A model generated the notes under the pieces. The model searched no databases. It had not been told where the DNA came from and saw only the letters and a program-made list of their open reading frames with translations. From NCBI GenBank assembly GCA_963666835.2, contig CAXXGO010000006.1, positions 192,001-256,000 on the forward strand: DNA of 64,000 nt. Direction: 5' to 3'. This DNA comes from Phycisphaerae bacterium. GTDB lineage: Bacteria > Planctomycetota > Phycisphaerae > UBA1845. A program made the translations under genes and the position numbers. Below, piece after piece: positions 1-64,000 of this stretch. Every line of letters begins with the position of its first letter. The first letter of the stretch is position 1.

Positions 1-110
1 CCGACCAAGCCCACCAACTGCCCGGCCGACATCTCGAACGACACATCGCGCACGGCCACCAGCGGCCCGAACTCGACTCGTACATCGTGAGCTGTCAGCA
101 ACACACCCAT
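1..110 (-). CDS. ABC transporter ATP-binding protein, N-terminus only (runs off window edge)
   Basis: Manual translation from ATG at 110: MGVLLTAHDVRVEFGPLVAVRDVSFEMSAGQLVGLVG, the typical ABC ATPase lead-in to Walker A. Not in the ORF track. Confidence 0.75.
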   Translation of the reverse strand, partial: MGVLLTAHDVRVEFGPLVAVRDVSFEMSAGQLVGLV

Positions 111-355
111 CAGGACCCGCTCCGGGATCTTTCGCCAATCCCTCGAACGCCACGCCCAGCAGAGAATCGAGCTCGATCCCCCTTGTCGAACCCGCCTTGC
201 TGATCCCCCCCAAAACGAACTGAAGCGAAGGTCTCCTACCTTATGACGTTCTCTTGTAGCCGATTGTTAACAAACACGTCAAACCGCGACCGGCGGGGGA
301 CGGATGAAGTATGTCGGATAACACCGGCGGCATAGATCGGGCAGCGATGGCGTGC

Positions 356-595
356 GTAGGGCACGGTCGAGGAACGAGACCTGCCGTTAGAACTCGCGCG
401 ATTCGCGCTTTGTTCTGGCTGGGTGCCCCATTCATTCCGGCGTTTGCCGACCTGGAACAGCCCTGTTGATTCGCCGCCGGAATGGGTGGGGGACGGACGT
501 GCGCGTAGGGCACGGTCGAGGAACGAGACCTGCCGTTGAAATTCGCGCGATGCGCGGCTTGTTCTGGCAGGTCTCGTTCCTCGACCATGCCCTAC
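356..595. repeat. Cluster of three GTAG-type REP elements (family 1: GTAGGGCAYGGTCGAGGNACGAGACCTGCC)
   Basis: Copies at 356-385(+), 505-534(+), 566-595(-). Further copies at 4087, 4479, 7159, 22141, 25060, 32445, 32566, 32811, 42319, 42517, 62590; partial at 53504 and 62068. Confidence 0.85.
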
Positions 596-746
596 ATGAA
601 GCTGCGATACGACGCCGGGCGAAGGTATGAGGTACCCGCACCCGCACCCGGCTTCTTCATTCGCCCGTCAGGGCGACGTTTGCCGGAAACGCCGGAAAAC
701 CCTACACTTGCCGGCGCTTACGAAGTGCTTTCAAAGGAGCCGTGCG

Positions 747-1106
747 ATGTCTGAGGAACCGAAACCTCCGCCCAGTGATCTCATCAGCTTCGATGATTTC
801 CTGAAGGTCAAACTGCGGATAGGGCGGGTGGTCGAAGCCGCCGAGCACCCCAACGCCGACAAGCTCCTGGTGCTGCAGGTCGACCTCGGCGACGAGAAAA
901 GACAGATCGTGGCCGGGCTGAAGGGGTACTACACGCCCGAGCAACTGGTCGGCAAGAACCTGGTTATCGTGACCAATCTCCCGCCGCGGATGATGCGGGG
1001 GCAGCCGAGCCAGGGCATGCTTCTGGCGGCCAGTAACGCCGATCATAGCCAGGTCGTGGCGCTCACGACGGAATCCGAGATCGAGCCTGGGTGCTCAGTC
1101 AGCTAG
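747..1106 (+). CDS. tRNA-binding OB-fold protein (stand-alone MetRS C-terminal domain / Trbp111-CsaA family)
   Basis: ISFDDFLKVKLRIGRVVEAAEHPNADKLLVLQVDLG...RQIVAG...SQGMLLAA. AAAGGAG RBS precedes ATG at 747. Confidence 0.9.
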   Translation: MSEEPKPPPSDLISFDDFLKVKLRIGRVVEAAEHPNADKLLVLQVDLGDEKRQIVAGLKGYYTPEQLVGKNLVIVTNLPPRMMRGQPSQGMLLAASNADHSQVVALTTESEIEPGCSVS

Positions 1107-1274
1107 GCCCCGTTTTCGGAGAGGTGGTCAGAGCTTTACCGCCTAACCGGGCGTGTTCAAGGGTAGACTGGAAGCTTGCACTGCAGGGTGGCCCGGCAGG
1201 AGCCGAACTTGGCGTGCATCCGGACGGCGGCCGCAACGGTATACGATTCGGGGCGATCTGGTCGATAAGCTGAT

Positions 1275-1658
1275 ATGGCAACAAGATTGACGAAATCGGT
1301 GCGGTGGGGGGCTATCCTCGGGATCCCGCTGTTGCTGCTGGCCGGGGGTTGCCAGGATCCGGCGTACAAGACCAAGCAGACCGCCCGCCAGGAGCGCATC
1401 GAGCATTTGTGCGAAGGGTGGACCATCCGCGAACAGCAGCGGCCCGACAAGATAGAATTCGTAACGCAGGCGGTTCGAAGAGAGGAAGTCCGCAGCGTTG
1501 AGCAGCTTGACGCGACCCTTCTGTTAGTCAAAGAGAGCCAGGCGCGAGACCGCACGGATTGGGTCGAGCAGACTCCGGAGCGGCAGGAGAAGATTCGGAC
1601 GATCTTCGCCGGAAAACCAGAGCGAATCCCCGAGACTTGGCGGAAGCTGACGTATTGA
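1275..1658 (+). CDS. Hypothetical lipoprotein
   Basis: Basic N-terminus, hydrophobic stretch and lipobox-like LAGGC. Stop overlaps the prmC start. Confidence 0.7.
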   Translation: MATRLTKSVRWGAILGIPLLLLAGGCQDPAYKTKQTARQERIEHLCEGWTIREQQRPDKIEFVTQAVRREEVRSVEQLDATLLLVKESQARDRTDWVEQTPERQEKIRTIFAGKPERIPETWRKLTY

Positions 1659-2557
1659 GCACTGCCCCCGACACGAGCGAATCCGGTTGGACGATCGGTC
1701 GTTTGCTGTCCTGGACCGCCGGCTACCTCGAGCAACGTGGCGTGGACGACGCCCGGCTGGCCAGCGAGGTGCTGCTCGCCCACGCAACGGACCGGCGCCG
1801 AATCGACCTCTATGCTCGCCCCGACGAACTTCCGGAACCGGAGCAGACCGATCGGTTCAGGGCTCTGGTGAAACGCGCCGCTACCCGGGAGCCAATCGCC
1901 TATCTGGTGGGCGAAAAGGAGTTCTTCTCGTTGCGGTTTGCCGTTTCTCCGGCGGTCTTGATTCCGCGACCGGAAACTGAGACTCTGGTCGAGAAGGTAA
2001 TCGACCATTGCACGGCGGCGGGGCTGGGAAGCCCCTTTTTGCTCGACGTCGGGACCGGCAGTGGCTGTCTGGCCATTACGGCTCTGACCCAGCTCGCCAA
2101 CGCCCGCGCGGTCGGTACCGACGTTTCCGAGGCGGCGCTGACCATCGCCTACGCCAACGCCGAGCGGCACGGTGTTGCCGACCGCTTTACGGCCATCAAG
2201 GCCGATCGGCTGGCTTTGCCGGATTCCCTGGACCGGGGCGACGGGTTCGATGTGCTGATGTCGAACCCGCCGTACGTGGAAGCGGGGCTGATGGCGGGGC
2301 TGGACCCCGAGGTGCGCGATTTCGAGCCGCACGAGGCCCTGACCGACGGCGGTGACGGCCTGTCGTTCTACCGCGCGATCGCCGCCGAAGCCGCCCCGTT
2401 GTTGGTTCCCGGCGGGATGGTGTTTGTGGAAGTGGGTGACGGGCAGGCCCCGGCCGTGCAGGAGGCGATGGACCAAAGCCCGGAGTTCTCGCACTGTAGC
2501 ACCTGGAAAGACCCCGTGGTGGGGCAGGAGCGGGTTTTGGTGTTCAAACGGCGCTGA
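1655..2557 (+). CDS. prmC: Peptide chain release factor N5-glutamine methyltransferase
   Basis: EPIAYLVG, VLIPRPETE, LDVGTGSGC and SNPPY motifs. TTG start at 1655 chosen for coupling to the upstream gene. Confidence 0.95.
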   Translation: MSTAPDTSESGWTIGRLLSWTAGYLEQRGVDDARLASEVLLAHATDRRRIDLYARPDELPEPEQTDRFRALVKRAATREPIAYLVGEKEFFSLRFAVSPAVLIPRPETETLVEKVIDHCTAAGLGSPFLLDVGTGSGCLAITALTQLANARAVGTDVSEAALTIAYANAERHGVADRFTAIKADRLALPDSLDRGDGFDVLMSNPPYVEAGLMAGLDPEVRDFEPHEALTDGGDGLSFYRAIAAEAAPLLVPGGMVFVEVGDGQAPAVQEAMDQSPEFSHCSTWKDPVVGQERVLVFKRR

Positions 2558-2597
2558 TTGATACGGCGGTATTCGATCGAAGGAAAGAGGGTGAACC

Positions 2598-3863
2598 GTG
2601 CAGTTTTTTGAGATCACCGGAGGCAGTCGGCTGAAGGGGGCGATCCCGATCAGCGGTGCCAAGAATGCGGCACTTCCGATCATGGCCGCCTCGATACTCG
2701 TGGATGGGGAGACCGTCCTGCACAACGTCCCCGATCTGGCGGACGTGCGCCAGCTTCAGACCCTGCTGGGGCGGCTGGGGGTAAAATCGCAGCGCGACGA
2801 AAGCGGGGCGATGCACCTGCGCGTCGACGACGAGATGAACACCCATGCCGAGTATGATCTGGTAAGTAAAATGCGCGCCAGTGTCTGCGTGATGGGTCCG
2901 CTGCTGGCTAAACGCAAACGCGCCCAGGTCTCTATGCCCGGAGGCTGTGCCATCGGGGATAGGCCGATCGACCTGCACGTGCAGGGTTTGCAGGCCCTAG
3001 GGGCGGATTTTGAATTCGTCAACGGCGACGTCCTGCTGCGGGCCAAGAAGCTCAAAGGGACCGACCTGTTTCTCGGCGGCCCGTTCGGGGCTTCGGTTAC
3101 CGCGACCGCCAACGTCATGATGGCCGCCACCCTGGCGAACGGCCGGACGGTGATCGAATCCGCCGCCTGCGAACCGGAAATCGTGGACTTAGGCGATTAT
3201 CTCAACGCCTGCGGAGCCCGAATCACCGGGCACGGGACCCCGCAGGTCGTTATCGAAGGCGTCACCTCGCTCACCGGCGCCGAGCATACCGTAATCCCCG
3301 ATCGGATCGAGGTCGGTACGTTCATGGTGGCGGCCGCGATAACCAACGGTGAACTGGATCTTACCGGAGCGAAGCTCGAACACGTTCGGGCGGTCGTGGA
3401 TCGGCTCCGCCACGTCGGGGTCATCGTTGAACGCCACGACAAAGGCCTCTGCGTGTCATCCTCGCGCCGGCTCGAGCCGGTCCAGATCACGACTCAGCCG
3501 TATCCCGGCTTCCCGACCGACCTGCAGGCCCAGGCGATGGCTTTGCTCTGTCTGGCCGACGGCAACAGCATGATTACCGAGAAGGTGTTCCCGGACCGTT
3601 TCCTCCACGTGGGCGAGCTGAGCCGGATGGGGGCCCAATTGCGCAAAGCGGGTCCTACTGTCATCGTGGCCGGTGTGAAACGCCTGGTGGGGGCGCAGGT
3701 TATGGCCTCCGACCTGCGAGCGTCCGCGGCCCTGATCCTCGCGGGACTAATCGCCAAGGGCACGACCTGTGTTCGCCGCATCTACCACATAGACCGGGGT
3801 TACGAACACATCGAAACGAAGCTGGCCGACGTAGGAGCCGCAATCCGCCGACTGGACGAATAG
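2598..3863 (+). CDS. murA: UDP-N-acetylglucosamine 1-carboxyvinyltransferase
   Basis: ISGAKNAALP, MRAS, PGGCAIGDRP (catalytic Cys), PYPGFPTDLQ, DLRASAAL, IDRGYE. Confidence 0.97.
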   Translation: MQFFEITGGSRLKGAIPISGAKNAALPIMAASILVDGETVLHNVPDLADVRQLQTLLGRLGVKSQRDESGAMHLRVDDEMNTHAEYDLVSKMRASVCVMGPLLAKRKRAQVSMPGGCAIGDRPIDLHVQGLQALGADFEFVNGDVLLRAKKLKGTDLFLGGPFGASVTATANVMMAATLANGRTVIESAACEPEIVDLGDYLNACGARITGHGTPQVVIEGVTSLTGAEHTVIPDRIEVGTFMVAAAITNGELDLTGAKLEHVRAVVDRLRHVGVIVERHDKGLCVSSSRRLEPVQITTQPYPGFPTDLQAQAMALLCLADGNSMITEKVFPDRFLHVGELSRMGAQLRKAGPTVIVAGVKRLVGAQVMASDLRASAALILAGLIAKGTTCVRRIYHIDRGYEHIETKLADVGAAIRRLDE

Positions 3864-3903
3864 GCGTCGTGCCGTGCGGGGACGTTCTTCTCGGACTCTC
3901 ACC

Positions 3904-4641
3904 AGTAGCTCGGGCTCTGCCCAATGGTACTAACCTTGTCAGGGCGCCATGAGGTAGTTCGTCCCGAAGGGACTGTGGGCGAGTAGCCACGGGTGGAGCG
4001 AAGCGGAACCCGTGGGTGAGATTCGCCCCCACATGCTCCCGTCCCGAAGGGCCGGCGGACGTTTACCGGGATCGCGCGAAGACCCCGTAGGGCATGGTCG
4101 AGGAACGAGACCTGCCATCAAAGCCGCAATGGGCCGAATCGCACGAGAACGTGCCACGTGCGTGGCTTGAGGAACCAGCCCGCCAGATCTGCCTGGCCCG
4201 CGGCGCGAGTCGCGGGCTCAAGTCGCACGTCGACCCCAGCCCCGCCAGGCACTTCGATACTCGAACAGGTCCCCGCGGTCGCCAACGTGTTCCCGTATGA
4301 TGCTGCATCACCGGCGTTCGATCGAAACCTCGATGTCCTCTACCGCCCACAAAGGGCTTGGCGCGAAGCGGCCGCACGGTTTCCCCAGGCTTACGCCGTG
4401 GGCCCACAGAATCTGTCGCCCCACGGGGCTGCCCGCTGGCGGCGTATGATGGGAAGGTGCGCGCTACGCGAAAGCAACGGCAGGTCTCGTGCCTCGACCG
4501 TGCCCTACCCCTGGCACCGCTGCTCCACGTACACCGAAGGCCTTACGTCTAACCCGCGGCTACATGCCCACAGTCCCTTCGGGACGGATTACCGCACGAC
4601 CACCTACCGAGGTTAGTACCATTGGGCTGAGCCCGACCTAC
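3904..4641. mobile_element. Nested composite REP/MITE-like element with terminal inverted repeats
   Basis: GTAGCTCGGGCTCTGCCCAATGGTACTAACC at the left end is inverted at about 4609-4641. Inner inverted REP pairs; homologous segments at 25010-25272 (inverted) and 62070-62420. Confidence 0.7.
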
Positions 4642-5034
4642 TCAGAATGGCCCCGGAACAGCAGGCTCTCTACGACCTGCTCCATTGGCCGGGGGTCCCG
4701 GTGTTCAAGTCAGGTCCCGCCCACGTGGCGCCGCGCCGGGGGCGTGTCGTGATGATGCCCGCCAACGGCTACATGTTGCGTAGAGTCAACACGCCTGCAG
4801 ATTCGGCCCGTATCGAGGCTCGCCCGTTCTGGGACGCAACTGCGTAACCTCCGTCCAATGCGAATGTTACGCAGGTTGCCGCCGGTTCTGTTCCCCGCCG
4901 CAGCTTTGGCATACCCGGTGTACCCCTTCCCCTGTGCAACCGTGGAGTGGCGGATTCGTGGCGCAAGCTCGCGGTCCGATCACGGTGGCCTTGGGGATTG
5001 AGACACTTGCTGGCTACGGAGGGGGAGAGGCCGT

Positions 5035-5295
5035 ATGAATGAAGAGACTTTCCAGCGGAAACTCGCTGAACTCATTGCTGAAATCGGGAGCTTGCCGGCT
5101 AATGAACGCGACAAGCTCGAACTACTCGCCGCCCAAACGCGCGAGCGGCATAAGCAGCTCAAGGAGACCGTAAGCAGTCTTCAGGAGAGCATCGACTTCG
5201 TCCGCCTGGCCATCAAGTATCTGCTGTTCGATCTGGAGGCGACGCGCCGAGAGAACACTCAGCTTCGCAAACTGCTCGACGACGGCGCCCAGTAA
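5035..5295 (+). CDS. Small coiled-coil protein of a type conserved in planctomycetes
   Basis: RBS GGGGAGAGG; leucine-zipper-like LRLAIKYLLFDLEATRREN-type motif (FVRLAIKYLLFDLEATRREN). Family recalled, not searched. Confidence 0.85.
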   Translation: MNEETFQRKLAELIAEIGSLPANERDKLELLAAQTRERHKQLKETVSSLQESIDFVRLAIKYLLFDLEATRRENTQLRKLLDDGAQ

Positions 5296-5403
5296 TAGCC
5301 GTTAACGATTCTGAATACGCCCCCTTGAAGCCCGCGGACGACCATGTTCGCGGGCTTGGCATATATTGGGGCGTCCATCTCTCCTTAAAATGACTTGTCT
5401 GTG

Positions 5404-6600
5404 TCACTGCCCCAGCGAAACGTGCCCTTCGCCGGCCGGGGGGGCCGCGTCCGCCGGCTGCTTTGTCTCCCGCAACTCGTCCCATGCGGATTTCAGCGCC
5501 GTCGATAAGTCCGCGGCGACCTGCGCCCCACGTAACTCCTCGCTCAACCGCTCTACCTCGTCCGCCAGCTCGTCCCGCTGCCGCTCCAACTCGGCCCGCT
5601 CGAGCACCACGGCCACGATTTTGTCCGCCATCACCTCCGCCCGGTTCTCCAAGCGCCGTACGGATTCGCGTTCGTGAGCCAGAGAGTCCTGCAAAACACC
5701 CGTTTCACCGTCATGCCGGGCCTGCAACGCGGCCAACTGCCGATCGTACTCGGCCTGAACCGCCTCCAACTGCCGGTGATAACGCTGCTCGACGACCGCC
5801 AATTCGGCTTGGGCCTTCTCCTCATGATCCCCGCCGCCGCGCATAGCCGCCCGCGCGATTCCCCAGGCAGTCTTCAACGACTCGGTAATCCGGGCGGCGT
5901 GCGTTGTTCGGCGCAGTTTGGCCGCGAGACTCTCGACTTCCGCGGACAGGTAGTCGCGCTCGGCCATCACCCCGGCCATTGCCACCGAACGCTCGGATAG
6001 CTCCCGAGCCAGGTCCATCTCCCGCTGCTCCTGCTCGCTCAGCCGCTCTCGCTCGTGCTCCAACACCCCCTGCAGAGCCGCCGACTCGCCATCGAATCGC
6101 GATTTGACCGAGTTCATCTCCCCGATGTGGCGGACCTCGGCGCTGAGCAAGGCTGCTTCCACCTCCGTCTTCTCTTTAGTCATCTTGCGGGCAGCCTCCG
6201 CCTTCGTCGTGTGATGAAGGCATACCCCGGCGCCGCCCGCGATAATGAGCATGAACGCGACCGCCCAACCGGCGCGCGCCGAGCGTCGAGCTTGGGCCGC
6301 GTCATCTTCCAAACAGATGCGGGCAGCGGACAGGGCTGACACGGTGTCCGAGAACGTCGTTTGAATGGCTGCCAGGGTGTCCGTGTCGTGTTTCTTCTGA
6401 ATGGCTGCGGCCGCACCCACCTCGGCCAGATGTCGGCCAACCTGGGTCACCGTAGCCACAGCCTTGTCCGTGTCCACATCGACGAGGATATTGCGTCCGT
6501 CTCGCCGCGTTCGGAGCAGACCACCCCGTATTCTGCGGCGAATGGTGCGTATTGAACAACCGAGCGCGGCCGCGGCTTCCGTCTGAGTCATCCATGACAT
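5404..6600 (-). CDS. Helix-turn-helix + transmembrane + long coiled-coil protein
   Basis: N-terminal MTQTEAAAALGCSIRTIRRRIRGG (excisionase/MerR-like HTH), TM segment GWAVAFMLIIAGGAGVCL, then heptad-rich C-terminus. AGGAGG RBS before ATG at 6600. Confidence 0.8.
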   Translation of the reverse strand: MSWMTQTEAAAALGCSIRTIRRRIRGGLLRTRRDGRNILVDVDTDKAVATVTQVGRHLAEVGAAAAIQKKHDTDTLAAIQTTFSDTVSALSAARICLEDDAAQARRSARAGWAVAFMLIIAGGAGVCLHHTTKAEAARKMTKEKTEVEAALLSAEVRHIGEMNSVKSRFDGESAALQGVLEHERERLSEQEQREMDLARELSERSVAMAGVMAERDYLSAEVESLAAKLRRTTHAARITESLKTAWGIARAAMRGGGDHEEKAQAELAVVEQRYHRQLEAVQAEYDRQLAALQARHDGETGVLQDSLAHERESVRRLENRAEVMADKIVAVVLERAELERQRDELADEVERLSEELRGAQVAADLSTALKSAWDELRETKQPADAAPPAGEGHVSLGQ

Positions 6601-6993
6601 GGGCAGATCCTCCTGGCGTCCGCAGGTCAACAGCGGACACAACGCCGGAGCCGACCGCAGGCGGACACCGGCCAACTTGTCGGCCAAACCCGTGCCGACA
6701 CGTCCGATATCCTAACCGGACACCCGCCGGTTGCCAACATGTTTCTGCGCCGTTCGAAGACTGGCCACGTGCGGCGACGCCACTGCTCAAAACGCCCGGG
6801 TACACCGAGCGCGAACAGCTAGGGTCCGCTCCGCGGACCACATTCTTGGAGACACGGGCGAACGCGAGGTCCGCCCGTTTGATACGGCCCGGCCTGCGGG
6901 ACGGGTGCGGCAGTCAAACGTGTATGATCCGCGTAGCGCAATAGGGCCAACCTTGCCCGGCGGTCATGCGGTGAACCGTTCCGACGTGGGCAT

Positions 6994-7188
6994 GTAGCCA
7001 CGAGTGGAGCGAAGCCGGACTCGTGGGGACGATCGACTCTCCCATAGATGCCGCCCCGAAGGGCCGGAGGAGAGCAGCTTTTGGGGAAGGCTGGAAGCCT
7101 ACGTTGCGAAGTGTCTCGAAGGGCCGGCGGGCCGTTACCGGGATCTTGCGACGGCTACGGCAGGTCTCGTGCCTCGACACTGCCCTAC
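6994..7188. repeat. REP family 2 copy plus inverted family 1 copy
   Basis: GTAGCCACGAGTGGAGCGAAGCCGGACTCGTGG at 6994, CCCGAAGGG mini-hairpins, family 1 at 7159-7188(-). Confidence 0.75.
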
Positions 7189-7310
7189 GGGGGATCCGCT
7201 CCGCGGACCACATTTGCCTAAGGATCGGCGGCGCTTGATGGACAACCGGATGAAGACGGTTGCCCGCAGGGGCGGCTTTGGCGACACCCCAAACACCAGC
7301 CCCAGACGGC

Positions 7311-7693
7311 TGTCCGGTATGTCCGCGCGTGTCCTTTTGATGTCCGGACAGGACGATTCGCTGCTGTCCGGACAGGCGCTGTTGGTAGTGTCCGGACGGA
7401 GAAACGGCTCCTTTGCGCGGCGAATTGTCCCAACGGCGTCCGGGTGGAATCTAGCGTCGACGGTATCGGCATCGCGGCCGTACGCCGACCATGCTGACCG
7501 CCAAGTCCGGTGTCTGTAACATCCCGCCGCTGTGTAGATTATCACTATGTCGTGGTCGTTGGGAGCATTACAGATAGGACAGTTGCCGGCGGGGCTGAGG
7601 GTATCGGAGCACGTGAATGTGTGTCCGGTATGGCTGCTGATATGTCCGGCGGACACGACCATGACGGAATTATATTGCAGGGACGCCGTGTCC
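7311..7693. repeat. Array of TGTCC/GGACA motifs, including perfect palindromes TGTCCGGACA
   Basis: About 14 occurrences in 380 bp; palindromes at 7341 and 7365. Confidence 0.75.
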
Positions 7694-7864
7694 GGTTCAA
7701 CCGGCTGCGGCTTTCGGACTGAGGACGGCCCGTCCTAGCGAACGCGGGGGCTTGCTTCGGCCTGCGACGGCGACGGGGCGGCTGACCATTGTGGTTCAAC
7801 CGCCCCATTTCGCCATTCTGGTGGTTGTGGGGTCAGGCAGGCCCTTTCCCGCGGATTCGGTTGT

Positions 7865-8788
7865 TTACGACGCGTCTGTGAACTCCACGCGTACCGCGTA
7901 CTGCCAATAGCCGTACGTCACCCGGTAGCGTGCCCGAACGCCGTAAAGGTACTTCTCGCGGCGGAAGCCCTCTTCGCTGTCGGCGGTCAGTGAGGTGAAC
8001 TCGATCGGCTCTCGATCCTGGAAGATGAACGGCCGAACGACACCGTCGGTCTTGAGCAGATACCACTTGGCCGGGTCACTCAGCCAGGGCAGGGCGATCA
8101 CACGTGCCGCGCCTGCCATGACGTTCGATGTATCCCCGATCAGGGTCGCGTTCAGCGTCTCGAGGGCGGTGAAGTACATCGTCGTCGGCACCACACACAC
8201 CAAACCCGACGCTGAAATCGACATCGCCTCGCCGCGGTCGTCCTTGAGGCCCATCATCTTCGAAATCGCCGTTTTCAGGGCCGCCTTGAACTCCTCAACT
8301 GTCGGATCGGTCGGATCGGCCACCGCGAGTCCGATCCGATTACTCTGCACGCCCGACTCGCCGGACTCGTGGGCGTCGCTGAGGAAACTCACTCCGTCGT
8401 AGCTGTTGAAACCGGCGGTTTCACCGTTGATAAGCAGCGCGGCCGCGAGGTAGTCCTTATGCGAAGCGGCCCGCTCGGCCAATTCCCCGATTCGGATACG
8501 GATCTGCCCGGTCTTGTCGTCGGCGATCTCATCGCGGTCGACCTCGATCGTGGCTTCGTACTTGAGGTTCTCCACCGAGTAGGCCTCGCTTCGCATCCCG
8601 CGGGCCAACCGGCCCGAGCCCCATTCCCGCATGCCGGGCACGGATCCCAACCAGCGGTAGTTCTCACTGTCCGAATTAGACGGAATCCTCGTGGCCAGCT
8701 CCTGATAGTGGGTCGGGGCTTTTCCGAAACGGGCGAAGAACTCGCTGCGGAGCCCCTTGGTAAGCAATCCGGTATTGATAACGGCCAC
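7865..8788 (-). CDS. Mu-like major capsid protein (gpT family)
   Basis: YRWLGSVPGMREW, YEATIEVDRDEIADD, YDGVSF, WYLL, PFIFQDR, YGVRARY...GYWQ. GAAAGGAGG RBS before GTG at 8788. Confidence 0.9.
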   Translation of the reverse strand: MAVINTGLLTKGLRSEFFARFGKAPTHYQELATRIPSNSDSENYRWLGSVPGMREWGSGRLARGMRSEAYSVENLKYEATIEVDRDEIADDKTGQIRIRIGELAERAASHKDYLAAALLINGETAGFNSYDGVSFLSDAHESGESGVQSNRIGLAVADPTDPTVEEFKAALKTAISKMMGLKDDRGEAMSISASGLVCVVPTTMYFTALETLNATLIGDTSNVMAGAARVIALPWLSDPAKWYLLKTDGVVRPFIFQDREPIEFTSLTADSEEGFRREKYLYGVRARYRVTYGYWQYAVRVEFTDAS

Positions 8789-8892
8789 AATGGCCCTCCT
8801 TTCATTCTGTGATTCAACATGTCCCCTGTGCCGGGCTGGAATGAACTTGCCGAAAGGCGGTGCCGGCACCAGTCCGGCTGGCCAACGCACTC

Positions 8893-9657
8893 TCAGACGA
8901 TGTCGACCTGCACGAGGAACGGACCGGGATCGGCGGTCGCCCCGTTAGTTACGGTCAAGGTCAGAATGTCTCCGCTCGCCGCATGCACGCAGGCCAGCGG
9001 ACCGAGTTCGGAAGCCTCGTTGATTGCCGGGAAGACATTGCTCGAATCGAAGGTCTCCGTGACTATCGTGCCGGCGTTTATTGCCAACGTGACCACGCAG
9101 GTACTGCCGCTGCTTATCCCGGTCGCCGTGGTGTCCTGATTGACCGCTCGGGCCGCCACGATCCAGCCCTCGGCGGAGAAAGCGTGAATTGCTCGAGTGG
9201 GCAAGTCGGTTCCCGCGGCGAGATCATCAACCACAAAGGTGATGGTGCGCACGTGCCGGCGATCGGGATCCAGCCGGAGGATGACCTCACCCGCGCTCGA
9301 TACGTCCTGAGCAAGACCCACGAAGCTGTTGCCGGTTGCGTCGAAGGTCAACGTCTCGTCGTCAGAGGCGAAGACCGGACGGCCGGTGTCGGCGGCGGTG
9401 GCTCCGGCCAGGGGATGGCCGAAATCGCCGAGCGTATAGACTCGAACGGTGGTTGCGGCGTCGCCGCCCGCCGTGTTGTCGGCTTCATCATAGGCAAGCC
9501 CGACGAACTTGTCTCCGGCAAGCAAAGGCCGGGCGTATCCGGTCTCGGCGAGCCCGACGAAGGCGCCCTTGTAAATGTGCGCCGCTCCCGCTACCCGAAG
9601 CGTGCGTATTTCCTGATCGATATAATGGTCCACATCCCGGTTTTCAGTGAGTGCCAT
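8893..9657 (-). CDS. Putative capsid cement/decoration protein (DUF2190-like) with extra C-terminal beta-rich domain
   Basis: IYKGAFVG...GYARP...FVG...ADNT...VRV...G...VFASDDETLT pattern; lies between protease and major capsid as in Mu-like heads. GAAAGG RBS. Confidence 0.7.
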   Translation of the reverse strand: MALTENRDVDHYIDQEIRTLRVAGAAHIYKGAFVGLAETGYARPLLAGDKFVGLAYDEADNTAGGDAATTVRVYTLGDFGHPLAGATAADTGRPVFASDDETLTFDATGNSFVGLAQDVSSAGEVILRLDPDRRHVRTITFVVDDLAAGTDLPTRAIHAFSAEGWIVAARAVNQDTTATGISSGSTCVVTLAINAGTIVTETFDSSNVFPAINEASELGPLACVHAASGDILTLTVTNGATADPGPFLVQVDIV

Positions 9658-9691
9658 GATGATGCCGTCCTTTCCGGTTGGTTGATTCGAA

Positions 9692-10648
9692 TCAGTTAGC
9701 GTCGGTAGGGCGGGGATGCCCGGCGGCGCGCAGCGCGTCTTGTACGAAGGCCTCTTCGGTGGTCAGCGTCCCCAGATCCGGATTCGCACGAAACTCGGTT
9801 CGAGCGCGCGACGCCACCACGGCCGCCGCCGGGTCTTTCGAAGGCTCACCCACCCGCGGCACGGTCGCCCCGATATTGACCACCACCGGGGCTGTGCGGA
9901 GCCACTCGTCGAACAGCGCCTGATCGCGCCTCGCCAGGCTCTGAGCCCACGCCCGTTGGGCGTCCACGAGCTTACCCGCTTCGGCCGCTTCACGAATGCG
10001 CTGCGCCACCCGCTGGTCGTCACGCTCACGCTGCAGCTCTTCAAGACGTTCGCCGGCCGCGGCGAGCACCGTCTCGACGTCCGCACCACCTTCGAGCCCC
10101 AGCTCGGACCGCAAGGCAGATACGACCGCGTCGCTCACCCCATCAGCCGGCGTCTTGCTCCGATTCACCAGCGCCGGCATGTCTACGATTGCCGGTTTAT
10201 TCGTTAGCGCCGCGGAGTGAATGGCCACGAGCTTCCGGTCCGTCTTGCGGATAATCGCCACCGGCGACAGATAGCGGTATTCGCCGGCGGCCAGCATCTC
10301 CGCCCCGCGCGTAGTCCAGGCAATGTCGGCGAACAGACCGACTTTCGGCACCGCCACCAGCTTCTTGATCCACCCGGCCGCCGGAGCCTTTCCGTTGGGC
10401 GACGAATAACGTCCGCCCAGCGTCTGATGCTCGTAGTCGATCGGCAGATCGGTCCCGTGCTCCTCGAACGCCCGCGCCGCCAGCCGGGCCGACTCATCGT
10501 CCACCACGAAGCTGCCGTTGGCGCTCTCCACCTTCCCCCATGGGGCCAGCAGCACCCGCGTCGGAACGTCGTCTCCCGCCAAAGATGCGGATTTCAGCGC
10601 CCGCATCTCCCGCGCGTCGTCAAATCCCGTTGCCTTGCTTGTCGACAT
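9692..10648 (-). CDS. Mu-like prohead protease/scaffold (gpI family)
   Basis: LPIDYEH, APAAGWI, WT..G, YRYLSP and ALTNKP motifs, followed by a helical scaffold-like C-terminus. GAGAGG RBS. Confidence 0.9.
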   Translation of the reverse strand: MSTSKATGFDDAREMRALKSASLAGDDVPTRVLLAPWGKVESANGSFVVDDESARLAARAFEEHGTDLPIDYEHQTLGGRYSSPNGKAPAAGWIKKLVAVPKVGLFADIAWTTRGAEMLAAGEYRYLSPVAIIRKTDRKLVAIHSAALTNKPAIVDMPALVNRSKTPADGVSDAVVSALRSELGLEGGADVETVLAAAGERLEELQRERDDQRVAQRIREAAEAGKLVDAQRAWAQSLARRDQALFDEWLRTAPVVVNIGATVPRVGEPSKDPAAAVVASRARTEFRANPDLGTLTTEEAFVQDALRAAGHPRPTDAN

Positions 10649-10695
10649 GATTACCTCTCTTGGCCATTGGTCTGAAAAACCCCTTTGTCCACATA

Positions 10696-12006
10696 TCAAC
10701 CGGCGCGCTCACTAATCCGCTCAGAGCTGGTCGATCGCCCCGGCACGATCGCGGCGGTTGACCCGGATTGGGGTACGCCCAAGACGTCATGGAGCCACGC
10801 TTGTGGCACTTTCATCCCCAGACGATTCACGGCCGTGTCCAATACTTCGGTGAGTTGCTTGAGATCACGCGGTTGCTTGAGGTTCCGACGGAAATAAGGC
10901 ACGGGCGCGCAGTCCCCGAAGCGCAGCCGAACCAAGGGACCAAGCAAATCACGGCGAATCGTCCGACCCTCTTTGCGGATGTCGCTGGCGAGAATGTCCT
11001 GCCGCACGGTCTCGTGGACTCCGCTGGCCGCCACCGAGCCGCTCTGCCCCGAGATGTCGGTGGTCAGAGTCTGCCCGAGCCAGGTCTTGCTTATCTCCCG
11101 GTTCAGAAACTCGATCAACCGGCGATAGGGTGCTGCCGCCGCTCCGCGGTTCGATTCAAGCACCTGTAACTCGATCGCCTGACTGAACACCCCGGCCGCG
11201 TTGCCCCCCAACGACTCCAACATCTCCAAGAGCTCGCGTTTCTCCTCGGCAGTAGCCGCCGGATCGTGTCGGGCAATGCGAATCGGCATTCCGAACACCT
11301 CGGAGAAGACCAACCAGTCTTTCAACGCCAGGTTCTTCGCCAGGTACACCATGCTCGTTACCCGCAACAAACCACCACGCTGCGGATGACCCGATACGCT
11401 GTGCGGCGTGTGAATAATGAACTTGTTGGGGGGCGGATTGATCCCCTCGTCCTCGTTTTGGGCGGTGAGGATCCGCGGTCGGTCGAACGAATCGAGAGTG
11501 ATCCGGGTGAACTCCACCGGTACGATCTGCGCCAGACTCAACGCCCCGTCGGCGATCTCCCAGACCAACTCCGCTATCGCGATGTTCCGGCCCAACGCCA
11601 GCGCCAAGTGCTGCAAGACTTCGTCAAAAGTCTCCAATCGGCCAAGCACCTCCCGGCAATAAGCGGCCGCTTCGTCCGCCAGGCCTCGTTCCACCCGGTC
11701 GTCCACCTCGGCCGCACTGACCACCCGCCAATCCAACCCGGTGAGCGCCAGCCGCCGCGTATTGGCGACCGCATACAGATGGGCGTCTTTCTCCTCCATC
11801 TCTTCGAACAACTGCATCGCCGCGCAAAGATCACCGTCGTCCGCCGCACGTAACACGGCCGTGAGCCGCGACGGCGTCAAACCCGCGCTGGGATAATCTC
11901 GAACCGCATCCCGACGATCCGGCATGACTACCCGCCCCGGCCTCGGACGCTTCATCCCCACCGCGCGCCGCGCACTACCCAGCCATCGCCTCCAGTTCAT
12001 TGGCAT
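10696..12006 (-). CDS. Mu-like portal protein (gp29 / DUF935 family)
   Basis: GLTPSRL, LFEEMEEKDAHL, W..FSEVFGMP, EISKTWLGQTLTT, VHETVRQD. Confidence 0.9.
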   Translation of the reverse strand: MPMNWRRWLGSARRAVGMKRPRPGRVVMPDRRDAVRDYPSAGLTPSRLTAVLRAADDGDLCAAMQLFEEMEEKDAHLYAVANTRRLALTGLDWRVVSAAEVDDRVERGLADEAAAYCREVLGRLETFDEVLQHLALALGRNIAIAELVWEIADGALSLAQIVPVEFTRITLDSFDRPRILTAQNEDEGINPPPNKFIIHTPHSVSGHPQRGGLLRVTSMVYLAKNLALKDWLVFSEVFGMPIRIARHDPAATAEEKRELLEMLESLGGNAAGVFSQAIELQVLESNRGAAAAPYRRLIEFLNREISKTWLGQTLTTDISGQSGSVAASGVHETVRQDILASDIRKEGRTIRRDLLGPLVRLRFGDCAPVPYFRRNLKQPRDLKQLTEVLDTAVNRLGMKVPQAWLHDVLGVPQSGSTAAIVPGRSTSSERISERAG

Positions 12007-12198
12007 ACCCTCCCCGTGTTCATAGCCGCACTTATCCCCTTTGAGAATCAGGCCCGTTGGGGGCACTCCCCCCAACAGCAAAGACCGTCCAGCCACTTCC
12101 CCGCACCAACAACGGCCGCCCAACGCCCTTCCCCTCGCAACACTAAACGTCGCTCAGCGCACCGGTCCTAACCTCTGCAGGCTGCCATGCGGCAACGC

Positions 12199-12310
12199 GT
12201 CCCGAAGGGACATAAGGCATGTAGCCACGGGTGGAGCGAAGCGGAACCTGTGGGGGCGATCGCACACGTGTTCCCGTCCCGAAGGGCCGGCGGACGGTTG
12301 CCGGAATTGC
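12199..12310. repeat. REP family 2 element between terminase and portal genes
   Basis: GTCCCGAAGGGAC...GTAGCCACGGGTGGAGCGAAGCGGAACCTGTGG (12221)...CCCGAAGGGCCGGCGGACG, matching 3961-4060 and 25115-25215. Confidence 0.85.
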
Positions 12311-12361
12311 GCGACGGCCTGAATGGACCCAAACTACGGACGGCAATTGACCTTGGGGGTT

Positions 12362-13717
12362 TCACCACGCGCCCTTTCGCGCAAACTGCAACGGGCCGAC
12401 GTTCATGACCTCGGCCTTGCCCGTGCTGCTGCGGGCGGCGTAGACCGCCAGAGCCGCCGCCCAGAACCGATCGGCATGGCTACCCTCCACGCGCGGTGCG
12501 GAAAGCCGTAAGTGCCCCGCACTTGTCACGGCACGTTGTACGGCGTGCCAGTCATTGCGAATGCGCTCATCATCCGGAATCCGGATCTGCCTTGCCTCGA
12601 CCGCAATCCGCAACCCGCCCGCGATCTGTGATTTGAGCGCCGGCGTGAATGTGACCGGTTCGACCCGATGCCCCCCGAACCGCTCGACGAGTTGCTCGGA
12701 CAGTTGCATGCCGAGTCCGCCCGCATCGATCGCGCAGCGGCGCACGGTCGGCAGCGCCATCAGAGTACTGAGCACCTCGAACTGCCGCGTGAACGAGGTG
12801 TTGGCCAGCTCGACGACCGCCACCGTTCGCCACACCGACCCTTCACTAGCCAGGACCCACGCCGCCGTCAGATCGCGCACCCGCCCGACGTCTACCCCCA
12901 CGAACAGCTCACGCGTTTCGCACGCCAGAGGCTCCACTTCGCAATGGCACACCAACGCGTCGTCCACGCAATCGGTTATCTGCTCATAGGTGAGAAACGC
13001 GGTCGACTCATCGATGAACTCGCAAAGAAACTCCTGCCGAAAGAGGGTCTCGTCGCCCATAGCCCGCCGCATCTGCTCCACGTCCACATCTAACCCATAG
13101 GCCACCGCGTCCGGCAGCGTCAACAAGCTGGTGGTGAACCGCGGATTGTCACGCACCTGGCAGAACATGTTGCCGCAGCCCTTGGGCGTGGACGCCACGT
13201 CCAGCTCGCCGTCACCGCGAAGAAGCGTCGGGAACATCGCCGCCCAGATCTCGCGATCGAAGTCGTGCATCGCGAATTCGTCGAGCAGAACATCACCGGT
13301 GAAACCCCGTGCCGTCTGCGGGTTGGCCGGGAGCCCGATGACCCGGACCCCGCCCGGCAGGACGATCTCGAGCTGCTTGACGCTGAGCCCTTTGAAAAAG
13401 CGATCGTCGTAATAGTCCGTCGCAATCTGCAGAGCCCGGCAATGCTGGCGAGCCTTGGCCATCAGCTCCCGACTCTGCCGCTCACCGGCCGAGAGGAACA
13501 CCTGCGTTCGCCGCCGAGATAGTCCGCGGAGGATCCGGCGTAGTGATTTGGTGAAGCTCTTACCCGTCTGCCGCGCCCAGCAGTTCCAACGAAACCGGGC
13601 GTCACTTTCCACGTCTTCACGCTGGTACGGCAGCAGTGGGACAATCGCCCGGGTTTGCGCCGGTTGCCGAACCCGCGCGTTTCCGAGATGACGTTGCGCT
13701 GATAGTAACGTGCCCAT
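12362..13717 (-). CDS. Terminase large subunit (Mu gp28-like)
   Basis: LLPYQ, Walker A ARQTGKS, Walker B VLLDEFA, STPKG, FRQEFLCEF, nuclease motifs GVDVGR..D and HADRFWA. Start codon uncertain. Confidence 0.9.
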   Translation of the reverse strand: MGTLLSAQRHLGNARVRQPAQTRAIVPLLPYQREDVESDARFRWNCWARQTGKSFTKSLRRILRGLSRRRTQVFLSAGERQSRELMAKARQHCRALQIATDYYDDRFFKGLSVKQLEIVLPGGVRVIGLPANPQTARGFTGDVLLDEFAMHDFDREIWAAMFPTLLRGDGELDVASTPKGCGNMFCQVRDNPRFTTSLLTLPDAVAYGLDVDVEQMRRAMGDETLFRQEFLCEFIDESTAFLTYEQITDCVDDALVCHCEVEPLACETRELFVGVDVGRVRDLTAAWVLASEGSVWRTVAVVELANTSFTRQFEVLSTLMALPTVRRCAIDAGGLGMQLSEQLVERFGGHRVEPVTFTPALKSQIAGGLRIAVEARQIRIPDDERIRNDWHAVQRAVTSAGHLRLSAPRVEGSHADRFWAAALAVYAARSSTGKAEVMNVGPLQFARKGAW

Positions 13718-13840
13718 GCGAGTGCATTACCGGTGTCGGACATTGCAGCCGGCCCTCGCGTCGGCATTCTCTCTGCCCGCATAGAACATGCCCCAACAAC
13801 GCATCACCTGAACGCCGGATTAACCTCGCCCCACCGATCG

Positions 13841-14042
13841 CCCGGGTGCCCCATCCGTCGCCCCAGGCGAAGGGTGGGGGATGGACCCGCAGCTTGATGT
13901 CTCACGTGACTGCCAAGCAAACTCCGTCAGGCAGGGTGGCCCATGTTCTTTTGAATCTAGCGCGGGTGCCCCGTCCTTCGTCTCCGGCGAAGGGTGGGGG
14001 ACGGACCCGCAGCTCGATGTCTCGAACGACGGTCAAGCAAGC
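13841..14042. repeat. Tandem copies of repeat family 3 (GCGGGTGCCCCATCCGTCGCCCCAGGCGAAGGGTGGGG...)
   Basis: Near-identical units at 13841, 13960, 14478 and 15209; partial at 14698. Confidence 0.8.
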
Positions 14043-14153
14043 CTCCCACCACCGGATGTCCCGCAATAGTTGAAAGCAAGGTGCGACACGTTGTATAATG
14101 TCCGCATCAAACAGGTCATTGCAGTGGGTCAGAATGGAAAGGAGTATAGGTCA

Positions 14154-14480
14154 ATGAGTGATTCTCTTCCCCCTATGAGCGCCCCGTCAATACCGCAGCC
14201 CCCTCAGCCAACCCAACCCGATGGTAAAGCCGTCGCGGCTCTCGTGCTCGGCTTGTGCAGTATGTTCCTGTGGCTGTGTCCTTTGATTGGGGTGATCGTA
14301 GCAATCAACGGTTTCGTTCTTGGTATCATTTCCCGCGAACGCCAGCGCAGCAAGATGGCCATGGCCGGGATCATCCTCAGCCTGATTGGCGGCATAGCAA
14401 GCGTACTCAATATGATCATAGGCGCGTATCTCGGCGCTACGGGTCAGCATCCTGTGATAAACGCGATGCAGCAGGGGTAG
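14154..14480 (+). CDS. DUF4190-like membrane protein
   Basis: Pro/Gln-rich N-terminus, GKAVAALVLGLCS, LGIIS, MAMAGIILSLIG. GAAAGGAG RBS. Confidence 0.85.
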   Translation: MSDSLPPMSAPSIPQPPQPTQPDGKAVAALVLGLCSMFLWLCPLIGVIVAINGFVLGIISRERQRSKMAMAGIILSLIGGIASVLNMIIGAYLGATGQHPVINAMQQG

Positions 14481-15365
14481 CGCGGGTGCCCCATCCGTCG
14501 CCCCAGGCGAAGGGTGGGGGACGGACCCGCAGCTTGATGTCTCACGTGACTGCCAAGCAAGCCCCGTCAGGCAGGGTGACCCATGTTCTTTTGAATCTAG
14601 CGAATGCCTAGTCCGTGGCACACGCGGGCGATGTGAGGTTGTTTGAACATGGGGTAGCCGATGATAATACCCGTTCGTAGTTGATGGCGAGTTGCAGCGC
14701 GGGTGCCTTATCCGTCGCCCCAGGCGATGAGTCTCGCTGCTCTACACATCATCCACCGCATTCACTGATTGCAGCCGTTCGGTCTTCGATCTCGATTCTC
14801 CAGCCCGAAGGGCTTGGATGAAGTAGACGGGGGCAAGTCCGCCATCGGCGGACGCCGCCCCCGGACCCGCTCCCCCCCCGTACCTGACCCCGCAGGGGGT
14901 CAAACAGCGCGGTGAATGTGCTTCGCCATTGACTTTTGACGCATTGTCAAAGAGCTCGGGCAGCCGAAACGAACTCGCGGTTCATCGACGCCGTTTCTTT
15001 CACCCTGTCAGGGTGATTGGGGTCCTTGTGACTCCACCGAGGGCGGCGGCCGCTACGCGGCCTTGCCCCCGTCTACTATCTTGTAGGCTTTCAGCCTGAA
15101 AAAGGGGCTAGCTTGCAGCTTGTCAGGCTGGGGAATGCGTCACCGCGGAGTTAGACGGATACGCTCCGCTCCCCCGGCAAAGATGTGTAGAACAACGAGG
15201 GCGAAGGGGCGCGGGTGCCCCGTCCTTCGCCCCAGGCGAAGGGTGGCGGACGGACCCGCAGCTCGATGTCTCGAACAACTGCCAAGCAAGCCCCGTCAGG
15301 CAGGGTGACCCATGTTCTTCTGAATCTAGCGAATGCCTAGTCCGTGGCACACGCGTGCGATGTCA
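14478..15365. repeat. Mosaic of repeat family 3 and an inverted REP doublet (family 4)
   Basis: Family 3 at 14478-14633 and 15209-15365; inverted pair GTAGACGGGGGCAAG / CTTGCCCCCGTCTAC within 14805-15100. 14975-15205 recurs inverted at 24725-24955. Confidence 0.75.
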
Positions 15366-15755
15366 TGTAAACGGATACGTGGTGGACCCGACGAACGCGG
15401 CCGCAGTGATGGAGAAGGTGACGGGTAACTCGGCCGTCGGCGTAGTCCTTGGCGGAACCGGCCCATAGGGTGACTCATCGAGGCACAAGATCTTCCCAAA
15501 CAGGTGGCATCGTTAGCGTCAATTGCCACGGCGAGGAACCCGGTCAAACCCAGTGATTCCGTGTCCGCCCAGCCGTTTTTGCTGGTTTCCCTGTCTCGGT
15601 TGCGTTACAATGGGGGACATCGCATGTGGGAGGTTGGGACTGCGCGCCCCGGCGGGTCCGACGGCAGAATCGCCCGTAAGCACCATCGGTCTCGGGACAG
15701 CCGAAGAGTCGGTTTCTTGGGTGACGCGTCGCGAATCGACTGCAGGAGGGTATGG

Positions 15756-16841
15756 ATGATGAGCAAAGCGACGAGGTTCGCCGCGATCGCGGCCGCGGCG
15801 TTGGTATGCGTTTCGGCATCTCAGGCGGTGGAGATTCAGACGGTAAGCGTCAGCAACCCCGGGAATCCGGCCGACCCGAGGTACCCGGACCCGCCGGTGG
15901 CCAGTTTCGGCGGGGTGGACAATGTCTACAACATCGGCACGTTCGAGGTGACCGCCGGGCAGTACCGGGATTTCCTGAATGCGGTCGACCCCGCGGGCTC
16001 TAATCCATACGGCATCTACAACAGCGCCATGGACATCATTGAATGCGGTTGCCAGATCACGTGGAGCGGTTCGACCTACGACTTCAGTGGACGTCCGAGC
16101 GGGACGGAAGCTGACTGGGTCGACCGCCCGGTGAACTACGTCTCCTGGGGCGACGCGGCGCGGTTTGCCAACTGGCTGCACAATGGCCAGCCGACGGGCC
16201 AGTTGACCGGGGATCCGGCCCAGGATGCGGGCCTGACTGAGGACGGCTCGTACTACCTGAACGGTGCGACGAGCGACGCCGAGCTGATGGCCGTGGTGCG
16301 CGAGGAGGACGCCACGTGGGTGATCCCGTCGGAGGACGAGTGGTACAAGGCAGCGTACTACGACGACGGCGGTAGCGTGTACTACGACTACCCCATGAGC
16401 ACGGACGCAGTTCCGAACAATGGAAATCCGGAAGGCGACACGGGCAACTCGGCCAACTTCGATGATGGTGACGACACGATAGGCAGCCCATACTGGCGTA
16501 CGGAGGTGGGCTTCTTTAGCCTGTCTGCGAGCCCGTACGACACGTTCGACCAAGCCGGGAACGTCTGGGAGTGGAATGAAACGGCGATCGGAGATACGCG
16601 CCGCGGTCTGCGTGGCGGGTCGTTCAGCAGCTACCTCGGCGTCAGCGCCCTGCACGCGGACTACCGGAGCTATAACGGCCTCCCGTCGCGCGAGGGCGAC
16701 TACCTCGGGTTTCGTGTTGCCGAAGTCTTTGAGCAAGCTTCCGTGCCGGCTGTTTCCGAATGGGGGATGGTAACGATGGCCTTACTCGTGCTGACGGCAG
16801 GGACGCTGGTGTGGGCGAGACGCGTTCCGGCGATGTTGTAG
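15756..16841 (+). CDS. Secreted FGE-sulfatase (SUMF1)-domain protein with IPTL-CTERM-like sorting tail
   Basis: Signal peptide; FEVT..QY..FLN, PVNYVSW, PSEDEWYKAAY, FDQAGNVWEW, RGGS, GFRV; C-terminal VPAVSEWGMVTMALLVLTAGTLVWARR. Confidence 0.9.
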   Translation: MMSKATRFAAIAAAALVCVSASQAVEIQTVSVSNPGNPADPRYPDPPVASFGGVDNVYNIGTFEVTAGQYRDFLNAVDPAGSNPYGIYNSAMDIIECGCQITWSGSTYDFSGRPSGTEADWVDRPVNYVSWGDAARFANWLHNGQPTGQLTGDPAQDAGLTEDGSYYLNGATSDAELMAVVREEDATWVIPSEDEWYKAAYYDDGGSVYYDYPMSTDAVPNNGNPEGDTGNSANFDDGDDTIGSPYWRTEVGFFSLSASPYDTFDQAGNVWEWNETAIGDTRRGLRGGSFSSYLGVSALHADYRSYNGLPSREGDYLGFRVAEVFEQASVPAVSEWGMVTMALLVLTAGTLVWARRVPAML

Positions 16842-17030
16842 CCCGACAACGGAAGGTGACGGGCGGCGTAGACCATCATGGGTGGCATGGTCCACGCTCG
16901 CGTGGCCATGACGCGCAGAGCCCAGCGTCATTGCCCCTGGACTTATCAAACCGCCGCCGCGCAGGCTTTCTCAACGCCCCCACTATCTTGACAATTGTCC
17001 ACCCGCGCGGTGCGGCAACCGTCACGATCG

Positions 17031-17474
17031 TCAAGACAGCTCACTTGCTTCGACGGCCGGCCGCTCGCCTTCGTCCGCCGGCTCGCCTCCGCGCCCCAGC
17101 GACCAATACACCCACAGCAGAGCAAGCACGGGGACGCCGAGCTTCAGAATGAAGGGCAATAGCGCACCGACGTGATCCCACCAGGTTCGATCGTCTTTCG
17201 AGGTTACAAAGACGATCACCTTCACCGCCACGGGGACCACGAGGAACAGGATAATCGGCAGGTAGAGCCAGAACTTGAACGTCAGCGTCGCCTCGACGCA
17301 CGCTACCGCGCGCTTGCGGGCGTAGAGGTTGACCCCCATGGTGACCACGGCCGCAACCACGCCGATCGGCCCGTGAAACGCCTCCTCAACAACCTCGTAA
17401 ACGTACAGCCCGATCAGCCAAGCCACGACGAACATGACGAGCCCGCGCACCCGGTCAGTCTTGCCCTGTGCCAT
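17031..17474 (-). CDS. Hypothetical integral membrane protein (about 4 TM)
   Basis: Four hydrophobic segments; GGAG upstream of the start. Confidence 0.75.
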   Translation of the reverse strand: MAQGKTDRVRGLVMFVVAWLIGLYVYEVVEEAFHGPIGVVAAVVTMGVNLYARKRAVACVEATLTFKFWLYLPIILFLVVPVAVKVIVFVTSKDDRTWWDHVGALLPFILKLGVPVLALLWVYWSLGRGGEPADEGERPAVEASELS

Positions 17475-17498
17475 TCCACGTCTCCGCGTTTACTCGGT

Positions 17499-17660
17499 TG
17501 ACCCGGCCTATTCACCCAAACGAAGTACAGGCCGTGCGTCGATGTAACGCCGGGGCCTGTCCACGGTGTGGAGGCCTGCGGTGTCTCCATGACGCCACCC
17601 ACAAGTAGCGTCATAGTGCTCTGCGCGCATTCATGCACCCGCCATGAACGGCACGGGGCG
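17499..17660. mobile_element. Degenerate copy of the 165-bp MITE-like element at 57706-57870
   Basis: Colinear similarity, including GACGCCACCCACAAGT and a GTAACGCCGGGGCCTGTCC hairpin. Confidence 0.6.
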
Positions 17661-17765
17661 ACCGGCGGTACGTCCGCGACCCTCACAACCGATTGATCGT
17701 CAATCCGTTCCGCCGATCGCCTGCCATTCTCGGCCGGGTACGTCGCCCAATAGTCGCCCATTCGC

Positions 17766-17977
17766 TGTCCGAACCACTGACCGGACACGACTTCGGACAC
17801 GCGTATCGCCCATATCGGACACGTGTCCGCGATGAAGGTGTCCGTTTTGTCCGCCGAATCGCTGTCCGGACACCTCGAGCGCCCCGAAGGGCTCGCGCGG
17901 AGCGTGTCGCCTCATCACACCGTAACTCGCGAGTTTACATGGGTTTACGGCAAACGGACACCGTGTCCGCCTTGTCC
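17766..17977. repeat. Second TGTCC/GGACA motif array
   Basis: About 12 occurrences in 210 bp, including CGGACACGTGTCCG (17816) and TGTCCGGACA (17863). Confidence 0.75.
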
Positions 17978-18121
17978 GCCGGAGAGAATCGGGCGCGATA
18001 TCGCGCACGGTATGTAGCGGGGATCGGTGGGCAACGAGGCGGGACATGTGCTCCCGTCGCGCCAAGCGTAACGCACGCAGTAGGTCGGGTTCTTCCCGAT
18101 TACCACCTAATTGGAGTGGCT

Positions 18122-18289
18122 CTACGGATTGATCGTCGCGTTGATGACCGTCGTCGCGAGAGTGTTGGCGAACGAGGCCAGGCTGCTTCGCAGAGCGCTC
18201 GTCACCCAACCGCTGTCACAGCCGGCCGACATCACTGCGGCAAGGACTACCAAGAGCTTGACTGTCGACGAGATTCTTCGCTTGTTCAT
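18122..18289 (-). CDS. Small (55 aa) lipoprotein
   Basis: Manual translation MNKRRISSTVKLLVVLAAVMSAGCDSGWVTSALRSSLASFANTLATTVINATINP; GGGAG RBS; lipobox SAGC. Below the ORF-track cutoff. Confidence 0.75.
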   Translation of the reverse strand: MNKRRISSTVKLLVVLAAVMSAGCDSGWVTSALRSSLASFANTLATTVINATINP

Positions 18290-18368
18290 GTTATACTCCC
18301 TGTGTCCGTCTGGTTCAGGTTATCGGGTTATCGTAAACGCCGCTTGAGAGCCCTTTGCGCGGAGATTG

Positions 18369-19001
18369 ATGCCCTTGCCGCTGCCCACTGAGACTGCCGT
18401 AGGGGGAATCGTGTTGTGCGGCGGCTGGAGCCGGCGCATGGGCAAGCCCAAGGTCTGGCTGCCGTGCGAAGGCGAATACCTTCTTCAGCGGATGGTTCGG
18501 ATCATTGGGGGCGTTCTCTCACCGGTCGTGGCCGCATGCCACCGCGACCAGTCCCTTCCGCCGCTCCCACCCAACGTGGAACTCGCGTTCGACGAGTACG
18601 AAGATTCCGGCCCTCTTGCGGGCATTTCATCCGGTCTCGATGCAATTGCGCGCTATTGCGATGCGGCATTCGTGTGTGCGTGTGATCACCCGCTGCTCAA
18701 GCCGGGTTTCATTCGGCGGATGGGAGAGCTTCTCGGTGATGCCCCCGGGGCGGTTCCGATGTACGAGGACCGGCTCCACCCGCTTACGGCCATCTACCGC
18801 ACGTCTACCCGGCCGTTGTTGTCGCAGATGCTCCAGGATGGCGAACTGCGAGCCCGGGACTTCGCCAGCAGATGCGGCGCGCGGATCGTTACGCCGGTTG
18901 ATTTGGGTGACGTCGACCCTGAGCTGGAGTCGCTGCGCAACGTCAACGACGCCGAGACGTTTGCTAAGGTCATCCAAGCAGACGGATCACATCTCGCGTA
19001 G
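18369..19001 (+). CDS. mobA: Molybdenum cofactor guanylyltransferase
   Basis: IVLCGGWSRRMG.PK, GPLAGI, ACDHP, HPL.AIY, NVN motifs. Confidence 0.9.
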   Translation: MPLPLPTETAVGGIVLCGGWSRRMGKPKVWLPCEGEYLLQRMVRIIGGVLSPVVAACHRDQSLPPLPPNVELAFDEYEDSGPLAGISSGLDAIARYCDAAFVCACDHPLLKPGFIRRMGELLGDAPGAVPMYEDRLHPLTAIYRTSTRPLLSQMLQDGELRARDFASRCGARIVTPVDLGDVDPELESLRNVNDAETFAKVIQADGSHLA

Positions 19002-19008
19002 GCGAAGC

Positions 19009-20709
19009 TTACTCGGTCGGCTTCGCTGGTGACATCGCCTGCGCCACGCGCTCAATGGCCCGAAGGGGTACGTGAATGTCCACCCGCGCCGGCTGGCCGG
19101 AGAGGCTTGCCGAGACTGCAATGACCGGGCCTGGGCTCAGCGGGCGGATGTTCGGCTTGCCCATCGCCGGGCCCAGCAGCGGCACCATCGCGGCCGGGTC
19201 CAACAACACGATCGTGTTCCATTTCGCGGGAAGTGCTGCCAGGGCCTCCTTCACATAGCGCGACGCGGATAGCGGGCTGATTACCTTGGGCGCGAACGCA
19301 GCCTGGATATCAGTACTGGTACCCGTGCAGTACCGCACCCATTCGGCTCGAATGCCCAAAGCAAAGTGCGTATTCGCTCCAAACATCTCGGCCGCCGGGC
19401 TCCCCGCTTCGGCGGTCATTTCGTATTGCCGTACCGACGTCGATCCGATGGCAACCGGCCCGAGTGCCTTGTAGCTGACACCCTTGAAGTCGTTCAATAT
19501 GGGGTTATCCGCAACGAGGTACTCCCCGGTCAGATCTATAATCCTTTGCGGATTCGGCCCGATGTAATCTCCCAACGCCGTGGCCTGCTCACCCTTCATG
19601 GCCAGCAGGGCCGTGGTTCCCTCAATCGCTCGCAGAAGCTGCCGAGTCATCTCGGCGCTACGCTTCACCGCGGCGTCATCTACGGCCGGTGCCGCATCCG
19701 TGTCGCCCGGGGCGCCCATGGTCGGCGGCGCCTGGAGCACCTTTACGGCCTGGTCGACGAGAAAGTCAAGAAATGGCGACTCGACCCCGGGCATGTGATA
19801 CGCCATGGCTATTAGGTACGGTTGCTCTTCGAACTGGGCAAACGGCGCAATACTCGCGGGCTTCTGGTTCGCCAGGTACTTGCGGATCACCCCGTCCCGA
19901 TACCCCGTTGCGAGTGTGATGTCTGCAGCGTCAGTACCCAGGTCTGCCCTGATGTCGATATACGAGACTTGCTCGACAAACGCCTTCACGGCCTCGAACA
20001 GGCTGGTCAACCCCGCAGTGAGCAAGCTCGGGTCAGCTCCCCATTGTGGGGCCAGCGCCATAGCCATCATCGGGGCCATCTGGGCAGTCTGGGCAACGCT
20101 GGCCACCGCGTCCTGCCGCAACACGCCCATGTTGACGTGCATGAAGACATTACGCTCAGGTAGTCCGTCCGGTCGCAACTTCAGCGTTTCGGCCAAGTTG
20201 CCCTCTCCGGCGGTCGCCCTGCACAGCCCCGCCTCATCTTTGGCGACGAGTGCGTAACCGCCGACGAGTTTCGCGCGTACCTGCTCAGTTGCATCATCAC
20301 CCCGGGGAATCCGCCAGATGTCCCCGTCTTTGGTTGCCCCAGCGATCGCCCCGACCTTTTCGGCAAACCCCGGCACTGCGGCCCAGAACACCATCTTCTC
20401 GTCGGCTTGCCCGTCTTGGATCGTGGCAAGCGCGAACGGCTGTTTGAAGTCGATCAAATCACCGATCCCCAGATCTTCTTTGAGATCCAGTAGCATGGTG
20501 GGCCCATCGCTGTCGGGCTCGACCCGCTTTGCGAAGGCCTTGACGTTCCGATCCAACCGTTCAAGGTCCCTCACGACCACGGTGAACGGTAGATCGGCGG
20601 GAATCAGCCGCAGAAGGCCCGCAGCCGCATCCGGTTCGGCGGATAGCGCCTGCCCGGTCGCGACGCCAACGATGCACAGTAAGGCGAGGAGAGAGAGGCC
20701 GCTTTTCAT
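19009..20709 (-). CDS. Hypothetical exported protein
   Basis: Signal peptide and 566-aa ORF directly downstream of parB; GGAG RBS. Confidence 0.8.
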   Translation of the reverse strand: MKSGLSLLALLCIVGVATGQALSAEPDAAAGLLRLIPADLPFTVVVRDLERLDRNVKAFAKRVEPDSDGPTMLLDLKEDLGIGDLIDFKQPFALATIQDGQADEKMVFWAAVPGFAEKVGAIAGATKDGDIWRIPRGDDATEQVRAKLVGGYALVAKDEAGLCRATAGEGNLAETLKLRPDGLPERNVFMHVNMGVLRQDAVASVAQTAQMAPMMAMALAPQWGADPSLLTAGLTSLFEAVKAFVEQVSYIDIRADLGTDAADITLATGYRDGVIRKYLANQKPASIAPFAQFEEQPYLIAMAYHMPGVESPFLDFLVDQAVKVLQAPPTMGAPGDTDAAPAVDDAAVKRSAEMTRQLLRAIEGTTALLAMKGEQATALGDYIGPNPQRIIDLTGEYLVADNPILNDFKGVSYKALGPVAIGSTSVRQYEMTAEAGSPAAEMFGANTHFALGIRAEWVRYCTGTSTDIQAAFAPKVISPLSASRYVKEALAALPAKWNTIVLLDPAAMVPLLGPAMGKPNIRPLSPGPVIAVSASLSGQPARVDIHVPLRAIERVAQAMSPAKPTE

Positions 20710-20799
20710 CTGATTGCTCCATTGCTTGCGGTATTCGCAGGGCCGCCTGATCGCGTTTGCTTATGGCGTTGGTTCCGTCACTCCGCCCAGCGGTCAGAG

Positions 20800-21738
20800 T
20801 CACTCCATATCCACGCCGAGCAGGTTCGCGATTCGATCGAACTCATCGAGCGAAAAGTACTCGATCGTGATCCGCCCCGTGCCCTTCTTCTTCCCCTCCC
20901 GGAGCGTAACCTTCGTTCTGACAGCAGCTTCGAATCGATTCTGCAGGTCGAGGACGTGAGGTGACCGCGTTTCGGTGCGAGGGGTCGCCGGCGGCGGCCC
21001 CTGTCGGGTCTTCTCCCGGCGGACGATTTCCTCCAACGCTCGCACCGAGAGCTGATTGCTGATGACCGACTCCGCAAGCTGCATCAACCGCATGGGATCG
21101 TCCACGCCCAGGAGACATCGAGCGTGTCCCATGCTCAGCTTGCCGTCTGCCACCCGTCTCTGGACTTCGTCCGGCAGATCCAGCAGCCGCAGGTAGTTGG
21201 CCACGGTAGAGCGATCCTCACCCAGGCGGTGCGCTACCTCCTCGGCCTTTAACCCGAAGGCGTTGCAGAACTGCCGGTACGCGGCCGCCCGGTCTATGGC
21301 GTTCAGATCTTCGCGTTGGATGTTCTCAATCAAGGCCAGTTCGAGCATTTGCTCTTCGCTCGCCTCGCGGACAAGCACCGGGACGCGAGCCATTCCGAGG
21401 GACTTTGCTGCGCGCCAGCGTCGTTCGCCGGCGATTATCTCATATCCGCCTGCGACCGCTCGGACGGCAATCGGCTGAACCATGCCGCTCTGGCGAATAG
21501 ACTGTGCCAGGGACGCTATGTCAGCCCCATCCGCGTTGCTCCGTGGTTGGAACGGATTCGGGATCAGGTCATCGACGTCGAGCATGGTGGCTTTGACCGC
21601 CCCGAGTGCGTCCCCGCTATCGAGGACCTGCTCCGTATGAGGAACGACCACGCCCGGCATTTGCGGGGGCATTCCCGTGGCGAGGTTCGAGACCAGCGAA
21701 TCGAGCCCCCTTCCGAGGCGTCTGGTGATCTTGGGCAT
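20800..21738 (-). CDS. parB: Chromosome partitioning protein ParB/Spo0J
   Basis: RRLGRGL N-terminal peptide, PNPFQPR, IAGERRWRA, ALIENIQREDL, RSTVANYLRLL, GHAR. GGGAGG RBS. Confidence 0.95.
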   Translation of the reverse strand: MPKITRRLGRGLDSLVSNLATGMPPQMPGVVVPHTEQVLDSGDALGAVKATMLDVDDLIPNPFQPRSNADGADIASLAQSIRQSGMVQPIAVRAVAGGYEIIAGERRWRAAKSLGMARVPVLVREASEEQMLELALIENIQREDLNAIDRAAAYRQFCNAFGLKAEEVAHRLGEDRSTVANYLRLLDLPDEVQRRVADGKLSMGHARCLLGVDDPMRLMQLAESVISNQLSVRALEEIVRREKTRQGPPPATPRTETRSPHVLDLQNRFEAAVRTKVTLREGKKKGTGRITIEYFSLDEFDRIANLLGVDME

Positions 21739-21841
21739 GACGGGCCTCCCTGCTACGTCCTTCGTTCGATCGAAGATTGAGTTTGCCGATGTATAACACA
21801 CCGACGCCTGTTGGCAAGCGTGAAACACTGCGATTATCGGT

Positions 21842-21857
21842 TGTTTCACGTGAAACA
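21842..21857. promoter_or_regulatory. parS site
   Basis: Perfect consensus palindrome TGTTTCACGTGAAACA about 100 bp upstream of parB; half-site CGTGAAACA at 21819. Confidence 0.95.
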
Positions 21858-22588
21858 GCTTTGCGCATCTCTGCTGGCGGGCGTAAGGCGACATCCACGG
21901 CGGCGCGCGGCTGCGTATACGGGGGCGTAGGCGATTGTTGGTCAACACATCAACCGGCGCATCCGAGAGCGCCCGTTGCGCAGGCATAACGTCGCGCTGA
22001 GCCCGACCTACCCAGGATGGACTCTGAGCAGAAGCCACGCCGCGACCTGCTCAATCGGTTGGGCGTCGCTGTGTCGAAGTCAGGAAGGATGCTGCTGGCG
22101 GCAAGTCCGCCACGGGTGGCGGTCGCTCCCGGATCTACGTGTAGGGCATGGTCGAGGAACGAGACCTGCCACCGATTGCGGGCGTATCGTTATCAGCCTG
22201 CCAATGTGCAGGCAAGCCTATCTCTCGAGGTTCTGGCATGAGTTCGGCAATCGTGCGCTTTAATAAGACAGAGCCCCTCCGGCCAGGCCTTTCGACGCAT
22301 TCCGAGACTGCCCGGGCAGCCGAAACAAAAACGCACTTCATCGATGTCGCCTCTTCCGTTTCGTCAGCGTGGGTTCGGTTGCCGGGACCTCACAGCCGGC
22401 ACGCCGCCTCCTCCGTCCGTCAAACGGTCATCTACCGTTTACGTTTCCTGCTCTCACCGGTCCATACCATTGCCCTCCGCTCGAACACGCAATCTCGACG
22501 AGAACTGCGTATTACGAGTGGAGAACACAGCGGACAGGCGTAAGCTAGCGGGCAGGAATGCGCTATCCGGTGTTCCCTCGCGATACAC

Positions 22589-24382
22589 ATGAAGCCTTCC
22601 ACCGACTGCGGTAAGATCGTCGTCGTGAAAAAGGACGCAATCAACGAGGAAAAACCGCCCGAAGTGCCATTGTGTGGCACTAAACAGGGGCTGGGGTGGC
22701 GAAGTGTCGCACCGGTGGCACTGCTGGCTCTGGCCGTGCGCATGGGCTGGGCATGGTGGACGGCGGAAGTGCCCACAGGGCGTCACTTGGTGGGGGACGC
22801 AGCCGGTTATTGGGCGTGGGCCGAGCGGATCGCCGACGGGGCGTGGGGCGGAGATAAGGCCTTCTATCAAGCACCTTTGTATCCGTACGCCCTCGCCGTG
22901 GTGATGACATTGGGCGCAAAGAGCGTGGCGGCCGTCCGGGGAGTGCAAGCAGTATGGGGGGCGGTGGCGGTGGCGTGCCTGATGTGTGGCACTTGGAGGT
23001 TATTTGGGCGAAAGGCCGCCGTGGTCGCCGGAATCATGCTGGGCCTCTACATGCCGGCCGTGTTCTTCGACGGGATTGTTCAGAAGGCGTCCCTGGCAGG
23101 TGTGCTTACCGCGGCAGTGTTCGCGTTGACCGCGACGACGGGGACGAGGGGCAGGGCCGTAACCACCGCGGCCCTGGGAATCGTTGCCGGGGCACTGGTT
23201 TTGACACGCGAGAATGCGCTGGTCTGGCTGCCGATTCTTGGGCTTTGGGTCGGGGCCGGCAAGGGCAAAACGGGCGGCACGGTCGGACAGCGTGTTGGGC
23301 GACTGGCAATGTATGTGGTGGGGGCGACGGTTATACTGGCACCCGTGGCCGTGCGAAACAAGCTGGTCGGGGGAGAGTGGTCGATCTCGACGTTTCAGGC
23401 CGGCCCGAACTTTTATATCGGGAACCACACGGGCGCCGACGGGCGATATCAGCCGTTAGTCCGCGGGCACGAAACGCCGCAATTCGAGCGGGCAGACGCG
23501 ACGCGCCTGGCCGAGGCCGCCGTCGGAACGCCGCTGAGCAGCAAGCAGGTGTCAGAGTACTGGATGGCCCGGGCGCAGGAAGACATTCGCGCACACCCGG
23601 CCGGTTGGCTAAGACTGCTCGGGCGCAAGATGCTGATGGTGTGGAACCGGTACGAGGTCGGCGATGCTGAGAGCCTGTATGTCTACGCAAATCAATCACG
23701 AATATTCTCAGGCCTGGTATCGATCTGGCATTTCGGGGGATTGGTGCCGCTAGCGGCCGTGGGGATCGTGGCTACCTGGTCGCAACGTCGCCGGCTCTGG
23801 GTCTACTATGCGTTGATAGGCTCGATGGCGTGTGCCGTCGCGTCGTTTTACGTCATGGCCCGGTACCGCTTCCCGCTCGTACCGCTGCTAGTGCCGTTCG
23901 CGGCCGCCGGCTTGGTTGACGTGTTCCGGCTCATCGCCCGGCGGGCATGGCGGCCAATCGCCGGGCGGAGCCTTGTTCTGCTGCTTACCGGGGTGGTCGT
24001 GAACCTCCCCGTGCACCCCGAGGCTCGGCTCAACGCACTGGCCTATATGAACGCCGGCGTTGCGGAAGCGCAGGCCGGCGACCTTGCCGCGGCCACACCG
24101 TACTTCCGCCGGGCAGTGGCGGGTCATCCCGCATCCGCAGAGGCTCGGTACAATCTGGCGCAGGTGCTCGCCTTGCAGGGGAAGTACGCCGAGGCGATCG
24201 AGCATTATTTGGTGGCGCTCAGAGCGGGGCCGACGCTGACTGGAGTGGCCTATAACCTGGGCGTGGCCTACGAGCAGGTCGGCCGCCTGGATGATGCCCT
24301 AGCCCAATACCGCCGGGCCGTGGCGAACGACCCGGCCGACCGCGACGCCCAAGCGGCCCTTGCGCGACTACAGAACCGATAG
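22589..24382 (+). CDS. GT-C type (PMT/ArnT-like) membrane glycosyltransferase with C-terminal TPRs
   Basis: D...Y..WA, FYQAPLYPY, GPNFYIGN, RYRFP, many TM segments, and TPR motifs at the C-terminus. Confidence 0.85.
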   Translation: MKPSTDCGKIVVVKKDAINEEKPPEVPLCGTKQGLGWRSVAPVALLALAVRMGWAWWTAEVPTGRHLVGDAAGYWAWAERIADGAWGGDKAFYQAPLYPYALAVVMTLGAKSVAAVRGVQAVWGAVAVACLMCGTWRLFGRKAAVVAGIMLGLYMPAVFFDGIVQKASLAGVLTAAVFALTATTGTRGRAVTTAALGIVAGALVLTRENALVWLPILGLWVGAGKGKTGGTVGQRVGRLAMYVVGATVILAPVAVRNKLVGGEWSISTFQAGPNFYIGNHTGADGRYQPLVRGHETPQFERADATRLAEAAVGTPLSSKQVSEYWMARAQEDIRAHPAGWLRLLGRKMLMVWNRYEVGDAESLYVYANQSRIFSGLVSIWHFGGLVPLAAVGIVATWSQRRRLWVYYALIGSMACAVASFYVMARYRFPLVPLLVPFAAAGLVDVFRLIARRAWRPIAGRSLVLLLTGVVVNLPVHPEARLNALAYMNAGVAEAQAGDLAAATPYFRRAVAGHPASAEARYNLAQVLALQGKYAEAIEHYLVALRAGPTLTGVAYNLGVAYEQVGRLDDALAQYRRAVANDPADRDAQAALARLQNR

Positions 24383-24724
24383 GCATCGCGGCCCTCGAAC
24401 ACGCCCCCTCGGTGAGAGCTCGCCACGGTCGCGCAAGCAGGTAGGGTCCGCACTGCGGACCGCTGGACTTTGGCCCTTTTTGTCTAGAGCTAGTCTGGCT
24501 GTTGGGCCCGTGGGTCGGGCGAAGATCCCGGAGTTCCCGTGTATTATCAGGTTTCGGCATCTTGAGCTTGGTTTCTCTAACGGAAAAACGGGCACGCTCC
24601 CGATTGACCTGCGACTAGAGATCGAAGGCGTGATTCGGCAGGCGAAACGGACGGGCCCTGAGGTACGGAACCGCATGGGAGACAGGGATGCAGAATGCTC
24701 GACGCGAACCGTTCCCAGGGGCTC

Positions 24725-25272
24725 GCGTCCTCGTTGATCTACACATCTTTGCCGGGCGAGCGAAGCGTATCCGTCCGACTCCGCGGCGACGCATTCCCCA
24801 GCCTGACAAGCCGCACGCCGGCTCGGTATTCAGGCTGAAAGCCTGCAAGATAGTAGCCGGGAGCAAGGCCGCGCAGCGGCCGCCGCCCCCGGATGTGAGT
24901 CCAACAACCCGAATCACCCTGAAGGGTGAAAGAGGCGGCGTCGATGATCCGCGTGTCTGTTACGGCTGCCCAGCGCTTTTTGAGCGCGTCCGGGGGCGGC
25001 GTTCGGCGAGACACGCGCGTGTCACGTTCTCGTGCGATTCGGCCCATTGTAGCCTTGATGGCAGGTCTCGTGCCTCGACCATGCCCTACGGGGTTCCCGC
25101 GCGATCCCTGAAACCGTCCGCCGGCCCTTCGGGACGGGAGCACGTGGGAAGTGATCTCACCCACGGGTTCCGCTTCGCTCCACCCGCGGCTACTTGCCCA
25201 AAGTCCCTTCGGGACGGGTTACCGCACGACTGCCTAACGAGGTTAGTACCATTGGGCAGAGCCCGACCTACT
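24725..25272. repeat. Composite repeat: inverted copies of 14975-15205 and 3904-4170
   Basis: Direct comparison of reverse complements; contains family 1 (25060) and family 2 (25161) REPs. Confidence 0.8.
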
Positions 25273-25290
25273 TGGCTTCGGGATGGGCGG

Positions 25291-26997
25291 CTATACAGGC
25301 AGTTCTTCAAGCTGTCTGAGCACCAGGTCGATCAGCGGGGCGACGGTATCGTAGGAGAACTCGAACCGGGCTCCGGCGGTTTCGAACAGCTCGGGCAAGG
25401 GCCGCGAGCCGCCCAGGGCAAGGGCTTTCCGATAGCTCGCTACGCCGCGCACCCGATCTTCAAGGGCGTTTCGCCACACCTGCAAGGCGCCCAACTGGGC
25501 GATTCCATACTCGACGTAATAGAAGGGCACTTCGAACAGGTGCAACTGCCGCTGCCACGCGTAGGCGAGGGCCTCTTCATACCCGGCAAAGTCCGCGATA
25601 CCGCCGAAACGCTCGCGAAGTTGAAGCCACCGCTCCCGCCGCTCCTCCCGAGTGTGCTCGGGCTCGGAATACAGAAAATGCTGAAAGGCGTCGATCGTAG
25701 CCACCCAGGGGAAGATGGCGATGACCCCCTCGAGCTGGGCCCGCCGGGCCCGGGCGACGCCGTCCGCATCGTAGAACTCGTCCATACCTTCGAGGGAAAG
25801 TAGCTCCATGCCAAAGGAAGCGACCTCCGCGAATTCGATCGGGCTACTGCGGTAGGCCAGAATAGGATCATGCCGGGCAGCGTAGCAGTGAAAAGCGTGC
25901 CCGCCCTCGTGGACCATCGTGCGCACATCGCGCTGCAAACCGACGGCGTTCATGAAGATAAACGGATGGCGCGCCTCTTCGTAGTTCGCCTGGTAACCGC
26001 CCGGGGCTTTGCCCTTACGGCTGGCCAGGTCCAGATAGCCCCGCGTGTTCATCTCGTCGAACTGAGCCCCCAGCTCGGGGTCCACTCGGTGAAAGACCTT
26101 TGACACTTTCGCACAGAGTTCGTCGACGGTCTCGAACGGCCGGAGTGGGTCCCGCCCTTTCACATCGACGGCCAAGTCCCAAGGGCGCAGCCGGTCGACG
26201 CCAAGTGCGGCGCGGCGCTGATGCTGCATAGTCCGCAGAGCCGGGACCCCGGCCCGCTCCACTGCGTCGTGAAACGCCAGACAATCCTGAGGGGTATAGT
26301 CGAACCGCTCCTTGTCCTTGAAGGCATATTCGCGATAGTCGGTGCAGTCGGCCTGGCGGGCCATGCGATGGCGCAAGCGGATCATCTGATCGAAGATGTC
26401 CTCCAACGCCTCCACGTCCTGCAAGCGCCGCTGGGCCTCGACCTCCCACGCCTTTTGCCGCAGATCTCGATCGGTTCGCTCGGCATAGAGCCCAAGCTGC
26501 TGCAGGGTCTGCTCCTTGCCGTCGAACTCGACCATCTGCGCCCCGCAGATTTCCTGATACTGCTGACTCAGCTTCGCTTCTTCGGTTTGGAGCGGGACGT
26601 TCTCTTCGCGAAAGAGCTCCACGCGGGCGCGGATACTGCGGGCGAGCACTCCGTACCGCTCGGCAGGCAGCTCGGTCGCGGCCGGGTTCTCGGTGAACTT
26701 CACGTTAAGCGCGTGGCACCGTGGCTTGCACTGCGGTTCGATGTTCTCGATGAAGTCCAGAAACGCCGCCTTGCGTTCGGGGTCATCGGTCTGGCAGGTC
26801 ATCTTGACGTGCCGGTCGGTACCGATTTCGTCGATCGCGGCCAGCAACTCGCCGTAGTCGATCAGCCATTGCCCCAGCGCGTCGGTCGAATCGCAGGTTC
26901 GCTCTTGAAGCCGATCGAAGTAGGGTTCGATCTTCTCCCATGAATCCAGGACATCCTGCGCAGCGACGAACCGACGTGGGAATTGCGGATCAGGCAC
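25291..26997 (-). CDS. M3 family oligoendopeptidase (PepF-like)
   Basis: HEGGHAFH zinc motif, KAPGGY, EFAEVAS, PFYYVEY. Confidence 0.95.
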   Translation of the reverse strand: MPDPQFPRRFVAAQDVLDSWEKIEPYFDRLQERTCDSTDALGQWLIDYGELLAAIDEIGTDRHVKMTCQTDDPERKAAFLDFIENIEPQCKPRCHALNVKFTENPAATELPAERYGVLARSIRARVELFREENVPLQTEEAKLSQQYQEICGAQMVEFDGKEQTLQQLGLYAERTDRDLRQKAWEVEAQRRLQDVEALEDIFDQMIRLRHRMARQADCTDYREYAFKDKERFDYTPQDCLAFHDAVERAGVPALRTMQHQRRAALGVDRLRPWDLAVDVKGRDPLRPFETVDELCAKVSKVFHRVDPELGAQFDEMNTRGYLDLASRKGKAPGGYQANYEEARHPFIFMNAVGLQRDVRTMVHEGGHAFHCYAARHDPILAYRSSPIEFAEVASFGMELLSLEGMDEFYDADGVARARRAQLEGVIAIFPWVATIDAFQHFLYSEPEHTREERRERWLQLRERFGGIADFAGYEEALAYAWQRQLHLFEVPFYYVEYGIAQLGALQVWRNALEDRVRGVASYRKALALGGSRPLPELFETAGARFEFSYDTVAPLIDLVLRQLEELPV

Positions 26998-27166
26998 GAG
27001 GCGACTCCTCTTGTTGAGCGGCGAGCATCGCTGGAGGCAAAGAGCTCGGCGAACTCAGGACGACTCCCGCCCAGCCCCCCGGAAGAACTCGGTCAGGCAG
27101 CGCAACGAACTTCACCGGCGCGGGCGGTTATCAGGCCGCAACCGCGCCGGTGAAGACCGCGCAGCT

Positions 27167-28042
27167 TTATTCTGTTACGCGGGCGAAGGCCACGCCGGCG
27201 TCGGGTGCTCCGGCATCGGCCGTGGTGGGCGCGATGGTACCCGCGGGAACGAGGTAGATTTCGACCCGGCGGTTCTGGCTTGCCCCGGCCTGGGTCGAGT
27301 TATCCGCGATCGGCCGGTATTCACCGTAACCCATCACCCCGATGCGCTGCGGGCTGTATCCATCCTTACGAAGCACGGACGACACCGCAATGGCGCGATG
27401 CGCCGACAGGTGCCAGTTGGTGGGATGCTGCTCCTTGGTCTTCGGCTTGCTGATCGGACGGTTGTCGGTATGGCCTACCACGATCACCTCGAAATCAGCC
27501 GCGGCCGGCGACTTGAGGATCTCGCAGAAGCTGCTCAACGACTCCATCGTACTCTGCTTGACGACGTCGCTGCCCAAAGCGAACAGAAGATCCGATTTCC
27601 ACTTGACCGTTCCGCGTACCGGGTCGTAGGCAACGGCCGTGGGGTGCTCGTCGGCGAAGCGCTTCAACGCGCTGTCCAGTGAAGCCGGCAGCTTCGGAGC
27701 CGCGATCTGAATCGTGCTGGCGGTCTGCCGGTTGGCCAGGCCTTCAATCTCGCCTTCCAGCATTCGACGCATGTCGTCGAGCAGTTGATTCTCGCTCCGC
27801 AGATTGACGACGAGTTCATCCTTGTCCGCCAGTTCGCGCTCCAGGGAGGTTGCCCGGTGGCGCAAGGAGTCATTAAGACTCCGGGCGTCAAAGAGCTCCT
27901 GGCTTATCTGCTCCTTCTCGGCGATTACCGTCCGGTGCTGAGCCTGTAACCCGCGATACTGATTCAGGGATACGCACCCGCCCAAAGACGTGACCATCCA
28001 ACCACCCAACACCAAACTCGTCATCCATCCGCCACAGCGCAT
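27167..28042 (-). CDS. OmpA/MotB-family peptidoglycan-binding protein with coiled coil, probable lipoprotein
   Basis: LGGC lipobox-like signal, coiled coil, LLF..GS, GHTDN, NWHLSAHRA, GYGEYRP, NRRVEI. Confidence 0.9.
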   Translation of the reverse strand: MRCGGWMTSLVLGGWMVTSLGGCVSLNQYRGLQAQHRTVIAEKEQISQELFDARSLNDSLRHRATSLERELADKDELVVNLRSENQLLDDMRRMLEGEIEGLANRQTASTIQIAAPKLPASLDSALKRFADEHPTAVAYDPVRGTVKWKSDLLFALGSDVVKQSTMESLSSFCEILKSPAAADFEVIVVGHTDNRPISKPKTKEQHPTNWHLSAHRAIAVSSVLRKDGYSPQRIGVMGYGEYRPIADNSTQAGASQNRRVEIYLVPAGTIAPTTADAGAPDAGVAFARVTE

Positions 28043-28180
28043 CACTAGCCTCCTATGCCAAGTAACCGGGGCCACAGCGCGACGCATCCGCCACTCGATA
28101 ATGCCCGCCGGGCCAAAGCTCCGGGGCTGTACGCCCCGAGCTGAATTCGCTTATTTCCAGCCGGTTCGCGCCGCCGCGAC

Positions 28181-29143
28181 CTACTTGGACCGCCGGGCCA
28201 TGACGAAGGTCACGCCTCCGGCAATCACGGCCACCCCGAGCGCACCCGCCGTACACACCAGAAGGTTGGCGTAGGCGCCCTTGACCAGGGAAGGAACGAC
28301 CCCGCGCACCAGTGCCGCTCCCGCAAGTCCCGCGAACCACATGACCACAACCGCCACCGCCATGAACGCGGTGAGGGCGGCCGAGACGGCATCGCCGCCC
28401 TCTTCGACCATAACAACCGCAGCAGCCTGCGGCTTTGCTTTCGCCTTGGCGGGGGCTTCTTGTTCCCCTTCGATTCCGGTCGCCGTATCGTCGGCAAACG
28501 GCTCGCCGGCCTCTTCTTCGGCTTCAGGCTCCGCACCCGCCCGCGTATCTTCGCTTGCTTCGACGCCGCTATCGGCATCCTCGCCGGAGTAGATCTCTTC
28601 GAGCAACTCGGCGCCAAGGGAAGTGTCGTCACTCTCCTTGGTCAGATCGAGAATGCCCGAGCCGCTGCCTACTCCGTCCAAGCCACCGAGCCCGCCGAGG
28701 TCGGTCACGGCCGTCTGGGCGAGAGGATCGACCGACTCGTCCAGCTCGTCATCGTCGAATACATTGATGCCGACCGACGGGACGACGCTATCGCTCTTTG
28801 CCCGGCTGGCCGTGTCTTCCTTCCCGCCGATACTCGTGGTGCCGCCCGAGGTATCCGCCGAGTCCACTTCTTCCAGGCTGAGAATGTCGTCGTCGGCAGG
28901 GCTCAGCTCGATCCCAGAGTCTTCCGCCGGTTCCAGCACGACTTCGCCGCTCGCGCTTGCCGAACCGAGATCGATCAGCGAATCGCCCCCAAGCAGCTCG
29001 TCTACCTCTTCCACCTTGTAGCTAACGGATCCGGCGTCTCTGAATTCTCGCAGGGTGCCGGCGCGAACCAACTCCTTGATTTCGTCTTCCGTTTTGCCCA
29101 GCCGCTCGGCAGCCTCCGCCGCGGTATAGAACATTTTGGCCAT
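28181..29143 (-). CDS. HTH-domain protein with acidic disordered linker and C-terminal TM hairpin
   Basis: MAKMFYTAAEAAERLG...GTLREFRD HTH, D/E/S/G-rich middle, two C-terminal hydrophobic helices. Confidence 0.85.
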   Translation of the reverse strand: MAKMFYTAAEAAERLGKTEDEIKELVRAGTLREFRDAGSVSYKVEEVDELLGGDSLIDLGSASASGEVVLEPAEDSGIELSPADDDILSLEEVDSADTSGGTTSIGGKEDTASRAKSDSVVPSVGINVFDDDELDESVDPLAQTAVTDLGGLGGLDGVGSGSGILDLTKESDDTSLGAELLEEIYSGEDADSGVEASEDTRAGAEPEAEEEAGEPFADDTATGIEGEQEAPAKAKAKPQAAAVVMVEEGGDAVSAALTAFMAVAVVVMWFAGLAGAALVRGVVPSLVKGAYANLLVCTAGALGVAVIAGGVTFVMARRSK

Positions 29144-29186
29144 AGGTCTGAATCTCGTCCTCTGCCGGCACCCGCGGAACGGGGTG

Positions 29187-29642
29187 CTACGGCAACTCCC
29201 TCTCACTGGAATGCAGCCGATACTGCCGCTGATCCTCTATCATCTTCTCCACCGCCTCGGGCGGCAGATCACAAACATTGTAATTCTCCAAGTATCGATC
29301 ATAACGCCACGTCCGGGCCGCGGCCAGCCGCAAGCAGCCCTTCTGAGGCAGATACTCGTAGGTCCACATGGTCATCGCGTCGACGTCGACCACGTACACG
29401 CCGTAAGTCGACTTCGAAAGCTGCCCGGAGAACGCGAACACCCCGCGGCTGCCTCCGCTGGATATTGACTGGGCGAAAGCCGAGCCCGCAAACAGCGGAC
29501 CGGACCCGCCTTCGGGACGGACCGTCAGGACCACGGCGATAACAACCAGAGCCCCCGCGATCACCCAGAATACCGGGTGCGGTGACTGCCGCCGCCGAAC
29601 GGCTTGGATCGCCTCAGAGCTGTGCTCCGCCGGATCAGGCAT
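29187..29642 (-). CDS. Hypothetical membrane-anchored protein
   Basis: N-terminal TM segment and beta-rich domain ending LAAARTWRYDRYL; co-oriented with the downstream genes. Confidence 0.75.
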   Translation of the reverse strand: MPDPAEHSSEAIQAVRRRQSPHPVFWVIAGALVVIAVVLTVRPEGGSGPLFAGSAFAQSISSGGSRGVFAFSGQLSKSTYGVYVVDVDAMTMWTYEYLPQKGCLRLAAARTWRYDRYLENYNVCDLPPEAVEKMIEDQRQYRLHSSERELP

Positions 29643-29895
29643 ATTCAGTCACCAAGGCCCCCCCCAACAGCCCGAAAACCACGCCAACCGACGCCCCGCC
29701 GCAGCATGACCACAGTCGGCAGAACGCCCCACGGTGATTATAGCCCGGTCCCCCATCTCCACAAGCCGAGACGCTCGCCAAGACCGGTACGGATTGGGCG
29801 CTCGTGATTGACCTGCCGAACAAGCACGGGCATGATACGTGACGACACGCTGGGATTATCCAGGTACGGGGTCGTCTTGTCTGGGAACCATCTCC

Positions 29896-30555
29896 GTGGT
29901 TGAGCGTCCAAACGCAGGGAACGAAGCCGCCGCCGGACAGGCGGTACGTCCGATACCTTTGGAGGATCTGGAGCTCGTTGAAAGGGTAAAATCCGGTGAT
30001 GCGGCCGCCTACGCCGATCTCGTGCGTAAGTACCAAGATCGCGTGTTCAACACGTGCTGGCGAATCTGCGGCAATCTCGAAAGTGCTCGGGATCTGACGC
30101 AGGATGCGTTTCTCCGAGGGTTCGAGAACATCTCGTCCTTTCGCCAGCAGAGCGGGTTCTACACCTGGATCTTCCGCGTGGCAGTCAACCTCGCGCTGTC
30201 ACAGAGGCGAAGAGACTCCCGGCGACGTACGGTCTCGCTTGATCAGGCGGCCGACGCCAGCGGCACTCAGGCGGCGGAGCTGGCGCAACGTGTCGAAGAG
30301 CGCGGCGGAAACGACCCCAGCGCCCCGGCGAAAGCAGCGGAATTGCGGGCACGGGTTGTGCGAGCGCTGGGGGGGTTGGACCAAGATCAAAGAGCGGTAG
30401 TCGTTCTCAGGGACTTAGAGGGCATGAACTACAACGAGATCGGGCAGATATTGGATATTCCACCGGGCACAGTGCGTTCCCGACTGCACCGGGCGCGGGC
30501 GGCGCTGCGAGAAGCGCTGGGCCCCACTCAATCCCGGGAGACGTCGAACGGTTAA
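29896..30555 (+). CDS. ECF sigma-70 factor
   Basis: DLTQDAFL, FYTWIFRVAVN, YNEIG.IL.IP.GTVRSRLHRAR. Start uncertain (GTG at 29839 or 29896). Confidence 0.93.
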   Translation: MVERPNAGNEAAAGQAVRPIPLEDLELVERVKSGDAAAYADLVRKYQDRVFNTCWRICGNLESARDLTQDAFLRGFENISSFRQQSGFYTWIFRVAVNLALSQRRRDSRRRTVSLDQAADASGTQAAELAQRVEERGGNDPSAPAKAAELRARVVRALGGLDQDQRAVVVLRDLEGMNYNEIGQILDIPPGTVRSRLHRARAALREALGPTQSRETSNG

Positions 30556-30560
30556 GAGCT

Positions 30561-32294
30561 ATGGCTAACGTCGACCCTGAACAACTTGCCGAGCTGATCT
30601 CAGCTTACCTGGACGGGGAGTTGAACGCTTCGGAAACGGAGTTGGTCGAGCGCGCTTTGCGCGATGATCCCGCAGCCCGGCAGCTTATGGAAGAGCTGCG
30701 CCGGACCGTCGAACTGGTCTCGGACCTCCCGCGACATGCGGCGCCACCTTCCATTCTCGAAGATGTCTGCGCCCAGGTGGAACGGGCCGAGTTATTGGGG
30801 GATTTTGATGCGCCAATAGCCACTCCCGGCGGCAGACGCACGCCGGTAGTCGCCTGGCTGTCTATGGCCGCCGCCGTCGCAATCGTGGCCTTCGGTACGG
30901 TCTGGTACGCCCGCGAGCAGTGGAGTGCGGACGGGGACATGAGCGGCAGTGGGGTGGTGGCGCTCGTGCCGACTGTGGACGATATCGCTAGAGACCGTGA
31001 CGACGAAACGACGGCCCGCCGGCAAACCGGTGACAAACGATCTGAACAGGATGCAGAGGAAAAAACGGCCCACGTACCGTTCGTTGTAGCGGACAAAGAC
31101 CTCGAAAAGTCTAAGGCGGCTTCGCCGAAGAAACGTACCGCCAGGCGGGCGAAGGAGGAGAGTGTTGGAGAAGGTCCGTCGAAGGGACCGCAACCCAGTT
31201 TGGGGCCGGTTTACGCTAAGAGCGAAACGCCGGCGCCCGACTTGGCAACCATCGCAAAGACCGACATACCCGTACCAATCCGTCCCCGAGCCAGCGCCTA
31301 CTTCTACGCCAACGCCACCATTGACCAGAAGATTTCAACGACGAGCGTAGGCGAGCTGCGCCGCCACACATTCGACAATGAGCCCGTCCAACTGCGCATA
31401 ACGGTTCCTACCGCGGCCCGGCGCGATTGGGCGACCGGGAGGCTCCTGGCCACGCTCGCGAAGAACGAGGCCGTAGACCTCGCTACCGGTGAGAGTAACC
31501 GGCCGGCCGCGGGTTTGGCCGACGCCGGGTTCTTCTTCCACGGCAGTCCCGGGGTCAACTTCGAAGCGACCGACGACAGCCGGGTTCTCGTACGTGTTCC
31601 GCCGGAGACCCTCGGGGCCGTGCTCGAGGAGATTGACCGGACCCCGGAGCGTCGCGTGGCGCTGACGTCCGGACCGGCTACCGTGCGCGGATTGCGGCGT
31701 ATTCGCCAGACCCTGGGTATGGAGAAGGGCTCCGCGCCGGCGGACGAGGCCCTGGCCGAGCGAAGCTCGTTAAAGCGTGCGTACGACCTGGAGGGCGCGG
31801 GTCTGTTTGATGGCCTGTTCGGATTGGTGGAGCTGGACCCCGATCTCCTGACCCCGCTGGCACCTACAACCGGCGAAGTCGCCGAGCCGACCACGGATTC
31901 GGAGCCGCTGGTGGGCCCGCCGGCTCCCGGCAGGGAAGAGCCCGCCGCTGAGATGGGCTCAACAGTTGAGGTTTTCGAGACCCCAACCGTGGCCCGTGTT
32001 GACAGAAGTAGTGAAGATGAGACCAACGCCAAAGGAGCCGACGCCGCAGAGCAGCAGGAGCATCGTTCGCTGGTCCGGCGGCGGCTTGAAGCTGTGGAGA
32101 ACCAGCGGCAGGCCTCAGCCGCCCGCGAGCGCCGGTGGGCGGCGACCCCGGATGAGCCCCTCGACCGGGAATCGTCTCAACGGCCCGTGACGCTGGTCAT
32201 CTGCCTGGAGGTCGCAAAACCGGCGTCGCCGAAGCCGGCCCCCAAGGACCAACCGAAACCACGCCCCGGATCTGAATCGTCTCCCGCACAGTAG
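30561..32294 (+). CDS. Transmembrane anti-sigma factor
   Basis: LISAYLDGEL N-terminal anti-sigma domain without Zn ligands, one TM helix, large extracytoplasmic region; follows the ECF gene. Confidence 0.8.
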   Translation: MANVDPEQLAELISAYLDGELNASETELVERALRDDPAARQLMEELRRTVELVSDLPRHAAPPSILEDVCAQVERAELLGDFDAPIATPGGRRTPVVAWLSMAAAVAIVAFGTVWYAREQWSADGDMSGSGVVALVPTVDDIARDRDDETTARRQTGDKRSEQDAEEKTAHVPFVVADKDLEKSKAASPKKRTARRAKEESVGEGPSKGPQPSLGPVYAKSETPAPDLATIAKTDIPVPIRPRASAYFYANATIDQKISTTSVGELRRHTFDNEPVQLRITVPTAARRDWATGRLLATLAKNEAVDLATGESNRPAAGLADAGFFFHGSPGVNFEATDDSRVLVRVPPETLGAVLEEIDRTPERRVALTSGPATVRGLRRIRQTLGMEKGSAPADEALAERSSLKRAYDLEGAGLFDGLFGLVELDPDLLTPLAPTTGEVAEPTTDSEPLVGPPAPGREEPAAEMGSTVEVFETPTVARVDRSSEDETNAKGADAAEQQEHRSLVRRRLEAVENQRQASAARERRWAATPDEPLDRESSQRPVTLVICLEVAKPASPKPAPKDQPKPRPGSESSPAQ

Positions 32295-32324
32295 GGACCG
32301 CACCCGTAACGCAGGCATCATGCC

Positions 32325-32840
32325 TGCAGAACCCCCCTGTAACGCAGGCATGATGCCTGCAGAACGCTGCACAACGTGCAGCTCAAAAAACGCGAGCCGC
32401 CACGGGCCAACAAGTTGGCCCATGCCACCCATTTGTCACTTCCCGTAGGGCAGGTCGAGGTACGAGACCTGCCATACTAGCTGCTGCGCCGCTTCGTTTG
32501 CCCTGGGCTTTGCTGTTAAACGCCTTCGGCCTATGTTCACAAGACCCACATCGCGCGGAGACCGCGGCAGGTCTCGTACCTCGACCGTACCCTACCGCCG
32601 CCTACGCCGCCCTGTGCATGCCGCCGGCGCTCTCCGGCATTCCGGAGAACCCGCCGGCGTGCGTGAACATCATCGGCTCCCCCGGGTCCGAGCCATCCTA
32701 CTCCCACGACCCTCAACAATCCGGATCACATCCCAAGCCTAAGAGGACCCGGGCCACCCAAGCCGCCACGGGCTAACAGGTTGGCCCATGACACCCATTT
32801 GTCACTTCCCGTAGGGCAGGTCGAGGTACGAGACCTGCCG
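32325..32840. repeat. REP cluster
   Basis: Two GTAACGCAGGCATNATGCCTGC hairpins (also at 57578), three family 1 REPs, and a ~60-bp direct repeat at 32411 and 32777. Confidence 0.8.
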
Positions 32841-32956
32841 CAACGGCGCGCCTCAAGCAAAAACTGCGTGGCCATTCGAGTCCCCCGCCTCTAAAGAGGC
32901 GGGCCACCCCACCAAACCCATGAATCCCCCACCTGCGCCCCGGGTCAAACGCCGCG

Positions 32957-34096
32957 TCAATCCAACCAGAGCTTCTTGTTCTTCAAGCGCGACGGCACGT
33001 ACTCGCCGGTAAGATACTCGAGGTCTTTGCTGATCATGGCCTCGACTTCCATCTTGAAGCCGTTGGAGATCATCTTCTTGATCTCGCGTTGCCAGGGGCG
33101 TTTATTCTTGAACCACGGGTAGTTGGCGATTTGCTTGGCGCGCTTGACGTCCCCGGCGTCCAGCTCGATCTTCACGTCGTCGCTCATCTCGCAGCGGTCG
33201 TAATCGAAACTCGACACGCCGATGAAGTGCGCGTCGGGCACGGCCATGCGCCGCGATTCGTAGGCGAGGTTGATCGATCCGTGTTTGATAACCGAGTAGA
33301 TGTAATACCCCCACGGATCGTTATCCAGCAGAACGAAGACCGGCAGCTTCAGCTCTTCATGCATGCGCCGCAGGAGCCGCCGCATGCCCCGAGCCGGCTG
33401 ACCGCCGCCGTGCGAGATGATGCAGTTATGCGTCTCCCAGAACCGGTCCTCGTGGAACCGCCGCCATACGGTGTCTTTTTCGACGTGCAGGATGAACTTC
33501 GCCTGGCACTTTTTGAACTGGATGACGTCGGACTCGACAATACTCGGCACCGCATAGCCCGCACTGCCCATCGCCGCACAATCCAACGTGTTACCCGCGT
33601 CGACCAGCGTAATCGGTCCGGCCAAGTTGCCCCGGTTGCTGGCGAAGACGTGCAACTCTTCCCGCAATGAGTCGATGGCAACCTCTAAATCCTCGATCAC
33701 CGGGTCGGATTCGCTCTGGTCGTCGAAGGTCTTTTCGTTCGTGCCTTTGATAGTGTGTTTGCTGAGATAGTAGATCTGCCGGATGCTGGCCGTCTTGTCT
33801 CGCGCGATCAGCTCCTTGCACTTGGAAGCAACCAGCATAGTCTGCATGAACCGTTTAGCTTGACCATAGTTGAAGAGATTACGCGATTGCTTGTTGGCTC
33901 CGAGTTCTACATGGCGGGTGTCTTCGTTATAGGCAACGTTGCTCAAAGCCCGGACGGGGATCTGAATGGCCGGATCCTCTTCGCGCCGGGCCATATCCAC
34001 TACCGCCTGCGCAAGCCCTTCGATACTCTTCCGCGCGTCGCCGCGGCTTTTGGTACTGGTCTTACGCGTTTGGGGCTTCGTCTTCTTCGTAACCAT
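32957..34096 (-). CDS. top6A: DNA topoisomerase VI subunit A
   Basis: SIRQIYY (catalytic Tyr), FDDQSESD..IEDLE, VEKD, GQP, DNDPWG Toprim motif, EVEAM. Confidence 0.95.
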   Translation of the reverse strand: MVTKKTKPQTRKTSTKSRGDARKSIEGLAQAVVDMARREEDPAIQIPVRALSNVAYNEDTRHVELGANKQSRNLFNYGQAKRFMQTMLVASKCKELIARDKTASIRQIYYLSKHTIKGTNEKTFDDQSESDPVIEDLEVAIDSLREELHVFASNRGNLAGPITLVDAGNTLDCAAMGSAGYAVPSIVESDVIQFKKCQAKFILHVEKDTVWRRFHEDRFWETHNCIISHGGGQPARGMRRLLRRMHEELKLPVFVLLDNDPWGYYIYSVIKHGSINLAYESRRMAVPDAHFIGVSSFDYDRCEMSDDVKIELDAGDVKRAKQIANYPWFKNKRPWQREIKKMISNGFKMEVEAMISKDLEYLTGEYVPSRLKNKKLWLD

Positions 34097-34290
34097 GATG
34101 ACTTTCTCTGTTGCCGTCCCCCACGGCTAAAGGGGGCGTCGGTTTAATCGATTTCGCGAGATTTAGATGGTTGGCTCGGAGCCAGAACATAGGTTGTCAT
34201 TCTTGACAGCCAACTCGTGCGCTCGATTTCGAATAAACCGACAGGCCCTAAAGCCGTGGGCCACCCAACTGGTGGGGAATTCGAACCACG

Positions 34291-36234
34291 CTAGCGCTTC
34301 CGTTTCTTCTTACCCGGCTTGGCGCGGGTTGCTCTTTTGACAGCGGTACGGGTCGCCGGATCCGGGAACAGGGTCTCCTGCTCCACCGTGGCGTCGTTGC
34401 CGTTGTTCTCCTCTACCACCACCGTGTCGGCCAGCCCGAGATCGTTGCCAACCGCGCGTTTCTTCACGATCTTGCCGTGATCGTCGAACTCCAGATCGGC
34501 TTGAGCCGTGAAGGTCTTGGCCAGCGACAACAGCGACCGCCGGAAGTCCTCCTTGTTCACTACCACCGTGTTCCGCACCGCCTCTACAACCTCGTCGATA
34601 TAGCGGGTGTACACATCACGTCGCTTGCTGAACGTGGCTTTCTTACGCTTGCGGCGCAGGAGCATACCCAGCCGCCGCCCGCACTCCGCCAATGCCAGCC
34701 GGACCTCCTTGCGAATCTCGTCGTAATCTGCGACGGCCTCCTTGCCTTCCGACACGAAGGGGACCCACACGCTGGCCATGTGGATCAGCACCACCATCGG
34801 CGCCCGCGGCAGCGATCCGGACGACTGCGACAAGTTGTAGTTGTTCCATTTCGTCTCGACGATCGCCTTGAACATTGAGCACGAACTCTGCTGATAGAGC
34901 AGCGGCACCCGGTTTGCAAAGCGGATTACTCGAACCGACGCCGGCTCGCCCTTGCCCCTGGCGTCACCGTCGCCATCGCGATGGTCTGAGCCGAGCTGAC
35001 CGCCGTAGGCCAGCCCGACCTCGATTTGAAACGGATTCCCGCGATAAACGCTCGGCGGGCGGGTACTGGCCGTGTAGAACTCCGCCTTCACCCCTTTGAG
35101 CAGCCCCGCAAGGATAGCCTCCGCTCCGATCGGCGCCAGGCAATTCGTGGCTGGTGCCTTGAGCTTCGTGTTTTGCAGGGCGTTGTACAGTTTCTCGGCC
35201 ACCGGCGGCGTCACGGAGTTGACCCAAGTTGCTGTGGTCACCCCGGCCTCCGCGCACACTTTCTTCGCTATAGCCGCGCTGACTCTGGAGAACTCACTGG
35301 CCAGAAAGTGCCCCATCTTCGTAGCGGACGTATCCTTTAGCATCTTCATCAGCGTACCGAGTTCGATGCCGTACGGATGCGGTTTGATCTCTTTCGTCTC
35401 GTCCGGCAGGACCTCGGTGCCGCGCGAGTACTCAATGCTTGCGCCGACCGGCGGATGGTAGACGAATCGGGCGTGCGGGTTCGCGATGGCGGTCAGTTCG
35501 AGGTACTCATCAACGCTCTGTCGCCCGCGGTTGTAGCTGGCCTCGATCTCGAGCTTCACTTCGGTACCGTGAGGCCAGTCCACTTCTGCGGTGTCGTCGC
35601 TGATGATGTCCGGCCGGTTCTTCTTCGTATCGATTGCCAAGGTATATCGGTGGGCGAGCGCCCGCGGGCCTGTCCGGCTCACAATTCGGATAGGCTTACC
35701 GGTGGTAATCAAGCCGTACATGCCAGCCGCGCTGATCCCGATGCCTTGCTGTCCGCGCGACATCTTGAGCCGGTGGAACTTCGAGCCATACAACAGCTTT
35801 CCGAAAACGTTGGGAATCTGCTGTTTCACGATCCCGGGCCCGTTGTCCCGGACGATTACCGCAAAACGATCTTGATCGGTCTGTTTAACGGTTACTTCAA
35901 TATCCGGCGGGATGGCCGCGTCTTCGCAGGCGTCGAGGCTATTATCGACGGCCTCTTTGACGGTGGTCAGCAGAGCCTTGCGTTTGCTATCGAACCCGAG
36001 AAGGTGCCGGTTCTTGGCGAAGAACTCTGAGACGGAAATCTCACGTTGTTGTTTGGCGAGCGTTTCAGCCGTTGCCCCGCGGTTCGCTCGCGCCGGCTTC
36101 GGCGGAGCGGACGGTCGCGGGGGGCTCACTTGTTGTGTTTCCGGTGCGCTGTTCATCTGCGTTGCCTGGGGAAACGCCAGAGTAAGTTGCCCGGCCGATG
36201 CGGGCGCTAATCCGGCAGGCGGGTGGTTAGCCAT
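34291..36234 (-). CDS. top6B: DNA topoisomerase VI subunit B
   Basis: SVSEFFAKN, KEAVDNSLDACE, DNGPG, SRGQQGIGIS, PHP.G, RFANRVPL. Start uncertain (36234 or 36156). Confidence 0.95.
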   Translation of the reverse strand: MANHPPAGLAPASAGQLTLAFPQATQMNSAPETQQVSPPRPSAPPKPARANRGATAETLAKQQREISVSEFFAKNRHLLGFDSKRKALLTTVKEAVDNSLDACEDAAIPPDIEVTVKQTDQDRFAVIVRDNGPGIVKQQIPNVFGKLLYGSKFHRLKMSRGQQGIGISAAGMYGLITTGKPIRIVSRTGPRALAHRYTLAIDTKKNRPDIISDDTAEVDWPHGTEVKLEIEASYNRGRQSVDEYLELTAIANPHARFVYHPPVGASIEYSRGTEVLPDETKEIKPHPYGIELGTLMKMLKDTSATKMGHFLASEFSRVSAAIAKKVCAEAGVTTATWVNSVTPPVAEKLYNALQNTKLKAPATNCLAPIGAEAILAGLLKGVKAEFYTASTRPPSVYRGNPFQIEVGLAYGGQLGSDHRDGDGDARGKGEPASVRVIRFANRVPLLYQQSSCSMFKAIVETKWNNYNLSQSSGSLPRAPMVVLIHMASVWVPFVSEGKEAVADYDEIRKEVRLALAECGRRLGMLLRRKRKKATFSKRRDVYTRYIDEVVEAVRNTVVVNKEDFRRSLLSLAKTFTAQADLEFDDHGKIVKKRAVGNDLGLADTVVVEENNGNDATVEQETLFPDPATRTAVKRATRAKPGKKKRKR

Positions 36235-36505
36235 CCATGGCCCTCCAACTCGACACGATCCCACTCCCTTTGGGTCGTTATCATATCCCGCGCTGACCTG
36301 CGTGCAACAGGATTCCGGCAGTGACTGTTGCTCGATTCCCTCTGGCGTCGGCCGCTCAAACAGGTAGAATAGAGCATTGGCTGCCGGGCATTGTCCGGGC
36401 ATCCAATCTGTTGTGTAGCCAGTAGTTACGATCTTCGCGGTCGCGGGCTGCCTTGCTGAAACGAACGGTGGCTGCGCGCACATCGCGCAACCAGATGCGA
36501 TCTTC

Positions 36506-37822
36506 ATGAGTACGGTACCCGCAACACTCTGGGAAGACATGCTTGGCCAGGTAAGGCTGAGCCACCCGCCCCTCATTCGCGGCTGGTTCACCGAGCTTTC
36601 GCTGGTGAGCGTCGATCACGGCGTAATCGAGATCAAGACGCGCAACCATGCTCAATCGCGATACTTAGAACAACACTGCCAGCAGGCCTTCGCCGAAGCC
36701 GCCCAAGCGGCCACCGGGCGACTTGTGTCTGTGGCCTTCCTGACCGACACCGACGGCGATGAGCCGACGGACGGAGGCAGCTCATTCGACGGTGCCGATG
36801 AGGAGCTACGGCTGAATCCGGAGTATCTCTTCGATCACTTCGTAACCGGCCCGTGCAATCGGCTGGCGCACGCGGCGGCCGTCGCCGTGGCGGAGGATCC
36901 CGGGCGAGCTTACAACCCGCTCTTCGTCTACGGTCCGGTGGGCTTAGGCAAAACGCACTTGCTCCAGGCCATCTGCCACGCCATTCAGGACCGCGAGCCC
37001 CGCGCCAAGAGCCTTTACATCTCTTGCGAGACGTTTATCAACCACTTCATTGAAGCGGTAGAGCGGGGTGCTCTCCACCGATTGCGGTACCGATACCGGC
37101 ACGTCGACGCGTTGGTCATCGACGACATCCAGTTTCTTGCGGAGCGAGAGAGAAGCCAGGAAGAGTTCTTCCACACCTTCAACGCTCTGTATCAATCGCA
37201 ACGTCAGATCATCCTTTCGGCAGATTGCTCGCCGTCGGAGATCCCGAGCCTCGAAGAGCGGCTGGTTAGCCGATTCAACTCCGGGCTGGTCGCCCTGCTC
37301 GACCGGCCGTGCCTCGAAACGCGCATGGCCATCGTTCGCAAAAAAGCCAAACTGCGCTGCATCGAGGTACCCGAAGAAGTCATTCGCCTTATCGCCAGCC
37401 GCGTCGCAACGAACATTCGCGAGCTGGAGGGATCGTTGATTAAGGTCGACGCCCTCAGCCAGACGCGGGATGGGAAGATCACCATCGAGGTCGCTCACGA
37501 GGCGTTAGGGACGGAGCCTGGCCGCCCGATCCCCATCCCTCCGATCTTGGAAGCGGTGGCGCGCAAATTCAACGTTCGCGTCTCGGAGCTGCAGAGCAAG
37601 AAACGCTCCAAGACGGTCACTCAGCCGCGCCACGTGTGCATGTACCTCGCCCGGCAATTGACCGGACAGAGTCTCGAGCAGATCGGCGGGTACTTCGGTG
37701 GCCGGGACCATACAACCGTACTCCACGCCGCCCGGGCGATGACGCAGCAGATCGAGGACGATCCGAAGCTCAAGGCTCTGGTAGAGGAGATCATCACGGA
37801 GGTGAAGAATGCGACTTACTAG
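36506..37822 (+). CDS. dnaA: Chromosomal replication initiator DnaA
   Basis: YNPLFVYGPVGLGKTHL, DDIQF, QEEFFHTFN, RLVSRF, NIRELEG, GGRDHTTVLHA. Confidence 0.97.
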   Translation: MSTVPATLWEDMLGQVRLSHPPLIRGWFTELSLVSVDHGVIEIKTRNHAQSRYLEQHCQQAFAEAAQAATGRLVSVAFLTDTDGDEPTDGGSSFDGADEELRLNPEYLFDHFVTGPCNRLAHAAAVAVAEDPGRAYNPLFVYGPVGLGKTHLLQAICHAIQDREPRAKSLYISCETFINHFIEAVERGALHRLRYRYRHVDALVIDDIQFLAERERSQEEFFHTFNALYQSQRQIILSADCSPSEIPSLEERLVSRFNSGLVALLDRPCLETRMAIVRKKAKLRCIEVPEEVIRLIASRVATNIRELEGSLIKVDALSQTRDGKITIEVAHEALGTEPGRPIPIPPILEAVARKFNVRVSELQSKKRSKTVTQPRHVCMYLARQLTGQSLEQIGGYFGGRDHTTVLHAARAMTQQIEDDPKLKALVEEIITEVKNATY

Positions 37823-38100
37823 TACTGGTAAGGCCGTTAGATTCTCTGTCAGAATCCGCCGAACCGGCTTGCCAACACTGGTAACCGCTCCGCCCCCGTG
37901 CGTTCCAACAGGTGAACTCACAGCGATGCCCACAACCGATTCACAGACCGGTGGCGATGTTGAGGATTCCAGGCTACGGTGGACAAGGAACTTGCGCCTA
38001 AGGCTCGCCGCACAAGGCACGCTTTTCACGGGCTCTAATATGACTACTATATCCAAATAGGTAATATCAATACTAGAACCCCCCGGCAGACACACGAGAG
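37823..38100. promoter_or_regulatory. Putative replication origin (oriC)
   Basis: dnaA-dnaN intergenic region with degenerate DnaA boxes (TTGCCAACA, ATGCCCACA, GATTCACA, GTGGACAA, CTTTTCACG), followed by GGCTC-TAA-TAT-GAC-TAC-TAT trios and an AT-rich tract. Confidence 0.75.
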
Positions 38101-38113
38101 AATGCGAGGTCCC

Positions 38114-39217
38114 ATGAAGCTGCGATTTGATCGACATGAGATGGCCGATGCCCTTCGGGCGATATGCAGCGTAGCCGCTATCCGTACCCCCAAGCCGGTC
38201 TTACGATGTGTGCGGATCGAGGCTCAATCGGATGTACTGCTGCTATCGGGTACGGATCTCGAAGTAGGCTTGCGGTGCGCGGTGGCGCGAGTGGAGGTCG
38301 ACGAACCGGGCGACGTACTCGTGGTGGCCGACACGCTGTCGCGGATCGTTAGCGAATGTACGGAAGAGACTCTTAACCTGGAGACAGACGAGCGTACTCT
38401 GCACGTGCGCGGTGAAGGCAGCCACTTCCAAATCGTAACGCAGGAGACCGCAGAGTTCCCCACTGTTCCGACGTTGGATGACGCTGCCGATTTCACCATG
38501 GAATACGGAGTGCTGACGCGTTTGATCGACTGGACCATCTTTGCAGCGGCACGAGAGAGCACGCGGTATGCGATAAACGGGGTGTTCTGGGAGGCTGAGG
38601 GCGAGCGGCTGACCCTGGCGGCGACGGATGGGCGGCGCTTGTCGATGGCTCGTGGGGAGATTCAGGCCGGAAGCGGGTCGATCCCTCGCGCAATTGTTCC
38701 CGGAAAAGCGTTGGCGCTCCTGGGCCGGCTGGCGAGTGAGGCGGATGCCCAGGCTGGGGTGAAGATCAGTAGCAATCAGCTTCTGATCAGGGTCGGGCGG
38801 GCCGTGTTGAGCACCTCGCTCGTCGAGGGTAACTTCCCGAAGTACCAAGACGTCATTCCGGGGGATTGTGATCGCATCGTCGAGTTGGCTACGACGGGTT
38901 TTCTCAGTGCCCTTAAGCGCGCGGCTCTGCTGACGAATGAGGAATCCAAGGGGGTCCGCGTTGCGTTGACGGAGGGCGATCTGACCTTGTCGAGCCGGGC
39001 GCCGGAGCAAGGGGAGGCCACGGTCTCCATGCCGGTCAGCTACAGCGGTGAGCCGGTCGAGATAGGTTTTAATCCGGTGTTTCTGACCGACGTTCTCCGG
39101 GTGGCTCATTCGGACACGGTTACGTTGGCGTTGCGGGCGGCGGACAGGCCGGGAGTGATCCGGATCGGTGATAACTTCGTCTACGTGGTCATGCCGGTGA
39201 ATTTGGCGTCGGCTTAA
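38114..39217 (+). CDS. dnaN: DNA polymerase III beta sliding clamp
   Basis: GTDLE, RYAING, ATDGRRL, EGNFPKY..VIP, IGFNP, YVVMPV. Confidence 0.97.
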   Translation: MKLRFDRHEMADALRAICSVAAIRTPKPVLRCVRIEAQSDVLLLSGTDLEVGLRCAVARVEVDEPGDVLVVADTLSRIVSECTEETLNLETDERTLHVRGEGSHFQIVTQETAEFPTVPTLDDAADFTMEYGVLTRLIDWTIFAAARESTRYAINGVFWEAEGERLTLAATDGRRLSMARGEIQAGSGSIPRAIVPGKALALLGRLASEADAQAGVKISSNQLLIRVGRAVLSTSLVEGNFPKYQDVIPGDCDRIVELATTGFLSALKRAALLTNEESKGVRVALTEGDLTLSSRAPEQGEATVSMPVSYSGEPVEIGFNPVFLTDVLRVAHSDTVTLALRAADRPGVIRIGDNFVYVVMPVNLASA

Positions 39218-39232
39218 GAGTTACCACTTCTG

Positions 39233-39586
39233 ATGGTTGAGCGCGATCAGTTGAAGTGGGTTCAGGCGAACCGGGCAGAGAAGAGCCGGGCTTGTGCGGC
39301 CGGGGATCTGGTCAAGCGCGTGGCTGAGCAGGTGCTGCAGGGGGCGTACGGCGCCGCGGAGGACGCGGCCGGGCGGCTGAGCGAGATTGTGGATGACGAA
39401 TTCCGCGAGCACTGCCGGGTGGTTGAGTGCCGGGGCGGCGTCTTACGCATCAACGTGGATGAACCGGCTTGGGGCTACGTGATGCGGCAACGCTGGTCGA
39501 GCAGAATCCGCCAAGTATTGGGCTACCGGGTGAAGAACGTCCTGTTTGAGTATGGGGACACGGGGGTGCGGATACCCAACCGTTAG
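39233..39586 (+). CDS. dciA: DUF721/DciA-family protein
   Basis: Position between dnaN and gyrB; GVLRINVDEPAW pattern. Confidence 0.7.
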   Translation: MVERDQLKWVQANRAEKSRACAAGDLVKRVAEQVLQGAYGAAEDAAGRLSEIVDDEFREHCRVVECRGGVLRINVDEPAWGYVMRQRWSSRIRQVLGYRVKNVLFEYGDTGVRIPNR

Positions 39587-39624
39587 GGCGGGTGTCGGAC
39601 GAGCTGTCGGAAAACGGCGATTGA

Positions 39625-42228
<2,604 letters not shown>

Positions 42229-42344
42229 TCACCCGGGGGCGGTCTTGAAATGCCGTCGTCCAGTACGCCCCGGCCAGATGACAGCCCGTTGCCCCATGAC
42301 ACCCGAGTGTCGTCACTTGTAGGGCAGCATCGAGGCACGAGACC

Positions 42345-42486
42345 TGGAAAGCACCGGAATAAACCGGCATGGAGTAGCGGATGAAAGAGCCGTACAGGAA
42401 AGGGCTAAGGTAGGAGCTGTATGACGTAATTCTCCACGTACGGATCTGTGCGGGGGGTGGCCCGAAAGGGCCATTCCTACCGCGAC
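42345..42486 (+). mobile_element. Internally deleted group II intron remnant (5' domain I fragment joined to D5/D6)
   Basis: GAGCTGTATGACGTAATTCTCCACGTACGGATC (D5-like) then TGTGCGGGGGGTGGCCCGAAAGGGCCATTCCTACCGCGAC (D6-like, AC end). No RT ORF. Confidence 0.7.
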
Positions 42487-42584
42487 CCGCGAAGACGCAT
42501 GTCGCGCGAAAACCACGGCAGGTCTCGTGCCTCGACCGTGCCCTACAGGCGCCGTCGCTGCCCTACGTTTGCCGCCGGGGCTCG

Positions 42585-43544
42585 TCAGCCGGCTTGGACG
42601 AACAGCAGGGCCGAGCCGGCTACGGCCACGACTGCTCCGACGGCGGCGCGAAGGCTGATGCGCTCCTTCTCGACCCAAACGGCAAACGGCAGGATGAAGA
42701 CCGGCGTCAGCGAACAAAGAGTCTGAGCGATGCCCAGCTCGGTCAGATCCGACGCCACCAAGGACATCCACACTCCCAGATACGGCCCGAAGAAAGCGCC
42801 GCAGAGAGTGAGCACATAGCCTGCGCTGCGCGAACCGATCCTCTCGGGAAGAACTCCCGCCGCCCGCCGGCGTCGCCCGCGCTGGTGATGCAACAGCACG
42901 ATCGGGAACATCCCCAAACCGGCGAAGACCATGCGGATCAACGTGGCGGCCTGTGCCGTCAGGTGCTCATCCTCCGGCAGCCAGCCGTGGCCGATCCCCT
43001 GCTTGCTGAGCAGAAGACCGCCGGCCTGGCACGCCGCGGCCACGAGAGCCAAGACGATCCCCCGAGCGTGGTGAACCGACCTGGGGCGGTCCCGTCGGCG
43101 AGGCCTCTCCAGGACCACCCACGAGACCCCGCCGATGGTCAATCCGACCCCCAACCACGCGCCGCCGTGCAGTGTTTCACCGAGCGCCAGCCAGCCGAAC
43201 AACGCCGCCCAGAGCGGAGAGGTGGCCATGACAAGCATGCACAGCCGAGGCCCGAGATCCACAAACGCAACGAACAAGGCTTGATCACCCAGAGCCAGAC
43301 CTACGATGCCGGACAGGGCCAAGAACATCACCTGGCCCGCCACGGCCGGCGGTATCCAACTGCCGCTGATGATCCGGAACGTCACGGCCAGAAAGACTAT
43401 AGCCAGGCCGATTCGCAACGTGTTCACGAACGTCGGCCCCAGACGCCGCCCGGCGCTCGTAAAGCACAAGGCCGTTCCCGTCCAAAGAAGGGATGTCGTA
43501 ACACCCGCGGCCGGGCCTGCGTATATTCCGAGGTTATCCAACAT
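42585..43544 (-). CDS. DMT/EamA family transporter
   Basis: About 10 TM segments in two repeats; LSGIVGLALGD, PVFILP...EKERIS. Confidence 0.9.
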   Translation of the reverse strand: MLDNLGIYAGPAAGVTTSLLWTGTALCFTSAGRRLGPTFVNTLRIGLAIVFLAVTFRIISGSWIPPAVAGQVMFLALSGIVGLALGDQALFVAFVDLGPRLCMLVMATSPLWAALFGWLALGETLHGGAWLGVGLTIGGVSWVVLERPRRRDRPRSVHHARGIVLALVAAACQAGGLLLSKQGIGHGWLPEDEHLTAQAATLIRMVFAGLGMFPIVLLHHQRGRRRRAAGVLPERIGSRSAGYVLTLCGAFFGPYLGVWMSLVASDLTELGIAQTLCSLTPVFILPFAVWVEKERISLRAAVGAVVAVAGSALLFVQAG

Positions 43545-43749
43545 GGGCGCGGGTATTGTACGAGCGGGCCAACCCGCGACCAGCGGTCTCGAAGCAGAAC
43601 GGATGTCGGAAGTTGCGCGGCTTGACGGGCGGCATGCCCCACGCTAGCGTGGGCATGGCCCGGTTCGTTGTGTCGCCCGCATGCCTTGTGGGCGCTCAAC
43701 ATGGCCACGCAAGCGTGGACCATGGCGCCCGGCACCCGGCGACGCAGCA

Positions 43750-45513
43750 CTACGGAGTACTCGGCGCGTCGGCCTCCGCAGTTTCCACTGGTGACAGCAC
43801 GCGGGTGGCGGCGTCGCGCACGAGCACAGCCAGGGTGTCGTCCGATTCGGCACCGGCCAGCGGCTGCAGAATCTCGATCGCCTGTCGCGGCTCCCCGGTT
43901 GCGTACCGCAGATAGCCTAGCAAGAACGCCAAACCCGGGTTATCGGGGTGCTCGGCCACCTGTACGCTCAGGCCGGCCATGTGCGTCGCCAGCACGTCGG
44001 CGTTCGCGTAGATCGGCCGCAAGTCGATCGGGTTGTCGATTAGCTCGGGAGCCTCGAGCAACGCCGCCCGCAGGGCGCTGACCGCGATCTCATAATCACC
44101 CGTGGCGAAATTGCCCAGGCAATAGAACAGCTTGGCGAACCCGTCATCGTTATCAGCCAGCATCGCCCGAGCGTAGAGTTGCCGGGCGTCTTCGAACAGG
44201 CCCGCTGCAAACGCGTCGTTGCCCTGCCCGACTAGCGCGGGAGCCTCGGATTCCTGCTCGGCCTCGGTCGGGACGCCTTCGGGTTCAGGCGTGCCGACGT
44301 CCGGCTCGACCACCGTGGTTCCGGCGGGTTCGACGTACTCGGTCGTCGGTTGGATGACCGTTGTTGCTCCGGTGACAGGGGCGGAGGACTCCGATATTGG
44401 TGTGCCGGTATCGGGAATCGTCGTGTAGTAGGTTTCAGAGACCGTCGGCGTACCCACCACCACCGTATCCGCGTAGACCGCGTCGGCATCGTAGACCCGC
44501 GTCACCACCGGATCGCTATCGTAGATGGTGATCGAGGTATGGAAGTCATCTCGATCGTAGAGGCGACGGTAGTACGAAGGGCTATAGACCACGTAGTCCA
44601 GGTCGTAGCAACGCGGGAAGCGGCGGTAGTAGCGACGGTACGGCCTCGCCCAGTAGGGGCGGTGACCGTGCGGTCTGTCGTAGCAGCGCGAGTACGATGG
44701 TCCAGCGTAGCTCGACGAGCGCGGATAGCCTGGCCGGATCCGTGACTGATTCCCCCAATACAAAGCTCCGTAGTTGGACGGACCGTGCCGGCCGGGGCGG
44801 TACTCGCCTGGGGTCGGGCGGAATAGACTCCCGCCGATCGTGCTACGGCGTGCATAAGTGGGGGTAGAGCCGTAGGCTCGAGCCTTGCGGCGTGGAGTTG
44901 TGGCCGGCGATGCGCGTCGAGCCCTTTGCACCGGCGCGTGGGAGAACGACCGGTCGGACGTATCTGTGCTGCGGGTCACGTACTTCGTCGAGCGTTGCTC
45001 CGATCCGCGAGGGCTAGACGAGGACCGTATGTACGGGCGGTACGAGCCGGCCGACGATGCCGGAGTTTGCGTGACCCCGGACGACCGGCTCGGTGTTGCC
45101 TTTGTTGTCCGAGCCACCGAGGTTGAAAACCTCGAGGAAGGACTCGGCGCGATCGATCCGCGACGGACCCGAGCTGTGCCCTTACTTCCGCGCTTTGACG
45201 ATGACGAAGCCGTAGCCTGCCTCGGGCTCTGTCTAGTGCCTGTTTGGCTCGGTCTGGACTTCGCCCTACTCGAAGGACGCGACGACGATCGCGAGGCCGA
45301 GCTTCTCGACTTCGAGCGGTTACCTCCGGATTTCGATCGAGAAGCGGTGGAGGCAGACCGCCCGCTTCGAGCGCGCGAGCCTGAGCTTCCAGATGTTGCC
45401 CTGGACTTGGATCGCTTCGGGGGACCGGCCTGCAGAACCTGTGCTTCCGCGGCCACAACGACAAAGGCGACCAACGCCGATAGGAGCGTCCGTCCGCGAA
45501 TCAGTGAACGCAT
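43750..45513 (-). CDS. Exported protein with Ser/Arg-rich disordered region, Tyr/Arg-rich segment and C-terminal TPR domain
   Basis: Signal peptide, low-complexity N-half, GNDAFAAG...FATGDY...FLLGYL TPR-like helices. AGGAGG RBS. Confidence 0.8.
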   Translation of the reverse strand: MRSLIRGRTLLSALVAFVVVAAEAQVLQAGPPKRSKSRATSGSSGSRARSGRSASTASRSKSGGNRSKSRSSASRSSSRPSSRAKSRPSQTGTRQSPRQATASSSSKRGSKGTARVRRGSIAPSPSSRFSTSVARTTKATPSRSSGVTQTPASSAGSYRPYIRSSSSPRGSEQRSTKYVTRSTDTSDRSFSHAPVQRARRASPATTPRRKARAYGSTPTYARRSTIGGSLFRPTPGEYRPGRHGPSNYGALYWGNQSRIRPGYPRSSSYAGPSYSRCYDRPHGHRPYWARPYRRYYRRFPRCYDLDYVVYSPSYYRRLYDRDDFHTSITIYDSDPVVTRVYDADAVYADTVVVGTPTVSETYYTTIPDTGTPISESSAPVTGATTVIQPTTEYVEPAGTTVVEPDVGTPEPEGVPTEAEQESEAPALVGQGNDAFAAGLFEDARQLYARAMLADNDDGFAKLFYCLGNFATGDYEIAVSALRAALLEAPELIDNPIDLRPIYANADVLATHMAGLSVQVAEHPDNPGLAFLLGYLRYATGEPRQAIEILQPLAGAESDDTLAVLVRDAATRVLSPVETAEADAPSTP

Positions 45514-45666
45514 GGCTCGTCCTCCTACTCTAGCCCCAGGCTATCTTCACATGCAAAAAACACCATCAGAGAATAGTACTCATCTGTTAAATAATAACAC
45601 GTCTTCACGAGTCACGCAAGGGAAATCTGATGCTGTACGCAAGTTTGCACTGGGAACCGGCCGGGA

Positions 45667-46407
45667 TCACCCTGCTATCGCCGAGCCTGCCTCCGTATGC
45701 CCATTACGTAAGAGTGGGGCCAGTTCGCCTAATGAAGACAGAGTAAAGTCCGGCTTGCAAGTGCCGATGTCGTGGATACGGTCTTCTCGGCAGATCCAGG
45801 CAGTAGTAATCCCCAATCCGGCGGCCCCGCCGATGTCGGCGTGCAGCGAGTCCCCGACATGGATGGCGCGGTCCGGCTCTATCCCCAATGCGTTGAGCCC
45901 CTGCTCGAAGATGGCCCGGTTCGGTTTGTAGCTGCGGGCATCTTCCGATGAAACGACCGCATCGAACCGGAGGCCGTGCTTCTGGATGGCTTCGAGCAAC
46001 GGCACGGTATCGGCGTTGGAAAGGCAGCAGATCGGCAGGTCGTTCGTTCTGATGAACTCCAACGCGTCGGCGAAGACAGGGGGGTCGGTCCAGTACTCGG
46101 CAAGCTGGGCGACAAACGGGTCCGGATCGGAATGCCGCTGGTGTCCATCAAGGGTTTCTACTAGGCTGACGCGCACGCATTCGTACAGATTACGGAAGGA
46201 GTCGTGGTTGCTCCGGTCGACTACGGCGAAGAAGCACTCCCCCCAGGTGACGGCCAGCTCGGGCGCTCCGATGGGCAAGTCGCAGGTCTGGACGACATCG
46301 CGGCAGACCGCTTCCACGGCCTCCCGGTCACCCGCACAGATCGTGCCGTAGAAGTCGATGAGTATTCCGTCGAACCGCCGTTCGGTCACGCGAGCCGTCT
46401 CCGTCAC
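45667..46407 (-). CDS. HAD-family hydrolase
   Basis: DFYGT, LSNAD, YKP, HVGDS...DI.GA. Confidence 0.92.
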   Translation of the reverse strand: MTETARVTERRFDGILIDFYGTICAGDREAVEAVCRDVVQTCDLPIGAPELAVTWGECFFAVVDRSNHDSFRNLYECVRVSLVETLDGHQRHSDPDPFVAQLAEYWTDPPVFADALEFIRTNDLPICCLSNADTVPLLEAIQKHGLRFDAVVSSEDARSYKPNRAIFEQGLNALGIEPDRAIHVGDSLHADIGGAAGLGITTAWICREDRIHDIGTCKPDFTLSSLGELAPLLRNGHTEAGSAIAG

Positions 46408-47198
46408 CCACGCCGCGCGGCCCCCTTCCGCTTCCCCCTGGAGCGGACCGGTCCGCTCATCCGGCGCGCGGGATTATCCTACCGGCAGCCAGTGCTTCCG
46501 CAAAGCTCCACGATGCGGGACCGCTATTACGCTGAGGGTTTCGACTACTTGGGGAATACGGCCGGGGCAATAAGCATGTCGGCCCGGTAAAAAAGGCGTG
46601 CGGCACCCCGATTAATATTGGCGCGGTCAAAGGGTGCCGCAGCGAGTGGAAGCTCTGATTGTCGGAACGCAACTTCCGGCGAAAACTGCCGACCCTCGCG
46701 TCCATTATCTAGTATATCGGCTCATTCCCGACAATCAAGCAGCTATCGAGAAGATTCCCTTAGGTACAGCCCTGGGCGGACTACATGCCGGTTTCGTCCG
46801 AGAAGATCGGTCTGTGGCTGCAGTGTTTGCGAGGGTCCGGCGATGAGCGAGCCGGGGCAACGTTGCGGCTCGCCGCCCTTTCAGAGATGCGATAGGTGGG
46901 CGGCGTCTTCGGCAGTGCATCACGGCGGCCGAAGTTGTCCGATAACCGGCCCGGCGTCCTCCGAGAAAGAACGTCCGATGCGAGTGCCCCGTCCATTCCG
47001 CCGGGTGCCCCTTCATTCCGGCGCTTGCTGAGCCGCGGCAAGCACGTTGACTCTCCGCCGGAATTGGTGGGGGACGGACGCTCGTAGCGCAGACATCCTT
47101 GTCTGCATCTTCAAACGTGCTGCTAATCTGCGGCCCGTTCGGCAGGCTGGAAACCCGCGTTACTGGGTAAACCCTTCGCAGAGGGGCGCGGGTCGGAG

Positions 47199-47864
47199 TC
47201 AGGCCGTGATGATCCCTTCCCTGACGGCAAACCGGCAGAGATCGACCCGGTCGTGCAGATCCAGTTTGTTCATGATCTTGGCCTTCTGATTGTCCACGGT
47301 CTTGGCACTGAGCCGCAGTAACCGGGCGATGTCTTTCACCGACATCCCAAGTGACAGATGGCGCGTGATCTGCAATTCCCGCGTGCTGAGCGTGGCCAGT
47401 CGCGAGACCTTCTCGATCCGTTTCTTATCGCGAGACAGACGCGAGATTATCCGAGAGGCGACCGTTCGGCAGAAGAACCGGCGTCCGCGTGCCACGTTGC
47501 GGACCCCCTCCAGAACCGAGTCCACGCTTGCCGTTCGATCCGCGTAGCCCCACAGATGAGTACGAAAGACGGCATCGATATCCCGATCGCGCTCGGTTGC
47601 GCTGAAGATCACGACTCGGGGCTTCCGGCCGCGGGACTGCATCTCCGCAGCTTCATCGATCGTGCCGCCGTCGAGCAGCCCGATGTCGAGCAGAACGATG
47701 TGGGGATCAAGTTCGTCAATCAGGCGAAGGGCTGTGGCGGTGTCGCCGGCGGTACCCACCACTTCCACGCCCTCGCGTTTGGTGAGCAGATCACCGAGTC
47801 CTTCGCGGACTATGGGATAGGCGTGAACCAGCAAGACGCGGATCACGTCGGTCGAGAGCCCCAT
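47199..47864 (-). CDS. NarL/LuxR-family response regulator (orphan)
   Basis: Receiver IVLLDI; HTH LSTRE...G.SVKDIA..L.LSAKTVDNQ. Confidence 0.9.
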   Translation of the reverse strand: MGLSTDVIRVLLVHAYPIVREGLGDLLTKREGVEVVGTAGDTATALRLIDELDPHIVLLDIGLLDGGTIDEAAEMQSRGRKPRVVIFSATERDRDIDAVFRTHLWGYADRTASVDSVLEGVRNVARGRRFFCRTVASRIISRLSRDKKRIEKVSRLATLSTRELQITRHLSLGMSVKDIARLLRLSAKTVDNQKAKIMNKLDLHDRVDLCRFAVREGIITA

Positions 47865-48258
47865 CCGGATCGCCCTTCCAACAACATGTAATCCCGGCGT
47901 TGAACTACCGTCGACGCCGCAGAATGTGCCTTCAACCCCGACCGACATGCGGCAGCCCGCCAGGAAGACTGACCGGCCGCCTTTGGCCCTCTCATCAGCA
48001 TGTGTCAGCCCACTTATCGGAAGTCCGCCACACGCTGTTTAGCGCAGGCCGCGTTTCTCCCGAAAAGCGACACGGAGCTGTCACAACGCGCCCCCGTATC
48101 GAACCTTTGCGCCCCGTCTCCCGGTCGAATACTCGGGTAATCCCGATAATACCGCGGCGCTTGCTCGGCGGGATTTGTACCTCCCGGCCGGAGGCCTGAA
48201 GTACGATATCCGATCATGAAGGCAGTTCACCGATGGGCCAGAGAGCGAGACTAAAAGC

Positions 48259-50295
48259 ATGAATCCGCTGAAGATCGGCAACGTAATCCGTGTGGAGAGC
48301 GGTCGCGTGCAGGTGGTAATCACCGCCGCGGAGATGAACCTGGTCCACGACGCCAAGACCTATCGAGTGGGTCAGCTCGGTACCTACATCACCATTCCGA
48401 TGAACGACCGGACCTTGGTCGGTTTCGTTGTGAACGCCGGCCGACAAGAGGTCACCATGGTGGACGTCGAGCCGCAGTTGATTATGGAGGCTCAGCTTCT
48501 GGGGGAGATCCGCGCCGGACGGTTCGTTCGAGGAGTCAACGAGTATCCCATCGTCGGCGACGACGTGTGGGTAGCGGTGCAGGCGGACTTCGAGGCCATC
48601 TTCGGCAGTTTCGATCAACTTCTGCGCGGTTCGAAGCACCCGCAGAGCTTCTCGCTCGGGCGTTTTGCGTTGAACCCGGACTTCGAGGTGAAGATCCTGG
48701 GAACCGAGATGTTCGCCAAGCACGTCGCCCTTATCGGCAACAGCGGCAGCGGCAAGAGCTGCACCACGGCCAAGGTTCTGCAGGAGGTTCTGGACCTCGA
48801 ACAAGCGCAAGTCGTGCTGTTCGACATGCACGGCGAGTACAAGACCGCCTTTTCCGACAGTGACGGGCAACTGAACGCCAACGTCACGTACTTGGACGTC
48901 GACGACCTCGTTCTGCCCTACTGGTTGCTCAAATACGACGAGTTCGACGCCATTTTCGTGGACCGCTCCAACCCGCTGTATATCAGTACGCAGATCTCCT
49001 TTCTTCGCACCGCTCTGTTGGAGTTCAAGCAGGACGCCGCCCGGCAGCTCGGGTTGAGCAAGACCCTGACTTTGGACACTCCGATTTACTTCTCGCTGGA
49101 ATCGCTCAAGACGTACGCAGAGAATCTAAACGAAGCCCGTTTTGTGCTGAATGACGACCATCTGGCATTTAGCCAGTTGGCCCTCCGCTCCATGGACCCG
49201 GAGGAACAGCAGTTGCTCATGCGCGAGAAGCGCTGCCAGTTCAATCGTGGTAACCCCGAGGGAGAGACCCCGCACCCGTTCTACTTCGGGAAGCTGTTGG
49301 GACTGATCGATCAGATCGACACCCGACTTCAGGACCGCCGCTACGAGTTCTTGCTCCGGCCGATCGAACACGGAATGAAATCCAAGTTCTTCCGCGGTCA
49401 ATTGCAGGGCGTGGAAAGTGCCGCGCGATCGTCATCTCTGATGAATCACCTGATCAAACTGCTGACCGGGCGGGTCGAGCCGCGCAGCAACATGACGATA
49501 ATTGATCTGTCCGGTATTCCCTTCGAGATCGTCGACGTTACCGTGGCCGTGCTCACCCGCCTGCTGTTCGATCTGAACTTCTGGACCCCCGCCCATCAGC
49601 GGCACCCGATGCTTCTGGTCTTCGAGGAAGCCCACAACTACATCCCCCGCATCGAGCGCGGCGGAACGACGTTCGCGAAAACCGCGGTCGAGCGCGTTGC
49701 CAAGGAAGGCCGTAAGTACGGCGTAAGTGCTATGGTCGTGTCACAACGACCTTCCGAGCTCTCGGAGACCGTTCTGGCTCAGTGCAACAGCTTCATTGCC
49801 ATGCGTCTGAGTAACCCGGAGGATCAGGAATATGTTGCCAAAGTCATCAGCGATCACTTCGCGAGTCTGATCCAGATGCTGCCGATTCTGCGACCGGGCG
49901 AGGCGTTCGTAATCGGCGACAGCGTCATCATGCCGATGCGTACTCTGGTGGATATCCCCTCGCCCACCCCGCAGAGTGCCAACATCGACTTCTTCAAACT
50001 CTGGACCGAGAGCGCTCCGGACTACGATATCGACAACATCATAGACCACTGGCGCCGGCAAGACCGAATCAACGTTACCGGGGAAGCGTCGGAGCCGGAG
50101 CCGGAGAAACCGGCCCCGGCGCGACCGAAACCCGCGGTTATTCCGCGACCGGGAGGTCCCATGCCTGTTCCCGCGGGGATGCCGGCCGGACCAGGCCCCG
50201 CGAAAGCGCCGGGTGCCCCGGCTCCGGTGGCAACGCCGCCCGATCCGCCCGCAGCGCACCCTCCGCCCCGCCGATCGCGGTGGTTGGCTAACTGA
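48259..50295 (+). CDS. HerA-like ATPase (HAS barrel + DUF87) with Pro-rich tail
   Basis: GNSGSGKS, FDMHGEY, FEEAHNY, AKEGRKYG, SQRPSE. Confidence 0.9.
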   Translation: MNPLKIGNVIRVESGRVQVVITAAEMNLVHDAKTYRVGQLGTYITIPMNDRTLVGFVVNAGRQEVTMVDVEPQLIMEAQLLGEIRAGRFVRGVNEYPIVGDDVWVAVQADFEAIFGSFDQLLRGSKHPQSFSLGRFALNPDFEVKILGTEMFAKHVALIGNSGSGKSCTTAKVLQEVLDLEQAQVVLFDMHGEYKTAFSDSDGQLNANVTYLDVDDLVLPYWLLKYDEFDAIFVDRSNPLYISTQISFLRTALLEFKQDAARQLGLSKTLTLDTPIYFSLESLKTYAENLNEARFVLNDDHLAFSQLALRSMDPEEQQLLMREKRCQFNRGNPEGETPHPFYFGKLLGLIDQIDTRLQDRRYEFLLRPIEHGMKSKFFRGQLQGVESAARSSSLMNHLIKLLTGRVEPRSNMTIIDLSGIPFEIVDVTVAVLTRLLFDLNFWTPAHQRHPMLLVFEEAHNYIPRIERGGTTFAKTAVERVAKEGRKYGVSAMVVSQRPSELSETVLAQCNSFIAMRLSNPEDQEYVAKVISDHFASLIQMLPILRPGEAFVIGDSVIMPMRTLVDIPSPTPQSANIDFFKLWTESAPDYDIDNIIDHWRRQDRINVTGEASEPEPEKPAPARPKPAVIPRPGGPMPVPAGMPAGPGPAKAPGAPAPVATPPDPPAAHPPPRRSRWLAN

Positions 50296-50371
50296 CGTTT
50301 CGCGTCTTCGGCTTTCGAGATAGAATGGACCGATCGAGACCGGGCGTGGGTTGCCGCGCGCCGGACCGGAT

Positions 50372-50812
50372 GGAGTGGGCGAAGGCGATCGCCCGCACGT
50401 CATCAGCACGCGCGGGAGGAAAGTCCGAACTGGACAGGGCCCGGTGATTGGTAACGCCAACCCGGCGTGAGCCGAGGGAAAGTGCCACAGAAAAGACACC
50501 GCCGATGTCGGGGCGTTGTGCCTCCGGGTGACAATGCCCCGGCAGGTAAGGGTGAAATGGTGCGGTAAGAGCGCACCGCGCGACCGGTGACGGTCGTGGC
50601 AGGGTAAACCCCACCGCCAGCAAGCCCAAATAGGCAGCGAGAGGCGGCCCGTCTCGTTGAGCGGGGATCTGCGTCGGCCGAAACCGGCCGAGCGATGACT
50701 CCGCTTTGAAGCTGCGGGTAGGGCGCTCGAGCCGGCGGGTGACCGTCGGCCTAGATAAATGATCGCCACGCCGCCTGTGCGGCGGACAGAATTCGGCTTA
50801 TCCGCCCACTCC
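50372..50812 (+). ncRNA. rnpB: RNase P RNA (type A)
   Basis: GAGGAAAGTCC, GAAAGTGCCACAGAAA, GGGTGAAA..GTGCGGTAAGAGCGCAC, GGTAAACCCC, AGATAAATGAT, ACAGAATTCGGCTTAT; P1 GGAGTGGGCG/CGCCCACTCC. Confidence 0.97.
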
Positions 50813-51457
50813 ATCCGATCCGGCGCGTTGCTCAGTCGGTCGGCTTTCTGACGATCCGATCTCGCCGGGTGGCTGGAAGTTGGTCCCGTAGACCTGACGC
50901 ACGATATCGGCGAATTCACCGGGAAGCGGATCGGCCGACGGCGAAGTCGGACCGCGGCGCTGGTCGGCGGGCGGCGGCTTGTCCACCCGAACGGCCGCTC
51001 GGCGGCTCTCCGCCAGGATCTTGGCCAGCGCCACCAGTTCGTCGGTGGGAATCTCCTGCTCATTTAGGGCCAGCCGCTCATACACCAGCCCTACCAGCAT
51101 CAGGTATGCCCGGTGATCCCACAGATCCGGGCTGCAGTCGGCCAGGTGGCCGAACATCCCTTCGAGTACGGCCGCAACCGACGCCTGCCGGCGGCGATGT
51201 CGGACCAAAACGCCGCCCGCCCGCGCCGCCGCACTTGCATTCTGCTCGAGGTCATTCACCCTGGCCGCTTGGTGGACCCGCGACAGGTAGTTGCGAAGTC
51301 GACGGCGGGTGATCCCATACCGGCCGGTCAGAGCAAGACGGGTGTCAAGCTCCTCTACAAGGGCGGCGTTCACGTCGTCAGCGGAACGGGCTGCCGATTC
51401 GAGCTCCCGGACGACCGTGGCGGGCAGGAGCCTCTGCAAAGGGGTCCGAGCGGCCAT
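50798..51457 (-). CDS. Putative Mu gp27-like (DUF3486, small-terminase-like) protein
   Basis: LLPATVVRELE, YGITRRRLRNY and C-terminal ADIVRQVYG resemble the DUF3486 pattern; TGATG-coupled to the upstream gene. Similarity judged by eye. Confidence 0.55.
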   Translation of the reverse strand: MAARTPLQRLLPATVVRELESAARSADDVNAALVEELDTRLALTGRYGITRRRLRNYLSRVHQAARVNDLEQNASAAARAGGVLVRHRRRQASVAAVLEGMFGHLADCSPDLWDHRAYLMLVGLVYERLALNEQEIPTDELVALAKILAESRRAAVRVDKPPPADQRRGPTSPSADPLPGEFADIVRQVYGTNFQPPGEIGSSESRPTEQRAGSDGVGG

Positions 51458-51774
51458 CACTCCTCCAACGCCGGATCGTGGATGCAGCGGTCGGCCAGCT
51501 CGATCCCCCGGGTCGACAGGCGGAACCATCGCCGGCGCCACGGGGTGAACCCGTTGCCGTTCTCACGCTCGGCCACAACCCGATCAACGTAGCCCTTGGC
51601 CATAAGGTAGTGGAGATCGCGCCGGGTATGGTCGAACTCCAACGTGGGGAAGATCACCAGCAGGCTGTGCATGATCTGCTCGGCCGTCAGTGCGGCCGGG
51701 TAGACCGTCCGTAGCGCAACGAGGATTTCGTTGCGAATCCGTTTGATCGCTCGTGCATCTCGGCCGTTTGCCAT
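51457..51774 (-). CDS. Putative Mu gp26-like winged-helix protein
   Basis: RNEILVAL..YP, RRDLHYL..KGYV, RLSTRGIELA...DP pattern typical of the small wHTH gene preceding DUF3486 in Mu-like phages. Confidence 0.6.
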   Translation of the reverse strand: MANGRDARAIKRIRNEILVALRTVYPAALTAEQIMHSLLVIFPTLEFDHTRRDLHYLMAKGYVDRVVAERENGNGFTPWRRRWFRLSTRGIELADRCIHDPALEE

Positions 51775-52268
51775 CGATTGCGATCCTCACTTTCGTTGCA
51801 ACATTACTTGCCCCAGCGAGGGCGGTGCGACGCCCTGCACCTCGTCCGTTCGTCGACTGTCCGAGTCGGACCCGGTTGCCTGAGCCCTCCAAGCGGCGAC
51901 AACCACCCCGCAGTGCTGCTGATCACAAGAACGCCCTCGGCGCACACCGCCGAATACGAGGTGAGGAATGCGCTCTCCGGCCTGCCCAACGGTGGATCTC
52001 GTGTTTTTTGTGGTGTTTCCTGCACGATGGTCGAGCTCATTCGCACTACAACACGGCCATACCGGTAGGCGCCTCGCCCGGATTGTGTCGGCCAATCGCC
52101 GAAAGCCCCGTTGCGGCATTCGATGTGTTGCACGAAGATAGGCCGTCGAGAGCACGCGTAGCCCGCCGGGAGCGGTGAATCCGTGTTCACAGCGGCCTGA
52201 AGGTTGTGCTCTGGTGTTTGTGAACCGGGCAGGAACAGGGATCCTGCCGGGCGGACCGCGGTAGGTAC

Positions 52269-53066
52269 ATGCACAAGGATTCAGACGTGCCGGCAACGGC
52301 CAGCGACAAACCAACCTCAAACGAAATGCCGGCGGCGGCAGGCGATCCGCGCAAGGAGGAACCGCCGCAGGCCCTTCGTACCGATGGTTGGCTTGGCGGC
52401 GGAAGCGATCCCGGCAATACCGCGAGCCGGTCGACCGGGCGCTGGTGGCTTGGCGTGGTTGTTGGCGTGGTGATAGGGCTTCCGTTGGCGTGGTTGCTGT
52501 CGTATGCGGCCACTCTGCCGTTTCTCCTCGGGCTTTTCTTCTTTGCTCTGTTCGGATTGGTGATCGGGGCGGTGATTCACCGGGTCGCCTCTGCCGGCAG
52601 GCCTTACGGGCGAGCGATCTTGCTCGTGGGGACCACGTTTGCAGTCTTAGTCATTTGGGGGCTCGCTTTGGCCAAGGAAGGCCGAGACATGCCGCTCGAT
52701 CTGGCGAAGGAGGCTTCGCGTAGCAGGCGGATCGATTACGGTGGTCGCACGGTGGACGAGTTCCAGGTTCACGTTGCAGGGCAGATTCGCGACTACTTGG
52801 GCAGGCAATACCCGCCCGGTGGGACGTTGGGATACATGCGTTGGGCTCTGGATAGCGGCGTCATCGGTCGTGGGGAGATTGAGGGGGTCACGCGCGCGCT
52901 CGATCAGCCGCAACGGGGCTTTTGGTGGGCGGTGCGGGTGATTCTATCCGTCGGGCTTCTGGGCTTCGGGATCGGCTCGCAGACCCTGCAGTTGCGTTGG
53001 AAGGCGGATAAGGGGCTCGCGCGGGTGCGCGATGCGGCGGACCCCGACGATTCGGACCATTCGTGA
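52269..53066 (+). CDS. Hypothetical membrane protein
   Basis: Three N-terminal and one C-terminal TM segments. Confidence 0.75.
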   Translation: MHKDSDVPATASDKPTSNEMPAAAGDPRKEEPPQALRTDGWLGGGSDPGNTASRSTGRWWLGVVVGVVIGLPLAWLLSYAATLPFLLGLFFFALFGLVIGAVIHRVASAGRPYGRAILLVGTTFAVLVIWGLALAKEGRDMPLDLAKEASRSRRIDYGGRTVDEFQVHVAGQIRDYLGRQYPPGGTLGYMRWALDSGVIGRGEIEGVTRALDQPQRGFWWAVRVILSVGLLGFGIGSQTLQLRWKADKGLARVRDAADPDDSDHS

Positions 53067-53078
53067 GCTGACAATACT

Positions 53079-53471
53079 ATGTCATCATCACCGGAACTGT
53101 TCGTGGCCGCGATTGCCGAGCGCCATGATAACCAAATGCTGATCGCCCTTCCGGCAACCGCTACGGACGCCGAACGCTATTGGCAGTTTCCCCGCGGACT
53201 CGCCCACTCCGACGAGTCTCCCGAGAAGGCTCTGCGGAGAGTTGTTCTGGCGGATTTAGGTATCCGCGTGCAGATTGTGGTGGGCCAGCCGCCGCTCAGC
53301 GCACCCGTAGACGGAAAGCAGGCGGAGCTGCGTTACTTCTTCTGCGGGATCGTCGACGGTACGCCGCAACCGGGTCCCTATGCGGAAATCCGCTGGGTCC
53401 CGAAGCACCATCTGGAAGAGTATGAATTCGACGAAGCCTCCCGCCCGGTTGTCGATTGGCTTCTGCATTAG
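53079..53471 (+). CDS. NUDIX-fold (MutT-like) protein with degenerate Nudix box
   Basis: WQFPRG.....ESPEKALRRVVLADLG, EIRWV. Confidence 0.8.
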   Translation: MSSSPELFVAAIAERHDNQMLIALPATATDAERYWQFPRGLAHSDESPEKALRRVVLADLGIRVQIVVGQPPLSAPVDGKQAELRYFFCGIVDGTPQPGPYAEIRWVPKHHLEEYEFDEASRPVVDWLLH

Positions 53472-53597
53472 TTGCGCGCCGATGATCAGGCGTTGACAAA
53501 CGCGGCAGGTCTCGTTCCTCGACCAAGCCGTACACTCGCCGACGTTGTCCCGGGAAGAGGCCGTCGTAATCGGTCCGGCGAGCGTAAGCGACCCGTC

Positions 53598-55076
53598 TTA
53601 CGCCGAGGCCTTTTCCCGCGACCGGTCCATGGCCGCGGTAACGTACTTGAACACCAGGATGGCCAGAAACGCCGCGGCCCCCACCCCGGCGTAGATGAAC
53701 CAGATGTAGTGAGCGTGGGCGTACACTTCCGGAAGACTCGTGCCGTTGGCGATGGCGTCCAGACGCTGCTGTTGCACGACGGGGTCGAGTGTTTTGGGGT
53801 CCGGGCAATAAGCCTCGAGCAGAAACCCGGAAGCGATAAACCCGAACAGCCAGGCGAAAAATGTCGTCAAATGGGAATAGCCAAGGTACAGGCCAACATC
53901 CTCCGGCGGAGCCTGCTTGGAAGCATACTCCAGGAACTTCGGCGAAAGGAAGCACTCGGCCAGGCCTTGCAGGGCGATACCCACGATGACCATGAGGGTA
54001 ATAGGATGCAGCGCGAACCAGCCCATGATGGAGACCGAGTTGCCGGATGTCGCTTCTACGGCGGAACTAAGCGCTATGGTCAGCGCCGACAGTGGAATGA
54101 TAAAGAGCCCGATTGCGATTGCGTTTTCCGGCTTGAACTTTCGAATGACGTGGGTGATCGGGACAACCAGGATAACAACGACGAAGGGGTTGATGTTGGC
54201 CAGCCACTCCGGTTTCGCACCCTCGCCCAACAAGCGCAGCATGTACTTCGACATGGTGGCATAGAGCTGTCCCTGAATGAACCAGAACCCCGCAACGATC
54301 ATAATCAGAAACATGAAGCGGACGTGGGTGATCACTTTTAACAAACCCTGGAGCGATTCCTCGAGGGTCTTGCCCACTCCCTTCGTATCGGGGTTGCGGT
54401 AGAAGATCGCCACGCAGATCAGGGCACAGAATGCCATGCTCGCGGCGTAGAAGTTGATGTACTCCAAGCCGAGCTGCTGGCGCAGGGGAGCCGCCGCCGA
54501 CTTCCCGCAGAACGAGCCGATGTTGACCACCCCGTAGAAGATGGAAAACGCCCGAGCGCGATGAGCTTCATCGCTGCACTTTGACACCGTTCCGGAGATC
54601 ACCGGTTTTACAATGGCCCCGCCGAACATGATCAGCCCCAGCGCGGCCAGCACCGCCCACTTGAACTGAATGCCACTCAGAAGACCAGGCTCCGCCGCGA
54701 ACGGCAGCGCTCCAAAGAGCCCATATCCCATGGTCAGCAGACGGGGCTTCGCCGCGAACGGCAGAGCTCCCAACAGACCATACCCCACCGTCAACAAAGA
54801 GAAGGCCAACAGCAACGCCCGTCGGAACCCGATCCGGTCTGCCATGGCTCCCGTAAACGTCGGTAGCAGATAGAGAACCGAGCCGAACCCGCCCGCTACT
54901 ACTCCGGCTTCGACGTCGGTGAAGCCGACCTTGCGAGTCAGGTAGAGGCTCAGCGCGATGAACATGCCGTAGAACGCGGCCCGTTCAAACAACTCGGCGG
55001 TGTTGGCATACCAGAAGGTTGCCGGGAACCGCCAGTTGAGCTTCTGCTCGGGCTCTTTCAGGAGTGAATCGCTCAT
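53598..55076 (-). CDS. MFS transporter, POT/peptide-transporter-like
   Basis: ELFERAAFYG (ExxER), GAMADRIG, KP, AFSIFY..VNIGS. Confidence 0.9.
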   Translation of the reverse strand: MSDSLLKEPEQKLNWRFPATFWYANTAELFERAAFYGMFIALSLYLTRKVGFTDVEAGVVAGGFGSVLYLLPTFTGAMADRIGFRRALLLAFSLLTVGYGLLGALPFAAKPRLLTMGYGLFGALPFAAEPGLLSGIQFKWAVLAALGLIMFGGAIVKPVISGTVSKCSDEAHRARAFSIFYGVVNIGSFCGKSAAAPLRQQLGLEYINFYAASMAFCALICVAIFYRNPDTKGVGKTLEESLQGLLKVITHVRFMFLIMIVAGFWFIQGQLYATMSKYMLRLLGEGAKPEWLANINPFVVVILVVPITHVIRKFKPENAIAIGLFIIPLSALTIALSSAVEATSGNSVSIMGWFALHPITLMVIVGIALQGLAECFLSPKFLEYASKQAPPEDVGLYLGYSHLTTFFAWLFGFIASGFLLEAYCPDPKTLDPVVQQQRLDAIANGTSLPEVYAHAHYIWFIYAGVGAAAFLAILVFKYVTAAMDRSREKASA

Positions 55077-55104
55077 GGGTAGTCGGGCCCCGATGTATGG
55101 GTGG

Positions 55105-55716
55105 TTACGGTAGTATCTCGACGACGTCGCCGACGCGCAGGACGCTGAACAGCTCTTCGACGTCAGCGTCGGCCAGGGCGATGCAGCCGGCCGTCCAGTC
55201 CTCCCCGCGCCGCCGGCCGTGGATGCCGATCCCGCCGCCCAGCGCTGTGCCCCAGTCCGGACACCGCCCTTCCGCGAGGGCCCGGCGGATGCCGGCCGCC
55301 TCGCCGGTGGAGATCAGGCCCAAACGCAGCCCGCGCTCCAATGCTGCCGCCCCGGGGTAGTCGAGCCCGAGGAAACGGTGGAAGGGGCTCGCTGCGTTCT
55401 TGGTGACCACGTGGAACGTGCCTACGGGAGTACGCCCGTCGCCTTTGTGGAGCTTCTGACCGACCGGGCTCGTCCCGAGATCGATCGGGTAGGTCCGTGC
55501 CAGGGCATCGCCGTCGAACAGGTGCATGATCCTCTGGCTCTTGAGCACCACGACCCGTGGCGAAACGAGTTTGATCTCTGTACTTTCGGCGTTCGATCCG
55601 CCGGCCCCGATGGAGCCTGCGGACACAACGATCGCCACCGCGGCCAGGGACGCCCCGAAAGCGACTAACGCTCGTCTCCGGGTAATGCCCCTCGGGTTTC
55701 CGCCGGAATCGACCAT
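55105..55716 (-). CDS. L,D-transpeptidase (YkuD family)
   Basis: N-terminal anchor; GDGRTPVG, LDYP, IGIHG...WTAGCIAL. GAGG RBS before ATG at 55716. Confidence 0.9.
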   Translation of the reverse strand: MVDSGGNPRGITRRRALVAFGASLAAVAIVVSAGSIGAGGSNAESTEIKLVSPRVVVLKSQRIMHLFDGDALARTYPIDLGTSPVGQKLHKGDGRTPVGTFHVVTKNAASPFHRFLGLDYPGAAALERGLRLGLISTGEAAGIRRALAEGRCPDWGTALGGGIGIHGRRRGEDWTAGCIALADADVEELFSVLRVGDVVEILP

Positions 55717-55865
55717 AACCTCTTGTCTGACCTTCTTTAACTGTCTTCTGGTCACCAACGCCGCGTCACCTATGGACCGATAAGCAACTGAAGCGTTATG
55801 GGTCGAGAAACTGGCAGGAAACTCCGAACATCGCCTCGGCCGAAACGTAAGCATACAATGGGGTT

Positions 55866-56477
55866 GTGGAAGCGCCAACGGATGAGAAACTGCTCCAGGA
55901 ATACCTCGAGGGCAAGTCGGCCAGTTTTGAGCTGCTGGTACGCCGGCATGCACCGGACCTCTACCAGTTCGCCCTTAGGTTCACTACGAACGCAGTCGCG
56001 GCCGAGGACGTCGTGCAGGAGACCTTTCTGCAGATGCACACCTCGGCGAGCAGTTTCGATCCTCAGCGTCGCTTCAAGCCCTGGTTATTCACAATTGCGG
56101 CGAACAAAGCCCGGGACTTCATTCGTAGAAGGAAGCGTCGGCGGGAACTTCCGTTCGATGCGCAAATGTCCAGCGAGGACGACGCCGGGCAGCGGTTCCT
56201 CGATCTCCTTTCCGGCGATAGCGAGCTGCCCCACGACGATCTTCTTCGCGAGGAGAAACGTAGAGTAGTAAAGACGGCCGTGGAGGCGATGCCGACCAGA
56301 TTACAGGAAGTGCTGATTCTCGCGTACTTCCACCGGTTTCCATACCGGGAGATTGCCGAGGTCGTTGGTATTCCGCTCGGGACGGTGAAGAGCCGGCTGC
56401 ACGCGGCCGTAACGGCGTTCGAGGCCGCGTACCGGGCGGCGGTAAAAGAGCAGCTTGGCGATCGAGCTTCAGATTGA
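55866..56477 (+). CDS. ECF sigma-70 factor
   Basis: AEDVVQETFL, FKPWLFTIAAN, YREIAEVVGIPLGTVKSRLH. Confidence 0.93.
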   Translation: MEAPTDEKLLQEYLEGKSASFELLVRRHAPDLYQFALRFTTNAVAAEDVVQETFLQMHTSASSFDPQRRFKPWLFTIAANKARDFIRRRKRRRELPFDAQMSSEDDAGQRFLDLLSGDSELPHDDLLREEKRRVVKTAVEAMPTRLQEVLILAYFHRFPYREIAEVVGIPLGTVKSRLHAAVTAFEAAYRAAVKEQLGDRASD

Positions 56478-56529
56478 CGGGGCGCGGTCGCAAGAAGTAC
56501 GACTGCGGGACACGTGGAGTTGACCCCCT

Positions 56530-57552
56530 ATGGAACGTGATCGGAAGAAACGTGAGGAGTTCCTCCTCGACTTCCATCTCGACCAGTTGGCCGACGACGA
56601 CCGGGAGTGGATCGAGGCAGAACTTCTGCGGGACGCCGAGCTGCGGACCAAGAGCGATCGACTTGGCAGCGTTTTGAGGCCGCTGGACCATTGGTCGGTC
56701 GGGCAGACCCCGGCCCGGCTGGTCGACAACATCCTCCGTGCCGTTGAGCAGCCCTCGGCGGAAAAGAGCAGTTCGCGGTCTCGTGTAAGTGCGGGGGAGA
56801 CCTATCGCCCGCGCTCGTTCTTCACCTTACGCGAGGTAGTCGCAATAGCCGCATCGATCGTCCTGCTGATGAGTGTGATTATCCCCGGGGTATCCTCCGC
56901 CCGATCCCGTTCCCAGCGCGAGGCGTGTGCCAGTAACCTCGGCTCGGTCTTCCGTGGTCTGACTTTGTATGAACAGAGCTTCGGTGGTTCGTTGCCCTAT
57001 GCGGGCAGCCGTCCGGGCACCGCGTGGCTGCCGTGTGACGAATCCGGCTCGGCGTGCGCGTCTAACAGCCGCCATCCATACCTGATCGCCCGGCTCAACT
57101 ACGCCAAGCCGGAGGATTTCGTGTGCCCGGCCGACAAGGCGGGGCAGCCGATGCGTCGGGACGAGTTGGCCCTGCGCGATGACTTTGCCAGTGCCGCGAA
57201 CATGAGCTATGCCTCGCTCAATCTGTCCGGGGAGACGCCCAACCTCCATCCGCCGGGCCCGCTTGCGTATATGAGCGATCGGAACCCGTTGTTCGCCAAC
57301 GCTCGGTTCAACCCCGGCTTGGACCCTGCGAAGGCTAATTCTCCGGTTCACGGAAAGGGGTCCGGCCAGAGCGTGCTCTTTTTGGACGGCAGCGTTCGGT
57401 GGATGACGACGCCGATCTACGGGGCCAGGCGTGACAATGTATGGCTAATGGGTGACGTCCGCGAGTATGTCGGCACCGAGGCACCAACCGATCAGCAGGA
57501 CGCTTTCCTTATCCCCGGCTACCCGGCCGGCGAGCCCCGCAAACTGGATTAG
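56530..57552 (+). CDS. Anti-sigma-like protein fused to a pilin-like/DUF1559 (H-X9-DG-type) domain
   Basis: LLDFHLDQL N-terminus; FTLREVVAIAASIVLL..IIP....AR...R..CASNL; C-terminal H.....GQSVLFLDGSV. Confidence 0.75.
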   Translation: MERDRKKREEFLLDFHLDQLADDDREWIEAELLRDAELRTKSDRLGSVLRPLDHWSVGQTPARLVDNILRAVEQPSAEKSSSRSRVSAGETYRPRSFFTLREVVAIAASIVLLMSVIIPGVSSARSRSQREACASNLGSVFRGLTLYEQSFGGSLPYAGSRPGTAWLPCDESGSACASNSRHPYLIARLNYAKPEDFVCPADKAGQPMRRDELALRDDFASAANMSYASLNLSGETPNLHPPGPLAYMSDRNPLFANARFNPGLDPAKANSPVHGKGSGQSVLFLDGSVRWMTTPIYGARRDNVWLMGDVREYVGTEAPTDQQDAFLIPGYPAGEPRKLD

Positions 57553-57705
57553 CACACACGACCCAGATCACCCGACCGTAACGCAGGCATCTTGCCTGCA
57601 AGAACTGTAGCGCGGGTGCCCATCCATTCCGGCGTTCGCCGGGTGGGAACAGCCACGCCTCCTCCCCGCCGGAACGGGTGGGGGACGGCCCCGAACCCCC
57701 GCCCC

Positions 57706-57870
57706 TAACTCGGATTGTTCATCCACGCGGAGCATAGCCCGTAAACCAATGTAGCGCCAGGGCTTGTCCCTGGCGTGGAAGCGTGCTGTGTTACTCTGAC
57801 GCCACCCACAAGTGATGGCGCCACAGTGAGTTACGTACATTTGTGTGAACGTCGTGAATAATCCGGGCTA
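57706..57870. mobile_element. MITE-like element, 165 bp
   Basis: Imperfect TIRs TAACTCGGATTGTTCA / TGAATAATCCGGGCTA; internal GTAGCGCCAGGG..CCCTGGCG hairpin; second copy at 17499. Confidence 0.65.
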
Positions 57871-58072
57871 ATCCCCCGACGTCCGGAGTTGGGTTCCAGC
57901 CAGTTACGGTTTAGTCTTGAGCGCACCGGCCTTATGGCGTATATGTCGGCCTATGTGACCTGCGTATACGGGCATACAGGGCAGCCCGTGGCACCGGACT
58001 CGACACGCTCACGTCGGCCTAGCCGGTGGTGTCGCCGGCGGGCTCGATCGAACCTCGCGGAGACGATTCGAC

Positions 58073-61000
58073 ATGAACACGCTAATCGTCCGCCACACCG
58101 GCGGTCCCGACGACGAGCCCAAATTCCACGTCGAACGCTTGGAGGACGGCAAACGCACTAAGCCGGCCGTCATTCGGCCGCCCGTGGGGTTCCCCGTCGA
58201 GGGTCGACCCAATAGCGACCTGATGCGCGAGCTCCGCTGGTACCTTGAGACCTTTCTCGGTTACCCCTTTGAGCCGGAGACCGACCACGCCGACCGCGTG
58301 CTTGACGCCCTGCGCAAGTGGGGCCGACAGGCCTTCGACGCCGTGTTCGATACCAAGGAGGGGGGCAAGTTTCTGGACAATGCGACGGATGACGGCCACT
58401 ACGACCGGCTGCACCTCCAGATATCCAGTGACGACCCCCGCGTTCTCGCCTGGCCGTGGGAGGCGCTGGAAGACTCCGGCGCCGGCCTCCTCGCCCAAAC
58501 CTGCCAGATCGAACGCCGCCTTAACGAGGTCGTCGACCCGCCGTCGCTCGATGAGCGTCTACCACGCGATCGGGTGAACATCCTCCTGGTCACCGCCCGG
58601 CCGTTCCAAGAGGACGTGCGTTACCGTTCGATCTCCCGTCCGCTGGTGGAGTTAGTCGACGAGCACAAGCTCGCCGCCCACGTTACCGTCCTGCGCCCGC
58701 CGACGTTTGATCAACTGCGCCGCCACCTGCACGAGCACCCGGGCCACTATCACATCCTGCACTTCGATGGCCACGGCGGCTACGGCGCAAGCTCCCCGGG
58801 CGACAACACGGCGCACGCCCTTCAGGGCTCGCACGGCGTTCTCGTCTTTGAGGACAAGGATGGAAAACCCGAGAGGGTGAATACTGAACAGCTCAGCAGC
58901 CTGCTGCGTGAGACGGCCATTCCCGCTGTCGTGCTCAACGCCTGCCAATCGGCCATGATCGACGCCCACGCCGAAGACGCCTTCGCCTCGGTGGCCGCGT
59001 CGCTCATCAAGTCCGGCATTCGTAGCGTGGTCGCGATGGCCTATTCGCTCTACGTCAGCGGCGGGCGGCAGTTCATTCCGGCTTTCTACGAACGCCTCTT
59101 CGACGCCGGCAACGTCGCCCAGGCCGTCCGCGCCGGGCGCCAACAGATGTTCGCCCACCCCAACCGCATTTGCGCCCGCGGCGAGTTCCCCCTCAACGAT
59201 TGGCTCGTCCCCGTCGTCTATCAGCAACAACCGCTGGATTTCTCCTTCGCGGCAGAAGCGAAGAAAACGGCCGAGCCCAGGAAGTCCCGCCTGCCGGAGG
59301 GGGCCCACGACGAGGATAATCCCTACGGCTTCGTCGGCCGCGACGGCCCGCTGTTGGCCTTGGAGCGGGCCATGCTCCGCCCACCCGCCGGCATCCTCAT
59401 TCACGGGCTGGGCGGTATCGGCAAGACCACACTCGCCCGCGGATTCGTTCAATGGCTCGAAGCGACCGAAGGGCTGGGGCATGGCTGCTTCTGGTTCACC
59501 TTCAACGACATCTACAACGCCGAGTTCGTCATCAACCGCATGGGCGAGGCGGTCTTCGGCGCCGACTTCATCACCGCCCCGATGGATCGGAAGCTCGACG
59601 CCCTGCAAGCGGCCTTTAAGGACAACCGGTTCGTCATCGTCTGGGATAATTTCGAGGTCGCCAAAGGTATCGAAGGCACATCGGTGACGCCCAACCTCTC
59701 CGCCGAGGATTGTGATCTGCTACTCGCCCTGCTCAAGAAGCTCCGGGGCGGCAAGAGCAAGATAATCATCACCAGCCGGTCGGTGGAGAGCTGGCTGGGC
59801 GACAGCAACCGCTTCCTGCTCACCATCGGCGGGTTGGAGGGGGACGAACGCTGGGACTATTGCGAGGTCGTCCTGCGCGACTTGGGCTTGACGGTCGACC
59901 GTGACGACAAGGACATGGTGGAACTGATGAAACTGCTCGGAGGCCACACCCTGGCCATGCGGGCCGTCATCCCCAAGCTCGCGGAACTCCCCGCCGGGCG
60001 GATCGCCGCCGCCCTGCGCACCAACCTCGACAAGCTGGACCTGCCCGACGACGAGGTCAGCGCCAAGCTGGCGGCCACGTTGCGCTTTGTGGAGGAGTCC
60101 CTGCCCGAAGACCAACGTCCGCTGCTGATTCCCCTCGCCCTGCACGAAGGCTTCGTGGATGCGGATCATCTGGAGTACATGGCTAAGCAGGTGGACGAAC
60201 AGTTCTCGCGCACCGTCATCGATCGCTTCGCCGAGGCTCTCTGCGGCGCCGGCCTGCTGCGCCACCGCACCGGGCCCGTCTTCGAAATGCACCCCGCGTT
60301 GACGGGCTTCCTACGTGCTGCGGTCCTGCCGGCCGGCGCAAAGGAAACCCGCGACGCCTGGGCCCGCGCCTTTGTGGACGTGATGGGGAATCTGGCCGAC
60401 CAACTGGCCCCGCGCGAACTCCACGAGCAGCGGTTTGGCTTCCACGTTCACGGGGCCAACTTCCATCACGCTCTGGCCGAGGCCGAGCGGCTTGGCATGG
60501 ACATGCCCATCCGCGCGCTGATTCAGTCCCTGGGCGCGTATGCTCAAAACACCTGCGACTACGCCGGTGCCGCCCGCCTGTTCACTCGCCTGGCTGAGAT
60601 AGAAAAGAGGGGCGGAGATCCGGAGAGAGAAGCGGCCGCCTATCACCAACTGGGGATTATCGCCGCGGAGCAGCGTGACTTCGCCGGCGCCGAGCATTGG
60701 TATCGCAAGTCGCTGGCCATCGAGGAGAAGCAGGGCAACGAACACGGTGCCGCCATGACCTATCACCAACTGGGGATTATCGCCGCGGAGCAGCGTGACT
60801 TCGCCGGCGCCGAGCAGTGGTATCGCAAGGGTGTGGCGGTCTTCGAGAGGCTGGGCATCGAACATCATGCCGCTGCTGCCTATCACCAACTGGGGATGAT
60901 CGCCGAGGAACAGCGTGACTTCGCCGGCGCCGAGCATTGGTATCGCAAGTCCCTGGCGATCAAGGAGAAGCAGGGCAACGAACACGGTGCCGCCATGACC

Positions 61001-61945
61001 TATCACCAACTGGGGCGGATCGCCCAGGAGCAGCGTGACTTCGCCGGCGCCGAGCAGTGGTATCGCAAGGGTGTGGCGGTCTTCGAGAGGCTGGGCATCG
61101 AACATCATGCCGCTGCTGCCTATCACCAACTGGGGATTATCGCCGCGGAGCAGCGTGACTTCGCCCGCGCCGAGCAGTGGTATCGCAAGGGTGTGGCGGT
61201 CTTCGAGAGGCTGGGCATCGAACATCATGCCGCTGCTGCCTATCACCAACTGGGGATTATCGCCGCGGAGCAGCGTGACTTCGCCGGCGCCGAGCATTGG
61301 TATCGCAAGTCGCTGGCCATCGAGGAGAAGCAGGGCAACGAACACGGTGCCGCCATGACCTATCACCAACTGGGGATTATCGCCGCGGAGCAGCGTGACT
61401 TCGCCGGCGCCGAGCAGTGGTATCGCAAGTCGCTGGCCATCAAAGAGAAGCAGGGCAACGAACACGGTGCCGCCAGCACCTATCACCAACTGGGGATGAT
61501 CGCCGCGGAGCAGCGTGACTTCTCCGGCGCCGAGCAGTGGTATCGCAAGTCGCTGGCCATCAAAGAGAAGCAGGGCAACGAACACGGTGCCGCCATTACC
61601 TATCACCAACTGGGGATGATCGCCGCGGAGCAGCGTGACTTCTCCGGCGCCGAGCAGTGGTATCGCAAGTCGCTGGCCATCGAGGAAAAGCAGGGCAACG
61701 AACACGGTGCCGCCAACACGTACGGTCAACTGGGGATCATTGCGGGGCGGCAAGAGCGGTTTGAGGAGGCGGGGCAATGGCTCATTCAGTCCGTCCAGAC
61801 CTTCTCGCGTTGCAATGACCCCCACGGTGCCGAGCGAAACGCCGGCAACTATATTGTGTTTTGGAGACAGGCTCCCCCGGACGTTCAGGCGAAGCTGAAG
61901 GCCATGTGGCAGAAGGCGGGCCTCGGTGACTGGCCCGCAGACTAA
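58073..61945 (+). CDS. CHAT (caspase-like) protease - STAND/NB-ARC-like NTPase - TPR protein
   Basis: PWE, LHFDGHG and VLNACQS (His/Cys dyad), FVGR, GLGGIGKTTLA, IVWDNFE, ITSR, GGHTLA, MHP, then 10 TPRs. Confidence 0.93.
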   Translation: MNTLIVRHTGGPDDEPKFHVERLEDGKRTKPAVIRPPVGFPVEGRPNSDLMRELRWYLETFLGYPFEPETDHADRVLDALRKWGRQAFDAVFDTKEGGKFLDNATDDGHYDRLHLQISSDDPRVLAWPWEALEDSGAGLLAQTCQIERRLNEVVDPPSLDERLPRDRVNILLVTARPFQEDVRYRSISRPLVELVDEHKLAAHVTVLRPPTFDQLRRHLHEHPGHYHILHFDGHGGYGASSPGDNTAHALQGSHGVLVFEDKDGKPERVNTEQLSSLLRETAIPAVVLNACQSAMIDAHAEDAFASVAASLIKSGIRSVVAMAYSLYVSGGRQFIPAFYERLFDAGNVAQAVRAGRQQMFAHPNRICARGEFPLNDWLVPVVYQQQPLDFSFAAEAKKTAEPRKSRLPEGAHDEDNPYGFVGRDGPLLALERAMLRPPAGILIHGLGGIGKTTLARGFVQWLEATEGLGHGCFWFTFNDIYNAEFVINRMGEAVFGADFITAPMDRKLDALQAAFKDNRFVIVWDNFEVAKGIEGTSVTPNLSAEDCDLLLALLKKLRGGKSKIIITSRSVESWLGDSNRFLLTIGGLEGDERWDYCEVVLRDLGLTVDRDDKDMVELMKLLGGHTLAMRAVIPKLAELPAGRIAAALRTNLDKLDLPDDEVSAKLAATLRFVEESLPEDQRPLLIPLALHEGFVDADHLEYMAKQVDEQFSRTVIDRFAEALCGAGLLRHRTGPVFEMHPALTGFLRAAVLPAGAKETRDAWARAFVDVMGNLADQLAPRELHEQRFGFHVHGANFHHALAEAERLGMDMPIRALIQSLGAYAQNTCDYAGAARLFTRLAEIEKRGGDPEREAAAYHQLGIIAAEQRDFAGAEHWYRKSLAIEEKQGNEHGAAMTYHQLGIIAAEQRDFAGAEQWYRKGVAVFERLGIEHHAAAAYHQLGMIAEEQRDFAGAEHWYRKSLAIKEKQGNEHGAAMTYHQLGRIAQEQRDFAGAEQWYRKGVAVFERLGIEHHAAAAYHQLGIIAAEQRDFARAEQWYRKGVAVFERLGIEHHAAAAYHQLGIIAAEQRDFAGAEHWYRKSLAIEEKQGNEHGAAMTYHQLGIIAAEQRDFAGAEQWYRKSLAIKEKQGNEHGAASTYHQLGMIAAEQRDFSGAEQWYRKSLAIKEKQGNEHGAAITYHQLGMIAAEQRDFSGAEQWYRKSLAIEEKQGNEHGAANTYGQLGIIAGRQERFEEAGQWLIQSVQTFSRCNDPHGAERNAGNYIVFWRQAPPDVQAKLKAMWQKAGLGDWPAD
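60641..61800 (+). repeat. Intragenic 120-bp tandem repeats encoding TPRs
   Basis: TATCACCAACTGGGG recurs every 120 nt from 60641 to 61601; divergent tenth unit at 61721. Confidence 0.95.
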
Positions 61946-62069
61946 GACGTCTCGGCTAGTGACTCGGACACCCGGTAGGGTGCGCCCGGCCGTACCAATG
62001 CCTCTCCACACCGGCCTCGTAGGGCATAACCACCGGGCTGCAAGGACGCCCCGTCTTCATACATCTTCA

Positions 62070-62618
62070 GGTCGCGGTACGAGACCTGCCGCAATGGCTG
62101 CAATGGCCCGCATCGTACGGAGTTGTGCCACCCGCGTGGCTCGCGGGACCAGCCCGCCAGGGCGGCAGCTCTGCCTAGCCCGCGGCGTGAGCCGCGGGAT
62201 CGAGTCGCCAGGTTGTCCCCAGCCCCGTCAGGGGCGGCACTACGATGCTCGCAGAGGTCCCGGCTGTCGCCGACGTGCTCCCTGCGTGATGTCGAATCAT
62301 CGGTGACCGATGCAAACCTCGATGTGCCTGTGCCGCCCGCAGGGGGCTTGGCATGAAACGGCCGCACGGTCCCCCAGGCTTGCGCCTGGGGCTACCGGAC
62401 CTGTCGCCCCAAGGGGCTCCGCGCGCCTGAACCGAGGGCGCCAGCCCTCGGATACGAGCCCCGCATACGCGCCAACCGATAGGAGGCCTTCAGGCACGAA
62501 CGGCTGCCATCAGTACGGCGAGCGTAAGCGACCCGCCCTCATCCCGGACGGGTCAAGAAGTTGCCCCAGGCCACACGTTTGGCACTCTTGTAGGGCAGGT
62601 CGAGGCACGAGACCTGCC
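62070..62618. repeat. Composite repeat homologous to 4090-4430, plus family 1 REP
   Basis: Shared CCAGCCCGCCAG, AAACCTCGATGT, CGGCCGCACGGT, CTGTCGCCCC segments in the same order. Confidence 0.7.
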
Positions 62619-62681
62619 GCAACGGCGCGCGATATGCGCAAAGGCCTGGGTGGCCCACCTAACCAGAGGTGGGGAACTCCC

Positions 62682-63164
62682 TCACGGCGAATGCCCCGGG
62701 TCGCCACATTCGGGACACGTGCCCGATTCGTTCCCGGTCAGGTCGTAACCGCATTTTCGGCAATGTCCCGGCGGGTAGCGGTTGGGCGCCGGCATCTGCT
62801 TGACTCGCCATAAACCGACTAATCCGTAGACGATTGCAATCCCTCCCATAAACACGCGCATGTCGACCGTCCCGTGATCGACGAAGTCGTTGATGCCAAA
62901 CGCAAACATGCTGATGCCAAGAAGAAGAAAGAACAACGCGGATATTACTCCGCTGCGTTTTGCCATGGCCACGATAGTACTGCCGGTTGGGGTTTGCCGC
63001 ATGTTGCTTTCGATAAGATAGTTCAACGCCCGAACGTCACCCTCGCATTGATTGCGGCAAGCCAGACCCCTGCCGACAACGACGTGGCATTCCTCACACA
63101 GTCCTCTTCCGCACGACTTGCACGTCCCCAGGGCATCTCGGTCGTGGTGGTAATAGCATTTCAT
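62682..63164 (-). CDS. Membrane protein with N-terminal B-box-like and C-terminal zinc-ribbon motifs
   Basis: MKCYYH...CKSCGRGLCEEC, two TM helices, CRKCGYDLTGNESGTCPECG. Confidence 0.8.
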   Translation of the reverse strand: MKCYYHHDRDALGTCKSCGRGLCEECHVVVGRGLACRNQCEGDVRALNYLIESNMRQTPTGSTIVAMAKRSGVISALFFLLLGISMFAFGINDFVDHGTVDMRVFMGGIAIVYGLVGLWRVKQMPAPNRYPPGHCRKCGYDLTGNESGTCPECGDPGHSP

Positions 63165-63220
63165 TCTTCTTGATCCGGCTGGTATTACCCGGCCACCGCA
63201 AGTGCTGCCGGTATTCTCGG

Positions 63221-64000
63221 CTAGGAACGGGGTGCGGGCAAGCGCGACTCCGAACCGTCCAACCGCCCCAGCAGGCGGCCGACTTCTACGACGTCCTTAT
63301 CGCCCCGGCCGGAGAGATTGACGACCATCGTTTGGTCAGGTGACATATCGCCGGCATTTTCAAGAGCGTAAGCCACCGCATGCGCGGTTTCCAAAGCCGG
63401 AATGATCCCTTCGATCTCGCTCAGCTTGGTAAACGCCGCCAGAGCCGCCCGGTCGTCCACCGACACATACCGAGCTCGCCCGGTCTTGTGCCAATGGGCG
63501 TGCTCGGGCCCGACTCCGGGATAGTCCAAGCCGGCCGAAACGGAATGGACCGGGAGCGTCTGCCCGTCGTCATCCTGCAGGACGAAGGTGTGCATGCCGT
63601 GGAGAATGCCCGGACGACCGACGCCGAGGGTCGCCGCGTGCCGGCCTTCGACCAACCCCTCCCCGGCCGCTTCTACCCCGATCAGCTCCACCGTGGCATC
63701 GTCGAGGAACCCGGTGAAGATACCGGCCGCGTTACTCCCGCCGCCGACGCAGGCGACGACTCGGTCCGGCAGCCGGCCGGCCGCTTCGAGCATCTGCGCC
63801 CGCGTCTCGCGCCCGACGATCGACTGGAAGTCCCGCACCATGCGGGGATACGGGTGAGGTCCCATAACACTGCCGATGGCATAGTGGGTGTGGTCGCTGG
63901 TGGCCATCCAATCTCGCAGCGTGGCGTTGATTGCGTCCTTCAACGTCCGTTGCCCGGTCTCTACCGGAACGACTTTCGCCCCGAGCAACTCCATGCGAAA
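63221..64000 (-). CDS. trpB: Tryptophan synthase beta chain (C-terminal part; 5' end beyond window)
   Basis: [51 protein letters not shown]. Confidence 0.96.

What the first reader, a model, noticed from the sequence alone, without database searches (positions are those of the whole stretch)
7865..13717. Intact, tail-less Mu-like head and packaging module embedded among core genes: candidate domesticated GTA-like or capsid system
Seen: five co-oriented genes (terminase, portal, protease/scaffold, cement, major capsid) with intact frames and catalytic motifs (Walker A/B, nuclease Asp residues, protease His/Ser); three have clear RBSs. I found no recognisable MuA/MuB, integrase, repressor, lysis, gpF/gpG, head-tail adaptor or tail gene anywhere in the 64 kb. 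Neighbours are host genes, about 24 kb from oriC. Known: in Mu-like phages these genes sit in a continuous late operon followed by neck and tail genes, and gene transfer agents arise by domestication of such modules, often with genes dispersed. Inference: clean loss of everything but the head machinery, with no decay, suggests a host-maintained particle that packages DNA or acts as a compartment. I know of no described Mu-derived system like this in planctomycetes.
Basis: partly seen in the sequence, partly recalled or inferred. Interest (0 to 1): 0.92.

Follow-up and report, generated by a model that had tools for sequence, protein, structure and literature searches.

The report
Truncated copy of domesticated Mu-like particle
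These five phage head genes are one piece of an old, tamed Mu-like virus that most species of one group of planctomycete bacteria inherit and keep under selection, usually with a collapsed stub tail, which makes it a candidate new kind of gene transfer agent, although this genome's copy has been flipped and has lost its neck and tail-stub genes.

Summary
The five intact Mu-like genes (terminase, portal, protease/scaffold, cement, capsid) are real. Domestication is well supported. The capsid gene is in 45 of 50 good genomes of the host order but 6 of 250 outside it. The module tree follows the GyrB tree (Mantel rho 0.85), dN/dS is 0.04-0.33, and related prophages branch outside. But 'head only' is not the design: 92 of 93 comparable loci carry the adaptor gp36 after the capsid gene. 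Most then carry a collapsed tail, either a terminator-Dit fusion plus hub and fibre genes or a terminator-like plus tube-like pair; no small terminase, gpF, gpG or tape measure was recognised. This genome's block is inverted between the same flanks as in a sister genome and lost gp36 onward. Contigs from two studies confirm the junction, and a conserved promoter-like element survives. Best reading: an undescribed Mu-derived, GTA-like DNA-packaging particle (about 55%), probably crippled here; an anti-phage decoy is the main rival. Particles, packaged DNA and transfer are untested. The scan noted similar Phycisphaerae modules on other DNA (e1-2108029, e1-2689379); seven literature searches found no description.

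The parts
13795..13842 (-). Conserved promoter/operator-like element upstream of TerL (GATCG box, about 20 nt, then a CGAKCRCC..CACGTTnTT-type box), just inside the inversion breakpoint
   Evidence: Motif found by seeded EM in 57 relatives' TerL upstream regions: log-likelihood 294 against 63-75 for 5 shuffled sets. A matrix trained without the window ranks this site 4th of 12.05 million positions in the genome. Function inferred.
12362..13717 (-). Terminase large subunit, Mu/B3-like; no small terminase gene beside it
   Evidence: PF03237, PF17289, phrog_5909. Walker A RQxGKS in 22 of 22 rows covering it; DEFA, STP, D276, D416 in 23 of 23. TerS found upstream in 1 of 53 TerL loci, the prophage.
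12152..12319 (.). REP-like genomic repeat in the TerL-portal gap (gap 365 bp by HMM ends; median 107 in 70 loci)
   Evidence: Repeat families D3-D8; 68 blastn hits in the genome; gap sizes.
10696..12000 (-). Portal (Mu gp29 / DUF935 type)
   Evidence: PF06074 1.1e-87, phrog_113; 51-68% identical to module orthologues in host families f1, f2, f3, f7, f10, 38% to the C5 prophage portal.
9692..10648 (-). gpI-like maturation protease with C-terminal scaffold, shorter than in the prophage
   Evidence: PF10123 2e-52. His motif in 33 of 33 covering rows; Ser in 28, Pro in the 7 family-f6 rows. 174 residues after the Ser motif (module median 170, n=52) against 256 in the one prophage scored.
8893..9657 (-). 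Cement/decoration protein with an extra C-terminal domain of about 120 aa
   Evidence: phrog_1731 over residues 1-126; C-terminal part resembles unnamed viral clusters at 0.92, a lead only; prophage copy is 135 aa.
7865..8788 (-). Major capsid protein, Mu gpT type
   Evidence: PF10124 1.5e-57; nearest solved structures 8rkc/8rkx (Mu GpT-domain) and 9jod; 64-74% identical across module orthologues, 50% to the C5 prophage.
6688..7864 (.). Downstream breakpoint region with repeats; gp36 and the stub-tail genes follow gpT here in relatives but are absent
   Evidence: Bridged without a difference by contigs 4621-8579 (run X1) and 4658-8579 (run X2, second study).
5404..6687 (-). Host flank: HTH + membrane segment + coiled-coil gene; lies upstream of TerL in sister genome G020; not a conserved module gene
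   Evidence: PF12728 weak; matches in 5 of 40 relatives; G020 order.
18366..21738 (.). Host flank mobA (+), unknown gene (-), parB (-): the block that follows the module's last gene in relatives
   Evidence: at least one of mobA, this gene, parB or the ArnT/TPR gene lies in 19 of 40 long type-B loci.

Best explanation
The five genes are the head-and-packaging half of a Mu-like transposable phage operon captured early in one order of Phycisphaerae and inherited vertically since (shown). In relatives the operon runs TerL-portal-gpI-cement-gpT-gp36, then a collapsed tail (shown by synteny; folds predicted). Type A has one protein fusing tail terminator and distal tail protein, then hub-like and fibre-like genes. 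Type B, the host clade of this genome, has a terminator-like, a tube-like and small accessory genes. Inferred working: a host signal acts at the conserved upstream element; scaffold/protease, capsid and portal build an HK97-type head, perhaps small; TerL, with no cognate small terminase recognised, fills it with host chromosomal DNA by headful packaging; gp36 seals it; the stub tail binds neighbours. That is a gene-transfer-agent-like particle of an independent, Mu-derived origin. In this genome the TerL-gpT block was inverted and lost gp36 onward (shown). The head genes and upstream element remain intact, so heads could form, but without an adaptor they could not be sealed or tailed unless the resident C5 prophage supplies one (inferred). 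My odds: domesticated 0.95; DNA-filled transfer particle in relatives about 0.55; for this copy, crippled remnant 0.55, still useful as heads only 0.25, complemented by the prophage 0.2.
For: Distribution: gpT in 50 of 61 relatives, 33 of 37 high-quality; 45 of 50 in the order against 6 of 250 outside; TerL in 49 of 61. The prophage's tube and small terminase match only 5 of 61 genomes each. Tree: 15 of 36 splits shared with GyrB (shuffle mean 0.3, max 3), 12 strong shared, Mantel rho 0.85; prophages branch outside the main module clade. Type B maps onto one GyrB clade. Selection: dN/dS 0.04-0.17 in the least saturated pair (GyrB 0.05), 0.11-0.33 for this genome against four kin; catalytic residues invariant. 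Collapsed tail: fusion protein N-half matches the Mu terminator (9khy, Z 12.9, rmsd 3.7, 131 aligned; Foldseek E 1.3e-6), C-half SPP1 Dit (2x8k, Z 10.4, rmsd 2.8, 116 aligned); the halves align in order to two prophage genes that flank its tube and tape measure. Truncation here. Conserved upstream element.
Against: No particle, transcript or packaged DNA was observed. No small terminase, gpF pilot, gpG or tape measure was recognised in the module and no lysis gene was identified, so DNA ejection and release are unexplained; RcGTA does have a small terminase (PMC7947584, passage). Tail genes were cut back repeatedly (hub absent in L043, L044, L046; only a terminator after gp36 in L094, L095), which fits poorly with a strict need to inject DNA. 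In host family f6 the locus lacks TerL (no match in 4 of 5 genomes) and the protease Ser is Pro. Two strong splits conflict with GyrB, and only one host marker was used. Families f6 and f20 fall beyond the prophages in an unrooted tree, so they may be separate captures. The type-B tube-like call is weak (best Z 5.6, model pLDDT 60) and did not align to the prophage tube. dS of 1.0-2.2 makes this genome's ratios rough and blind to a recent loss of function.
Confidence: 0.55

Rival explanations
1. Anti-phage decoy or interference system: the host keeps head proteins and a dead-end neck or stub tail to poison assembly of related Mu-like phages, or to divert their DNA into non-infectious heads.
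For: The donor-like phage family still infects these hosts: the C5 prophage TerL is 54% and gpT 50% identical. A terminator-Dit fusion bypasses tube and tape measure. Repeated independent loss of tail parts while head genes stay conserved is expected if infection is not needed. It would explain why a head-only copy stays intact.
Against: Genomes with the module still carry Mu-like prophage genes (G000, G005, G024). Hub- and fibre-like genes are conserved in many type-A loci, which suggests cell binding. No defence assay was possible.
Confidence: 0.2
2. Tail-borrowing particle, cf-PICI style but chromosomal: heads are made by the host and completed with necks or tails of co-resident phages; in this genome the C5 prophage would supply small terminase, adaptor and tail.
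For: cf-PICIs release tail-less capsids that pick up phage tails (10.1101/2025.02.11.637232, abstract and passages). The only gp36 in this assembly is the prophage's, 40-46% identical to module gp36 proteins.
Against: In cf-PICIs the element's own adaptor and connector set tail choice (same paper, passages); this copy lacks them. Portals are only 38% identical. A fused terminator-Dit leaves no free terminator face for a foreign tube (inference). Such prophage genes were found in only 5 of 61 genomes.
Confidence: 0.1
3. Particle for another job: a DNA-storing or cargo-carrying shell, or a surface or secreted structure, not a gene-transfer vehicle.
For: The family-f6 form keeps portal, capsid and gp36 but lacks TerL and the protease Ser, and adds small membrane-protein genes. 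No ejection apparatus was recognised.
Against: Outside f6, TerL ATPase and nuclease residues are invariant and TerL sits first in the operon, so DNA translocation appears to be selected.
Confidence: 0.12
4. Ordinary defective prophage or an assembly artefact.
For: This copy is truncated and bounded by repeats; the genome holds a real Mu-like prophage and a capsid-bearing remnant.
Against: One close copy in most relatives, shared flanks, tree congruence, dN/dS far below 1. Junction bridged in two studies; contig depth level with host flanks.
Confidence: 0.03

Closest known systems
RcGTA-type gene transfer agents (Rhodobacter capsulatus and other Alphaproteobacteria)
   Same: Phage-derived head and packaging genes fixed in the chromosome, inherited vertically, under purifying selection, without replication or integration genes.
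   Different: Parts are Mu-type (PF06074, PF10123, PF10124). No small terminase, tape measure or separate long tube recognised, whereas RcGTA has a small terminase (PMC7947584, passage) and a tube and tape measure (recalled). Host is Planctomycetota. Packaging and transfer are untested.
Mu-like transposable phages (Mu, B3, JBD30; the prophage on G000 contig C5)
   Same: Gene families and order TerL-portal-gpI-cement-gpT-gp36-terminator; 38-55% identity to the C5 prophage; nearest named phages 30-38%.
   Different: No transposase, small terminase, gpF, gpG, tube or tape measure recognised in the module; terminator fused to Dit in type A; fixed and vertically inherited.
Capsid-forming PICIs (cf-PICIs)
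   Same: Head and packaging module without a full tail or lysis genes.
   Different: cf-PICIs are mobile, with integrase, replication module, small terminase, HNH, adaptor and connector, and an HK97-like capsid (10.1101/2025.02.11.637232, passages). None of the mobility genes is present here.
Earlier scan notes on Phycisphaerae (e1-2108029, e1-2689379)
   Same: Mu-type gpI-cement-gpT kept under selection in many Phycisphaerae; read as GTA-like.
   Different: Those loci are described as split or terminase-less; this one has TerL in the operon. I did not establish that they are the same orthologous system. The terminator-Dit fusion, the upstream element and the inversion do not appear in the lines I was shown.

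Membership tests
Gene transfer agent (functional class) | Phage-derived genes fixed in the host and vertically inherited | tested here: met
   45 of 50 genomes in the order; Mantel rho 0.85, 12 strong shared splits, 2 conflicts.
Gene transfer agent (functional class) | Purifying selection on structural and packaging genes | tested here: met
   dN/dS 0.04-0.17 for G099-G143; 0.11-0.33 for G000 against four kin.
Gene transfer agent (functional class) | No own replication, integration or excision genes at the locus | tested here: met
   None among the window ORFs scanned; no conserved gene between TerL and host flanks in relatives.
Gene transfer agent (functional class) | Particles hold random host DNA | not testable with these tools
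   Needs sequencing of DNase-protected particle DNA.
Gene transfer agent (functional class) | Transfer of markers to recipient cells | not testable with these tools
   Needs a cultured host and a marker.
Gene transfer agent (functional class) | Control by host regulators | tested here: inconclusive
   Conserved upstream element; regulator unknown; no Mor-family match in G000.
Gene transfer agent (functional class) | Complete particle gene set in this genome | tested here: not met
   gp36 and the stub-tail families hit only the prophage or nothing; assembly 92% complete.
RcGTA family | RcGTA-type head genes with small terminase, tube and tape measure | tested here: not met
   Head genes match Mu-type families; no TerS or tape measure at the loci. 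No direct comparison with RcGTA proteins was run.
Mu-like transposable prophage | Transposase/early region linked to the late operon | tested here: not met
   The only hit of the prophage transposase is on contig C5.
Mu-like transposable prophage | Small terminase, gpF, gpG, tube, tape measure in the late operon | tested here: not met
   Found with prophage-derived profiles only at prophage-type loci; very diverged forms could be missed.
Mu-like transposable prophage | Mu-type terminase, portal, gpI, gpT in Mu order | tested here: met
cf-PICI | Integrase or recombinase, replication and regulation modules | tested here: not met
   Absent from the locus; criteria from 10.1101/2025.02.11.637232.
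cf-PICI | Own adaptor and connector that recruit phage tails | tested here: not met
   This copy lacks gp36; relatives have gp36 plus their own stub.
Encapsulin nanocompartment | Shell gene with cargo gene, no portal or terminase | tested here: not met
   Portal and terminase are in the operon with conserved catalytic residues.

The most novel reading that the evidence does not exclude
An order-wide, host-owned family of Mu-derived particles with an essentially zero-length tail (terminator fused directly to the distal tail protein, no tape measure, no pilot protein), which package host DNA and hand it over by a route other than classical tail ejection, or act against Mu-like phages. The lineage shows a natural reduction series: fused stub tail, single tube-like ring, terminator only, head only (this genome), and a terminase-less, protease-dead shell.
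Probability: 0.3. Interest if true: 0.9.

Novelty: new variant of a known kind. Interest (0 to 1): 0.7.

Why it matters
Gene transfer agents are known from a handful of independent origins, and my searches found none described for Planctomycetota or built from a Mu-like phage. A module kept across most of an order, with capsid divergence close to that of GyrB in much of it, implies a long-standing benefit to the host. Its natural variants delete different parts (tape measure, hub, adaptor, terminase). That makes it a ready-made test of what domesticated phage particles are selected for: gene transfer, defence or something else. The terminator-Dit fusion would be an unusual virion architecture. 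This genome's own copy is the least informative member for experiments, because it is truncated.

Tried and rejected
Mis-assembly: rejected; contigs of two studies bridge the junction. Dispersal of the neck and tail genes elsewhere in G000: not found with 13 profiles or two alignment searches; assembly gaps are not excluded. HTH/coiled-coil gene 5404-6687 as a small terminase: its phrog_57 hit covers only the HTH, it has a membrane segment and matches 5 of 40 relatives; rejected. Accelerated evolution of this copy: private changes at conserved columns (TerL 2/129, portal 3/122, gpI 1/66, cement 2/25, gpT 4/128) and identity to outgroups lie within the range of sister genomes; no signal, low power for a recent loss. 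Strain differences against run X3: 11 synonymous and 4 non-synonymous codons among those displayed, but 8 codons lie in one 184-bp TerL tract and the rest are 4 to 3; four differences on the module's contigs were not displayed; weak. Expression: no RNA holder listed. Viral contigs: pattern scans with gpT and the tube-like gene found no relative; low sensitivity. Profile comparisons of the type-B genes with prophage tube, type-A fusion and cement gave nothing; PDB sequence searches with the terminator-like, third type-B and hub alignments gave nothing significant. Regulon search with the upstream motif: other genome hits at about chance level. Sigma-70 scan: no site directly upstream of TerL on the coding strand within 400 bp. 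Literature: searches returned 0-3 papers each, none describing this system by title or abstract start; the library lacks most subscription papers.
Full report
OBSERVATION. The five genes are present, co-oriented on the minus strand and intact: TerL 12362-13717, portal 10696-12000, gpI 9692-10648, cement 8893-9657, gpT 7865-8788. Pfam and PHROG hits are of Mu type. The nearest named phages are Mu- or B3-like at 30-38% identity, and the nearest solved capsids are Mu GpT-domain chains. Flanks are host genes: prmC, murA, mobA, parB, and dnaA-dnaN-gyrB 22.8 kb away. Record titles of related loci name Phycisphaerae or Planctomycetota; I did not determine the order's name. The genome (G000, 7 contigs, 92% complete) has two more gpT genes. 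One lies in a Mu-like prophage at the end of contig C5, with a transposase, gpF, gp36 and gpG identified by PHROGs, and small terminase, terminator, tube, tape measure, Dit, hub and fibre assigned by position and weak similarity. The other is a lone capsid gene on C6 with a divergent gpI and a tape-measure piece.

DISTRIBUTION. The capsid protein matches in 50 of 61 relatives (33 of 37 high-quality), mostly as one copy at 64-73% identity. In a sample of 301 genomes of the class at least 90% complete it matches 45 of 50 in the order and 6 of 250 outside. One of the 45 (G333, 48%) may be prophage-type. One of the 6 is a weak match in unpublished genome G296. TerL matches 49 of 61. By contrast the prophage's tube and small terminase each match 5 of 61.

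VERTICAL DESCENT. For 39 genomes with both loci I compared a GyrB tree with a tree of the five concatenated module proteins (G009 and G029 left out for split or missing GyrB). 15 of 36 splits are shared (label shuffles: mean 0.3, max 3). Of 19 strongly supported module splits, 12 are shared and 2 conflict. Mantel rho is 0.85 overall and 0.79 within the host family. The C5 prophage, a second prophage (L086) and the lone C6 capsid branch outside the clade formed by families f1, f2, f3, f7, f8 and f10. Families f6 and f20 lie further out, so without a root they may be separate captures. One host marker and FastTree supports limit this test.

SELECTION. Nei-Gojobori dN/dS for the least saturated pair (G099-G143) is 0.040 gpT, 0.113 TerL, 0.121 portal, 0.168 gpI, 0.063 cement, against 0.053 for GyrB. 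For G000 against four kin it is 0.11-0.33 with dS 1.0-2.2, so rough. TerL ATPase and nuclease motifs are invariant in the rows that cover them. The protease His is invariant; its Ser is kept in 28 rows and is Pro in all 7 family-f6 rows.

Of 114 distinct gpT loci, I set aside 14 with under 700 bp downstream, 3 prophage-type and 4 lone-capsid, satellite-like loci (L089, L203, L204, L207). Of the other 93, 92 have gp36 within 1 kb after gpT; the window is the exception. After gp36, 23 loci are type A and 59 type B. Type A begins with a roughly 280-aa protein. Its AlphaFold model (pLDDT 82) matches the Mu tail terminator over residues 3-148 (9khy, Z 12.9, rmsd 3.7) and SPP1 Dit over 151-278 (2x8k, Z 10.4, rmsd 2.8). 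Its halves align, weakly but in order, to the two prophage genes that flank tube and tape measure (E 0.006 and 0.0002). So tube and tape measure were deleted and the flanking genes fused (inference). Hub- and fibre-like genes homologous to the prophage's follow; some type-A loci keep only the terminator half or lack the hub. Type B has a terminator-like gene (language-model lead only), a gene whose weak model is closest to tube/Hcp folds (best Z 5.6), a third conserved gene and variable small genes. Type B was found only in host family f1 (21 of 36). It fills one GyrB clade, which includes G000. Strong type-A matches occur in 11 other f1 genomes.

THIS COPY. In G020, sister to G000 on the GyrB tree, the order is HTH/coiled-coil gene, an unrelated 770-aa host gene, TerL forward, and, across two contig breaks, the type-B genes, mobA and parB. 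In the window the same outer flanks are kept but TerL-gpT points the other way. The 770-aa gene is gone from the site (best match elsewhere 43%) and gp36 onward is missing. Repeats lie at both ends. Profiles for gp36 and 12 other downstream gene sets hit only the prophage or nothing in G000. Contigs from two studies span 4621-8579 and 4658-8579 without a difference, and depth over the module is level with the flanks, so the junction is real and shared by two strains. The five genes show no excess change relative to sisters. Strain differences lean synonymous (11 of 15 codons) but are dominated by one tract. A motif conserved upstream of TerL in relatives is retained at 13795-13842 and ranks 4th of 12.05 million genome positions under a matrix trained without it. 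I picked the seed by eye from the same sequences, and the spacing of the first box varies (exact in 10 of 39).

MECHANISM. Shown: fixation, vertical descent, purifying selection, conserved catalytic residues, gene order, truncation here. Predicted: the folds. Inferred from family knowledge: scaffold-guided HK97-type head assembly on the portal and headful packaging; Mu-type terminases naturally cut in host DNA flanking the integrated genome (recalled). Loss of the specificity subunit would favour packaging of chromosomal DNA; RcGTA's small terminase lacks a specific DNA-binding domain (PMC7947584, passages seen). The scaffold part is about 85 residues shorter than in the one prophage scored, hinting at a smaller head. 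Unexplained: release (no lysis gene identified) and ejection (no tape measure or gpF). I put a GTA-like role at 0.55, anti-phage interference at 0.2, another shell function at 0.12, tail borrowing at 0.1 and ordinary decay at 0.03.

COMPARISON. It works like a gene transfer agent as defined in PMC8987985 (passages seen), meeting the genomic criteria, but it is not of the RcGTA family and the functional criteria are untested. It is not a cf-PICI (10.1101/2025.02.11.637232, abstract and passages seen), not an active Mu-like prophage and not an encapsulin. Seven searches (listings only) found no description; subscription papers and bioRxiv supplements were not searchable. Earlier notes of this scan report similar domesticated head modules in Phycisphaerae; I treated them as leads.

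VERDICT. A real, ancient, domesticated Mu-like particle operon, apparently undescribed, with an unusual collapsed tail in relatives. Interest 0.7.

Noticed in passing
G000:C5:278000-308221 (L087, L088): Mu-like transposable prophage with a full late operon and a transposase cut by the contig end; its tube, Dit, hub and fibre genes have no PHROG match, so it may represent an undescribed phage family related to the module's donor.
   Followed up: partly
G000:C6:1568981-1574994 (L089); also L202, L203, L204, L207: Recurrent satellite-like arrangement: a 150-180 aa gene, often cement, and a lone gpT (57-60% identical) on one strand, with a divergent gpI and, in L089, a tape-measure fragment on the other; no terminase or portal beside it. 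Could be a capsid-redirecting satellite or a rearranged prophage remnant.
   Followed up: partly
L097-L103 (host family f6): Module starts at the portal, with TerL not found in 4 of 5 genomes; protease Ser replaced by Pro in 7 of 7; gp36 followed by four small conserved genes with membrane or lipoprotein-like features. Candidate DNA-free shell; resembles note e1-2689379.
   Followed up: partly
G031 and G058 (L234, L235, L149-L156): Several scattered TerL paralogues per genome (about 9 in G031, 6 in G058; 35-39% identity); the two 10-kb regions read showed small element-like neighbours and no capsid gene among called ORFs. Possibly a multicopy terminase-bearing mobile element.
   Followed up: partly
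L104, L105 (family f20, another order): A diverged head module with a split terminase-like pair, different protease, gp36-like and tail-tip-like genes in 3 of 4 genomes; maybe an independent domestication.
   Followed up: no
window 3900-4650, 6800-7220, 12150-12320, 13840-15370: Several families of palindromic REP-like repeats; in runs X2 and X3 an 826-base stretch replaces 667 bases at 14697-15365, so this region varies between strains.
   Followed up: partly
window 2783-2933 and 13013-13196: Strain differences cluster in short, nearly all-synonymous tracts in murA and TerL, suggesting homologous recombination from a close relative.
   Followed up: partly
window 32957-36591: Topoisomerase VI A and B genes directly upstream of and divergent from dnaA-dnaN-gyrB.
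   Followed up: no
window 28181-29143: A second HTH_17-domain protein near an OmpA-domain gene; no tblastn similarity to 5404-6687.
   Followed up: no
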